Part shown: positions 1-64,000 of the stretch, piece after piece
Layout: every line of letters starts with the position of its first letter
Position numbering within the stretch: position 1 is the first letter of the stretch
Assembly: GCA_964016885.1 (NCBI GenBank)
Contig: CAXHJY010001410.1
Location: 29,062-93,061 of the forward strand
Source of the DNA: Eledone cirrhosa
Lineage: Eukaryota
Reading direction: 5' to 3'
Length of the DNA: 64,000 bases
The notes under the pieces: model-generated
Seen by the model: the letters and a program-made list of their open reading frames with translations, nothing else
The model's database searches: none
What the model was told of the DNA's origin: nothing
Translations under genes and position numbers: made by a program

Positions 1-211
1 GTAAATATATACACACACATACATACACATATATATATATTTGTTTATATATATATAAACGTATGTATGTGAGTGTGTATATGTTTTTATATATATATAT
101 ATATAAGCATATACATATATATATATGTGTGTATATATATATATATACACACATATATAAATATATACACTCACACACACACACATATATGTGTGTGTGT
201 ATATATATATA

Positions 212-260
<49 letters not shown>
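1..260. repeat. (AT)n/(AC)n/(GT)n compound microsatellite
   Basis: Directly visible dinucleotide runs; the YIYI/VCVC ORFs here are artefacts. Confidence 0.95.
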
Positions 261-261
<1 letters not shown>

Positions 262-399
262 AAGTTTAACAAGGTTCATTGATTAATCATTGAATAAAGT
301 TTCACAATAGATTAGAAGCACTCAACAGTTAGGTTTTCTGGAGTTATTAATATTACTTCAAAATATTAATAAATATAGACATTCATGTGATCAAATATA

Positions 400-460
400 T
401 TTTATTATACATATTTCAGAGGTACTGAGCTATTTCATCATACGTCCTCATCAGATAAAA
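400..460 (-). ncRNA. Minimal type I hammerhead ribozyme motif in a Penelope-like pLTR remnant (~268-468)
   Basis: Minus strand reads TTTTAT-CTGATGA-GGACGTATGA..TCAGTACCTCT-GAAA-TATGTA-TA-ATAAAA: stem I, CUGAUGA box, stem II, GAAA, short stem III, UA site. Confidence 0.7.
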
Positions 461-489
461 TAAATTGATGTCTGACATACCTCAATTTA

Positions 490-538
490 TTTTATCTGAT
501 GAGGACGTACTGATGAAATAGCTCAGTACTTCTGAAAT
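490..538 (+). ncRNA. Inverted hammerhead copy, interrupted after GAAA by a SINE; remainder resumes at ~925
   Basis: TTTTAT-CTGATGA-GGACGTACTGA..TCAGTACTTCT-GAAAT. Arms 413-468 and 482-538 are inverted repeats. The expected continuation ATATGTATAATAAAATATATTTGATCACATG appears at ~925-985. Confidence 0.65.
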
Positions 539-921
539 CATCATCATCATCATTTCATTTTACGTCCACTTTTTCCCTGCTTTCAAGGGTGGGACGGGAA
601 CTGATTCTGGCTTGATTTCTACAGCTGGATGCCCTTCCTAACACCAACCTCATTTACAGTGAGTGCTGGGTGCTTTTTTGCCGTGGCACCTCCACGACCA
701 CTTTGCAGTGGAATGATAGGGACCCCAGTCCCTATCATCTCATTTCTACAGCTGAGTAAACTGGAGCAATGTGAAATAAAGTGTCTTGCTCAAGGAAACT
801 ACACATCACCCGGTGAGAATTGAACTCACAACCTTTCGATTGCAAGGCCAATGCTCTAACCACTAAGCCATGTGCCTCCATTGCAAGGCCAATGCTCTAA
901 CCACTAAGCCATGTGCCTCCA
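539..921 (-). mobile_element. tRNA-derived SINE (family A) with RTE-type 3' tail ending in (ATG)n
   Basis: Minus strand: GGAGGCACATGGCTTAGTGGTTAGAGC (A box), GAGTTCAATTC (B box), CCTTGAGCAAGACACTT core, tail GGACGTAAAATGAAATGATGATG. The 41-bp 5' head is tandemly duplicated. Near-identical copies at 3444, 45422 and 59867. Confidence 0.85.
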
Positions 922-1016
922 TTTATATGTATAATAAAATATATTTGATCACATGAATGTCAATATTTATTAATATTTTGAAGTAATATATATATATATA
1001 TATACTGTATATATCA

Positions 1017-1185
1017 ATAATTGTTTCTACTTTAGGCACAAGGCCAGAAATTACCCAGTGCATTACTGGTACTTTATTTTATCGACTCCGTATGGATGAA
1101 AGGCAAAGTTAACCTCGACGGGATTTGAAAAGGGACATAACTATGCTTGAAAGCATGGCGTCCGACCCTCTACCGATACTGCCAG
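1017..1185 (-). mobile_element. tRNA-derived SINE (family B)
   Basis: Reverse-strand copy of the element at 2242-2426 (TTTGCCTTTCATCC..GTCGATAAAATAAAGTACCAGT..GTAGAAACAATTAT). Confidence 0.75.
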
Positions 1186-1274
1186 TCCAATCATTAATGG
1201 TAACACCTTTTTCCATTCAGAGGGTTTTTTGTAAAATCTCAACTTACCGACTAATTCTAACACACACCCACACA

Positions 1275-1620
1275 CTTGGGCTTTCTTTGACTGTGGCCAT
1301 GCTGGGGCACTACCTTCTTTTGCCAGTTTCATTAATTAGACCATGGCCATGCTAAAGCATTACTTTATTCTTTTTCCTGGTTTCACTCATTTGACTGTGA
1401 CCATGCTTGGGCACTACCTTCTTTTACTGGTTTCACTCATTTGACTGTGGCCATGCTGGGGCACTACCTTCTTTTACTGGTTTCACTCATTTGACTGTGG
1501 CTATGCTGGGGCACTTACCTTCTTTTACTGGTTTCACTCATTAGACTGTGGCCATGCTGGGGCACTACCTTCTTTTACTGGTTTCACTCATTTGACTATG
1601 GCCATGCTGTGGCACTGCTA
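1275..1620. repeat. 50-bp tandem repeat, ~6-7 copies
   Basis: Unit TTTCACTCATTTGACTGTGGCCATGCTGGGGCACTACCTTCTTTTACTGG recurs at 1381, 1431, etc. Confidence 0.85.
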
Positions 1621-1659
1621 TATTTTATATATTTGTTTTTAATACTGGTTGCCCTCATT

Positions 1660-3200
1660 AGATTGTGACCATCTGGACAACCCTTCACTCTGACGTTTAG
1701 TTGTTTTGGAAGTGCAACATTCTTCCTCCTGACTTTGGGTTTCAAATTAAAACTTGGCACACACCAGATGATGGTCAGTCCAACATTCCACACCTCGTAA
1801 TACACAAACCAATGTGATATCCCTGACATCACGTTTCCTTGTTAAAACAAAGTCAATAAGGTGCCACTTTTTTTAACCTGGATGCATCCAAGTTGTCTTA
1901 TATTTGTCTTTCTGCTGAAAGAGCGTGTTCCCAACAACAAGATCCATCTCAGCGCACATCTGCAACAGAAGTAGGCCATTGTTATTGCACTTACCTACTC
2001 CATGTTTGCCTATCACACTCCAAGCTTCCCAGTCATTACTCACACGTAACACGTGCATTAAAATCACCAAGGTTGACAATCTTGTCTGCATAAGGTATAC
2101 CATGGATGACTTCTTTCAAAGACATGTAGAAAGCTAGTTTTTCATCATCACTGGCACACATAGTGGGAGCGTACACACTGCCCAGAGTCACAAAGCAGTT
2201 TTGAATCAGAGGGACTCTCATGGACATTATCTAATCATTGAGGGCGGTGAATTGGCAGTATCAGTCGAGGGTTGGACGCCATGCTTTCTAGCATAGTTAC
2301 GTCCCTTTACGGTTTGAGTTCAAATCCCGTCGAGGTTAACTTTGCCTTTCATCCTTACGGGGTCGATAAAATAAAGTACCAGTAGTGTACTGGGTAATTG
2401 CTGGCCTTGTGCCAAAAGTAGAAACAATTATCTAATCATTGAATCCCCAAGGAAGATTTTCCAGCTTTGAGACGATTCCATTCCTGACAGCAAATATGAC
2501 CCCTGCCTCTCTCCTACAACCCTCTGCTCCACCACTCCAATAGAAGGTATATCCTCCCTTCTGTCCTGTGAATTGACCCTCACCAGCTAATCTCAATTCT
2601 GAAAGAGCAATGATGTCCATGCTATAGCGATCGAGTTCCCTCGACACCAAAGCAGATCTTCTTTCAGGCAGTTTCACTGGACTGGGAATCAAGTCAACTT
2701 CTTACATTCCAGCATCCAATATTCAGAGGTTTGAACCTCTTTGCAGTTGTAAGATGATGACCAGGCCTACGCTGCGGTGCCATGGGACACCTGCCGGGCC
2801 AGACCCCTTCACAATAAGTTCCAGAGCCCTTACTGCCATTGACTTCAAGACCATCATTTGTCATTTTAGAGTTTGGTGCACTTTTAGGTTATGGCCAGCC
2901 ACACGGACCTTAACATATTCTGAACAAGCAATGCCTGAGTTTTGAAGGTTTTTTTAAGTGGGGCAGGCCTTGCACTCGACCAATCCCACTCTCTGAGCAT
3001 TGAAAACACTACCCGAAAAGGAGGATGCTTTTAAGAGTTTCCCTCTCTTAGAAAGGCATTGTGACAACAACAGGGGGCCTTTCACTCCCAGGTGGGAGAG
3101 AAAATACTATTTGGATGGCTGTTGACTCTGCTGAGTTCCTCCGAGTCTTCTTGTATTTTATTCCACAGCGTGTCCAAATATGACCCACCTCACCAAACAT
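1660..3200 (-). mobile_element. Decayed RTE (BovB-like) LINE, 5' UTR plus apurinic-type endonuclease domain
   Basis: ORF pieces ERRSALVSRELDRYSMDIIALSELR..GGYTFYWSG, SVYAPT..LGDFNARV, GKHGVGKCNNNGLLLL..NTLFQQ..TTWMHP, with stops and frameshifts. Confidence 0.85.
2242..2426 (+). mobile_element. tRNA-derived SINE (family B) inserted into the RTE with a 16-bp target-site duplication
   Basis: ATTATCTAATCATTGA at 2226-2241 and 2427-2442; B box GAGTTCAAATCC. Confidence 0.9.
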
Positions 3201-3443
3201 GCTTGGTGGGGGTTGGACAATATACATATATATGCATGCATGCATACACACATATATGTACAGAACTGTTATGGTGGCGGTGTTGGTGGTAGTACTAGTG
3301 GGGGGGGGGGGTGTTTGTGGTGGAGTGGTCGTGGTGGTGGTAGTTGTGGTGGCAGTGTTGAGGATAGTTGTGGTGGTGGGGGAGTCTGACAGATCTGTTT
3401 CAAGTGACCAAGAACAACCAAAATAAGTTCTGAAGTTTCAGTA

Positions 3444-3779
3444 TCATCATCATCATCATCATTTTACGTCCGCTTTTCCCTGCTTGCAAGGGTCAGACAG
3501 GAACTGATTCTGGCTTGATTTCTACAGCTGGATGCCCTTCCTAACACCAACCTCATTTACAGTGAGTGCTGGGTGCTTTTTTGCCGTGGCACCTCCACGA
3601 CCACTTTGCAGTGGAATGATAGGGACCCCAGTCCCTATCATCTCATTTCTACAGCTGAGTAAACTGGAGCAATGTGAAATAAAGTGTCTTGCTCAAGGAA
3701 ACAACACATCACCCGGTCCGAGAATTGAACTCACAACCTTTTGATTGCAAGGCCAATGCTCTAACCACTAAGCCATGTG
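3444..3779 (-). mobile_element. SINE family A
   Basis: Near-identical to 539-880. Confidence 0.85.
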
Positions 3780-3874
3780 ACAAAAGACAAGGGATACAGT
3801 GACACAGCATGGCCACATCCCAATGAACCAACCCAGTGTAAAAGAAAACAAAAACAGAAAAAAAATCCACAAAT

Positions 3875-3990
3875 ATACGATCGCAAATACAAGCAGCCGA
3901 AATGAGGTTCCTCCAAAAAGTCTTTGGAATAATGTTATTTGATAGAGTGTGTAGCTCAGAGAGTTGCTCCTGGTAGAACCGCTACTCCGA
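3875..3990 (+). mobile_element. RTE LINE ORF fragment that seeds the adjacent array
   Basis: Translates IRSQIQAAEMRFLQKVFGIMLFDRVCS..ELLLVEPLLRIERSQL, typical of the RTE post-RT region. Confidence 0.7.
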
Positions 3991-4997
3991 ATTGAGAGAT
4001 CACAGCTCTGATACTACAGACATGTGGTTAGAATGTCTCAGGAAAGAATCCCTGAATTGAAGGATCACAGCTCTGATATTACAGACATGTGGTTAGAATG
4101 TCTGAGGAAAGAATCTCTGAATTGAGAGATCACAGCTCTGATACTACAGACATGTGGTTAGAATGTCTGAGGAAAGAATCTCTGAATTGAGAGATCACAG
4201 CTCTGATACTACAGACATGTGATTAGAATGTCTCAGGAAAGAATCCCTGAATTGAGAGATCACAGCTCCGATAATACAGACATGTGATTAGAATGTCTCA
4301 GGAAAGAATCCCTGAATTGAGAGATCACAGCTCTGATACTACAGACATGTGGTTAGAATGTCTCAGGAAAGAATCCCTGAATTGAGAGATCACAGCTCCG
4401 ATAATACAGACATGTGGTTAGAATGTCTCAGGAAAGAATTTCCGAATTGAGAGATCACAGCTCTGATACTACAGACATGTGGTTAGAATGTCTCAGGAAA
4501 GAATCCCTGAATTGAGAGATCACAGCTCTGATACTACAGACATGTGGTTAGAATGTCTGAGGAAAGAATCTCTGAATTGAGAGATCACAGCTCCGATACT
4601 ACAGACATGTGGTTAGAATGTCTGAGGAAAGAATCTCTGAATTGAGAGATCACAGCTCCGATAATACAGACATGTGGTTAGAATGTCTCAGGAAAGAATT
4701 TCCGAATTGAGAGATCACAGCTCTGATACTACAGACATGTGGTTAGAATATCTCGGGAAAGAATCTCTGAATTGAGAGATCACAGCTCTGATACTACAGA
4801 CATGTGGTTAGAATGTCTGAGAAAAGAATCTCTGAATTGAGAGATCACAGCTCTGATACTACAGACATGTGGTTAGAATGTCTCAGGAAAGAATCTCTGA
4901 ACAGAGATCACAGCTCTGATACTACAGACATGTGGTTAGAATGTCTCAGGAAAGAATCTCTGAATTGAGAAATCGCAGCTCTGATTCTATGGTCATG
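3989..4997 (+). repeat. 65-bp tandem array (~15 copies) derived from RTE coding sequence
   Basis: Unit GAATTGAGAGATCACAGCTCTGATACTACAGACATGTGGTTAGAATGTCTCAGGAAAGAATCCCT at 3989, 4054, 4119...; encodes IERSQL*YYRHVVRMSQER. Confidence 0.9.
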
Positions 4998-5098
4998 TGT
5001 CGTTCCTCAGAAATATGGTACCTTTGTTAAGTTATGTTCCAAACTCAAATTTAATAATGAGAAAGTTAGTTATATTACAAAGAGTCAAAGCATTTATA

Positions 5099-5104
5099 TT
5101 TATT
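5099..5104 (-). promoter_or_regulatory. Possible polyadenylation signal of the RDH-like gene
   Basis: AATAAA on the minus strand ~80 nt past the stop codon; the AT-rich context makes this weak. Confidence 0.25.
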
Positions 5105-5185
5105 TAAAAAAACCTCCATCTTAATTTTAAGCAAGAACCTTTGTTAAGTTATGTTCCAATATAATAACAAAAGGGTAAAAGAAAT

Positions 5186-5851
5186 TTAATCAGATTTTTT
5201 CGAAAGCCCACACATATCCATGGAAATATCCCACATTTTTTGGGACAATGCTTTGTCCTTGGTCAATGGAGAGACCATCTGCGATAGAGCAACATTCTCG
5301 AAAAAACATCCACTGATGTTTTCCAAACTGGGGTCAACTGCCATGTAGATAACAGTGAGGGCCCCGTCGTGTGTTGTGCGACCAATCTTTGTGGATAACC
5401 AGCCCATGAAGTGAAGGACCCAACTCCACGGGCTGCCACTGGAATACCATATCTCTGAAGAAACATAACCGGGACACAAACTGTTGGCGGTTACGTTATA
5501 CTCCCGTAATTTCTCAGTGAGGGTCTTAGTGTGCCAAATTTGGGCCAGTTTACTAAGAGCGTACCCATACAAATAAGGATATTTAACACAAATACTTGAT
5601 GGGCTGTTGTTTGATTGACAAGAAAAATCTGGTGCTTTCTTGACTACCAAATGTCGCATTGAACTCACATTAATTATACGACTTGGTGCGGATTTCTTGA
5701 GCAGATCCAACAAGAGATAGGTGAGCAGAAATGGTCCAACATAGTTCACACCGAACACACTGTTATAACCTTGCTTTGTTATCTTCTCTGGGTGTACAGC
5801 GAGACCTGCATTGTTTATCAACACATCCAGTTTCGGTTCTGTATTAAGTAT
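5186..5851 (-). CDS. Retinol dehydrogenase 11-14-like SDR, coding exon 2 (221 aa + stop)
   Basis: LDVLINNAG, GVNYVGPFLLT, RIINVSS and catalytic YALSK motifs. Acceptor TTTTTTTTATTGCAG|ATA, phase 0; TAA at 5186-5188. Confidence 0.92.
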   Translation of the reverse strand: MLNTEPKLDVLINNAGLAVHPEKITKQGYNSVFGVNYVGPFLLTYLLLDLLKKSAPSRIINVSSMRHLVVKKAPDFSCQSNNSPSSICVKYPYLYGYALSKLAQIWHTKTLTEKLREYNVTANSLCPGYVSSEIWYSSGSPWSWVLHFMGWLSTKIGRTTHDGALTVIYMAVDPSLENISGCFFENVALSQMVSPLTKDKALSQKMWDISMDMCGLSKKSD

Positions 5852-5984
5852 CTGCAATAAAAAAAAATATTAACTTTTAACATCCAGGAATGGTTTTAGC
5901 AGAAAATATCTAAAAACGTATTCATTAATTCAAATGTTTATAGTCTTTACAAGCAGACAGATTGCAGTGGAAATTTGTAGTATT

Positions 5985-6992
5985 AAATCTGTAGTGATAA
6001 GAACTCACCTTGATCACTTACACCTCTCTAAGACAATGTCACTGGATCGAGATCTGCCATTGCATACAAACCTACAGTCAGTAGGCACCTCTTAACTCAA
6101 TGTACACCCCACACACCCTACCTACCCTCCCTCTCCCGTTCAATCCACTGTGTCAGTGACACAACATTCCACACTGTAATGTGGTCATGTAGGAGACACG
6201 GTAAAAAGGCTCCCAGTCCACACTGTAATGTGGTCATGTAGGAGACACAGTAAAAAGGCTCCCAGTCCACACTGTAATGTGGTCATGTAGGAGACACAGT
6301 AAAAAGGCTCCCAGTTCACACTGTAAAGTGGTCATGTAGGAGACACAGTAAAAAGGCTCCCAGTCCACACTGTAAAGTGGTCGTGTAGGTGTCACAACAA
6401 AAAGTACCCAGTCCACACTGTAAAGTGGTCATGTAGGTGTCACAACAAAAAACACCCAGTCCACACTGTAAAGTGGTCATGTAGGTGTCACAACAAAAAG
6501 TACCCAGTCCACACTGTAAAGTGGTCATGTAGGTGTCACGACAAAAAGCACCCAGTCCTACACTGTAAAGTGGTCATGTAGGTGTCACAACAAAAAGTAC
6601 CCAGTCCACACTGTAAAGTGGTCATGTAGGTGTCACGACAAACAGTACCCAGTCTACACTGTAAAGTGGTCATGTAGGTGTCACGACAAAAAGCACCCAG
6701 TCCACACTGTAAAGTGGTCATGTAGGTGTCACAAAAAAAACCACCCAGTCCACACTGTAAAGTGGTCATGTAGGTGTCATGACAAACAACACCCAGTCCA
6801 CACTGTAAAGTGGTCATGTAGGTGTCACAAAAAAAACCACCCAGTCCACACTGTAAAGTGGTCATGTAGGTGTCATGACAAACAACACCCAGTCCACACT
6901 GTAAAGTGGTCATGTAGGTGTCACAAAAAAACCCACCCAGTCCACACTGTAAAGTGGTCATGTAGGAGACAGCAAAAAGCACCCAGTCCACT
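5985..6992 (+). mobile_element. RTE LINE 3' end whose 3' UTR carries a 48/49-bp array
   Basis: ..HLHLSKTMSLDRDL at ~6010-6055, same family as 15868-16074 and 42315-42860; followed by UTR and array. Confidence 0.7.
6168..6992. repeat. 48/49-bp tandem array (~17 copies)
   Basis: Unit CCACACTGTAAAGTGGTCATGTAGGTGTCACAACAAAAAGTACCCAGT; the first ~4 units are a 49-bp GGAGACAC subtype. Confidence 0.92.
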
Positions 6993-6993
6993 T

Positions 6994-7281
6994 TGGAAAA
7001 TACTTTGAAAGGAAGTTGTCCCAGAAATGGGAACACAAATGGAATAAAACAAGTTTCATGTAAATTGAAGCACAGGTTCCCGAGATATGGGGTTTTTCCA
7101 GGTACCTTCATAAACAGAGAGAGAGAGATAGGGAGGAAGAGATGGTGGTTGTGAGAGAGTATATTGAAAGAGAGACATAGAGTGAGGGAGAGGAGACAGA
7201 GAAGGAGAATGGCAGAGAGAGAGAGAGAGAGAGCTGGTGGTGTTGTGTCTATATATCTATATATATATATGAGTGAGAGTC

Positions 7282-7338
<57 letters not shown>

Positions 7339-7617
7339 GTGTGTGTGTGTCTATGACCAGTGTATATAGACCACAGACACCCACATATATATATATACAC
7401 ATACATACATACGTATATATATATGTATACACACACACATATTTATATATATATACATACACACATATATATATATATATACGGGCCTTCCAGTTTCATT
7501 TCACATTATATATATGTCTGTGTATATTTTAATTATTTAAAAATTATTTTTAAGTGAACATGATTTTAAAAAAATATTTTGAAGTGAACATGACCCAACG
7601 GGTCACAGGTGGTCTAG
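6994..7617 (+). mobile_element. Non-autonomous Helitron-like element, 3' part
   Basis: Ends TGACCC-AAC-GGGTCA hairpin then GGTCTAG|T. Internal segments recur at 59376-59860, ~60230 and 62335-62440. Confidence 0.6.
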
Positions 7618-7705
7618 TTTATATATATATATATATATATAAAATATTTAAAAAATAATGAATAAAACAATGAAACAGTTCCTTATATTAAACAAAAAAA
7701 GTTCA

Positions 7706-7851
7706 TTATTTAACGATCGTTTCTAGGATATATATGTGTTAGAATTGGCATGCATATTCAACAGATCTATGTACAAAATTATACAAAATTATACAAACTA
7801 TCAAAATTAAATATACATACCAACACATATATATGCCGTCTTCAGAAATAA
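7706..7851 (-). ncRNA. Type I hammerhead motif with long stem II and palindromic stem III
   Basis: TTATTT-CTGAAGA-cggcATATATATGTGTT..AACACATATATATccta-GAAA-CGATCG-TT-AAATAA; lies within inverted repeat arms 7641-7722 and 7873-7954. Confidence 0.65.
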
Positions 7852-8080
7852 TGATGATGATAGTAATAATGTAAACGATCGTTAAATAATGAACTTTTTT
7901 TGTTTAATATAAGGAACTGTTTCATTGTTTTATTCATTATTTTTTTAATATTTTATCTTGACTCTGTATTCCGTTTATCTTTCACCGAAAGTGATTTTTC
8001 ATTGCATCTCTTCTTTCCATGATATACATTGAGTTCTTCATACGGATTGGACACTACCGTAAACTCTTGGTAGATTTATC

Positions 8081-8130
<50 letters not shown>

Positions 8131-8196
8131 GTATTTCCGTAGGAAAGGTAAAGGAAAAGAGATTGCTCTATGTAGGCTACAGAGCTTTTATTACTA

Positions 8197-9135
8197 TCAT
8201 CATCATCATCATCATTTTACGTCCGCTTTTCCCTGCTTGTAACGGTGGGACGGGTCTTATTCAGCACAGCATCTCTCCACTTGTCACGGTCCTTCGTCAT
8301 CTCCACCGTGAGCTTCAATGATCTGAGGTCTGTTCTCACCACCTCCGCCCATGTTTTTCGTGGTCTACCTCTACCACGTCTTGCTTCAACTGGCATTTCC
8401 TGGCACTTCTTCACCCATCAGTCATCCTCCATGCGCATCACATATCCATACCACCTCAGTCTCCTGTCCCGTACACTACATTCTATCCCTCTCAGACACA
8501 GTTTCTCTCTCAACACATCACATGTCCATACCACCTCAGTCTCCTGTCCCGTACACTACATTCTATCCCTCTCAGACACAGTTTCTCTCTCAACACATCA
8601 CATATCCATACCACCTCATCTCCTGTCCCGTACACTACATTCTATCCCTCTCAGACACAGTTTCTCTCTCAACACATTTATGCTGGGTCGTTCACGCACA
8701 TTTACACTGCACATCCAACGGAGCATGCTTGCCTCATTTCTCTGCAGCCGTCGCATATCCTCTGCAGTTGCTGCCCATGTCTCACTACCATGCAGCATCG
8801 CGTTCCTCACACAGGCATCATACTACTGGCCTTTCGTACGCAGGGAGAAACCCTTCTTCGTCAACAGAGGAAGCAGCTCCCTAAACTTCTTCCAACCCGT
8901 CCTTCTTCTAGATACTATGGCCTCGGAACACCCCCTCCCATGCTAATCTGATCTCCTAGGTACCGGAGGCTATCCACAAATTCTATAGCGCCCTCCTGCA
9001 TTTGAAAAATGTGTCTATCAATGCGACTTCTACTGTCTTATTTCCCTGTACATCTACTGCATACATATTTCTCCCTACCTGTTAGTTTGCCTGCTATCCC
9101 GCTCCATCTCTTGTGTACCCAGGATCTGCATTTTA
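8197..9135 (-). mobile_element. RTE LINE 3' fragment with internal 80-bp triplication (8441-8676)
   Basis: MLHGSETWA..LQRNEASMLRWMC..LREKL, RRGRGRPRKTWAEVVRTDL, tail GGACGTAAAATGATGATG; repeat starts at 8441, 8521 and 8601. Confidence 0.9.
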
Positions 9136-9162
9136 TAGAATTTATGCCTATATTTATTACTA

Positions 9163-9215
<53 letters not shown>

Positions 9216-9291
9216 CTATTATTACTATATATATATATATATTTAGTTATGTAATAAACATAAGATAATTAAGTCCTAATAAGATAATTAT

Positions 9292-9353
9292 TTCATTTAC
9301 CAGTGGTTTCTTGAAGGCAGGTATTTATATCTGCCTTCAGTCGTCAGAATGAA
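9292..9353 (-). ncRNA. Minimal type I hammerhead motif
   Basis: TTCATT-CTGACGA-cTGAAGGCAG-atataaatac-CTGCCTTCAa-GAAA-CCACTGG-TA-AATGAA; inside inverted repeat ~9237-9435. Confidence 0.72.
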
Positions 9354-9487
9354 GAGAGATATAAATATCTGCCTTCAAGAAATCACTGGTAAATGAAATA
9401 ATTATCTTATTTTGTTTATTACATAACTAAATATACATATATATATATATATATAGTAATAATAATAAAATTGAAGACTAAAATCCA

Positions 9488-9523
<36 letters not shown>

Positions 9524-9559
9524 AAGATGAAATAAAAGATGGTATAAGAGTTCCATATA

Positions 9560-9625
9560 TTTTATTATACGTATTTCGAATACAAAATCATCCTGGGACA
9601 GATATTGTGTTCTCTTCAGATAAAA
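9560..9625 (-). ncRNA. Minimal type I hammerhead motif
   Basis: TTTTAT-CTGAAGA-GAACACAA..TTGTATTC-GAAA-TACGTA-TA-ATAAAA; palindromic stem III ATACGTAT; G-C pair closes stem II. Confidence 0.75.
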
Positions 9626-9696
9626 TAAGGTATAATATGAGGCATAATAGCACTTGTTTATAGGAAAGTGCTAAGTCTACATAAAATATATATATA

Positions 9697-9756
9697 TTTA
9701 TCTGACGAGGACGTACTGAAAAAACAGCACAGTACCTCCGAAATATATATAATAAA
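9697..9756 (+). ncRNA. Minimal type I hammerhead motif (same family as 400-460)
   Basis: TTTAT-CTGACGA-GGAcGTACTG..CAGTACcTCC-GAAA-TATATA-TA-ATAAA; pLTR-like sequence continues to ~9900. Confidence 0.75.
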
Positions 9757-9901
9757 ACATATATTTTGATTATGTGAACGTCTACATTTATTAATATTTT
9801 GAATAATATTAATAACTCCAGAAAACTTCTTTGTAGAGTGCTTTTAATCTATTGTTAAACTATATTCATTGAGTAATCAATGAACCATATTAATCTTTGG
9901 T

Positions 9902-9936
<35 letters not shown>

Positions 9937-9955
9937 ATTACAATACAAAACTTAC

Positions 9956-10297
9956 CTGCTTAGCACACTGTCGTACACTGTCCAGGTCAATTAGATCTAA
10001 CTGAACAATGCTGACCATTTTGGGATCCACACCTGTAGCGACGAGGATTTCATCAGCTGCACCCCTCGCTTTAGTCAGGTTCCTACAGGCCATTATCACC
10101 CTGGACCCGCGAGACAGAAGGTTCTCGGCCGTTACCTTTCCGATTCCCGACGATGCTCCTGTGATTAAAACAGTCTTACCGTCCATTCTAGCTTGGCCGT
10201 CGTATTTCAGAGGTTTACAATGTAAGGACCAGAATTTCCGTGCAAAGGAAAAACCGATGGCTGCCATGAGCGACAGACCTAAACACAGCAAGAGCAT
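9956..10297 (-). CDS. Retinol dehydrogenase 11-14-like SDR, coding exon 1 (114 aa)
   Basis: ATG at 10297, hydrophobic N-terminal anchor, GKTVLITGASSGIG Rossmann motif, VIMACRN, LDLIDLDSVR. Donor CAG|GTAAG at 9956/9955, phase 0; joins as CAKQ|ILNTEPKLDVLINNAG. Confidence 0.92.
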
Positions 10298-10926
10298 TAT
10301 TATTTCTGTGGTTCAGGTAGAATTTGCGGTAGTTCGTGACCAGGTCACAGAGAGTGCGACGAAAAAATAAGAGAAATTAAGAACTTGCGTGTGTGTGTAT
10401 TTTTACATGAGTGGGTGTATGCATTTTTATATGTAAGTATGCATGTGTGTGTGTGTATGTTTACATGAGTGAGTGTATGTGCTTATGTATATATATTTGT
10501 GTGTGTGTGTTTACATGAGAGAGTGTAATGAAAGTAAGCGTGTTTATGTGTTTGTATATGTAAGTAAGCGTGTGTGTATGTTTATGTATATATTTGTGTG
10601 TATGTTTACATGAGTGAGTGTATCGACCAACGCCTTAATAACAAATAATACGTATTATTCCTAACCAACTGAGCTCCTCACGTTTCAACTGTTTCAATTC
10701 TGATTCATATATCATATATATATATTATATATATATTGTCAAAGACCCCTTCACAGACCGTTGACAAAGTCGAAATAATTAATTGATCTATTAATTGCCC
10801 CACTGGCACGCCATCAAATCCAGTCCGTGGTGTATCACAAAGGTCCGTTTGTGTTGTTAATTAATTCAGGTGTACCGACTCTGCGAGCGGTTTGTTCTAG
10901 TTCTAATACAAACAATAGCAGTATAT

Positions 10927-10957
<31 letters not shown>

Positions 10958-11240
10958 GGGTGTATATATGTGAGTAGAGAGAGAGATTATTTATTTAAAT
11001 TATTGACGTATTGTTTTATTGATATTTTTTATCTGTTTGTCCCGAATCTTCCTTTATCGATTTTTTATCGTATGGTTGATTGTAGACTTGTTCTATATGT
11101 GACGGTATTTTAACGATAGTTATAGCTCTGATTCATCTGAATTATTGAGCCCTCTGCCGCTCATTTCGAATCTTGTTTATCGTGAACTCGTGCGCCGATT
11201 TTTCGATACTCGATCTTTCTAATGTATACATATATATATA

Positions 11241-11321
11241 TATTGGGTGGTTAAGTATGAAATTGTAGAAAACATTTACAAACTTTGATTTTTCTACAAA
11301 TTTCATACTTGACAACCAATA
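11241..11321. mobile_element. Tiny Tc1/mariner-type MITE
   Basis: Imperfect ~28-bp TIRs TATTGGGTGGTTAAGTATGAAATTGTAG / CTACAAATTTCATACTTGACAACCAATA, in TA context. Confidence 0.6.
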
Positions 11322-11548
11322 TATGTAGATATATAGAGGGGGAGCGAGAGTGAGGTGTATATATGTGTGAGTGTAGAGAGAGATGGAGATTATATGTATA
11401 TATAATATATGTGTGTGTGTGTGTGTGTGTGAGAATATACGTAAGCCGGGCGTTATTTTATAGGGGGATTATACCTTATAAGACTGTCAGGTGACGTCTA
11501 CTATCTGTGTGTGTTTATATAAATGTGTCTACACATATATATATATTA

Positions 11549-11870
11549 TGTCAGGTTGCTCTCGAGTGCTACTGGTAACATGTAACCCAGTAAAACCTGT
11601 TTCATTGTCGGCGGTTTAGACGCCGCGAACCTGACAAGCTAGCTTGATGGGGTGGGTAATATTCGGACACCCTGTAGGATGAAATACAAGACCCGGCAAA
11701 GGGCGAAGGAACTCAGACGAGTCAATGGCCATACAACTAGTATACCCCCCCCCCCCCCCCCCCCCTCCATCACCTGGTAGTGAAAGGTCCCCAATTGTTG
11801 TCATAACACCTTTCTAGGAGAGGGAAACTCTGGAGAAAAACACCCGCGGCTTCGGAAGCATCCGATGATG
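11549..11870 (+). mobile_element. 5' end/UTR of the RTE family seen at 1660-3200
   Basis: 11640-11835 is a diverged reverse complement of ~3035-3200 (e.g. AATACAAGA, GGAACTCAG, GTGAAAGG, GAGAGGGAAACTCT). Confidence 0.6.
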
Positions 11871-11914
11871 TTTCTATATTGTCACTTTAATCTGTTGTTT
11901 ATACACACACACAG

Positions 11915-12072
11915 ACATGAGAGCAGACATCAGATCGCTGAAACTCACCGAGGTGATGACGAAGGACCGTGACAAGTGAAGAGACGCTGTGCTGAATAGA
12001 ACCCGTCCAACCCTTGCAAGTAGGGAAAAGCGGACGTAAAATGATGCTGGACGTAAGATGATGATGATGATG
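11915..12072 (+). mobile_element. RTE 3' terminal fragment
   Basis: RADIRSLKLTEVMTKDRDK*RDAVLNRTRPT and tail GGACGTAAAATGATG; matches 8197-8345. Confidence 0.8.
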
Positions 12073-12104
<32 letters not shown>

Positions 12105-12197
12105 CAAGTTTTGGTACCTTTGAAATATATATAATAGAATAAATATGGTTTTAAATATAGTTTCCATTTATTAATATCATTGATATATATATATATC

Positions 12198-12450
12198 AAT
12201 GATATTAATAAATGGAAACTATATTTAAAACATATTTATTCTATTATAATGATATTAATAAATGGAAACTATATTTAAAACCATATTTATTCTATTATAA
12301 TGATATTAATAAATGGAAACTATATTTAAAACCATATTTATTCTATTATAATGATATTAATAAATGGAAACTATATTTAAAACCATATTTATTCTATTAT
12401 AATGATATTAATAAATGGAAACTATTTAAAACCATATTTATTCTATTATA
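12198..12450. repeat. 51-bp tandem repeat (5 copies) of pLTR-like sequence downstream of a hammerhead
   Basis: AATGATATTAATAAATGGAAACTATATTTAAAACCATATTTATTCTATTAT at 12198, 12248, 12299, 12350, 12401; inverted copy at ~12105-12183. Confidence 0.85.
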
Positions 12451-12457
12451 TAGATTT

Positions 12458-12495
<38 letters not shown>

Positions 12496-12536
12496 ATGAT
12501 ATTAATAAATGGAAACTATATTTAAAACCATATTTA

Positions 12537-12593
12537 TTCTATTATATGTATTTCAAGGGTACCAAAACTTTGGTACGCTATCATCAGATAAAA
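12537..12593 (-). ncRNA. Minimal type I hammerhead motif (family of 48332/48521)
   Basis: TTTTAT-CTGATGA-tagcGTACCAA-agtt-TTGGTACcctt-GAAA-TACATA-TA-ATAGAA. Confidence 0.65.
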
Positions 12594-12784
12594 TACAAAG
12601 TTAGTTTTATAAATATTGACATATCCAGGAATGAGACCTTAATGGTTAAAGTTTCACCTGGATGTTGAATTACCAACAAATTGAATATCCCTTTGCTTAT
12701 ATATATATATATATATCCAGTAGGTGTAACTCGATGTTTAGGTTCACTTCTGTGATGATGTGTAGAGCTATACAGAGTGTAAAA

Positions 12785-13032
12785 TATAGAAAGGATAAAA
12801 AGGACGATTGATTATTCCTTCATTGCATTTATTGATAGGTGACACGTGTTTCACCACTGATCAGCTCAAGGTTCGATCTATATCGATCCTACCTGACTCA
12901 ATAATCGGCAGCTCGACGATTATTGAGTCGGGTAGGATCGATATAGATCCAACCTTGAGCTGATCAGTGGCGAAACGCGCCTCACCTATCAATAAATGCA
13001 ATGAAGGAATAATCAATCGTCCTTTTTATCCT

Positions 13033-13039
<7 letters not shown>
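12785..13039. repeat. Long near-perfect inverted repeat (123-bp arms, 9-nt loop)
   Basis: Arms 12785-12907 and 12917-13039; each contains a GAAAC-palindrome-like hammerhead 3' half but no CUGANGA box. Confidence 0.9.
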
Positions 13040-13096
<57 letters not shown>

Positions 13097-13456
13097 AAGA
13101 TAAAATAAAAAATGGTTATTTATAAGAGTTCCATATTTTACTATATGGAACTCTTATAATCATTTTTTATTTCATCTTTATTATATATACTCCAGTTCTA
13201 CCATCTGTCGAGTGCTACTTATCTGATATAGGCATAGTTTTATTGTTCTACTGTTCTACAATATTAATCACCTTGAAGGCATAGCATAATTTAACTTTGT
13301 ATCCTTGAAATATGTATAATGAAATAAATATGGTTTTATAAATATAGTATCCATTTGTTAATATCGTATATCTACTCCAAATACTTGTCGAGTGCTTTAT
13401 ATCAGTTATAAAAATATTTGCTTGTTGTATCCCAACAATTTAAATAGAACTTTTGC

Positions 13457-13496
<40 letters not shown>

Positions 13497-13669
13497 TCTA
13501 TCTGCTGTTGAAATGACTTTGCAAAATTATTGTTGACTTGTTGAGATAAAGAAGGTTACCAAATGACAGTTATGATGGGAGATAAGATATTGTTGAGATA
13601 TAAGATTATGCTCATACATATAATTAATAACACATACACACATATATATATATATAACACACACATACA

Positions 13670-13850
13670 TGAATTGGCAGTATCGGTAGAGGGTCGGACG
13701 CCATGCTTTGATGCATAGAGTTACGGCCCTTGCCATTCTGAGTTCAAATTCCGCCGAGGTTAACTTTGCCTTTCATCCTTACGGTAAAATAAAGTACCAG
13801 TAATACACTGGGTATTTGCTGGCCTTGTGCCAAAAGTAGAAACAATTATT
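13670..13850 (+). mobile_element. SINE family B
   Basis: Matches 2242-2426. Confidence 0.8.
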
Positions 13851-14150
13851 ATACACACAGTGATATCATTATCATCGATTAACGTCCATCTTCCTCGCTA
13901 GCATGGGTTAGACAGGTCCTATTTTGAGGCAAGTTGTGTTGGGTGACCGTGTCTCGTTCAAATGGCTGGTTTTCTAGGGCTGGATGCCCTTCCTAACGCC
14001 AACCACATATAGACAATAATACACACATAAATAAACAGTAACAACCACGCCACTCACACACACACAGACATATAGCAACAGAAACACAGACATTAACAGT
14101 AGCACATACATACACACAGACACATATACCAATACTTATGCATGGAGATA

Positions 14151-15108
14151 TAATAATAATGAAACTTATTGTGTACAGTGCTCAGGTGCACTACAACTCA
14201 TCAAAGGTGCATGTATAGTACATAGAATAATGTACAAATGTCAGGAAAGTGAACAGTGTATGAGTCATGATATACATGTGTGTGTGTATGGAGGGGGATA
14301 TCAGGTGTAGTGTTGGTGAATTTCAGGAGGCATGGAGGTTTTAAAGGATGCAGTGTCTCGACAGCTAACAACTGATGCAGGTAGTTTGTTCCATGGAGGT
14401 TTTAAAGGATGCAGTGTCTCGACAGCTAACAACTGATGCAGGTAGTTTGTTCCATTGAGGTTTTAAAGGATGCAGTGTCTCGACAGCTAACAACTGATGC
14501 AGGTAGTTTGTTCCATGGAGGTTTTAAAGGATGCAGTGTCTCGACAGCTAACAACTGATGCAGGTAGTTTGTTCCATGGAGGTTTTAAAGGATGCAGTGT
14601 CTCGACAGCTAACAACTGATGCAGGTAGTTTGTTCCATTGAGGTTTTAAAGGATGCAGTGTCTCGACAGCTAACAACTGATGCAGGTAGTTTGTTCCATG
14701 GAGGTTTTAAAGGATGCAGTGTCTCGACAGCTAACAACTGATGTAGGTAGTTTGTTCTATGGAGGTTTTAAAGGATGCAGTGTCTCAACAGCTAACAACT
14801 GATGCAGGTAGTTTGTTCCATGGAGGTTTTAAAGGATGCAGTATCCCAACATCTAACAACTGATGCAGGTAGTTTGTTCCATGCTTCAGCAACTCGGAGT
14901 GTGTAAAGATGTTTCTGAAAGTCATGGGAGCTGTGCTGTTTTTTGACTTTGTAGACATGCCCACGTGTGTTAGACACATGGAATTCTAAAAGGTATTCAG
15001 GGTTGTTGTTGGCAAGATGGTTAATAATTTTGTGGGTGTCTACCAAGTCAGTTGCCAGACATCGGAGCTTCAAAGTATCCATGCCCAGGGAAGCAAGGCG
15101 TTCAGAAT
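14151..15108 (-). mobile_element. CR1/L2-group LINE 3' end
   Basis: TRGHVYKVKKQHSSHDFQKHLYTLRVAEAWNKLPASVV..SFK (CR1-type ORF2 C-terminus), 3' UTR and (ATT)n tail. Confidence 0.8.
14331..14883. repeat. 61-bp tandem array (~9 copies) inside the CR1 ORF end
   Basis: Unit CATGGAGGTTTTAAAGGATGCAGTGTCTCGACAGCTAACAACTGATGCAGGTAGTTTGTTC at 14331, 14392...; minus strand encodes WNKLPASVVSCRDTASFKTS. Confidence 0.92.
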
Positions 15109-15113
15109 ATATA

Positions 15114-16074
15114 TCATCATCGTTTAATGTCTATCTTCCACGCTAGCATGGGTTAGACGGGAATTGTCCCACTTCAGGCAAGATTGATCGGGTGGCCATG
15201 TCTCGCTCGTATAGGACTGTATCTGGCAGGTTTTCGACGGCTGGATGCCCTTCCTAACACCAACCACATTTACAGTGTGGACTGGGAGCCTTTTTACCAT
15301 GTTTCCTACACAATCACTTTACAGTGTGGACTGGGGGCCTTTTTACTGTGTCTCCTACATGACCACTTTACAGTGTGGACTGGGAGCCTTTTTACTGTGT
15401 CTCCTATATGACCACTTTACAGTGTAGACTGGGAGCCTTTTTACTGTGTCTCCTACATGACCACTTTACAGTGTGGACTGGGAGCCTTTTTACTGTGTCT
15501 CCTACATGACCACTTTACAGTGTGGAATGGGGAGCTTTTTACCGTGTCTCCTACATGACCACTTTACAGTGTGGACTGGGAGCCTTTTTACTGTGTCTCC
15601 TACATGACCACTTTACAGTGTGGACTGGGAGCCTTTTTACTGTGTCCTACATGACCACTTTACAGTGTGGACTGGGAGCCTTTTTACTGTGTCTCCTATA
15701 TGACCACTTTACAGTGTGGACTGGGGGCCTTTTTACCGCATCTCCTACACGATCTCTATAGTGTGGACTGGATGTTCTGTGGTACCAACATAACTTTACA
15801 GAGAAAGGGTGGTGTGGGCAGAAGTGGGAGGATGAAGTAGGGGTAGTGGGTTGGGGTGTATATTTGGTTAAGAAGTGCCTACTGAGCGTAGGTTTAACTT
15901 TGTATGGAAGGGAAGGCGGGTCTTCTGTATTACTGTGTAGCACCAAAGATCTTGATCCAGTGACATTGTCTTAGAGAGGTGCAAGTGTGTAAGGTCGGAA
16001 TTTATCAGATCATCCCAGGTTTTTCTGGGTCTACCTACTCCATAACTACCATCAATTTTGATCGCCCTGCACTT
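15114..16074 (-). mobile_element. RTE LINE 3' end with 49-bp array (~10 copies, 15268-15770) in the 3' UTR
   Basis: GVGRPRKTWDDLINSDLTHLHLSKTMSLDQDLW, then UTR, array, GTTGGTGTTAGGAAGGGCATCCAG and ..AAACGATGATGA tail. Confidence 0.85.
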
Positions 16075-16094
16075 AAATATAATACATAGAAATA

Positions 16095-16278
16095 TAATTG
16101 TTTCTACTTTTGGCACAAGGCCAGCAAATACACCAGTGTATTACTGGTACTTTATTTTATCGACCCCGTAAGGATGAAAGGCAAAGCTAACCTCGGCGGG
16201 ATTTGAACTCAGAATGGCAAGGGCCGTAACTCTATGCGTCAAAGCATGGCGCCCAACCCTCTACCGATACTGCCAATC
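16095..16278 (-). mobile_element. SINE family B
   Basis: Reverse complement of 13670-13850. Confidence 0.8.
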
Positions 16279-16520
16279 AGAAATATAATACCAGTCAAGT
16301 ACTGGGGTCAATTTATTCCTCTATATCTCTTTCCCTCACTATCCTTCTCTGGAAGAAAGCTGCTATATTCAGACCTGGAGAGGAGATGGACTCCACTGAG
16401 TTTTAAAATACCCTAGGAACACTTTATGTCAATATGACACACTCACGACTCTCTTGAGAGTTACGGACCCATCTATACAAATATAATACCAGTCCAGTAC
16501 TGGGGGTCAATTCTTCCTAT

Positions 16521-16616
16521 CTCTTCTAAGTAACAATTCAACTAATCTTGTTATATGGAAGTGAAACATGGACACTTTCATCCAAACAACAAAAGCACCT
16601 TGATGGCACCTACACT
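16521..16616 (+). mobile_element. RTE reverse-transcriptase fragment that seeds the giant satellite
   Basis: Reads LF*VTIQLILLYGSETWTLSSKQQKHLDGTYT; compare QYGSETWTLTKKLTQMVDGCYT at 43525. Confidence 0.8.
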
Positions 16617-19600
16617 ACTGCTACTACTACTACCCCTACTACCTTGATGGCACCTACACTACTGCTACTACTACTACCCCTACTACCTTGATGGCACCTA
16701 CACTACTGCTACTACTACTACCCCTACTACCTTGATGGCACCTACACTACTGCTACTACTACTACCCCTACCACCTTGATGGCACCTACACTACTGCTAC
16801 TACTACTACCCCTACTACCTTGATGGCACCTACACTACTGCTACTACTACTACCCCTACTACCTTGATGGCACCTACACTACTGCTACTACTACTACCCC
16901 TACTACCTTGATGGCACCTACACTACTGCTACTACTACTACCACTACCACCTTGATGGCACCTACACTACTGCTACTACTACTACTACTACTACTACCTT
17001 GATGGCACCTACACTACTGCTACTACTACTACCCCTACTACCTTGATGGCACCTACACTACTGCTACTACTACTACCCCTACCACCTTGATGGCACCTAC
17101 ACTACTGCTACTACTACTACCCCTACTACCTTGATGGCACCTACACTACTGCTACTACTACTACCACTACTACCTTGATGGCACCTACACTACTGCTACT
17201 ACTACTACCCCTACTACCTTGATGGCACCTACACTACTGCTACTACTACTACCACTACTACCTTGATGGCACCTACACTACTGCTACTACTACTACCCCT
17301 ACTACCTTGATGGCACCTACACTACTACTACTACTACCACTACTACCTTGATGGCACCTACACTACTGCTACTACTACTACCCCTACTACCTTGATGGCA
17401 CCTACACTACTGCTACTACTACTACTACCTTGATGGCACCTACACTACTGCTACTACTACTACCACTACCACCTTGATGGCACCTACACTACTGCTACTA
17501 CTACCACTTTGATGGCACCTACACTACTGCTACTACTACTACCACTACCTTGATGGCACCTACACTACTGCTACTACCACTACTACCTTGATGGCACCTA
17601 CACTACTGCTACTACTACTACTACTACTACCTTGATGGCACCTACACTACTGCTACTACTACTACCACTACCACCTTGATGGCACCTACACTACTGCTAC
17701 TACTACTACCACTACCTTGATGGCACCTACACTACTGCTACTACTACTACCACTACCTTGATGGCACCTACACTACTGCTACTGCTACTACTACCTTGAT
17801 GGCACCTACACTACTGCTACTACTACTACCCCTACTACCTTGATGGCACCTACACTACTGCTACTACTACCACTTTGATGGCACCTACACTACTGCTACT
17901 ACTACTACCACTACCTTGATGGCACCTACACTACTGCTACTACTACTACCCCTACTACCTTGATGGCACCTACACTACTGCTACTACTACCACTTTGATG
18001 GCACCTACACTACTGCTACTACTACTACTACTACCACCTTGATGGCACCTACACTACTGCTACTACTACTACTACCACTACCTTGATGGCACCTACACTA
18101 CTGCTACTACTACTACTACTACCACCTTGATGGCACCTACACTACTGCTACTACTACTACCACTACCACCTTGATGGCACCTACACTACTGCTACTACTA
18201 CTACCCCTACTACCTTGATGGCACCTACACTACTACTACTACTACTACCACTACTACCTTGATGGCACCTACACTACTACTACTACTACTACCACTACTA
18301 CCTTGATGGCACCTACACTACTGCTACTACTACCACTTTGATGGCACCTACACTACTGCTACTACTACTACCACTACCTTGATGGCACCTACACTACTGC
18401 TACTACTACTACCACTACTACCTTGATGGCACCTACACTACTGCTACTACTACTACCCCTACTACCTTGATGGCACCTACACTACTACTACTACTACTAC
18501 CACTACTACCTTGATGGCACCTACACTACTGCTACTACTACTACCACTACTACCTTGATGGCACCTACACTACTGCTACTACTACTACCCCTACTACCTT
18601 GATGGCACCTACACTACTGCTACTACTACTACCACTACTACCTTGATGGCACCTACACTACTGCTACTACTACTACCCCTACTACCTTGATGGCACCTAC
18701 ACTACTGCTACTACTACTACCCCTACTACCTTGATGGCACCTACACTACTGCTACTACTACCACTACCACCTTGATGGCACCTACACTACTGCTACTACT
18801 ACTACCCCTACTACCTTGATGGCACCTACACTACTGCTACTACTACCACTACTACCTTGATGGCACCTACACTACTGCTACTACTACTACCCCTACCACC
18901 TTGATGGCACCTACACTACTGCTACTACTACTACCACTACCACCTTGATGGCACCTACACTACTGCTACTACTACCACTACTACCTTGATGGCACCTACA
19001 CTACTGCTACTACTACTACCACTACCTTGATGGCACCTACACTACTGCTACTACTACTACTACCTTGATGGCACCTACACTACTACTACTACCCCTACTA
19101 CCTTGATGGCACCTACACTACTGCTACTACCACTACTACCTTGATGGCACCTACACTACTGCTACTACTACTACTACCTTGATGGCACCTACACTACTAC
19201 TACTACTACTACCACTACCACTTTGATGGCACCTACACTACTGCTACTACTACTACTACCACCTTGATGGCACCTACACTACTGCTACTACTACTACCAC
19301 TACCACCTTGATGGCACCTACACTACTGCTACTACTACCACTTTGATGGCACCTACACTACTGCTACTACTACTACCACTACCTTGATGGCACCTACACT
19401 ACTGCTACTACTACTACCACTACCACCTTGATGGCACCTACACTACTGCTACTACTACTACCACTACCACCTTGATGGCACCTACACTACTGCTACTACT
19501 ACCACTTTGATGGCACCTACACTACTGCTACTACTACTACCCCTACTACCTTGATGGCACCTACACTACTGCTACTACTACTACTACCTTGATGGCACCT

Positions 19601-22600
19601 ACACTACTGCTACTACTACTACCACCTTGATGGCACCTACACTACTACTACTACCACTACCTTGATGGCACCTACACTACTGCTACTACTACTACTACTA
19701 CTACCTTGATGGCACCCTACACTACTGCTACTACTACTACCACCTTGATGGCACCTACACTACTACTACTACCACTACCTTGATGGCACCTACACTACTG
19801 CTACTACTACTACTACTACTACCTTGATGGCACCCTACACTACTGCTACTACTACTACTACCTTGATGGCACCTACACTACTGCTACTACTACTACTACT
19901 ACTACCTTGATGGCACCTACACTACTGCTACTACTACTACTACCTTGATGGCACCCTACACTACTGCTACTACTACTACTACCTTGATGGCACCTACACT
20001 ACTGCTACTACTACTACTACTACTACCTTGATGGCACCCTACACTACTGCTACTACTACTACTACCTTGATGGCACCTACACTACTGCTACTACTACTAC
20101 TACTACTACCTTGATGGCACCTACACTACTGCTACTACTACTACTACCTTGATGGCACCCTACACTACTGCTACTACTACTACTACCTTGATGGCACCTA
20201 CACTACTGCTACTACTACTACTACTACTACCTTGATGGCACCCTACACTACTGCTACTACTACTACTACCTTGATGGCACCTACACTACTACTACTACTA
20301 CTACTACTACCTTGATGGCACCTACACTACTGCTACTACTACTACTACCTTGATGGCACCTACACTACTGCTACTACTACTACTACCTTGATGGCACCTA
20401 CACTACTACTACTACCACTACTACCTTGATGGCACCTACACTACTGCTACTACCACTACTACCTTGATGGCACCTACACTACTGCTACTACTACTACTAC
20501 CTTGATGGCACCTACACTACTGCTACTACTACTACCCGTACTACCTTGATGGCACCTACACTACTGCTACTACTACTACCCCTACTACCTTGATGGCACC
20601 TACACTACTGCTACTACTACTACTACCTTGATGGCACCTACACTACTGCTACTACTACTACCACTACCTTGATGGCACCTACACTACTGCTACTACTACT
20701 ACCACTACCACCTTGATGGCACCTACACTACTGCTACTACTACTACCCCTACTACCTTGATGGCACCTACACTACTGCTACTACTACTACCCCTACTACC
20801 TTGATGGCACCTACACTACTGCTACTACTACCACTACTACCTTGATGGCACCTACACTACTACTACTACTACTACCACTACTACCTTGATGGCACCTACA
20901 CTACTGCTACTACTACTACCACTACTACCTTGATGGCACCTACACTACTACTACTACCACTACTACCTTGATGGCACCTACACTACTGCTACTACTACTA
21001 CCACTACCACCTTGATGGCACCTACACTACTGCTACTACTACCACTACTACCTTGATGGCACCTACACTACTGCTACTACTACTACCCCTACTACCTTGA
21101 TGGCACCTACACTACTGCTACTACTACCACTACTACCTTGATGGCACCTACACTACTGCTACTACTACTACCCCTACTACCTTGATGGCACCTACACTAC
21201 TGCTACTACTACTACTACCTTGATGGCACCTACACTACTGCTACTACTACTACCACTACCACCTTGATGGCACCTACACTACTGCTACTACTACCACTAC
21301 TACCTTGATGGCACCTACACTACTGCTACTACTACTACCCCTACTACCTTGATGGCACCTACACTACTGCTACTACTACTACTACCTTGATGGCACCTAC
21401 ACTACTGCTACTACTACTACCACTACCACCTTGATGACACCTACACTACTGCTACTACTACTACCACTACCACCTTGATGGCACCTACACTACTGCTACT
21501 ACTACTACCACTACCACCTTGATGACACCTACACTACTGCTACTACTACTACCACTACCACCTTGATGGCACCTACACTACTGCTACTACTACTACCACT
21601 ACCACCTTGATGGCACCTACACTACTGCTACTACTACTACCCCTACTACCTTGATGGCACCTACACTACTGCTACTACTACCACTACCACCTTGATGGCA
21701 CCTACACTACTGCTACTACTACTACCCCTACTACCTTGATGGCACCTACACTACTGCTACTACTACTACCCCTACCACCTTGATGGCACCTACACTACTG
21801 CTACTACTACTACCACTACCACCTTGATGACACCTACACTACTGCTACTACTACTACCACTACTACCTTGATGGCACCTACACTACTGCTACTACTACTA
21901 CTACCTTGATGGCACCTACACTACTGCTACTACTACTACCACTACCACCTTGATGGCACCTACACTACTGCTACTACTACTACCACTACTACCTTGATGG
22001 CACCTACACTACTGCTACTACTACTACCACTACTACCTTGATGGCACCTACACTACTGCTACTACTACTACCCCTACCACCTTGATGGCACCTACACTAC
22101 TGCTACTACTACTACCCCTACCACCTTGATGGCACCTACACTACTGCTACTACTACTACCACTACCACCTTGATGGCACCTACACTACTGCTACTACTAC
22201 TACCCCTACTACCTTGATGGCACCTACACTACTACTACTACTACCCCTACCACCTTGATGGCACCTACACTACTACTACTACTACTACCCCTACCACCTT
22301 GATGGCACCTACACTACTGCTACTACTACTACCCCTACTACCTTGATGGCACCTACACTACTGCTACTACTACTACCACTACTACCTTGATGGCACCTAC
22401 ACTACTGCTACTACTACTACCACTACCACCTTGATGGCACCTACACTACTGCTACTACTACTACCACTACTACCTTGATGGCACCTACACTACTGCTACT
22501 ACTACCCCTACTACCTTGATGGCACCTACACTACTGCTACTACTACCCCTACCACCTTGATGGCACCTACACTACTGCTACTACTACCCCTACCACCTTG

Positions 22601-25600
22601 ATGGCACCTACACTACTACTACTACTACTACCACCTTGATGGCACCTACACTACTGCTACTACTACTACCACTACCACCTTGATGGCACCTACACTACTG
22701 CTACTACTACTACCCCTACTACCTTGATGGCACCTACACTACTGCTACTACTACTACCACTACCACCTTGATGACACCTACACTACTGCTACTACTACCA
22801 CTACTACCTTGATGGCACCTACACTACTGCTACTACTACCACTACCACCTTGATGACACCTACACTACTGCTACTACTACCACTACTACCTTGATGGCAC
22901 CTACACTACTGCTACTACTACCACTACCACCTTGATGACACCTACACTACTGCTACTACTACCACTACCACCTTGATGGCACCTACACTACTGCTACTAC
23001 TACTACTACCTTGATGGCACCTACACTACTGCTACTACTACTACTACCTTGATGGCACCTACACTACTGCTACTACCACTACCACCTTGATGGCACCTAC
23101 ACTACTGCTACTACTACTACCACCTTGATGGCACCTACACTACTGCTACTACTACTACTACCTTGATGGCACCTACACTACTGCTACTACTACTACCACT
23201 ACCACCTTGATGGCACCTACACTACTGCTACTACTACTACCACTACTACCTTGATGGCACCTACACTACTGCTACTACTACTACCACTACTACCTTGATG
23301 GCACCTACACTACTGCTACTACTACTACCCCTACCACCTTGATGGCACCTACACTACTGCTACTACTACTACCCCTACCACCTTGATGGCACCTACACTA
23401 CTGCTACTACTACTACCACTACCACCTTGATGGCACCTACACTACTGCTACTACTACTACCACTACCTTGATGGCACCTATACTACTGCTACTACTACTA
23501 CTACCTTGATGGCACCTACACTACTGCTACTACTACTACCCCTACCACCTTGATGGCACCTACACTACTGCTACTACTACTACCACTACCTTGATGGCAC
23601 CTATACTACTGCTACTACTACTACCACTACTACCTTGATGGCACCTACACTACTGCTACTACTACTACCCCTACCACCTTGATGGCACCTACACTACTGC
23701 TACTACTACTACCACTAACTTGATGGCACCTACACTACTGCTACTACTACTACCACTACTACCTTGATGGCACCTACACTACTACTACTACCCCTACTAC
23801 CTTGATGGCACCTACACTACTGCTACTACTACTACCCCTACCACCTTGATGGCACCTACACTACTGCTACTACTACTACCACTAACTTGATGGCACCTAC
23901 ACTACTGCTACTACTACTACCACTACTACCTTGATGGCACCTACACTACTACTACTACCCCTACCACCTTGATGGCACCTACACTACTGCTACTACTACC
24001 ACTACCACCTTGATGGCACCTACACTACTGCTACTACTACTACCACTACCACCTTGATGGCACCTACACTACTGCTACTACTACTACCACTACCACCTTG
24101 ATGGCACCTACACTACTGCTACTACTACCACTACCACCTTGATGGCACCTACACTACTGCTACTACTACTACCACTACCACCTTGATGGCACCTACACTA
24201 CTGCTACTACTACTACCACTACCACCTTGATGGCACCTACACTACTGCTACTACTACCACTACCACCTTGATGGCACCTACACTACTGCTACTACTACTA
24301 CCCCTACTACCTTGATGGCACCTACACTACTGCTACTACTACTACCACTACCACCTTGATGGCACCTACACTACTGCTACTACTACTACCACTACCACCT
24401 TGATGGCACCTACACTACTGCTACTACTACCACTACCACCTTGATGGCACCTACACTACTGCTACTACTACTACCCCTACTACCTTGATGGCACCTATAC
24501 TACTGCTACTACTACTACCACTACTACCTTGATGGCACCTACACTACTGCTACTACTACTACCCCTACTACCTTGATGGCACCTACACTACTGCTACTAC
24601 TACTACCACTACTACCTTGATGGCACCTACACTACTGCTACTACTACCACTACCACCTTGATGGCACCTACACTACTGCTACTACTACTACCACTACCAC
24701 CTTGATGGCACCTACACTACTGCTACTACTACTACCACTACCACCTTGATGGCACCTACACTACTGCTACTACTACTACCACTACCACCTTGATGGCACC
24801 TACACTACTGCTACTACTACTACCACTACCACCTTGATGGCACCTACACTACTGCTACTACTACTACCACTACCACCTTGATGGCACCTACACTACTGCT
24901 ACTACTACTACCCCTACCACCTTGATGGCACCTACACTACTGCTACTACTACCACTACCACCTTGATGGCACCTACACTACTACTACTACTACCACTACC
25001 ACCTTGATGGCACCTACACTACTGCTACTACTACTACCACTACCACCTTGATGGCACCTACACTACTGCTACTACTACTACCACTACCACCTTGATGGCA
25101 CCTACACTACTGCTACTACTACTACCACTACCACCTTGATGGCACCTACACTACTGCTACTACTACCACTACCACCTTGATGGCACCTACACTACTGCTA
25201 CTACTACTACCCCTACTACCTTGATGGCACCTACACTACTGCTACTACTACTACCACTACCACCTTGATGGCATCTACACTACTGCTACTACTACTACTA
25301 CTACTACCTTGATGGCACCTACACTACTGCTACTACTACCACTACCACCTTGATGGCACCTACACTACTGCTACTACTACTACCACTACCACCTTGATGG
25401 CACCTATACTACTGCTACTACTACTACCACTACCACCTTGATGGCACCTATACTACTGCTACTACTACTACCACTACTACCTTGATGGCACCTACACTAC
25501 TGCTACTACTACTACCACTACTACCTTGATGGCACCTACTACTACTACCACTACTACCTTGATGGCACCTACACTACTGCTACTACTACTACCACTACTA

Positions 25601-28398
25601 CCTTGATGGCACCTACACTACTGCTACTACTACTACCACTACCACCTTGATGGCACCTACACTACTGCTACTACTACTACCACTACTACCTTGATGGCAC
25701 CTACTACTACTACCACTACTACCTTGATGGCACCTACACTACTGCTACTACTACTACTACTACTACCTTGATGGCACCTACACTACTGCTACTACTACTA
25801 CCACTACTACCTTGATGGCACCTACTACTACTACCACTACTACCTTGATGGCACCTACACTACTGCTACTACTACTACCACTACTACCTTGATGGCACCT
25901 ACTACTACTACCACTACTACCTTGATGGCACCTACACTACTGCTACTACTACTACTACTACTACCTTGATGGCACCTACACTACTGCTACTACTACTACC
26001 ACTACTACCTTGATGGCACCTACTACTACTACCACTACTACCTTGATGGCACCTACACTACTGCTACTACTACTACCACTACTACCTTGATGGCACCTAC
26101 ACTACTGCTACTACTACTACCACTACTACCTTGATGGCACCTACTACTACTACCACTACTACCTTGATGGCACCTACACTACTGCTACTACTACTACCAC
26201 TACTACCTTGATGGCACCTACACTACTGCTACTACTACTACCCCTACTACCTTGATGGCACCTACACTACTGCTACTACTACCACTACTACCTTGATGGC
26301 ACCTACACTACTGCTACTACTACTACCCCTACTACCTTGATGGCACCTACACTACTGCTACTACTACTACCCCTACTACCTTGATGGCACCTATACTACT
26401 GCTACTACTACTACCACTACCACCTTGATGACACCTACACTACTACTACTACTACTACCACTACCACCTTGATGGCACCTACACTACTGCTACTACTACT
26501 ACCCCTACTACCTCGATGGCACCTACACTACTGCTACTACTACCCCTACTACCTTGATGGCACCTACACTACTGCTACTACTACCCCTACTACCTTGATG
26601 GCACCTACACTACTGCTACTACTACTACCACTACCACCTTGATGGCACCTACACTACTGCTACTACTACTACCCCTACTACCTTGATGGCACCTACACTA
26701 CTGCTACTACTACTACCCCTACTACCTTGATGGCACCTACACTACTGCTACTACTACCACTTTGATGGCACCTACACTACTGCTACTACTACTACCACTA
26801 CCTTGATGGCACCTACACTACTGCTACTACTACTACCCCTACCACCTTGATGGCACCTACACTACTGCTACTACTACTACCCCTACCACCTTGATGGCAC
26901 CTACACTACTGCTACTACTACTACCACTACCACCTTGATGACACCTACACTACTGCTACTACTACTACCACTACTACCTTGATGGCACCTACACTACTGC
27001 TACTACTACCCCTACCACCTTGATGGCACCTACACTACTGCTACTACTACTACTACTACCTTGATGGCACCTACACTACTGCTACTACTACTACTACTAC
27101 CTTGATGGCACCTACACTACTGCTACTACTACTACCCCTACTACCTTGATGGCACCTACACTACTGCTACTACTACTACCACTACCTTGATGGCACCTAC
27201 ACTACTGCTACTACTACTACTACTACCTTGATGGCACCTACACTACTGCTACTACTACTACTACTACCTTGATGGCACCTACACTACTGCTACTACTACT
27301 ACCACTACCTTGATGGCACCTACACTACTGCTACTACTACTACCCCTACCACCTTGATGGCACCTACACTACTGCTACTACTACTACCCCTACCACCTTG
27401 ATGGCACCTACACTACTGCTACTACTACTACCACTACCACCTTGATGACACCTACACTACTGCTACTACTACTACCACTACTACCTTGATGGCACCTACA
27501 CTACTGCTACTACTACCCCTACCACCTTGATGGCACCTACACTACTGCTACTACTACTACTACTACCTTGATGGCACCTACACTACTGCTACTACTACTA
27601 CCCCTACCACCTTGATGGCACCTACACTACTGCTACTACTACTACTACTACCTTGATGGCACCTACACTACTGCTACTACTACTACTACTACCTTGATGG
27701 CACCTACACTACTGCTACTACTACTACCCCTACTACCTTGATGGCACCTACACTACTGCTACTACTACTACCCCTACCACCTTGATGGCACCTACACTAC
27801 TGCTACTACTACTACTACTACCTTGATGGCACCTACACTACTGCTACTACTACTACTACTACCTTGATGGCACCTACACTACTGCTACTACTACTACCCC
27901 TACTACCTTGATGGCACCTACACTACTGCTACTACTACTACCCCTACCACCTTGATGGCACCTACACTACTGCTACTACTACTACTACTACCTTGATGGC
28001 ACCTACACTACTGCTACTACTACTACCCCTACCACCTTGATGGCACCTACACTACTGCTACTACTACTACCACTACCACCTTGATGGCACCTACACTACT
28101 GCTACTACTACTACCCCTACTACCTTGATGGCACCTACACTACTACTACTACTACCACTACCACCTTGATGGCACCTACACTACTGCTACTACTACTACC
28201 CCTACTACCTTGATGGCACCTACACTACTGCTACTACTACTACCACTACCTTGATGGCACCTACACTACTGCCACTACTACTACCACTACCACCTTGATG
28301 GCACCTACACTACTGCTACTACTACTACCACTACCACCTTGATGGCACCTACACTACTGCTACTACTACTACTACTACTACTACCTTGATGGCACCTA

Positions 28399-28449
<51 letters not shown>

Positions 28450-28619
28450 CTTGATGGCACCTACACTACTGCTACTACTACTACCACTACCACCTTGATG
28501 GCACCTACACTACTGCTACTACTACTACTACTACTACTACCACTACTACCTTGATGGCACCTACACTACTGCTACTACTACTACTACTACTACTACCACT
28601 ACCACCTTGATGGCACCTA

Positions 28620-28655
<36 letters not shown>

Positions 28656-31600
28656 CACTACTACCTTGATGGCACCTACACTACTGCTACTACTACCACT
28701 ACCACCTTGATGGCACCTACACTACTGCTACTACTACTACTACCTTGATGGCACCTACACTACTACTACTACTACTACCACTACCACCTTCATGGCACCT
28801 ACACTACTGCTACTACTACTACCACTACCACCTTGATGGCACCTACACTACTACCACTACTACTACCACTACCACCTTCATGGCACCTACACTACTGCTA
28901 CTACTACTACCACTACCACCTTGATGGCACCTACACTACTGCTACTACCACTACTACCTTGATGGCACCTACACTACTGCTACTACCACTACTACCTTGA
29001 TGGCACCTACACTACTACTACTACCCCTACTACCTTGATGGCACCTACACTACTGCTACTACTACTACCACTACCACCTTGATGGCACCTACACTACTGC
29101 TACTACTACTACCACTACTACCTTGATGGCACCTACACTACTGCTACTACTACTACCCCTACTACCTTGATGGCACCTACACTACTGCTACTACCACTAC
29201 TACCTTGATGGCACCTACACTACTGCTACTACCACTACTACCTTGATGGCACCTACACTACTACTACTACCCCTACTACCTTGATGGCACCTACACTACT
29301 GCTACTACTACTACCACTACTACCTTGATGGCACCTACACTACTGCTACTACCACTACTACCTTGATGGCACCTACACTACTACTACTACCCCTACTACC
29401 TTGATGGCACCTACACTACTGCTACTACTACTACCACTACTACCTTGATGGCACCTACACTACTACTACTACCCCTACTACCTTGATGGCACCTACACTA
29501 CTGCTACTACTACTACCACTACCACCTTGATGACACCTACACTACTGCTACTACTACTACCACTACCACTTTGATGGCACCTACACTACTGCTACTACTA
29601 CTACCACTACCACCTTGATGGCACCTACACTACTGCTACTACTACTACCCCTACTACCTTGATGGCACCTACACTACTGCTACTACTACTACCTTGATGG
29701 CACCTACACTACTACTACTACTACTACCCCTACTACCTTGATGGCACCTACACTACTGCTACTACTACTACCACTACTACCTTGATGGCACCTACACTAC
29801 TGCTACTACTACTACCACTACCACCTTGATGGCACCTACACTACTGCTACTACTACTACCACTACCACCTTGATGGCACCTACACTACTGCTACTACTAC
29901 CACTACCACCTTGATGGCACCTACACTACTGCTACTACTACTACCACTACCACCTTGATGGCACCTACACTACTGCTACTACTACTACCCCTACCACCTT
30001 GATGGCACCTACACTACTGCTACTACTACTACCACTACCACCTTGATGGCACCTACACTACTGCTACTACTACCACTACCACCTTGATGGCACCTACACT
30101 ACTGCTACTACTACTACCACTACCACCTTGATGGCACCTACACTACTGCTACTACTACTACCCCTACTACCTTGATGGCACCTACACTACTGCTACTACC
30201 ACTACCACTACCACCTTGATGGCACCTACACTACTGCTACTACTACTACCCCTACCACCTTGATGGCACCTACACTACTGCTACTACTACCACTACCACC
30301 TTGATGGCACCTACACTACTGCTACTACCACTACCACTACTACCTTGATGGCACCTACACTACTGCTACTACTACTACTACCTTGATGGCACCTACACTA
30401 CTGCTACTACTACCACCACCACCTTGATGGCACCTACACTACTGCTACTACTACTACCCCTACCACCTTGATGGCACCTACACTACTGCTACTACTACTA
30501 CCACTACCACCTTGATGGCACCTACACTACTGCTACTACTACTACCACTACCACCTTGATGGCACCTACACTACTGCTACTACTACTACTACCTTGATGG
30601 CACCTACACTACTGCTACTACTACTACCACTACTACCTTGATGGCACCTACACTACTGCTACTACTACTACCACTACTACCTTGATGGCACCTACACTAC
30701 TGCTACTACTACTACCACTACCACCTTGATGGCACCTACACTACTGCTACTACTACTACCACTACCACCTTGATGGCACCTACACTACTGCTACTACTAC
30801 TACCACTACCACCTTGATGGCACCTACACTACTGCTACTACTACCACTACCACCTTGATGGCACCTACACTACTGCTACTACTACTACTACTACCTTGAT
30901 GGCACCTACACTACTGCTACTACTACTACCACTACCACCTTGATGGCACCTACACTACTGCTACTACTACTACCACTACCACCTTGATGGCACCTACACT
31001 ACTGCTACTACTACCACTACCACCTTGATGGCACCTACACTACTGCTACTACTACTACCACTACCACCTTGATGGCACCTACACTACTACTACTACTACC
31101 ACTACCACCTTGATGGCACCTACACTACTACTACTACTACCACTACCACCTTGATGGCACCTACACTACTACTACTACTACCACTACCACCTTGATGGCA
31201 CCTACACTACTGCTACTACTACTACTACTACCTTGATGGCACCTACACTACTGCTACTACTACTACCACTACCACCTTGATGGCACCTACACTACTGCTA
31301 CTACTACCACTACCACCTTGATGGCACCTACACTACTGCTACTACTACTACTACTACCTTGATGGCACCTACACTACTGCTACTACTACTACCACTACCA
31401 CCTTGATGGCACCTACACTACTGCTACTACTACTACCACTACCACCTTGATGGCACCTACACTACTGCTACTACTACCACTACCACCTTGATGGCACCTA
31501 CACTACTGCTACTACTACCACTACCACCTTGATGGCACCTACACTACTACTACTACTACCACTACCACCTTGATGGCACCTACACTACTACTACTACTAC

Positions 31601-34600
31601 CACTACCACCTTGATGGCACCTACACTACTACTACTACTACCACTACCACCTTGATGGCACCTACACTACTGCTACTACTACTACTACTACCTTGATGGC
31701 ACCTACACTACTACTACTACTACTACCACTACCACCTTGATGGCACCTACACTACTACTACTACTACCACTACCACCTTGATGGCACCTACACTACTGCT
31801 ACTACTACTACTACTACCTTGATGGCACCTACACTACTGCTACTACTACTACCCCTACTACCTTGATGGCACCTACACTACTGCTACTACTACTACCCCT
31901 ACTACCTTGATGGCACCTACACTACTACCACTACTACCTTGATGGCACCTACACTACTACTACTACTACTACCACTACAACCTTGATGACACTTACACTA
32001 CTACTACTACTACTACCCCTACTACCTTGATGGCACCTACACTACTGCTACTACTACTACCCCTACTACCTTGATGGCACCTACACTACTGCTACTACTA
32101 CTACCCCTACTACCTTGATGGCACCTACACTACTACCACTACTACCTTGATGGCACCCTACACTACTACTACTACTACTACCACTACAACCTTGATGACA
32201 CTTACACTACTACTACTACTACTACCCCTACTACCTTGATGGCACCTACACTACTGCTACTACTACTACCCCTACCACCTTGATGGCACCTACACTACTG
32301 CTACTACTACTACCCCTACCACCTTGATGGCACCTACACTACTACTACTACTACTACCACTACCACCTTGATGGCACCTACACTACTGCTACTACTACTA
32401 CCCCTACCACCTTGATGGCACCTACACTACTGCTACTACTACCACTACTACCTTGATGGCACCTACACTACTGCTACTACTACTACCACTACTACCTTGA
32501 TGGCACCTACACTACTGCTACTACTACTACCCCTACTACCTTGATGGCACCTACACTACTGCTACTACTACTACCCCTACTACCTTGATGGCACCTACAC
32601 TACTGCTACTACTACTACCCCTACCACCTTGATGGCACCTACACTACTGCTACTACTACCACTACCACCTTGATGGCACCTACACTACTGCTACTACTAC
32701 TACCACTACCACCTTGATGGCACCTACACTACTGCTACTACTACTACCCCTACCACCTTGATGGCACCTACACTACTGCTACTACTACCACTACCACCTT
32801 GATGGCACCTACACTACTGCTACTACTACCACTACCACCTTGATGGCACCTACACTACTGCTACTACTACTACCCCTACCACCTTGATGGCACCTACACT
32901 ACTGCTACTACTACTACTACCTTGATGGCACCTACACTACTGCTACTACTACTACCCCTACTACCTTGATGGCACCTACACTACTGCTACTACTACTACC
33001 ACTACTACCTTGATGGCACCTACACTACTGCTACTACTACTACCACTACTACCTTGATGGCACCTACACTACTGCTACTACTACTACCCCTACCACCTTG
33101 ATGGCACCTACACTACTGCTACTACTACTACCCCTACTACCTTGATGGCACCTACACTACTACTACTACCACTACCACCTTGATGGCACCTACACTACTG
33201 CTACTACTACTACCCCTACTACCTTGATGGCACCTACACTACTGCTACTACCACTACTACCTTGATGGCACCTACACTACTGCTACTACTACTACCCCTA
33301 CCACCTTGATGGCACCTACACTACTGCTACTACTACTACCACTACTACCTTGATGGCACCTACACTACTGCTACTACTACTACTACCTTGATGGCACCTA
33401 CACTACTGCTACTACTACTACTACCTTGATGGCACCTACACTACTGCTACTACTACTACCACTACTACCTTGATGGCACCTACACTACTGCTACTACTAC
33501 TACCCCTACTACCTTGATGGCACCTACACTACTGCTACTACTACTACCCCTACCACCTTGATGGCACCTACACTACTGCTACTACTACTACCACTACTAC
33601 CTTGATGGCACCTACACTACTGCTACTACTACTACCCCTACTACCTTGATGGCACCTACACTACTGCTACTACTACTACCCCTACTACCTTGATGGCACC
33701 TACACTACTGCTACTACTACTACCCCTACCACCTTGATGGCACCTACACTACTGCTACTACTACTACCACTACTACCTTGATGGCACCTACACTACTGCT
33801 ACTACTACTACCCCTACTACCTTGATGGCACCTACACTACTGCTACTACTACTACCCCTACCACCTTGATGGCACCTACACTACTGCTACTACTACTACC
33901 ACCTTGATGGCACCTACACTATTGCTACTGCTACTACCACTACCACCTTGATGGCACCTACACTACTGCTACTACTACCCCTACTACCTTGATGGCACCT
34001 ACACTACTGCTACTACTACTACCCCTACTACCTTGATGGCACCTACACTACTGCTACTACTACTACCCCTACCACCTTGATGGCACCTACACTACTACTA
34101 CTACTACCACTACCACCTTGATGACACCTACACTACTACTACTACTACTACCCCTACTACCTTGATGGCACCTATACTACTGCTACTACTACTACCACTA
34201 CTACCTTGATGGCACCTATACTACTGCTACTACTACTACCACTACTACCTTGATGGCACCTACACTACTGCTACTACTACCCCTACCACCTTGATGGCAC
34301 CTACACTACTGCTACTACTACTACCCCTACTACCTTGATGGCACCTACACTACTACCACTACTACTACCCCTACCACCTTGATGGCACCTACACTACTGC
34401 TACTACTACTACCCCTACTACCTTGATGGCACCTACACTACTGCTACTACTACTACCCCTACTACCTTGATGGCACCTACACTACTGCTACTACTACTAC
34501 CACTACCACCTTGATGACACCTATACTACTGCTACTACTACTACCCCTACTACCTTGATGGCACCTACACTACTGCTACTACTACTACCCCTACTACCTT

Positions 34601-37600
34601 GATGGCACCTACACTACTGCTACTACTACTACCACTACCACCTTGATGACACCTATACTACTGCTACTACTACTACCCCTACTACCTTGATGGCACCTAC
34701 ACTACTGCTACTACTACTACTACCTTGATGGCACCTACACTACTGCTACTACCCCTACTACCTTGATGGCACCTACACTACTACCACTACTACTACCCCT
34801 ACCACCTTGATGGCACCTACACTACTGCTACTACTACTACCACCTTGATGGCACCTACACTACTGCTACTACTACTACCCCTACTACCTTGATGGCACCT
34901 ACACTACTACTACTACTACTACCCCTACTACCTTGATGGCACCTACACTACTGCTACTACTACTACCACTACTACCTTGATGGCACCTACACTACTGCTA
35001 CTACTACTACCCCTACCACCTTGATGGCACCTACACTACTGCTACTACTACTACCCCTACTACCTTGATGGCACCTACACTACTGCTACTACTACTACCC
35101 CTACTACCTTGATGGCACCTACACTACTGCTACTACCCCTACTACCTTGATGGCACCTACACTACTGCTACTACCCCTACTACCTTGATGGCACCTACAC
35201 TACTACTACTACCCCTACTACCTTGATGGCACCTACACTACTGCTACTACTACTACCCCTACTACCTTGATGGCACCTACACTACTGCTACTACTACTAC
35301 CCCTACTACCTTGATGGCACCTACACTACTGCTACTACTACTACCCCTACTACCTTGATGGCACCTACACTACTGCTACTACTACTACCACTACCACCTT
35401 GATGGCACCTACACTACTGCTACTACTACTACCCCTACTACCTTGATGGCACCTACACTACTGCTACTACTACTACCCCTACTACCTTGATGGCACCTAC
35501 ACTACTGCTACTACTACTACCCCTACTACCTTGATGGCACCTACACTACTGCTACTACTACTACCACTACCACCTTGATGGCACCTACACTACTGCTACT
35601 ACTACTACCCCTACTACCTTGATGGCACCTACACTACTGCTACTACTACTACCCCTACTACCTTGATGGCACCTACACTACTGCTACTACTACTACCCCT
35701 ACTACCTTGATGGCACCTACACTACTGCTACTACTACTACCACTACCACCTTGATGGCACCTACACTACTGCTACTACTACTACCACTACCACCTTGATG
35801 GCACCTACACTACTGCTACTACTACCCCTACCACCTTGATGGCACCTACACTACTGCTACTACTACTACCCCTACTACCTTGATGGCACCTACACTACTG
35901 CTACTACTACCCCTACCACCTTGATGGCACCTACACTACTGCTACTACTACTACCCCTACTACCTTGATGGCACCTACACTACTGCTACTACTACTACCA
36001 CTACCACCTTGATGGCACCTACACTACTGCTACTACTACTACCACTACCACCTTGATGGCACCTACACTACTGCTACTACTACCCCTACCACCTTGATGG
36101 CACCTACACTACTGCTACTACTACTACCCCTACTACCTTGATGGCACCTACACTACTGCTACTACTACCCCTACCACCTTGATGGCACCTACACTACTGC
36201 TACTACTACTACCCCTACTACCTTGATGGCACCTACACTACTGCTACTACTACTACCACTACCACCTTGATGGCACCTACACTACTGCTACTACTACTAC
36301 CACTACCACCTTGATGGCACCTACACTACTGCTACTACTACCCCTACCACCTTGATGGCACCTACACTACTGCTACTACTACTACCCCTACTACCTTGAT
36401 GGCACCTACACTACTGCTACTACTACCCCTACCACCTTGATGGCACCTACACTACTGCTACTACTACTACCCCTACCACCTTGATGGCACCTACACTACT
36501 GCTACTACTACTACCCCTACTACCTTGATGGCACCTACACTACTGCTACTACTACTACCCCTACCACCTTGATGACACCTATACTACTGCTACTACTACT
36601 ACCCCTACTACCTTGATGGCACCTACACTACTGCTACTACTACTACCACTACCACCTTGATGGCACCTACACTACTGCTACTACTACTACCCCTACTACC
36701 TTGATGGCACCTACACTACTGCTACTACTACTACCACTACCACCTTGATGGCACCTACACTACTGCTACTACTACTACCCCTACTACCTTGATGGCACCT
36801 ACACTACTACTACTACTACTACTACTACTACCTTGATGGCACCTACACTACTGCTACTACTACTACCCCTACTACCTTGATGGCACCTACACTACTGCTA
36901 CTACTACTACCCCTACTACCTTGATGGCACCTACACTACTGCTACTACTACTACCCCTACTACCTTGATGGCACCTACACTACTGCTACTACTACTACCC
37001 CTACTACCTTGATGGCACCTACACTACTGCTACTACTACTACCCCTACTACCTTGATGGCACCTACACTACTGCTACTACTACTACCCCTACTACCTTGA
37101 TGGCACCTACACTACTGCTACTACTACTACCCCTACTACCTTGATGGCACCTACACTACTGCTACTACTACTACCCCTACTACCTTGATGACACCTACAC
37201 TACTACTACTACCACTACTACCTTGATGGCACCTACACTACTGCTACTACTACTACCACTACTACCTTGATGGCACCTACACTACTGCTACTACTACTAC
37301 CACTACCACCTTGATGGCACCTACACTACTGCTACTACTACTACCCCTACTACCTTGATGGCACCTACACTACTGCTACTACTACTACCCCTACTACCTT
37401 GATGGCACCTACACTACTGCTACTACTACTACCCCTACTACCTTGATGGCACCTACACTACTGCTACTACTACTACCCCTACTACCTTGATGGCACCTAC
37501 ACTACTACTACTACTACTACCCCTACTACCTTGATGGCACCTATACTACTGCTACTACTACTACCACTACCACCTTGATGGCACCTACACTACTGCTACT

Positions 37601-40600
37601 ACTACTACCCCTACTACCTTGATGGCACCTACACTACTACTACTACTACTACCCCTACTACCTTGATGGCACCTACACTACTGCTACTACTACTACCCCT
37701 ACTACCTTGATGGCACCTACACTACTACTACTACTACTACCCCTACTACCTTGATGGCACCTATACTACTGCTACTACTACTACCACTACTACCTTGATG
37801 GCACCTACACTACTGCTACTACTACTACCCCTACTACCTTGATGGCACCTACACTACTGCTACTACTACTACCCCTACTACCTTGATGGCACCTACACTA
37901 CTACTACTACTACTACCCCTACTACCTTGATGGCACCTATACTACTGCTACTACTACTACCACTACCACCTTGATGGCACCTACACTACTGCTACTACTA
38001 CTACCCCTACTACCTTGATGGCACCTACACTACTACTACTACTACTACCCCTACTACCTTGATGGCACCTACACTACTGCTACTACTACTACCCCTACTA
38101 CCTTGATGGCACCTACACTACTACTACTACTACTACCCCTACTACCTTGATGGCACCTATACTACTGCTACTACTACTACCACTACTACCTTGATGGCAC
38201 CTACACTACTGCTACTACTACTACCCCTACTACCTTGATGGCACCTACACTACTGCTACTACTACTACCCCTACTACCTTGATGGCACCTACACTACTAC
38301 TACTACTACTACCCCTACTACCTTGATGGCACCTATACTACTGCTACTACTACTACCACTACCACCTTGATGGCACCTACACTACTGCTACTACTACTAC
38401 CCCTACTACCTTGATGGCACCTACACTACTACTACTACTACTACCCCTACTACCTTGATGGCACCTACACTACTGCTACTACTACTACCCCTACTACCTT
38501 GATGGCACCTACACTACTGCTACTACTACTACCCCTACTACCTTGATGGCACCTACACTACTGCTACTACTACTACCACTACCACCTTGATGACACCTAC
38601 ACTACTGCTACTACTACTACCACTACTACCTTGATGGCACCTACACTACTGCTACTACTACCCCTACTACCTTGATGGCACCTACACTACTGCTACTACT
38701 ACTACCCCTACTACCTTGATGGCACCTACACTACTGCTACTACTACTACCCCTACCACCTTGATGGCACCTACACTACTGCTACTACTACTACCCCTACT
38801 ACCTTGATGGCACCTACACTACTGCTACTACTACTACCCCTACTACCTTGATGGCACCTACACTACTGCTACTACTACTACCACTACTACCTTGATGGCA
38901 CCTACACTACTGCTACTACTACCACTACTACCTTGATGGCACCTACACTACTGCTACTACTACTACCACTACCACCTTGATGGCACCTACACTACTGCTA
39001 CTACTACTACCTTGATGGCACCTACACTACTACTACTACCACTACTACCTTGATGGCACCTACACTACTACTACTACTACTACCACTACTACCTTGATGG
39101 CACCTACACTACTGCTACTACTACTACCACTACTACCTTGATGGCACCTACACTACTACTACTACTACTACCACTACCACCTTGATGGCACCTACACTAC
39201 TGCTACTACTACCACTACTACCTTGATGGCACCTACACTACTGCTACTACTACTACCACTACCACCTTGATGGCACCTACACTACTGCTACTACTACTAC
39301 CTTGATGGCACCTACACTACTGCTACTACTACTACCTTGATGGCACCTACACTACTGCTACTACTACTACCCCTACTACCTTGATGGCACCTACACTACT
39401 GCTACTACTACTACCTTGATGGCACCTACACTACTGCTACTACTACTACCACTACTACCTTGATGGCACCTACACTACTGCTACTACTACTACCACTACC
39501 ACCTTGATGGCACCTACACTACTGCTACTACTACTACCTTGATGGCACCTACACTACTGCTACTACTACTACCCCTACTACCTTGATGGCACCTACACTA
39601 CTGCTACTACTACTACCCCTACTACCTTGATGGCACCTACACTACTGCTACTACTACTACCACTACCACCTTGATGGCACCTACACTACTGCTACTACTA
39701 CTACCTTGATGGCACCTACACTACTGCTACTACTACTACCCCTACTACCTTGATGGCACCTACACTACTGCTACTACTACTACCACTACCACCTTGATGG
39801 CACCTACACTACTGCTACTACTACTACCTTGATGGCACCTACACTACTGCTACTACTACTACCACTACCACCTTGATGGCACCTACACTACTGCTACTAC
39901 TACTACTACCTTGATGGCACCTACACTACTGCTACTACTACTACTACCTTGATGGCACCTACACTACTGCTACTACTACTACCCCTACTACCTTGATGGC
40001 ACCTACACTACTGCTACTACTACTACCCCTACCACCTTGATGGCACCTACACTACTGCTACTACTACTACCCCTACCACCTTGATGGCACCTACACTACT
40101 GCTACTACTACTACCCCTACTACCTTGATGGCACCTACACTACTGCTACTACTACTACCCCTACTACCTTGATGGCACCTACACAACTGCTACTACTACT
40201 ACCCCTACCACCTTGATGGCACCTACACTACTGCTACTACTACTACCCCTACTACCTTGATGGCACCTACACTACTGCTACTACTACTACCACCTTGATG
40301 GCACCTACACTACTACCACTACCACCTTGATGGCACCTACACTACTGCTACTACTACTACCCCTACTACCTTGATGGCACCTACACTACTGCTACTACTA
40401 CTACCCCTACTACCTTGATGGCACCTACACTACTGCTACTACTACTACCACTACTACCTTGATGGCACCTACACTACTGCTACTACCACTACCACCTTGA
40501 TGGCACCTACACTACTGCTACTACTACTACCCCTACTACCTTGATGGCACCTACACTACTGCTACTACTACTACTACCTTGATGGCACCTACACTACTGC

Positions 40601-42180
40601 TACTACTACTACCCCTACTACCTTGATGGCACCTACACTACTGCTACTACTACTACTACTACTACCTTGATGGCACCTACACTACTGCTACTACTACTAC
40701 CACTACCACCTTGATGGCACATACACTACTGCTACTACTACTACCCCTACTACCTTGATGGCACCTACACTACTGCTACTACTACTACTACCTTGATGGC
40801 ACCTACACTACTGCTACTACTACTACCCCTACTACCTTGATGGCACCTACACTACTGCTACTACTACTACTACCTTGATGGCACATACACTACTGCTACT
40901 ACTACTACCCCTACTACCTTGATGGCACCTACACTACTACTACTACTACTACTACCTTGATGGCACCTACACTACTGCTACTACTACTACTACTACTACC
41001 TTGATGGCACCTACACTACTGCTACTACTACTACCCCTACTACCTTGATGGCACCTACACTACTGCTACTACTACTACCACTACTACCTTGATGGCACCT
41101 ACACTACTGCTACTACTACTACTACTACTACCTTGATGGCACCTACACTACTGCTACTACTACTACCCCTACTACCTTGATGGCACCTACACTACTGCTA
41201 CTACTACTACCCCTACTACCTTGATGGCACCTACACTACTGCTACTACTACTACTACCTTGATGGCACATACACTACTGCTACTACTACTACCCCTACTA
41301 CCTTGATGGCACCTACACTACTACTACTACTACTACCACCTTGATGGCACCTACACTACTGCTACTACTACTACCACTACCACCTTGATGGCACATACAC
41401 TACTGCTACTACTACTACCCCTACTACCTTGATGGCACCTACACTACTGCTACTACTACTACTACCTTGATGGCACCTACACTACTGCTACTACTACTAC
41501 CCCTACTACCTTGATGGCACCTACACTACTGCTACTACTACTACTACCTTGATGGCACATACACTACTGCTACTACTACTACCCCTACTACCTTGATGGC
41601 ACCTACACTACTACTACTACTACTACTACCTTGATGGCACCTACACTACTGCTACTACTACTACCTCTACTACCTTGATGGCACCTACACTACTGCTACT
41701 ACTACTACCACTACCACCTTGATGGCACCTACACTACTACTACTACCACTACCACCTTGATGGCACCTACACTACTGCTACTACTACTACCTCTACTACC
41801 TTGATGGCACCTACACTACTGCTACTACTACTACCACTACCACCTTGATGGCACCTACACTACTACTACTACCACCACCACCTTGATGGCACCTACACTA
41901 CTACTACTACTACTACCACCTTGATGGCACCTACACTACTACTACTACTACTACTACCTTGATGGCACCTACACTACTGCTACTACTACTACCTCTACTA
42001 CCTTGATGGCACCTACACTACTGCTACTACTACTACCTCTACTACCTTGATGGCACCTACACTACTGCTACTACTACTACCACTACCACCTTGATGGCAC
42101 CTACACTACTGCTACTACTACTACCACTACCACCTTGATGGCACCTACACTACCACCACTACCACCTTGATGGCAACTAC
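16598..42180. repeat. ~25.6-kb satellite, ~43-bp unit, roughly 600 copies
   Basis: Unit CCTTGATGGCACCTACACTACTGCTACTACTACTAC(C/T)(C/A)CTAC(T/C)A; length varies mostly in 3-nt steps. Confidence 0.98.
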
Positions 42181-42184
42181 AGCC

Positions 42185-42865
42185 AGTGTGAACTGGGAGG
42201 TTTTTACCGTGTTACCTACACGGCCACATTACAGCGTGGACTGTGTGTTTTTTTATCGTGACACCTACACGACCTCATTTATTTCGAGCTGGATGTTGTG
42301 GTACCAACATAACTTTACATTGAAAGGGGGTGGTGTGGATGGGGTGGGGATAGTGGGACGGGGTGTATTTTGTTAGAGGTGCCTACTGACTGTAGGTTTC
42401 GCCCTGTCTTCTGTATTACTGTGTAGCGCCAAAGATCTCGGTCCAGTGACATTGTCTTGGAGAGGTGTAAGTGTGTGAGGTCGGAATTTATCAAGTCGTC
42501 CCAGGTTTTTCTGGGTCTGCCTACTCCGTGGCTACCGTCTGTTTTTATTGCCCTGCACTTTTTTATACAGCTGTCATCTATCATGCGCATCACGTGACCA
42601 TACCAACGTAGTCTTCTCTCGAGTAAACAACATCTGATCCCTCTTATTCCTAATTTCTCCCTTAGTTCGTTTATGCTTTGCCGTTCACGTATATTACTAT
42701 TACACATCCAGCGGAGCATGCAAGATTCGTTCCTCTCCAGTCTGCGTATATCCTCTGCACACAATGCCCAGGTCTCACTGCCATGCAACATTGCTGTTCG
42801 ATTGCAGGCATCATACAGCCTGCCTTTCATTTTTAGGGAGAACCCTTTAGCGGCTATAATTATGT
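42185..42865 (-). mobile_element. RTE LINE 3' fragment (RT C-terminus plus UTR)
   Basis: KGRLYDAC..AMLHGSETW..MLRWMC..RRLRWYGHVMRM..GRPRKTWDDLINSDL; paralogous to 15720-16074. Confidence 0.88.
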
Positions 42866-43077
42866 AAGATAAAGCCTTTACCGTGAAAATACGATAGTAA
42901 ATATAGAGTAATGTGAATGCTAAAGGGTTAAAAGAAGTACCAGTCAAATACTGGAGTCTATTCTTTCTCTCCCTCTCCCTATTGTGTAAAAGTTTTGTTA
43001 GTTTCAATCAGGAAATAAAGATGATCTGAACTTTTAAAATAGCTCATGTTTACAGGTCCCACCATATATAAATACTG

Positions 43078-43280
43078 TACGTGAGTCAGCTGAAATGTTC
43101 ATAAGCTGACTATGAGGGATTGATGCTAGAGCTGTGAAATCCTGCATGCATTAATAATTTCAACTCTTTTTCTTAATAACTGCATTATTTCTTTTCAGGG
43201 ACTATGTTGAAAAATAAATCTCATTTGGTCATTCCATGAGAGTATCGTGGTCAGCCTATGAACTTTTCAACAGACCCTCA

Positions 43281-43282
<2 letters not shown>
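43078..43282. mobile_element. Tc1/mariner-type MITE
   Basis: ~33-bp imperfect TIRs TACGTGAGTCAGCTGAAATGTTCATAAGCTGAC / GTCAGCCTATGAACTTTTCAACAGACCCTCATG. Confidence 0.7.
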
Positions 43283-43316
<34 letters not shown>

Positions 43317-43317
43317 A

Positions 43318-43722
43318 ACTCTGGATGTCGGTGAGCATGTCCAGCTAACCTCAGTCTCCTCTGTGTCACTTTTGAGCTGACTTTTGGGATGCTCCTATAC
43401 AGCTCTGAGTTTTTCATCCTCAGTGTATACTGATTAATGTTCAGAGCCATCCTCAGCATTCTCGTGTAGCACCCATCCACCATCTGAGTGAGTTTTTTGG
43501 TCAGTGTCCAAGTCTCAGACCCATATTGCATTCAGTGCTCCTTTGGGAGCCCCTACATGGACACACTAGAAGAGGAAGACCAAGGTTAACGTATGTTGAT
43601 GCCCTAAGGACAGACACTGGTCTGTTGGAGACGCAGGACATGGCAGCGATAATGAGGGACAGAGACTGTTGGAGAGAACTCGTCCATGGATCTCGGGAAT
43701 TTTACCCGCCTTAGAATAGAAT
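43318..43722 (+). mobile_element. 5'-inverted RTE insertion
   Basis: 43318-43525 minus encodes YGSETW..DGCYTRMLR..RLRLAGHAHRHPE; 43526-43714 plus continues SVLLWEPLHG..RGRPRLTYVD..WR, then TAGAA tail. Confidence 0.8.
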
Positions 43723-43749
43723 ATATATATATATATAAAAAGTAAAGAT

Positions 43750-43820
43750 TTCTATCTGATGAACAGATTCAGACACCTCTGTTAGAATCATCTGACTTTG
43801 TGAAACCTTGGGTAATGGAA
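43750..43820 (+). ncRNA. Type I hammerhead motif
   Basis: TTCTAT-CTGATGA-ACAGATTC..GAATC..TGT-GAAA-CCTTGGG-TA-ATGGAA. Confidence 0.6.
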
Positions 43821-43877
43821 TAGTTATATTGTGTTGTGTATTACATATATATATATATATATATTTAATATAGAAAT

Positions 43878-43929
43878 GGCTTCTACAGGACTAGAACTGT
43901 TTCATTCGAAAGAAACCATCAGGAAAGCC
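43878..43929 (-). ncRNA. Degenerate hammerhead motif 3' of the Penelope RT fragment
   Basis: GGCTTTC-CTGATGG-tTTC-tttc-GAAt-GAAA-CAG-ttctagtc-CTG-TA-GAAGCC; core A9 changed to G. Confidence 0.45.
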
Positions 43930-43992
43930 AATTATCAAGGTTGAAGAGAGGGGGATTTGTTGTAGCAACTAATTTGCCTATGCCTATTTCTC

Positions 43993-44620
43993 CTAAGTGG
44001 TCTTGGGGTGTTTTCTAGAGAGGTAATGTTTTCTTTTAAAGCCACTGCGGGCTAGGGCTTCATTGTAATAAGGGGCTGAGGCATTAAAAATGTCTTTATT
44101 GGCTGAGAGACTGGAAATTCTGAGTGAGACACTTTTAACTAAATTATCTGTGATATTTTTGGAGTGTTTTGAACTAACATCTATGTATCTAAGGGATTCG
44201 TTATGTTTGTGGTACGGGTAATAGAGGGAAGTTTCTAAATATAAAGGGACATCTAAAATGTTGGCCCTAGTTGTATTTGATTCAATGGTTATTCTAAAAC
44301 CTAGATTACAGAAAGAGCAGAAATTTTTCCGAAACCCATAAGTGGTTCTGAGATTTACCTTGTGCAAAGCAAAAAAGCCATCGTCGCGGTATAATCCTCC
44401 GGTCAGGCCTGTTAAAAGGTTCTTCAGGTGGTATAGGATATACAGGCCCACCAGATCGCTAACTTCTACGGAGTCACTTGCTCCCATACTGATGTCAAAT
44501 GGAGTCTCAGACTTCTTATTAATCCAGTAAGAACCTTCGTGGTATAAGAAGGTCTTACGGGCGTGGAGGATCACATTCTGCTCAGCATCGGTGGTGGTAA
44601 ATTTCCTGGCAAAAACAAGT
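43993..44620 (-). mobile_element. Penelope-like element reverse transcriptase fragment (decayed)
   Basis: FDISMGASDSVEVSDLVGLYIL, GLYRDDG, ILDV..YYPYHK..YIDVSSKHS..RISSLS..YNEALARSGF are typical PLE RT core and thumb motifs; no GIY-YIG domain seen. Confidence 0.85.
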
Positions 44621-45100
44621 GCATACTTCAGTAGAGCCTCTCAACCTACGCCCTCTTTCGGTCCACCTCACAGTATTGAGGTCATGTAAGTACTCTTTAC
44701 CTTTACCTACTTACCTTTTCTACTTGTATACAAGCGTACTTATATGTACGAAAATGTGTGTGTGTGTCTGTATATACGTATGCATTTGTGTATATATATA
44801 CATTATATATATATATTTATTAAAATAATAGATTAAAGTTTAAGCAAAGAATCGCTGCTTTCACTCTTAACGAGATCTTCTGAAACTAAAAATATCAATC
44901 TGTGAACGCAGATGTAAATATTTCGAAAAACGTTGCAACCGAATGAAGACGAGTCTTTGCTTGAACTTTAATCTGTTATCTTAATAAATATTTGCTCTAC
45001 GGTTCTTATATATTTGATATATATTTATCCTTATCGAGCCCTCTTTGGATTTTAGTCTTCAAATTTATTATTATTACTATATACATTATATATATATATA

Positions 45101-45147
<47 letters not shown>

Positions 45148-45421
45148 ATAGGGAAAAGCGGACGTAAAATGATGATATATATATATATATATAGGAACCA
45201 GTAAGACCCCGACAGCTGAGCTCAAGCCGTTTCGACGGCTAATTCTGGGATACGGCGTGGTAGGGTCGGAAAGTGCTCTACTACGGGAGTAGGAGCTAGA
45301 TAATGAAGGAAATGTGGTAAGGAACCAGGTGGACCATAACGCACCAAAGTACTCAATACTTGAGGTAGTAGAGTGGGTAATAGGAACCAGTAAGACCCCG
45401 ACAGCTGAGTAAGACCCCACT

Positions 45422-45736
45422 GAGGCACATGGCTTAGTGGTTAGAGCATTGGCCCTGCAATCGAAAGGTTGCGAGTTCAATTCTCAGACCAGGTGATGTG
45501 TTGTTTCCTTGAGCAAGACACTTTATTTCACATTGCTCCAGTTTACTCAGCTGTAGAAATGACCACTGCAAAGTGTTCGTGGAGGTGCCACGGCAGAAAA
45601 GCACCCAGCACTCACTGTAAATGAGGTTGGTGTTAGGAAGGGCATCCAGCTGTAAAAATCAAGCCAGAATCAGTTCCCGTCCCACCCTTGCAAGCAGGGA
45701 AAAGTGGACATAAAATGAAATGATGATGATGATGAT
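45422..45736 (+). mobile_element. SINE family A
   Basis: A/B boxes, core and (ATG)n tail as in 539-921. Confidence 0.85.
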
Positions 45737-46086
45737 ATATATATATATATATATGTCGTGGGCTCGATTCCTGGGCTGCGTGTTGTGTTCTTGAGCAAAA
45801 CACTTCATTTCACGTTGCTCCAGTATATTCAGCTGAAAATGGGTACCAGCAATAGCCGGAGGTTTAACCCTGCGAAGGACTGGCGTCCTGTCCAGGGGGA
45901 GTCTTGTACTCTCAGTCACTTCACGACATGAAACCGGGATAAGCACCGGCCAAATGAGCCTTCTGGCTTAAGACTTTAGCTATATAATAGTAGAACACTG
46001 GAGGGTTATATTCGGAGTAGTAGAGCACTCAGTCCATGGGACGAGTTTGGTAGAAGTGGTTCCATAACGGTTAGTTCACCATTTAA

Positions 46087-46129
46087 ACCGAGCTGATGAT
46101 CCGAAAAAGGTGAAACATTTGTTCTCGGT
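46087..46129 (+). ncRNA. Minimal type I hammerhead motif with long extended stem I
   Basis: ACCGAG-CTGATGA-tCC-gaaaaa-GGt-GAAA-CATTTG-TT-CTCGGT; 46051-46092 can pair with 46124-46161. Confidence 0.6.
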
Positions 46130-46259
46130 ATGGTGAACTAACTGTTGTGCAACTACTTCTATATATATGTATGTATGTATATGTGTGTATATGTACATAT
46201 ATGTATATATATATATATATATATATGTGTGTATATATATATATATATATACATACATA

Positions 46260-46291
<32 letters not shown>

Positions 46292-46535
46292 CATACATGT
46301 GTGTGTGTATATATATATATATATGTATATATGTGTGTGTGTGTATATATATGTATATATGTGTGTGTGTGTATATATGTGTGTGTATGGGTATAGTATG
46401 TATGTATGTATGTATGTATTTGTGAAACATTTGTTCTCGGTATTGTGAACTAACTGTTGTGGAACTACTTCTATATATATATATATGTATGTATATGTGT
46501 GTATATGAACATATATGTATATATATATATATACA

Positions 46536-46602
<67 letters not shown>

Positions 46603-46641
46603 GTGTATGTGTATATATATATGTATATATGTGTGTGTGTG

Positions 46642-46700
<59 letters not shown>

Positions 46701-46821
46701 GTATGGGTATAGTATGTATGTATGTATGTATTTGTGAAACATTTGTTCTAGGTATGGTGAACTAACTGTTGTGGAACTACTTCTATATATATATATGTAT
46801 GTATATGTGTGTATATGTAGA

Positions 46822-46901
<80 letters not shown>

Positions 46902-47113
46902 CATATGTGTGTATATATATATATATATACATACATGTGTATATATATATGTTTATATGTGTGTGTGTGTATATATATATATGTATATATGTGTGTGTGT
47001 GTATGGGTATAGTATGTATGTTTGTATGTATTTGTGAAACTTTTGTTCTAGGTATGGTGAACTAACTGTTGTGGAACTACTTCTATATATATATATATGT
47101 GTGTATATGTAGA

Positions 47114-47191
<78 letters not shown>

Positions 47192-47227
47192 TATATATAT
47201 GTGTATGTGTATATATATATGTTTATA

Positions 47228-47266
<39 letters not shown>

Positions 47267-47425
47267 ATATATATATATGTGCGTGTGTGTGTGTATATAT
47301 ATATGTGTGTGTATGGGTATAGTATGTATGTATGTATGTATTTGTGAAACATTTGTCCTCGGTATGGTCAACTAACTGTTGTGGAACTACTTCTAAATAT
47401 ATATATATATGTATGTATATGTAGA

Positions 47426-47501
<76 letters not shown>

Positions 47502-47540
47502 CATGTGTATGTGTATATATATGTATATGTGTGTGTGTGC

Positions 47541-47620
<80 letters not shown>

Positions 47621-47704
47621 GGGTATAGTATGTATGTATGTATGTATTTGTGAAACATTTGTTCTAGGTATGGTGAACTAACTGTTGTGGAACTACTTCT
47701 ATAT
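46110..47704 (+). repeat. ~310-bp higher-order repeat (6 cores) of a hammerhead 3' half plus microsatellites
   Basis: GTGAAACATTTGTTCT(C/A)GGTATGGTGAACTAACTGTTGTGGAACTACTTCTA at ~46110, 46422, 46734, 47034, 47344 and 47650. Confidence 0.85.
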
Positions 47705-48010
47705 CATCATCATCATCATCATCACCGTTTTACGTCCGTTCTTCCATGCTAGCATGGGTTAGACGGGTTGTCCTGTTGTGGGCAGTGTCTGGTTGGCTGA
47801 CCATGCCTTGCTCATACAGGAACTGATTTGGCTTGATTGCTACAGCTGGATGCCCTTCCTAACACCAACCTCATTTACAGTGAGTGCTGGGTGCTTTTTC
47901 GTGGCGCCTACACGTCCACTTTACAGTGTGGGCTGGGTGCTTTTTTGCCGTGGCACCCCCACGACCACCTTACGGTGGGGTGTGTGGGGGCATATTGTCT
48001 ATATGCTTCA
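47704..48010 (-). mobile_element. RTE/SINE 3' tail fragment with 48-bp monomers
   Basis: (CAT)n-TTTTACGTCC..GCTAGCATGGG..CTGGATGCCCTTCCTAACACCAACC; similar to 59407-59695. Confidence 0.7.
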
Positions 48011-48035
48011 GCTTGTATATGTGTGTATATGTACA

Positions 48036-48084
<49 letters not shown>

Positions 48085-48115
48085 GTGAGTATATATATAT
48101 ATATATATACATACA

Positions 48116-48180
<65 letters not shown>

Positions 48181-48331
48181 ATGGGTATAGTATGTATGTA
48201 TGTATTTGTTTACATCCATATATTTATATTGAGAGTGAAGGCGCCATATATTATACAAGATACATGGTATATTGTTTATATAATATATATATATATATAC
48301 AATGATATTAAATAAATGGAAACTATATTTA

Positions 48332-48390
48332 TTTTATTATATATATTTCAAGGGTACCAAGACACATTGGTACGCTTTCATCAGATAAAA
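48332..48390 (-). ncRNA. Minimal type I hammerhead motif (left arm of inverted pair)
   Basis: TTTTAT-CTGATGA-AAGcGTACCAA..TTGGTACcCTT-GAAA-TATATA-TA-ATAAAA. Confidence 0.75.
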
Positions 48391-48520
48391 TACAAAGTTT
48401 GTTTTATAAATAGAGACATACCCATGAAAATCCTACCTTATCGGTTGGAAATTCACTGGATAGTAACCGATAAGGTATGATTTTCATGGGTACGTCTCTA
48501 TTTATAAAACAAACTTTGTA

Positions 48521-48580
48521 TTTTATCTGATGAAAGCGTGCCAATGTTGTCTTGGTACCCTTGAAATATATATAATAAAA
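48521..48580 (+). ncRNA. Minimal type I hammerhead motif (right arm of inverted pair)
   Basis: TTTTAT-CTGATGA-AAGcGTGCCAA..TTGGTACcCTT-GAAA-TATATA-TA-ATAAAA; inverted repeat arms ~48300-48446 and 48464-48626. Confidence 0.75.
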
Positions 48581-48898
48581 TAAATATGGTTTTATAAATA
48601 TAGTTTCCATTTATTTAATATCATTGAATATTTACTCCAGTAACTTGTTGAGTGCTCTAAATCAGTTTTAAACATTTATGTTTGTCAGACTTCCAACAAA
48701 TTAAATACCACTTCTACTTATATATATAAATATATATATATATATACATCCGCCATATGCAAGCATGGATAATAGACGTTAAAAGACTATAGATGTATAG
48801 AAAAGAGAAACACACTTCAGTTTTATAGCACTTGTGATACATTATTTCATCTTAAACATGAAATTAAAAATCTGATACATATTTCATCAGTCTTATAT

Positions 48899-49149
48899 CT
48901 TAACCCTTTTGATACCAAACTGCCTGAGACTGTCTCTGGTTCTATGATACAAAACTTGGCATTTAAACCAGCCATATCTGGCCAGAATCCTCTCACCTCT
49001 TTTTGTTCAAACCGGCTGTAACTGGTCACTCATATTGATGTCAAAATAAATAATATCAAAATCTCATAGATTCAATACTATGAGAAATAAAGCTTTTACG
49101 GCAAAAATACAATAGTATATATAGAGTAATGTAAATGCTAAAGTGTTAA
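48899..49149. mobile_element. piggyBac-like MITE
   Basis: Begins TTAA-CCCTTT and ends AAAGTG-TTAA; a related end at ~42865-42931 reads AAAGGG-TTAA. Confidence 0.45.
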
Positions 49150-50060
49150 AGTATTTATATTTATCTAAACATCTTTCACCATAATTTTATGTAAAAACCT
49201 TTAAGTTATGTTCCAAAAACCAACTTAATAATAAAAAAAGTTAGTTATATGTATTGCAAAATCCTTCAAAATTATTTGAAAATCATAAAGGACATTGTTT
49301 TTCATTAGAAATATGGTAATGAAAGGGTTAAAGTGTGTATATTTATCTAAAAATCCTTTCATCATAATTTTATGTAAGAACCTTTGTTAAGTTATGTCCC
49401 AAATAGCAACTTTATAATGAAAAAGTCTATTTAATATTAAATCCTCCCAAATTCTTTATTATTATTATTTTCAAAATTATTTGAAAACCATAGAGGACAG
49501 TGTCTTTCATTAGAAATATGGTAGCAAAAGGGTTAAAATGTTTATATTTATGAACAAAAAAAAAAAACCTTCAATCATAGTTTTATGTAAGAATCTGTTT
49601 CAGACATCAACTTAATAACAAGAAAGTTAGTTATATTACTAATTCTTTACAAATTCTTGATTATTTTCAAAATGATTTTAAACACATAGAGGACAGTGTC
49701 TTTCATTGGAAATACAATAAGGAAAGGTTTAAAGTGTTTATATTTATCTAAAAACCCTTCAATCATAATTTCATGTAAGAACCTTTGTTAAGTTATGTTC
49801 CAAACACCAACAGTGTCTTTCATTAGAAATATGGTAATGAAAGGGTTAAAGTGTTTATATTTATCTAAAAACCCTTCAATCATAATTTCATGTAAGAACC
49901 TTTGTTAAGTTATGTTCCAAACACCAACAGTGTCTTTCATTAGAAATATGGTAATGAAAGGGTTAAAGTGTTTATAGTTGTCTAAAAAAAAAACCTTTCA
50001 TTATAATTTCATGTAAGAACCTTTGTTAAGTTATATTCCAAACACCAACAGTGTTTTTAA
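49150..50060. repeat. Degenerate ~190-bp units grading into 117-bp units (same family as 54024-55626)
   Basis: Recurrent ATTAGAAATATGGTAATGAAAGGGTTAAAGTGTTTATATTTATCTAAAAA..GTTAAGTTATGTTCCAAA. Confidence 0.75.
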
Positions 50061-50439
50061 TTAGGAAAACGAGACGTCGATACATATTATTTCATTAAAT
50101 CTTTCATCTAAATTATGAAATAAAACACAAAAAATTAAAATAAAATTAAAATTAAAATACAAAAATTAAACACAAAAATAAATAAAAATTTAACCTTCAG
50201 CACGCTGCTGGCGACAAAATGCACCATATGAGTAATTAATCTCCCCTTAACAGATAATGTCAAGGGAAACAACTCATAAAAATGACTAGCATGCTAAAGA
50301 TTAAGCAAATAAATAAATAGTTTTCTCTTATCTTCTGTTGTTCTTTTTCATCTTTTTTTTTTAATTATCGTTTTTGTTTTACTTTATCTCATCTCATTGT
50401 TTTTCTTCGTTTGTTTGCATTTGTTTTTAAAAAAATATT

Positions 50440-50816
50440 TTGTTGTGTGGTGGTGGTGTTGTTAGTGTTGTGGTGGTAATGTTGTTGTGTGGTGTGTGGT
50501 GGTGTTGTGTGGTGGTGGTGTTGTTGTGGTGGTGTTGTGTTGTTGTAGTGTGGTGGTGGTGTTGTGTGGTGATCGTGTTGTGTGGTAGTGTTGGGGTGGG
50601 GTTGTGTGGTGGTGTTGTGTGGTGATGGTGTTGTTAGTGTTGTGGTGGTAATGTTGTTGTGTGGTGTGTGGTGGTGTTGTTGTTGTGGTGGTGTTGTGTT
50701 GTTGTAGTGTGGTGGTGGTGTTGTGTGGTGATCGTGTTGTGTGGTGGTGTTGGGGTGGGGTTGTGTGGTGGTGTTGGGGTGGGGTTGTGTGGTGGTGTTG
50801 TGTGGTGATGGTGTTG
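50440..50816. repeat. GT-only low-complexity tract with internal duplication just 3' of the ZNF stop
   Basis: GGT/TGT/GTT runs; block GTTAGTGTTGTGGTGGTAATG occurs at ~50461 and ~50633. Confidence 0.8.
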
Positions 50817-50828
50817 CTATGAAAGCAG

Positions 50829-53168
50829 TCACGCTGTAAAAGAGCTCTTCATTATGTTGTAGACAGGAGTTGTCCCCCTTACACTGGAGATGTCATCCTC
50901 ATCTTCCTCCTCCTCCACCTCTTCGATATCCTCCTCCTCCTCCTCATCCACGTCTTCCTCCTCCCCTTCCTCCTCCTCATCGATCTCGTTCTCCACCTCC
51001 TCCTCTTCCTCCTCGTCATCATCTCCGCCGCCACCACCACCACCGTTACTACTGTTGCTGCTGTTGTTGTTGTTGGATCTGTTTCGCCGGTGTTGTTGTT
51101 GTTGTTGTTGTTGGTGGTGGTGGTGTTGTTGTTGTTGTTGTTGCTGCTGCAGCTGGTCGTTGCTTCCACAGACGAGGCTCAGCGACTTCCTTCCGCCGGT
51201 GCAGCTGACGTTGTTGGCTCTGTTGCTGTTGTTGCTGCTTCCGCCGCCGCTGCTGTTGATCGCCATGGTCGTCGTCGTGGTTGCAGTCGTCAGGGGTAAC
51301 GCAGAGGACGCTTTGTTGTGGGTCTTGAGGTGCACGGTGAGGTTGCCCGACACCGAGAACGTCTTCTGGCAGAAGTCGCACTTGAAGGGCCTCTCCCCAG
51401 TGTGCGTGCGCAGGTGCACATTTAGGTTGCCATAGGTGGTGAACGCCTTGCGACAGACGTCGCACTGGTAGGGCTTCTCGTCGGTGTGGGACCGGAGGTG
51501 CACCGTGAGGTTGCCGGACGTCGTAAAAGCCTTCGGACACAGCGTGCAGCGGAAAGGGCGCTCGCCGCTGTGCGTGCGCTTGTGCGCAACCAGGCTGCTC
51601 GACGTCGTGAACGTGTCGCCGCACTGGTCGCACTGGTACGGTCGAGCGCCCGTGTGGATGCGCTGGTGCACGTTGAGCGCGCCAGACGTGCGGAACTGCT
51701 TCTGGCAGCGCGTGCACTTGTACGGCCTGTCGCCGGTGTGCGTGCGCTGGTGGCGCTGCAGTTTGCCCGCCTCGGCGAACGCCCGGCTGCAGAAGGTGCA
51801 CTTCAACAGGCGAGACTGCGAGTGAGGGTGGTGCGGCGACTGCGAGTGGGAGTGCGTCTTTGCGTGCTGGTCCAGCTTCACGCTGTCCGTGAAAGAAGCT
51901 CCGCAGTACTCGCACTTGAACAAACGCTCGCCCGAGTAGATGCATTCGTGCGACTGCAGCTCGGACAGATTCTTGAAGCTCTTCTCGCAGTTCTGACACT
52001 GTTTCATGCTCCCCGTGTGACTCCCTCCGCGCAAACCGGGCCTGTTCGAAGAAGAAGAAGAAGAAGAGGAAGTATCATTACTGACACTGTTGCTGTTATT
52101 GGTGGTGTTGTTGTTGTTGTTGTTGTTGTTGTTGCTGTTGCTGTTGTTGTTGCTGTTGTTGTTTGGAGGGTCCGGCGCGCCACCGATGCTGCCTCCACCT
52201 CCGCCGCCGCCACTCGCTTCAATGTTGCCGTTGCCGAAGTTGTTCTCGACGTAGTACTTGGGGTAGGCGGTCATGGCGGTCGTGCCGGTCACCTCCAGAG
52301 ACGACGAGGCGGAGGACGAGGAGGAGGAAGAGGAGGAGGACGAGGAGGAGGAGGAGGCGGAAGACGGGTGCGGGACCCCCGAGCCCGAGCCTGACCCCGA
52401 CCCGGTGCCGCCCAGGACGTGGATCACCATGTGTTCGTTGAGCTCCTCGAAGCTGGCGAAACTCCGATAGCAAACCTGGCACTTAGACGTAGAGGACGAC
52501 GAGGTGTGCCCTCCGCCGCCACCCAGCGACAAAGACCCCATTCGATGGTGCTGCTGCTGCTGGTGGTGTTGGTGGTGTTGGTGGTGGTGGTGGTGGTGTT
52601 GTTGTTGCTGCTGCTGCTGCTGTTGTTGTTGTTGATGATGATGCTGCTGCTGCTGCTGTTGTTGCTGATGCTGCTGCTGTTGCTGATGGTGATGATGTTG
52701 CTGATGGTGATGGTGATGATGATGTTGATGGTGTTGTTGTTGTTGTTGTTGTTGTTGTTGCAGTTTTCCCAAATTCATGCTCATGTTGTTGTTGTTGTTG
52801 GCGTTGCTGCTGCTGTTGTTGTTGTTGTTGTTGTTGGCGTTGTTGTTGTTGTTGTTGACAATCGGAGCGTAAGCTGCTTGGTGAAAACTCGAAATGAAAC
52901 CTTTCCCTCTGGCTTGAGTTTGACTCTGTGGTGGAGGGGGTGTGTGAGTGTGAGTGGGAGTGTGAGCGTGAGTGTTGTGAATTGGTGTCGGAATGCCAGT
53001 GTGAATGAGTTGGTGAGTGGACAGCTGTTCTGGATCAGAGAAAATCTGGGGACAGAAATTGCAAGGATGCTGCAGGCTGTCGGCAGAATGGCTTTTCAAA
53101 TGCTGAACAAGCAAATAATTATATTTGAAAGTTTTTTCACAGCATGTGCATTTCAATGTTTTCCCCAT
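50829..53168 (-). CDS. C2H2 zinc-finger protein, 779 aa (10 canonical fingers + 1 degenerate; poly-N, Q/H, S, G and acidic tracts)
   Basis: Uninterrupted ORF with CxxC..HxxxH fingers, six in tandem with TGDRPY/TGARPY/SGERPF/TDEKPY/TGERPF linkers. Candidate acceptor TTTTGTATTGTAG at 53238, 70 nt upstream of the ATG. Confidence 0.93.
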   Translation of the reverse strand: MGKTLKCTCCEKTFKYNYLLVQHLKSHSADSLQHPCNFCPQIFSDPEQLSTHQLIHTGIPTPIHNTHAHTPTHTHTPPPPQSQTQARGKGFISSFHQAAYAPIVNNNNNNANNNNNNNSSSNANNNNNMSMNLGKLQQQQQQQQQHHQHHHHHHHQQHHHHQQQQQHQQQQQQQQHHHQQQQQQQQQQQQHHHHHHQHHQHHQQQQHHRMGSLSLGGGGGHTSSSSTSKCQVCYRSFASFEELNEHMVIHVLGGTGSGSGSGSGVPHPSSASSSSSSSSSSSSSSSASSSLEVTGTTAMTAYPKYYVENNFGNGNIEASGGGGGGGSIGGAPDPPNNNSNNNSNSNNNNNNNNNTTNNSNSVSNDTSSSSSSSSNRPGLRGGSHTGSMKQCQNCEKSFKNLSELQSHECIYSGERLFKCEYCGASFTDSVKLDQHAKTHSHSQSPHHPHSQSRLLKCTFCSRAFAEAGKLQRHQRTHTGDRPYKCTRCQKQFRTSGALNVHQRIHTGARPYQCDQCGDTFTTSSSLVAHKRTHSGERPFRCTLCPKAFTTSGNLTVHLRSHTDEKPYQCDVCRKAFTTYGNLNVHLRTHTGERPFKCDFCQKTFSVSGNLTVHLKTHNKASSALPLTTATTTTTMAINSSGGGSSNNSNRANNVSCTGGRKSLSLVCGSNDQLQQQQQQQQHHHHQQQQQQQHRRNRSNNNNSSNSSNGGGGGGGDDDEEEEEEVENEIDEEEEGEEEDVDEEEEEDIEEVEEEEDEDDISSVRGTTPVYNIMKSSFTA

Positions 53169-53263
53169 AGTTCAGTTTTTGGTCCTTTAACAGCCCCTTT
53201 TGAGATACTTAAACACTCAGAAACCGTCCCTAACGTTCTACAATACAAAACTGTTTATGTTAA

Positions 53264-53295
<32 letters not shown>

Positions 53296-53413
53296 AGCAA
53301 GATGTATGGTAGGTCGTATGTGAATCGCGATGATCACGTCTGACCTACCAAATATGTGACGGTAGCTAGTTAAGCTCTATGCGTATAAGCATAACTTACA
53401 ATCACATGTTATA

Positions 53414-53460
53414 TGCCTTGATAAGTCCCACCATGGGGTCGGACGAAACGGCTGTCGGCA
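53414..53460 (+). ncRNA. Degenerate hammerhead motif
   Basis: TGCC-TTGATAA-GTCC..GGAC-GAAA-CGGCTG-TC-GGCA; stems intact, two substitutions in the CUGAUGA box. Confidence 0.5.
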
Positions 53461-53506
53461 ATAAACTTGTCATAATGTCATAATAGTTCCTTTGTTCTTT
53501 TTTTCA

Positions 53507-53545
<39 letters not shown>

Positions 53546-53549
53546 AGTG

Positions 53550-53680
53550 AAAGTGCATGGCTTAGTGGGCTTACAATCGTGAGGTTGTGAGACTGATTCT
53601 CGGACTAGGCTTTGCGTTGTGTCCTTGAGCAAGACACTTTATTTCACGTTGCTCCAGTTTACTCAACTGGAGAAAGGAGT
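53550..53680 (+). mobile_element. SINE head/core fragment (family A related)
   Basis: GCATGGCTTAGTGG..GTTGTGTCCTTGAGCAAGACACTTTATTTCACGTTGCTCCAG. Confidence 0.65.
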
Positions 53681-54023
53681 TTACCCAACTATGGGCCAAA
53701 TAGCCAGTTTATGGGTTAAATAGCCTCACCAACCCATAACTGACCAAGTGTGATGAATACTGCTACACCCCTGACATGACTAAAACCAAAACAGAAAATG
53801 GTGAAGGTGAATCAGGAAGGGGCTCCTCTAGTAGGAGTGAAAAGGCCCTGGATTTGGTTGGATATAAATATATATTTAGCTAAACGCCTTCCATCATAAT
53901 TTTATGTAAAAATGTAAAAACCTTTGAGTTACATTCCAAACACCAACTTAACGAAAAAGTTAGTTATATTTCCAAATCCCTCCAAATTGATTATTTTCAA
54001 AACTATCTGAAAACCATTGGGGA

Positions 54024-55626
54024 CACTGTCTTTCATTAGAAATATGGTAATGAAAGGCTTAAAGTGTTTATATTTATCTAAAAACCTCCCATCATAACTT
54101 TATGTAAGAACCTTTGTTAAGTTATGTTCCAAACACCAACAGTGTCTTTCATTAGAAATATGGTAATGAAAAGGTTAAAGTGTTTATATTTATCTAAAAA
54201 CCTCCCATCATAACTTTATGTAAGAACCTTTGTTAAGTTATGTTCCAAACACCAACAGTGTCTTTCATTAGAAATATGGTAATGAAAGGGTTAAAGTGTT
54301 TATATTTATCTAAAAACCTCCCATCATAACTTTATGTAAGAACCTTTGTTAAGTTATGTTCCAAACACCAACAGTGTCTTTCATTAGAAATATGGTAATG
54401 AAAAGGTTAAAGTGTTTATATTTATCTAAAAACCTCCCATCATAACTTTATGTAAGAACCTTTGTTAAGTTATGTTCCAAACACCAACAGTGTCTTTCAT
54501 TAGAAATATGGTAATGAAAAGGTTAAAGTGTTTATATTTATCTAAAAACCTCCCATCATAACTTTATGTAAGAACCTTTGTTAAGTTATGTTCCAAACAC
54601 CAACAGTATCTTTCATTAGAAATATGGTAATGAAAAGGTTAAAGTGTTTATATTTATCTAAAAACCTCCCATCATAACTTTATGTAAGAACCTTTAAGTT
54701 ATGTTCCAAACACCAACAGTGTCTTTCATTAGAAATATGGTAATGAAAAGGTTAAAGTGTTTATATTTATCTAAAAACCTCCCATCATAACTTTATGTAA
54801 GAACCTTTGTTAAGTTATGTTCCAAACACCAACAGTGTCTTTCATTAGAAATATGGTAATGAAAAGGTTAAAGTGTTTATATTTATCTAAAAACCTCCCA
54901 TCATAACTTTATGTAAGAACCTTTGTTAAGTTATGTTCCAAACACCAACAGTGTCTTTCATTAGAAATATGGTAATGAAAAGGTTAAAGTGTTTATATTT
55001 ATCTAAAAACCTCCCATCATAACTTTATGTAAGAACCTTTGTTAAGTTATGTTCCAAACACCAACAGTGTCTTTCATTAGAAATATGGTAATGAAAAGGT
55101 TAAAGTGTTTATATTTATCTAAAAACCTTCCATCATAACTTTATGTAAGAACCTTTGTTAAGTTATGTTCCAAACACCAACAGTGTCTTTCATTAGAAAT
55201 ATGGTAATGAAAAGGTTAAAGTGTTTATATTTATCTAAAAACCTCCCATCATAACTTTATGTAAGAACTTTTGTTAAGTTATGTTCCAAACACCAACAGT
55301 GTCTTTCATTAGAAATATGGTAATGAAAAGGTTAAAGTGTTTATATTTATCTAAAAACCTCCCATCATAACTTTATGTAAGAACCTTTGTTAAGTTATGT
55401 TCCAAACACCAACAGTGTCTTTCATTAGAAATATGGTAATGAAAGGGTTAAAGTGTTTATATTTATCTAAAAACTTTCCATCATAATTTTATGTAAGAAC
55501 CTTTGTTAAGTTATGTTCCAAACACCAACAGTGTCTTTCATTAGAAATATGGTAATGAAAGGGTTAAAGTGTTTATATTTATCTAAAAACTTTCCATCAT
55601 AATTTTATGTAAGAACCTTTGTTAAG
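54024..55626. repeat. 116-bp tandem array (~14 copies); further monomers to ~56475
   Basis: CAGTGTCTTTCATTAGAAATATGG.. starts at 54140, 54256, 54372... Confidence 0.93.
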
Positions 55627-56005
55627 TCTCAGATTTGATGTCGAACATGTAGCAGTGAAGACTTCTGGCATTTTTGGTCCTCAGACCACCCCACCTGCTT
55701 ACTACTATCACCTGTAGGGGGTGAGCTCCGAGTTCAAACACCAACAGTGTCTTTCAATAGAAATATGTTATTGAAAGAGTTGAAGTGTTTACATTTATCT
55801 AAAAATCTTCCATCATAAATTTCATGTAAGAGCCTTTGTTAAGTTATGTTCCAAATACACCAAATAATTAACAAGAAGGTTATTTATATTACAAAACCCC
55901 CTCCAAATTCTTAATTATATTTTAAAGTATTTGAAAACTATAGGGGAGGGTGTTTTTCAATAAATATATGGTAACGAAAGGGTTAAATAAAAATGTACAG
56001 CTCAC

Positions 56006-56186
56006 ACCTGTACTAGGTTTAGCTGACCCCTTATGAGGTTGCATCACATAGGAGTTTTTGCAAGTGTGTTTGTATTTTTTGTTTTGTTTTGTTTTTTCAA
56101 ACTCTTTCAACCATTACAACGGTACTTCTTTCATGGACCCCATTCCAAGCCAAAGAGTTTAAAACATAAAATCTTGTTGACTGAAC
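56006..56186 (-). other. Candidate non-coding 5' UTR exon of the ZNF gene
   Basis: Unique island inside the repeat, bounded by acceptor TATTTTTCTCTTTGCAG|G and donor GT|GTGAG. Confidence 0.4.
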
Positions 56187-56477
56187 CTGCAAAGAGAAAA
56201 ATAGAAATAATTAGAAATACAGTAATGAAAGGGTTAAAGTGTTTATATTTATCTAAAAACCTTCCATCATAACTTTATGTAAGAACCTTTGTTAAGTTAT
56301 GTTCCAAACACCAACACTGTCTTTCATTAGAAATATGGTAATGAAAGGGTTAAAGTGTTTATATTTATCTAAAAACTTTCCATCATAATTTTATGTAAGA
56401 ACCTTTGTTAAGTTATGTTCCAAACACCAAAACTGTCTTACATTAGAAATATGGTAATGAAAGGGTTAAAGTGTATA

Positions 56478-57245
56478 TCTATATATATAAAACTGTGGTT
56501 GTCTGTCTGTCTATCGATTTTTGGCACACATCTCCTCTTAGAATCTCTCACGGAATTTCACCGAAATTGCTATACTTGTACATTGAGCCCTAGCGAAGAC
56601 ATCGGAAAAAAAATATTTCAAATTGACCCACCCTATGTGACGAAATCGAATATAATGTATCGATTTTTGAGCGTAAGTTATCAGTTATTTCCCTTTGTTC
56701 TGTTTACATTGAGCGTCTTACGTAAAAAATTACGCTGGCTTTCTCAGCGTTTAAAATGACATTAACACAATACGTTCGAACACTAAGCTTCCGTTTTGCT
56801 TCATTTCCATTTAAAAGCATTTTAAAACAATATTTTTACTTGAAAACAAGTCTATTTAAAGACTACGTAAAACAAGCAAATATTTCAGGCGTGCAGACAG
56901 ACAGTCGTGCAGAGAGGTGATATAGGCGTGCAGACAGACATAACTGATAATTTGGTTACGCTAATGTTTTTCTCTGCGTTGCAGTGTTTACATTTTCGAT
57001 CTTTGTTAATAAATAACCAGTGCAGTTTTTATCCCCAGCATCCTCTTTTGTTATAACATTCGGGTTATCGTTATGTTTTCTTAACTTCATAAGGCATATT
57101 GTTGGTTGAGGGAATATTAATCAAAAACACCACATGCAAGTCTGCACAGTAGACATTACAGTTTTTAAGCCAAAAAAGAAACTTAACATTGTAACTTTAA
57201 CACAGCTACTGAGCGACCCCGAGCAACGCCGGGCTTTACTGCTAG
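56478..57245 (+). mobile_element. Non-autonomous Helitron
   Basis: Starts A|TC-TATATATATAAAACTG; ends with hairpin CCCG..CGGG followed by CTGCTAG|T; no TSD. Confidence 0.75.
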
Positions 57246-57329
57246 TATATATATAAAGTAAATAAGTAAAGAAATAGATAAATAGAGAGAAGATTGCACT
57301 AGCATAAGCATATATAAGTAGATGGGACT

Positions 57330-57545
57330 GTGAAAGGTATAAAAAGGTGCTGACTGCTGTGGAGTGGATGAAAGCTGTAGAAGAGGGAGACCAAGGAAGA
57401 CATGGGACGAAGTTGAGAAGATATCTCAAGATACTGGACTTCATAAAGGAGATGACACAAGATAAGGGTGGCTGGCAATTTGCCATAAAACAAAACACCT
57501 GTCCATCAGTTCATGCTCAGCAGCAAGGCTAAAAGTAAACGTGGT
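57330..57545 (+). mobile_element. Decayed RTE 3' fragment
   Basis: GGGAGACCAAGGAAGACATGGGACGAAGTT encodes GRPRKTWDEV. Confidence 0.6.
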
Positions 57546-57761
57546 GAGAGGTCAGAGGTTACATGGCGTCTAAAAAGGTCTAAGGCTCATCAGGCTGGTG
57601 TTTGTCTCAGTTTCTGTGGCATTAAGCGACTGTGAGTTGGAATGGCTCTTCCAGCGCATCACTCTTATCCTCCGGGCAAACGCCTTCCCCATTCTTTCGT
57701 CTGGCAGGGCTGTGGAGTGGCCAGCGCATGGGACCCCATGGGGGAAGTGACAGTGGGAGGG

Positions 57762-59232
57762 TGAGAGAGATGGAGGTGATGACAGTGGGAGTTTGGCTCC
57801 TCTGTGTTCGAACCTGGTGTACATGTGAGAGATGGGGAGGGCGAGAGAGATGGGGGTGATGACAGTGGGAGTTCAGGTCCTCTGTGTTCGAACCTGGTGT
57901 ACGTGAGAGATGGGGAGGGCGAGAGAGATGGAGGTGATGACAGTGGGAGTTTGGCTCCTCTGTGTTCGAACCTGGTGTACGTGAGAGATGGGGAGGGCGA
58001 GAGAGATGGAGGTGATGACAGTGGGAGTTTGGCTCCTGTGTGTTTGAACCTGGTGTACGTGTGAGATGGGGAGGGCGAGAGAGATGGAGGTGATGACAGT
58101 GGGAGTTTGGCTCCTCTGTGTTCGAACCTGGTGTACGTGTGAGATGGGGAGGGCGAGAGAGATGGATGTGATGACAGTGGGAGGTCAGGTCCTCTGTGTT
58201 CGAACCTGGTGTACGTGAGAGATGGGGAGGGCGAGAGAGATGGATGTGATAACAGTGGGAGGTCAGGTCCTCTGTGTTCGATCCTGGTGTACATGTGAGA
58301 TGGGGAGGGCGAGAGAGATGGGGGTGATGACAGTGGGTGTTTGGCTCCTCTGTGTTCGAACCTGGTGTACGTGAGAGATGGGGAGGGCGAGAGAGATGGA
58401 GGTGATGACAGTGGGAGTTTGGCTCCTCTGTGTTCGAACCTGGTGTACATGTGAGATGGGGAGGGCGAGAGAGATGGAGGTGATGACAGTGGGAGTTCAG
58501 GTCCTCTGTGTTTGAACCTGGTGTACGTGAGAGATGGGGAGGGCGAGAGAGATGGAGGTGATGACAGTGGGAGTTCAGGTCCTCTGTGTTCGAACCTGGT
58601 GTACGTGAGAGATGGGGAGGGCGAGAGAGATGGGGGTGATGACAGTGGGAGTTTGGCTCCTGTGTGTTTGAACCTGGTGTACGTGAGAGATGGGGAGGGC
58701 GAGAGAGATGGAGGTGATGACAGTGGGAGTTCAGGTCCTCTGTGTTCGAACCTGGTGTACGTGAGAGATGGGGGAGGGCGAGAGAGATGGAGGTGATGAC
58801 AGTGGGAGTTCAGGTCCTCCGTGTTCGAACCTGGTGTACATGAGAGATGGGGAGGGCGAGAGAGATGGATGTGATGACAGTGGGAGTTCAGGTCCTCTGT
58901 GTTCGAACCTGGTGTACGTGAGAGATGGGGAGGGTGAGAGAGATGGAGGTGATGACAGTGGGAGTTTGGCTCCTCTGTGTTCGAACCTGGTGTACGTGAG
59001 AGATGGGGAGGGCGAGAGAGATGGAGGTGATGACAGTGGGAGTTTGGCTCCTCTGTGTTCGAACCTGGTGTACGTGAGAGATGGGGAGGGCGAGAGAGAT
59101 GGAGGTGATGACAGTGGGAGTTTGGCTCCTCTGTGTTTGAACCTGGTGTACGTGAGAGATGGGGAGGGCGAGAGAGATGGGGGTGATGACAGTGGGAGTT
59201 TGGCTCCTCTGTGTTCGAACCTGGTGTACGTG
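57762..59232. repeat. 78-bp G-rich tandem array (~19 copies)
   Basis: Unit GTGAGAGATGGGGAGGGCGAGAGAGATGGAGGTGATGACAGTGGGAGTTTGGCTCCTCTGTGTTCGAACCTGGTGTAC. Confidence 0.93.
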
Positions 59233-59866
59233 TGTGTGCATGTTTACTATCTTATCATATAGACATATTTATTCTCCATCTTCATTCCTTCATTAACTGT
59301 AATCTATATACAATTAAAATTCTGTGATTGTTTGCTCGTCTGTAACGTAATACAGCCAAAAAGGGGTGCATAATGGGAAAATACTTTGAAAGGAAGTTGC
59401 CCCTGACATCATCATCATCATCGTTTTACGTCCGTTCTTCCACGCTAGCATGGGTTAGACGAGTTCTCCTGTTGTGGGCAGTGTCCGGTCGGCTGACCAT
59501 GCCTTGTTCAACGGGAACTGATTCTGGCTTGATTTCTACAGCTGGATGCCCTTCCTCATTTAGTGCTGGCTACTTTTTTCCGTGGCGCCTACACGTCCAC
59601 TTTACAGTGTGGGCTGGGTGCTTTTTTGCCGTGGCACCTCCACGACCACCTTGCAGTGGGAGGGTGTAGGGGCGTATTGTTTATATGCTTCAGCTTCGGC
59701 TTGTTCCTGTGGGGGGAATACAAATGGAATAAAACAAGTTTTGCGTAAATTGAAGCACAGGTTCCCGAGATATGGGGTTTTACAGGGTACCTTCATAAAC
59801 AGAGACAGAGAGATAGAGAGGAAGAGATAGAGACGGTGGTGGTGTTGTGTGTATATATATAGTAAT

Positions 59867-60210
59867 GGAGGCACATGGCTTAGTGGTTAGAGCATTGGCC
59901 TTGCAATCGAAAGGTTGTGAGTTCAATTCTCAGACCGGGTGATGTGTTGTTTCCTTGAGCAAGACACTTTATTTCACATTGTTCCAGTTTACTCAGCTGT
60001 AGAAATGAGATGATAGGGACTGGGGTCCATATCATTCCACTGCAAAGTGGTCGTGGAGGTGCCACGGCAAAAAAGCACCCACCACTCACTGTAAATGAGG
60101 TTGGTGTTAGGAAGGGCATCCAACTGTAGAAATCAAGCCAGAATCAGTTCCCGTCCCACCCTTGCAAGCAGGGAAAAAGCGGACGTAAAATGAAATGATG
60201 ATGATGATGA
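59867..60210 (+). mobile_element. SINE family A
   Basis: Near-identical to the reverse complement of 539-880. Confidence 0.85.
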
Positions 60211-60296
60211 TATATATATATATGTGAGCGTGCCTATGACCAGTGTATATAGACCACAGACACCCATAATATATATATTATGGGGGTCCCTATCAT

Positions 60297-62040
60297 TCCA
60301 CTGTAAAGTGGTCGTGGAGGTGTCACGACAAAAAGTACCCAGTTCACACTGTAAAGTGGTCATGTAGGTGTCACAACAAAAAGTACCCAGTTCACACTGT
60401 AAAGTGGTCATGTAGGTGTCACAATAAAAAGCACCCAGCCCACACTGTAAAGTGGTCATGTAGGTGTCCCAACAAAAGCACCCAGTCCACACTGTAAAGT
60501 GGTCATGTAGGTGACACAACAAAAAGCACCCAGTCCACACTGTAAAGTGGTCATGTAGATGGCATGACAAAAAGCATCCAGCCCACACTGTAAAGTGGAC
60601 GTGTAGGTGTCACAACAAAAAGTACCCAGTCCACACTGTAAAGTGGTCATGTAGGTGGCATGACAAAAAGCATCCAGCCCACACTGTAAAGTGGACGTGT
60701 AGGTGTCACAACAAACAACACCCAGTCCACACTGTAAAGTGGTCATGTAGGTGTCAATAAAAAGCACCCAGTCCACACTGTAAAGTGGTCATGTAGGTGT
60801 CACAACAAAAAGTACCCAGTCCACACTGTAAAGTGGTCTTGTAGGTGTCACAACAAAAAGCGCCCAGTCCACACTGTAAAGTGGTCATGTAGGTGTCCCA
60901 ACAAAAGCACCCAGTCCACACTGTAAAGTGGTCATGTAGGTGACACAACAAAAAGTACCCAGCCCACACTGTAAAGTGGTCTTGTAGGTGTCACAACAAA
61001 AAGCGCCCAGTCCACACTGTAAAGTGGTCATGTAGGTATCCCAGCAAAAGCACCCAGTCCACACTGTAAAGTGGTCATGTAGGTGACACAACAAAAAGCA
61101 CCCAGTCCACACTGTAAAGTGGTCATGTAGGTGGCATGACAAAAAGCATCCAGCCCACACTGTAAAGTGGACGTGTAGGTGTCACAACAAAAAGTACCCA
61201 GTCCACACTGTAAAGTGGTCATGTAGGTGGCATGACAAAAAGCATCCAGCCCACACTGTAAAGTGGACGTGTAGGTGTCACAACAAAAAGCACCCAGTCC
61301 ACACTGTAAAGTGGTCATGTAGGTGGCATGACAAAAAGCATCCAGCCCACACTGTAAAGTGGACGTGTAGGTGTCACAACAAACAACACCCAGTCCACAC
61401 TGTAAAGTGGTCATGTAGGTGTCAATAAAAAGCACCCAGTCCACACTGTAAAGTGGTCATGTAGGTGTCACAACAAAAAGTACCCAGTCCACACTGTAAA
61501 GTGGTCTTGTAGGTGTCACAACAAAAAGCGCCCAGTCCACACTGTAAAGTGGTCATGTAGGTGTCCCAACAAAAGCACCCAGTCCACACTGTAAAGTGGT
61601 CATGTAGGTGACACAACAAAAAGTACCCAGCCCACACTGTAAAGTGGTCTTGTAGGTGTCACAACAAAAAGCGCCCAGTCCACACTGTAAAGTGGTCATG
61701 TAGGTGTCCCAGCAAAAGCACCCAGTCCACACTGTAAAGTGGTCATGTAGGTGACACAACAAAAAGCACCCAGTCCACACTGTAAAGTGGTCATGTAGGT
61801 GGCATGACAAAAAGCATCCAGCCCACACTGTAAAGTGGACGTGTAGGTGTCACAACAAAAAGTACCCAGTCCACACTGTAAAGTGGTCATGTAGGTGGCA
61901 TGACAAAAAGCATCCAGCCCACACTGTAAAGTGGACGTGTAGGTGTCACAACAAAAAGCACCCAGTCCACACTGTAAAGTGGTCATGTAGGTGGCATGAC
62001 AAAAAGCATCCAGCCCACACTGTAAAGTGGACGTGTAGGC
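60297..62040. repeat. 47/48-bp array (~36 copies) with a 668-bp higher-order duplication, followed by RTE/SINE tail to 62236
   Basis: Identical ORF translations at 60754/61422 and 60885/61553 are offset by 668 bp. Confidence 0.92.
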
Positions 62041-62302
62041 GCCATGGGAGAAAAGCACCCAGCACTCCCTGTAAATGAGGTTGGTGTTAGGAAGGGCATC
62101 CAGCTGTAGAAATCAAGCCAGAATCAGTTCTCGTATGAGCAAGACAAGGTCAGCCAACCGGACATGCCAACAGGATAACCCGTCTAACCCATGCTAGCAT
62201 GGAAGAATGGACGTAAAACGGTGATGATGATGATGATATACACACATATATATATATATATGTATACAAGCATATACATTTATATATATACATACACACA
62301 CG

Positions 62303-62335
<33 letters not shown>

Positions 62336-62796
62336 GGACCTTCCAGTTTCATTGCATCTTATATACGTCTGTATATTTTAATTATTTAAAAATCATTAAG
62401 TGAACAAATGTTTTAAATATTATGAAGTGAATGTGACCGACATATATATATATATATGGTGGCTGCCCCCTCGTTATCGAGTATGGTCATTGTACAATAT
62501 AACATTATTAATAATTATCAATTAATGGTATCGTGCAATGCCTGTGCATGTAGAAAGACTGTTCACTGAGCCAATCCCACTCTCTGAGCGACAGTAGCTA
62601 TAACCCGAAAAGAAGAAAAGATCAACATCATCAGTAAGTACTGAGCCGCAGGTTTTATTTTGGAGCTATCCCAGTTTCCTGAGTTGCCTTGTCTTAGAAG
62701 AATGCCCTGATAAGGGCTAGGGGTCCTTCACTTCTAGTGGTTTAACCATGTGATCGGGTATCCAGCCTGATTATTTCAATGTCCCCAATATATATA

Positions 62797-64000
62797 TCAT
62801 CATCATCGTTTAACGTACATCTTCCACGCTAGCATGGAACGGGTTGTTCCATTTGATGCGGGAATGGTCGGAGACCATGTCTTGCTCGCACGGAAGCATC
62901 ACTGACAGGTTTTTTTTACAGCTGGATCCCCTTCCTAACACCAACCAGATTTACAGTGTGGACTGGGAGCCTTTTTACTGTGTCTCCTACATGATCACTT
63001 TACAGTGTGGACTGGGAGCCTTTTTACTGTGTCTCCTACATGATCACTTTACAGTGTGGACTGGGAGCCTTTTTACTGTGTCTCCTACATGACCACTTTA
63101 CAGTGTGGACTGGGAGCCTTTTCACCTTGTCTCCTACACAGCCACCTTACAGAGTGGACTGGGTGCCTTTTCATTGTGTCTCCTACACGACCACCTTACA
63201 AAGTAGACTGGGAGCCTTTTTACCATGTCTTCCTACATGACCACCTTACAGTGTGGACTGGGAGCCTTTTTACCATGTCTCCTACATGACCACCTTACAG
63301 TGTGGACTGGGAGCCTTTTTACCATGTCTCCTACATGACCACTCTACAGTGTGGACTGGGAGCCTTTTTACTGTGTCTCCTACATGACCACTTTACAGTG
63401 TGGACTGGGAGCCTTTTTACTGTGTCTCCTACATGACCACTTTACAGTGTGGACTGGGAGCCTTTTTACTGTGTCTCCTATACGACCACCTTACAGTGTG
63501 GACTGGGAGCCATTTCACTGTGTCTCCTACACGACCACCTTACAGTGTGGACTGGGAGCCTTTTACCCTGTCTCCTACATGACCACATTACAGTGTGGAC
63601 TGGGAGCCTTTTTACCGTGTTCCTACATGACCACTTTACAGTGTGGACTGGGAGCCTTTTTACCAAGTCTCCTACATGACCACCTTACAGTGTGGACTGG
63701 GAGCCTTTTTACCATGTCTCCTACATGACCACCTTACAGTGTGGACTGGGAGCCTTTTTACCATGTCTCCTACATGACCACTTTACAGTGTGGACTGGGA
63801 GCCTTTTTACCATGTCTCCTACATGACCACTTTACAGTGTGGACTGGGAGCCTTTTCACTGTGTCCCCTACATGACCACTTTACAGTGTGTACTGTTGTG
63901 TCATCGACACAGTGGACGGAATGGGAGAGGGAGTATGGGGTAGGGTGTGTGGGGTGAGGTGTACATTGGGTTAAGAGGTGCCTACCGACTGTAGGTTTGT
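62797..64000 (-). mobile_element. RTE 3' UTR with 49-bp array (~19 copies, 62950-63890); runs off the window end
   Basis: (CAT)n tail, CCCTTCCTAACACCAACC, array, then sequence matching the reverse complement of 6065-6168. Confidence 0.85.

What the first reader, a model, noticed from the sequence alone, without database searches (positions are those of the whole stretch)
16521..42180. 25.6-kb satellite seeded in-frame from an RTE reverse-transcriptase motif fused to (CTA)n
The unique left flank reads LLYGSETWTLSSKQQKH, and the first satellite unit continues CTT GAT GGC ACC TAC ACT = LDGTYT. This matches the RTE motif seen at 43525 as YGSETWTLTKKLTQMVDGCYT. The invariant ~19-nt part of each of ~600 units is therefore LINE coding DNA, and the variable part is a CTA microsatellite. 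The birth site of a large satellite appears preserved at its edge, ~6 kb upstream of the RDH gene and ~9 kb downstream of the ZNF gene.
Basis: partly seen in the sequence, partly recalled or inferred. Interest (0 to 1): 0.75.

Follow-up and report, generated by a model that had tools for sequence, protein, structure and literature searches.

The report
Retrotransposon seed grown into giant satellite
A 25.6-kb block of about 600 short repeats sits inside a broken jumping gene and likely grew in place from a small repeat seed; the same seed sits in about 70 other copies of that jumping gene, enriched near the ends of the large chromosome-scale scaffolds, so it was likely copied between them rather than born here.

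Summary
The array is real (16598-42181, about 603 units, mostly 44 bp). Its fixed 19 bp is ORF2 DNA of a dispersed LINE family, and the 96-bp left flank matches that family at up to 97%. It is not a unique birth site. The same junction (19-bp duplication plus a CTA run) lies in about 70 other copies of the LINE, from one extra unit to a 19-kb array. The commonest unit is private to this locus, so the growth was local. The frame is irrelevant and the motif at 43525 is another family. Seeded copies are enriched near ends of large scaffolds (9 of 15 distal, 0 of 67 interior). They lie on both host haplotypes, are no more alike than intact copies, and neighbours with different insertion sites share unit variants. 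Best reading: one old seed spread by non-allelic gene conversion, then expanded locally (0.55). A retrotransposed seeded subfamily is not excluded (AU test p = 0.38). Closest known: subtelomeric SINE-derived satellites of reptiles. This scan noted LINE-attached satellites elsewhere in this genome before.

The parts
16521..16616 (+). 96-bp fragment of LINE ORF2 (family A), downstream of the RT core, ending with the first 19-bp seed copy at 16598-16616
   Evidence: Up to 97% identical to dispersed copies, 617 candidates; 93 of 96 bases match intact copy L021; a public contig covers 16489-16572 without a difference
16598..42181 (+). Compound minisatellite array: 603 units of 19 bp LINE DNA plus an interrupted CTA run, modal length 44 bp, 81 unit types, short local higher-order repeats, no long ORF
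   Evidence: longest stop-free stretch 85 codons in six frames; commonest unit has 129 exact matches in the genome, the 100 listed all in this array
42184..42856 (-). Copy of a second, high-copy LINE family (B) facing family A tail to tail, lacking its last ~140 bp and tail; joined to the array where the 3' part of family A should resume
   Evidence: 88-95% matches from query base 35 on, 8484 candidates; nine other copies show the missing end; the 3' part of family A has no hit in the contig
43322..43531 (-). Fragment of a third LINE family with a similar peptide motif; not the source of the unit
   Evidence: Translation; patchy DNA alignment to the flank, against a near-perfect one for family A
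16094..16520 (.). High-copy short interspersed repeat pieces left of the LINE fragment; about 6 bases of microhomology at the join
   Evidence: Very high contig depth over 16094-16280; join compared
5186..10312 (-). RDH-like short-chain dehydrogenase gene (two coding stretches seen, 9938-10312 and 5186-5869); neighbour only
   Evidence: the first stretch is single copy in the assembly
50829..53171 (-). C2H2 zinc-finger ORF; neighbour only

Best explanation
The array is a tandem repeat of a seed made of 19 bp of LINE ORF2 DNA plus a CTA run; the seed sits at the same base in about 70 copies of one LINE family, likely arose once, likely spread between non-allelic copies by gene conversion in recombination-rich distal regions, and likely expanded here in place to 25.6 kb. 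Shown: the LINE origin of the 19 bp, the identical junctions at many loci, the range of array sizes, the distal enrichment, the sharing of unit variants among neighbouring loci with different flanks, and the private dominant unit here. Inferred: single origin (no bare duplication and no bare CTA expansion found), conversion as the vehicle, growth by slippage of the CTA run plus unequal exchange between units, and a later deletion that removed the facing 3' ends of LINE A and LINE B at the right edge. No function is indicated; it is most likely neutral or selfish DNA.
For: Anatomy LINE 5' part, (19 bp + CTA run) repeated, 19 bp, LINE 3' part at other loci. 44 left and 50 right junctions against 242 intact matches; 72 placed array loci after merging. 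No intermediates: 0 matches each. No host column separates 69 seeded from 58 intact copies; within the main haplotype, pairs on different chromosomes differ by 10.2% (seeded-seeded), 10.2% (seeded-intact), 10.1% (intact-intact). Seed on both linked host haplotypes, 50 GG and 10 AA of 70. State-blind list on C1-C7: 9 of 15 informative copies within 20 Mb of an end are seeded, 0 of 67 interior, p = 1.7e-8; with the C6 group counted once 4 of 10, p = 1.6e-4. One unit variant in 7 of 7 arrays on distal C6, on both haplotypes and with unrelated flanks, against 1 of 62 elsewhere. Mosaic neighbours: L005/L006 99.5% upstream, 88% downstream; L016/L064 98% over the LINE only. A second fixed-junction duplication (about 107 bp) assorts independently of seed and haplotype and is also absent from 49 intact copies on C1-C4. 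A pair of related C25 loci holds 3 and 477 units.
Against: The AU test does not reject one seeded clade (p = 0.378, 30 of 46 seeded and 30 of 80 intact rows); the tree is star-like, so host phylogeny says little. First and last units of 24 simple arrays differ at 39 of 384 positions, as much as unrelated copies, which fits seeds as old as the insertions. Shared variants among neighbours show exchange between arrays but not that a seed ever entered an intact copy. Intact copies do exist distally (6 of 15) and a few arrays lie 22-46 Mb from an end. Some clusters are plain segmental duplicates. No recombination map, no second individual, and scaffold ends are taken as chromosome ends. The window's contig is unplaced, so its own position is unknown.
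Confidence: 0.55

Rival explanations
1. A source LINE copy (or a few recombinant ones) acquired the seed and was retrotransposed, probably in trans since the seed breaks the frame; seeded copies were inserted or kept mainly in distal regions and small chromosomes, and neighbouring arrays later exchanged units.
For: Identical junctions with many different 5' ends and flanks; monophyly not rejected; 24 label changes on the tree against 37 for shuffles; first and last units as diverged as old copies; one unit variant in 25 of 69 arrays on 11 chromosomes, while 4 of the 105 exact intact matches carry it; the 3' end and TGA tail are kept.
Against: No host signature of a subfamily; seed on two haplotypes; intact copies of both haplotypes fill the interiors of C1-C4, seeded ones do not; the 107-bp duplication shows the same regional limit independently.
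Confidence: 0.3
2. The seed forms anew at each locus at a break or slippage hot spot, so this locus is one true birth site among many.
For: Other rearrangements recur at this site: the same 23-bp deletion at two loci and a CTA-free 33-bp repeat at a third; host haplotypes are mixed.
Against: No microhomology explains the CTA run; no intermediates; first and last units are not alike as a fresh duplication would be; the window's units share derived variants with C25 arrays; no unusual fold at the site.
Confidence: 0.1
3. The 25.6-kb length is inflated or misjoined by assembly.
For: Unplaced 93-kb contig; the LINE's 3' part is missing at the right edge; no spanning reads seen.
Against: 81 unit types with the longest exact unit-string repeat only 16 units; a 19-kb sister array with both LINE flanks on C25; left join and seed seen in public contigs, possibly of the same sample.
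Confidence: 0.05

Closest known systems
SINE-derived satellites (sSat) of squamate reptiles, PMC10702118 (abstract and sections 5, 18, 19 read)
   Same: Tandem units from part of a retroposon, flanked by the rest of the element; many loci with one unit structure; from a few to about 1000 units; subtelomeric preference; some units carry extra bases of unknown origin.
   Different: Here the source is LINE ORF2, the element part is only 19 bp, and it is fused to a microsatellite that varies inside each unit. The sections read do not test how one unit structure reached many loci; here host haplotypes and neighbour sharing point to conversion.
Non-allelic gene conversion among ISX elements of Drosophila miranda, PMC4384637 (abstract only)
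   Same: A derived variant shared across separate insertions of one element.
   Different: There point changes under selection, shown polymorphic in a population; here a repeat-seeding insertion, one assembly, no sign of selection.
Satellites from LINE ORF2 or from TE-internal repeats (chicken HinfI from CR1, PROsat from L1, PisTR-A from Ogre, CgHINE), reviewed in PMC9659126 (section 2 and passages read)
   Same: TE sequence, coding parts included, as substrate; short arrays dispersed as an intermediate stage.
   Different: In several of those the element itself carries and disperses the repeats; here most family copies are intact and the seed is regionally limited.
Microsatellite families made by RTE elements in Lepidoptera, PMC2887409 (search listing only)
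   Same: LINE copies linked to microsatellites at many loci.
   Different: Recalled to concern repeats at the 3' end; here the family's tail is TGA and the CTA run is internal.

Membership tests
RTE-clade LINE (source of the 19 bp) | Non-LTR reverse transcriptase in the same frame | tested here: met
   Real copies L147 and L060 give RVT_1 at E 8.9e-4 and 0.019, both below Pfam's cut-off, plus weak DUF6451; Atlas neighbours are RVT_1 clusters at 0.95; no PDB match
RTE-clade LINE (source of the 19 bp) | Short tandem-repeat 3' tail and 5'-truncated copies | tested here: met
   TGA repeats right after the ORF end; median 5' extent about 200 bp above the site in 89 copies
RTE-clade LINE (source of the 19 bp) | AP endonuclease domain and single long ORF | not tested
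   Copies held share at most about 1.1 kb above the site; no full-length copy was sought
RTE-clade LINE (source of the 19 bp) | Placement in the RTE clade on an RT tree | not tested
   No named reference elements on hand; the label RTE rests on recalled motifs
Retroposon-derived satellite (sSat type) | Unit homologous to part of a dispersed element | tested here: met
Retroposon-derived satellite (sSat type) | Rest of the element at one or both array ends | tested here: met
   Left end only in the window; both ends at most other loci
Retroposon-derived satellite (sSat type) | Many loci with one unit structure, subtelomeric preference | tested here: met
   72 placed loci; 9 of 15 distal against 0 of 67 interior; ends are scaffold ends and 'distal' means within 20 Mb
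Retroposon-derived satellite (sSat type) | Heterochromatic state | not testable with these tools
   Needs chromatin data
Variant spread by non-allelic gene conversion (ISX type) | Derived state shared by separate insertions on different host backgrounds | tested here: met
Variant spread by non-allelic gene conversion (ISX type) | Carriers do not form one clade of the element | tested here: inconclusive
   24 changes on the free tree but AU p = 0.378
Variant spread by non-allelic gene conversion (ISX type) | State polymorphic between individuals at one insertion | not testable with these tools
   One assembly; public contigs too short
Site-specific tailed retroposon inserted with a target-site duplication | Element body next to the repeat tail | tested here: not met
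   No shared foreign sequence before the CTA run in the 30 of 32 loci read or the 30; no recurring CTA-tailed family in 0.94 Mb held
Centromeric satellite | CENP-A binding, megabase arrays | not testable with these tools
   Size and position between two genes argue against it (inference)

The most novel reading that the evidence does not exclude
A satellite seed behaves as a second-order parasite: a frame-breaking 19-bp duplication plus CTA run that invades resident copies of a dead LINE by ectopic conversion wherever recombination is high, converting most distal copies and then launching arrays of up to 25 kb, so that the dispersed LINE family is a genome-wide reporter of where satellites can be born.
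Probability: 0.3. Interest if true: 0.7.

Novelty: new variant of a known kind. Interest (0 to 1): 0.42.

Why it matters
That satellites arise from transposon pieces is known. Less clear is how one unit structure reaches many loci and why only some grow. This family gives a graded series in one genome: intact copies, seeds with one extra unit, arrays of 3 to 60 units, and two arrays of 19 and 25.6 kb, with a pair of related loci holding 3 and 477 units. Because every seed marks the same base of a known host, transposition and conversion make different, testable predictions in population long reads. Nothing here shows a function.

Tried and rejected
A 12-bp microhomology between the unit and the 49-bp repeat of LINE family B as cause of the right junction: rejected, the join lies elsewhere with about 5 shared bases. 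The CTA run as the family's own tail: rejected, the tail is TGA. CTA run derived from the LINE's next codons: rejected, intact copies go on differently. Tail-only insertion of another retroposon: no body and no donor family found. The window as a second haplotype of a placed locus: no support, the RDH-like stretch is single copy and no flank match to C25 stretches was seen in the part that was shown. My first estimate that no intact copy lies distally (0 of 45) was partly ascertainment; the state-blind list found 6. An in-frame seed form at 6-7 loci as the ancestor: not resolved. Hairpins at the site or in the unit: none. Pfam on the three window LINE pieces: no match. No RNA holder listed. 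Runs X7 and X8 laid nothing. High depth over the unit in runs of other organisms was set aside as probable plain microsatellite. A loose-end hint of the seed in organism B has low agreement (0.61) and is not counted. Paper searches listed no report of this family or of a conversion-spread LINE-internal seed; subscription papers and supplements were not seen. PMC6007223 (abstract) and PMC13282606 (passages, section 8) did not bear on the seed.

Full report
Observation. The window is G000:C1437:29062-93061, the end of an unplaced 93-kb contig in a 3.0-Gb animal genome; it looks octopus-like from recalled repeat features and from earlier notes of the scan. TRF reports one array of period 44 and 602.5 copies. 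My parse gives 603 units of 32-65 bp in 81 types between 16598 and 42181. 549 of 603 units start with the same 17 bases; the rest of the unit is an interrupted CTA run. Units are nearly all 2 mod 3 long, the flank's frame stops in the third unit, and no frame is open for more than 85 codons.

Source of the unit. Bases 16521-16616 match a dispersed family at up to 97% (617 candidates, 40 scored). Intact copies read the same 19 bp and continue in frame for about 330 bp to a TGA-repeat tail. Stop-free frames of real copies run from an RT-like region through the flank's peptide and give weak RVT_1 and DUF6451 matches and RT clusters in the Atlas. The peptide lies below the RT core. The label RTE is recalled, not tree-tested. 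The motif at 43525 belongs to another family and aligns only patchily at DNA level.

Not a unique birth site. Patterns with up to one mismatch find 44 left junctions (LINE, 19 bp, CTA; the window is one, and one on C21 proved not to be an array), 50 right junctions (CTA, 19 bp, LINE resumes) and 242 intact copies. Merged by hand, 72 array loci are placed on chromosome-scale scaffolds. They run from one extra unit through tens of units to a 19,069-bp, 477-unit array on C25 with both LINE flanks. A related C25 locus with the same inverted 5' piece and 94.7% identity downstream has 3 units. A bare duplication without CTA and a CTA expansion without duplication each gave 0 matches. No foreign element body precedes the CTA run.

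This array. Its commonest unit has 129 exact matches in the genome, the 100 listed all inside this array, which itself holds 128-130 by my parses: the growth was local. A variant in 84% of its units occurs in 8 of 13 C25 arrays and 1 of 56 others, so the seed came from, or exchanged with, the C25 lineage. The right edge does not return to the LINE: it joins a second LINE family on the minus strand that lacks its last 140 bp or so and its tail, and the first family's 3' part is absent from the contig. I infer one deletion of two facing 3' ends. A public contig, possibly of the same sample, covers the left join without a difference, and four contigs show the seed junction. The length was not checked with reads.

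How the seed reached many loci. I compared 70 seeded and 107 intact copies over 447 host columns with the array cut out; intact copies were drawn from pattern lists, so the sample is not random. No column separates the classes (best 42 of 62 against 15 of 53 in the first set of 69 and 58). A tree of 55 and 55 rows needs 24 changes against a mean of 37 for shuffles, but an AU test on 30 and 30 rows does not reject one seeded clade (p = 0.378). Within the main haplotype, seeded copies on different chromosomes are no closer to each other (10.2%) than to intact ones (10.2%; intact pairs 10.1%). The seed lies on both linked haplotypes (50 GG, 10 AA on 6 chromosomes); AA is nearly the only form in a run of another organism and so probably older.

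Position. A list blind to seed state (93 places on C1-C7) gave, within 20 Mb of an end, 9 seeded, 6 unseeded and 6 truncated copies; in the interior 0 seeded of 67 informative, 5 truncated (42 read, 30 judged from earlier loci, motif spacing, or single hits). Fisher p is 1.7e-8, or 1.6e-4 with the six C6 arrays counted once. A second duplication of about 107 bp in the same LINE has one junction at 37 of 38 flagged loci, occurs with and without the seed and on both haplotypes, and is in 12 of 58 intact copies off C1-C4 and 0 of 49 on them.

Local exchange. All 7 arrays on distal C6 share a unit variant seen in 1 of 62 others, though 3 hosts are AA and 4 GG, the six 3' flanks read are unrelated, and most hosts differ by 7-10%. 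L016 and L064 are 98% alike over the LINE only; L005 and L006 are 99.5% alike above the array and 88% below. Some close pairs are plain segmental duplicates. Against conversion as the vehicle: first and last units of 24 simple arrays differ at 39 of 384 positions, which fits old seeds present since insertion as well as chimeras.

Mechanism. Most likely one old event put a CTA run between two copies of 19 bp of ORF2; the seed moved among copies by non-allelic conversion where recombination is high; CTA slippage and unequal exchange then lengthened some arrays, here to 25.6 kb (0.55). A retrotransposed seeded subfamily with regional retention is the main rival (0.30); repeated new origin (0.10) and assembly error (0.05) are less likely. 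No function is indicated.

Comparison. It works like the SINE-derived satellites of squamates (PMC10702118, abstract and sections 5, 18, 19): element-flanked arrays, many loci, subtelomeric preference. LINE ORF2 as a satellite source is listed in a review (PMC9659126, section 2 and passages). Spread of a variant among insertions by conversion is described for ISX (PMC4384637, abstract). The differences are the compound 19 bp plus microsatellite unit and the evidence that seed and host are unlinked. Eight paper searches listed no report of this case; subscription papers and supplements were not seen. Earlier notes of this scan describe other LINE-attached satellites in this genome, none with this sequence. 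Verdict: new variant of a known kind, interest 0.42.

Noticed in passing
L006, L022, L081, L160 and 33 more loci: A second tandem duplication of about 107 bp in the same LINE, with one junction at 37 loci and up to 8 or more units, independent of the CTA seed and absent from 49 intact copies on C1-C4.
   Followed up: partly
L074, L158, L079, L197, L010, L160, L161: A seed form whose last unit is shortened so that the insert can stay in frame (a poly-Thr stretch), on four chromosomes.
   Followed up: partly
L171-L173 (G000:C25, about 4.255-4.275 Mb) and L081: A 19-kb, 477-unit sister array with both LINE flanks, and a related locus 1 Mb away with 3 units and the same last CTA run.
   Followed up: yes
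L255, L269, L257, L270, L268: Small deletions over the seed site in unseeded copies, the same 23-bp one on two chromosomes, and a CTA-free 33-bp tandem repeat over the site.
   Followed up: no
window 6168-6991, 15263-15771, 60299-62039, 62950-63895: 48/49-bp arrays resembling the repeat in the 3' part of LINE family B; further 61-, 65-, 78- and 116-bp arrays in the window, of which the 61-, 65- and 116-bp ones recur in other stretches fetched.
   Followed up: no
L067, L279: Copies of the LINE with CTA runs at their 3' end and 5' side and an inverted piece; insertion into a CTA microsatellite is one possible route to the first seed.
   Followed up: no
window 43993-44640, minus strand: A 215-codon stop-free frame that looks like a reverse-transcriptase remnant of another kind (recalled resemblance to Penelope-like elements).
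   Followed up: no
window 50829-53171, minus strand: Single-exon-like C2H2 zinc-finger frame of 780 codons with long Gln, His, Asn and Ser runs.
   Followed up: no
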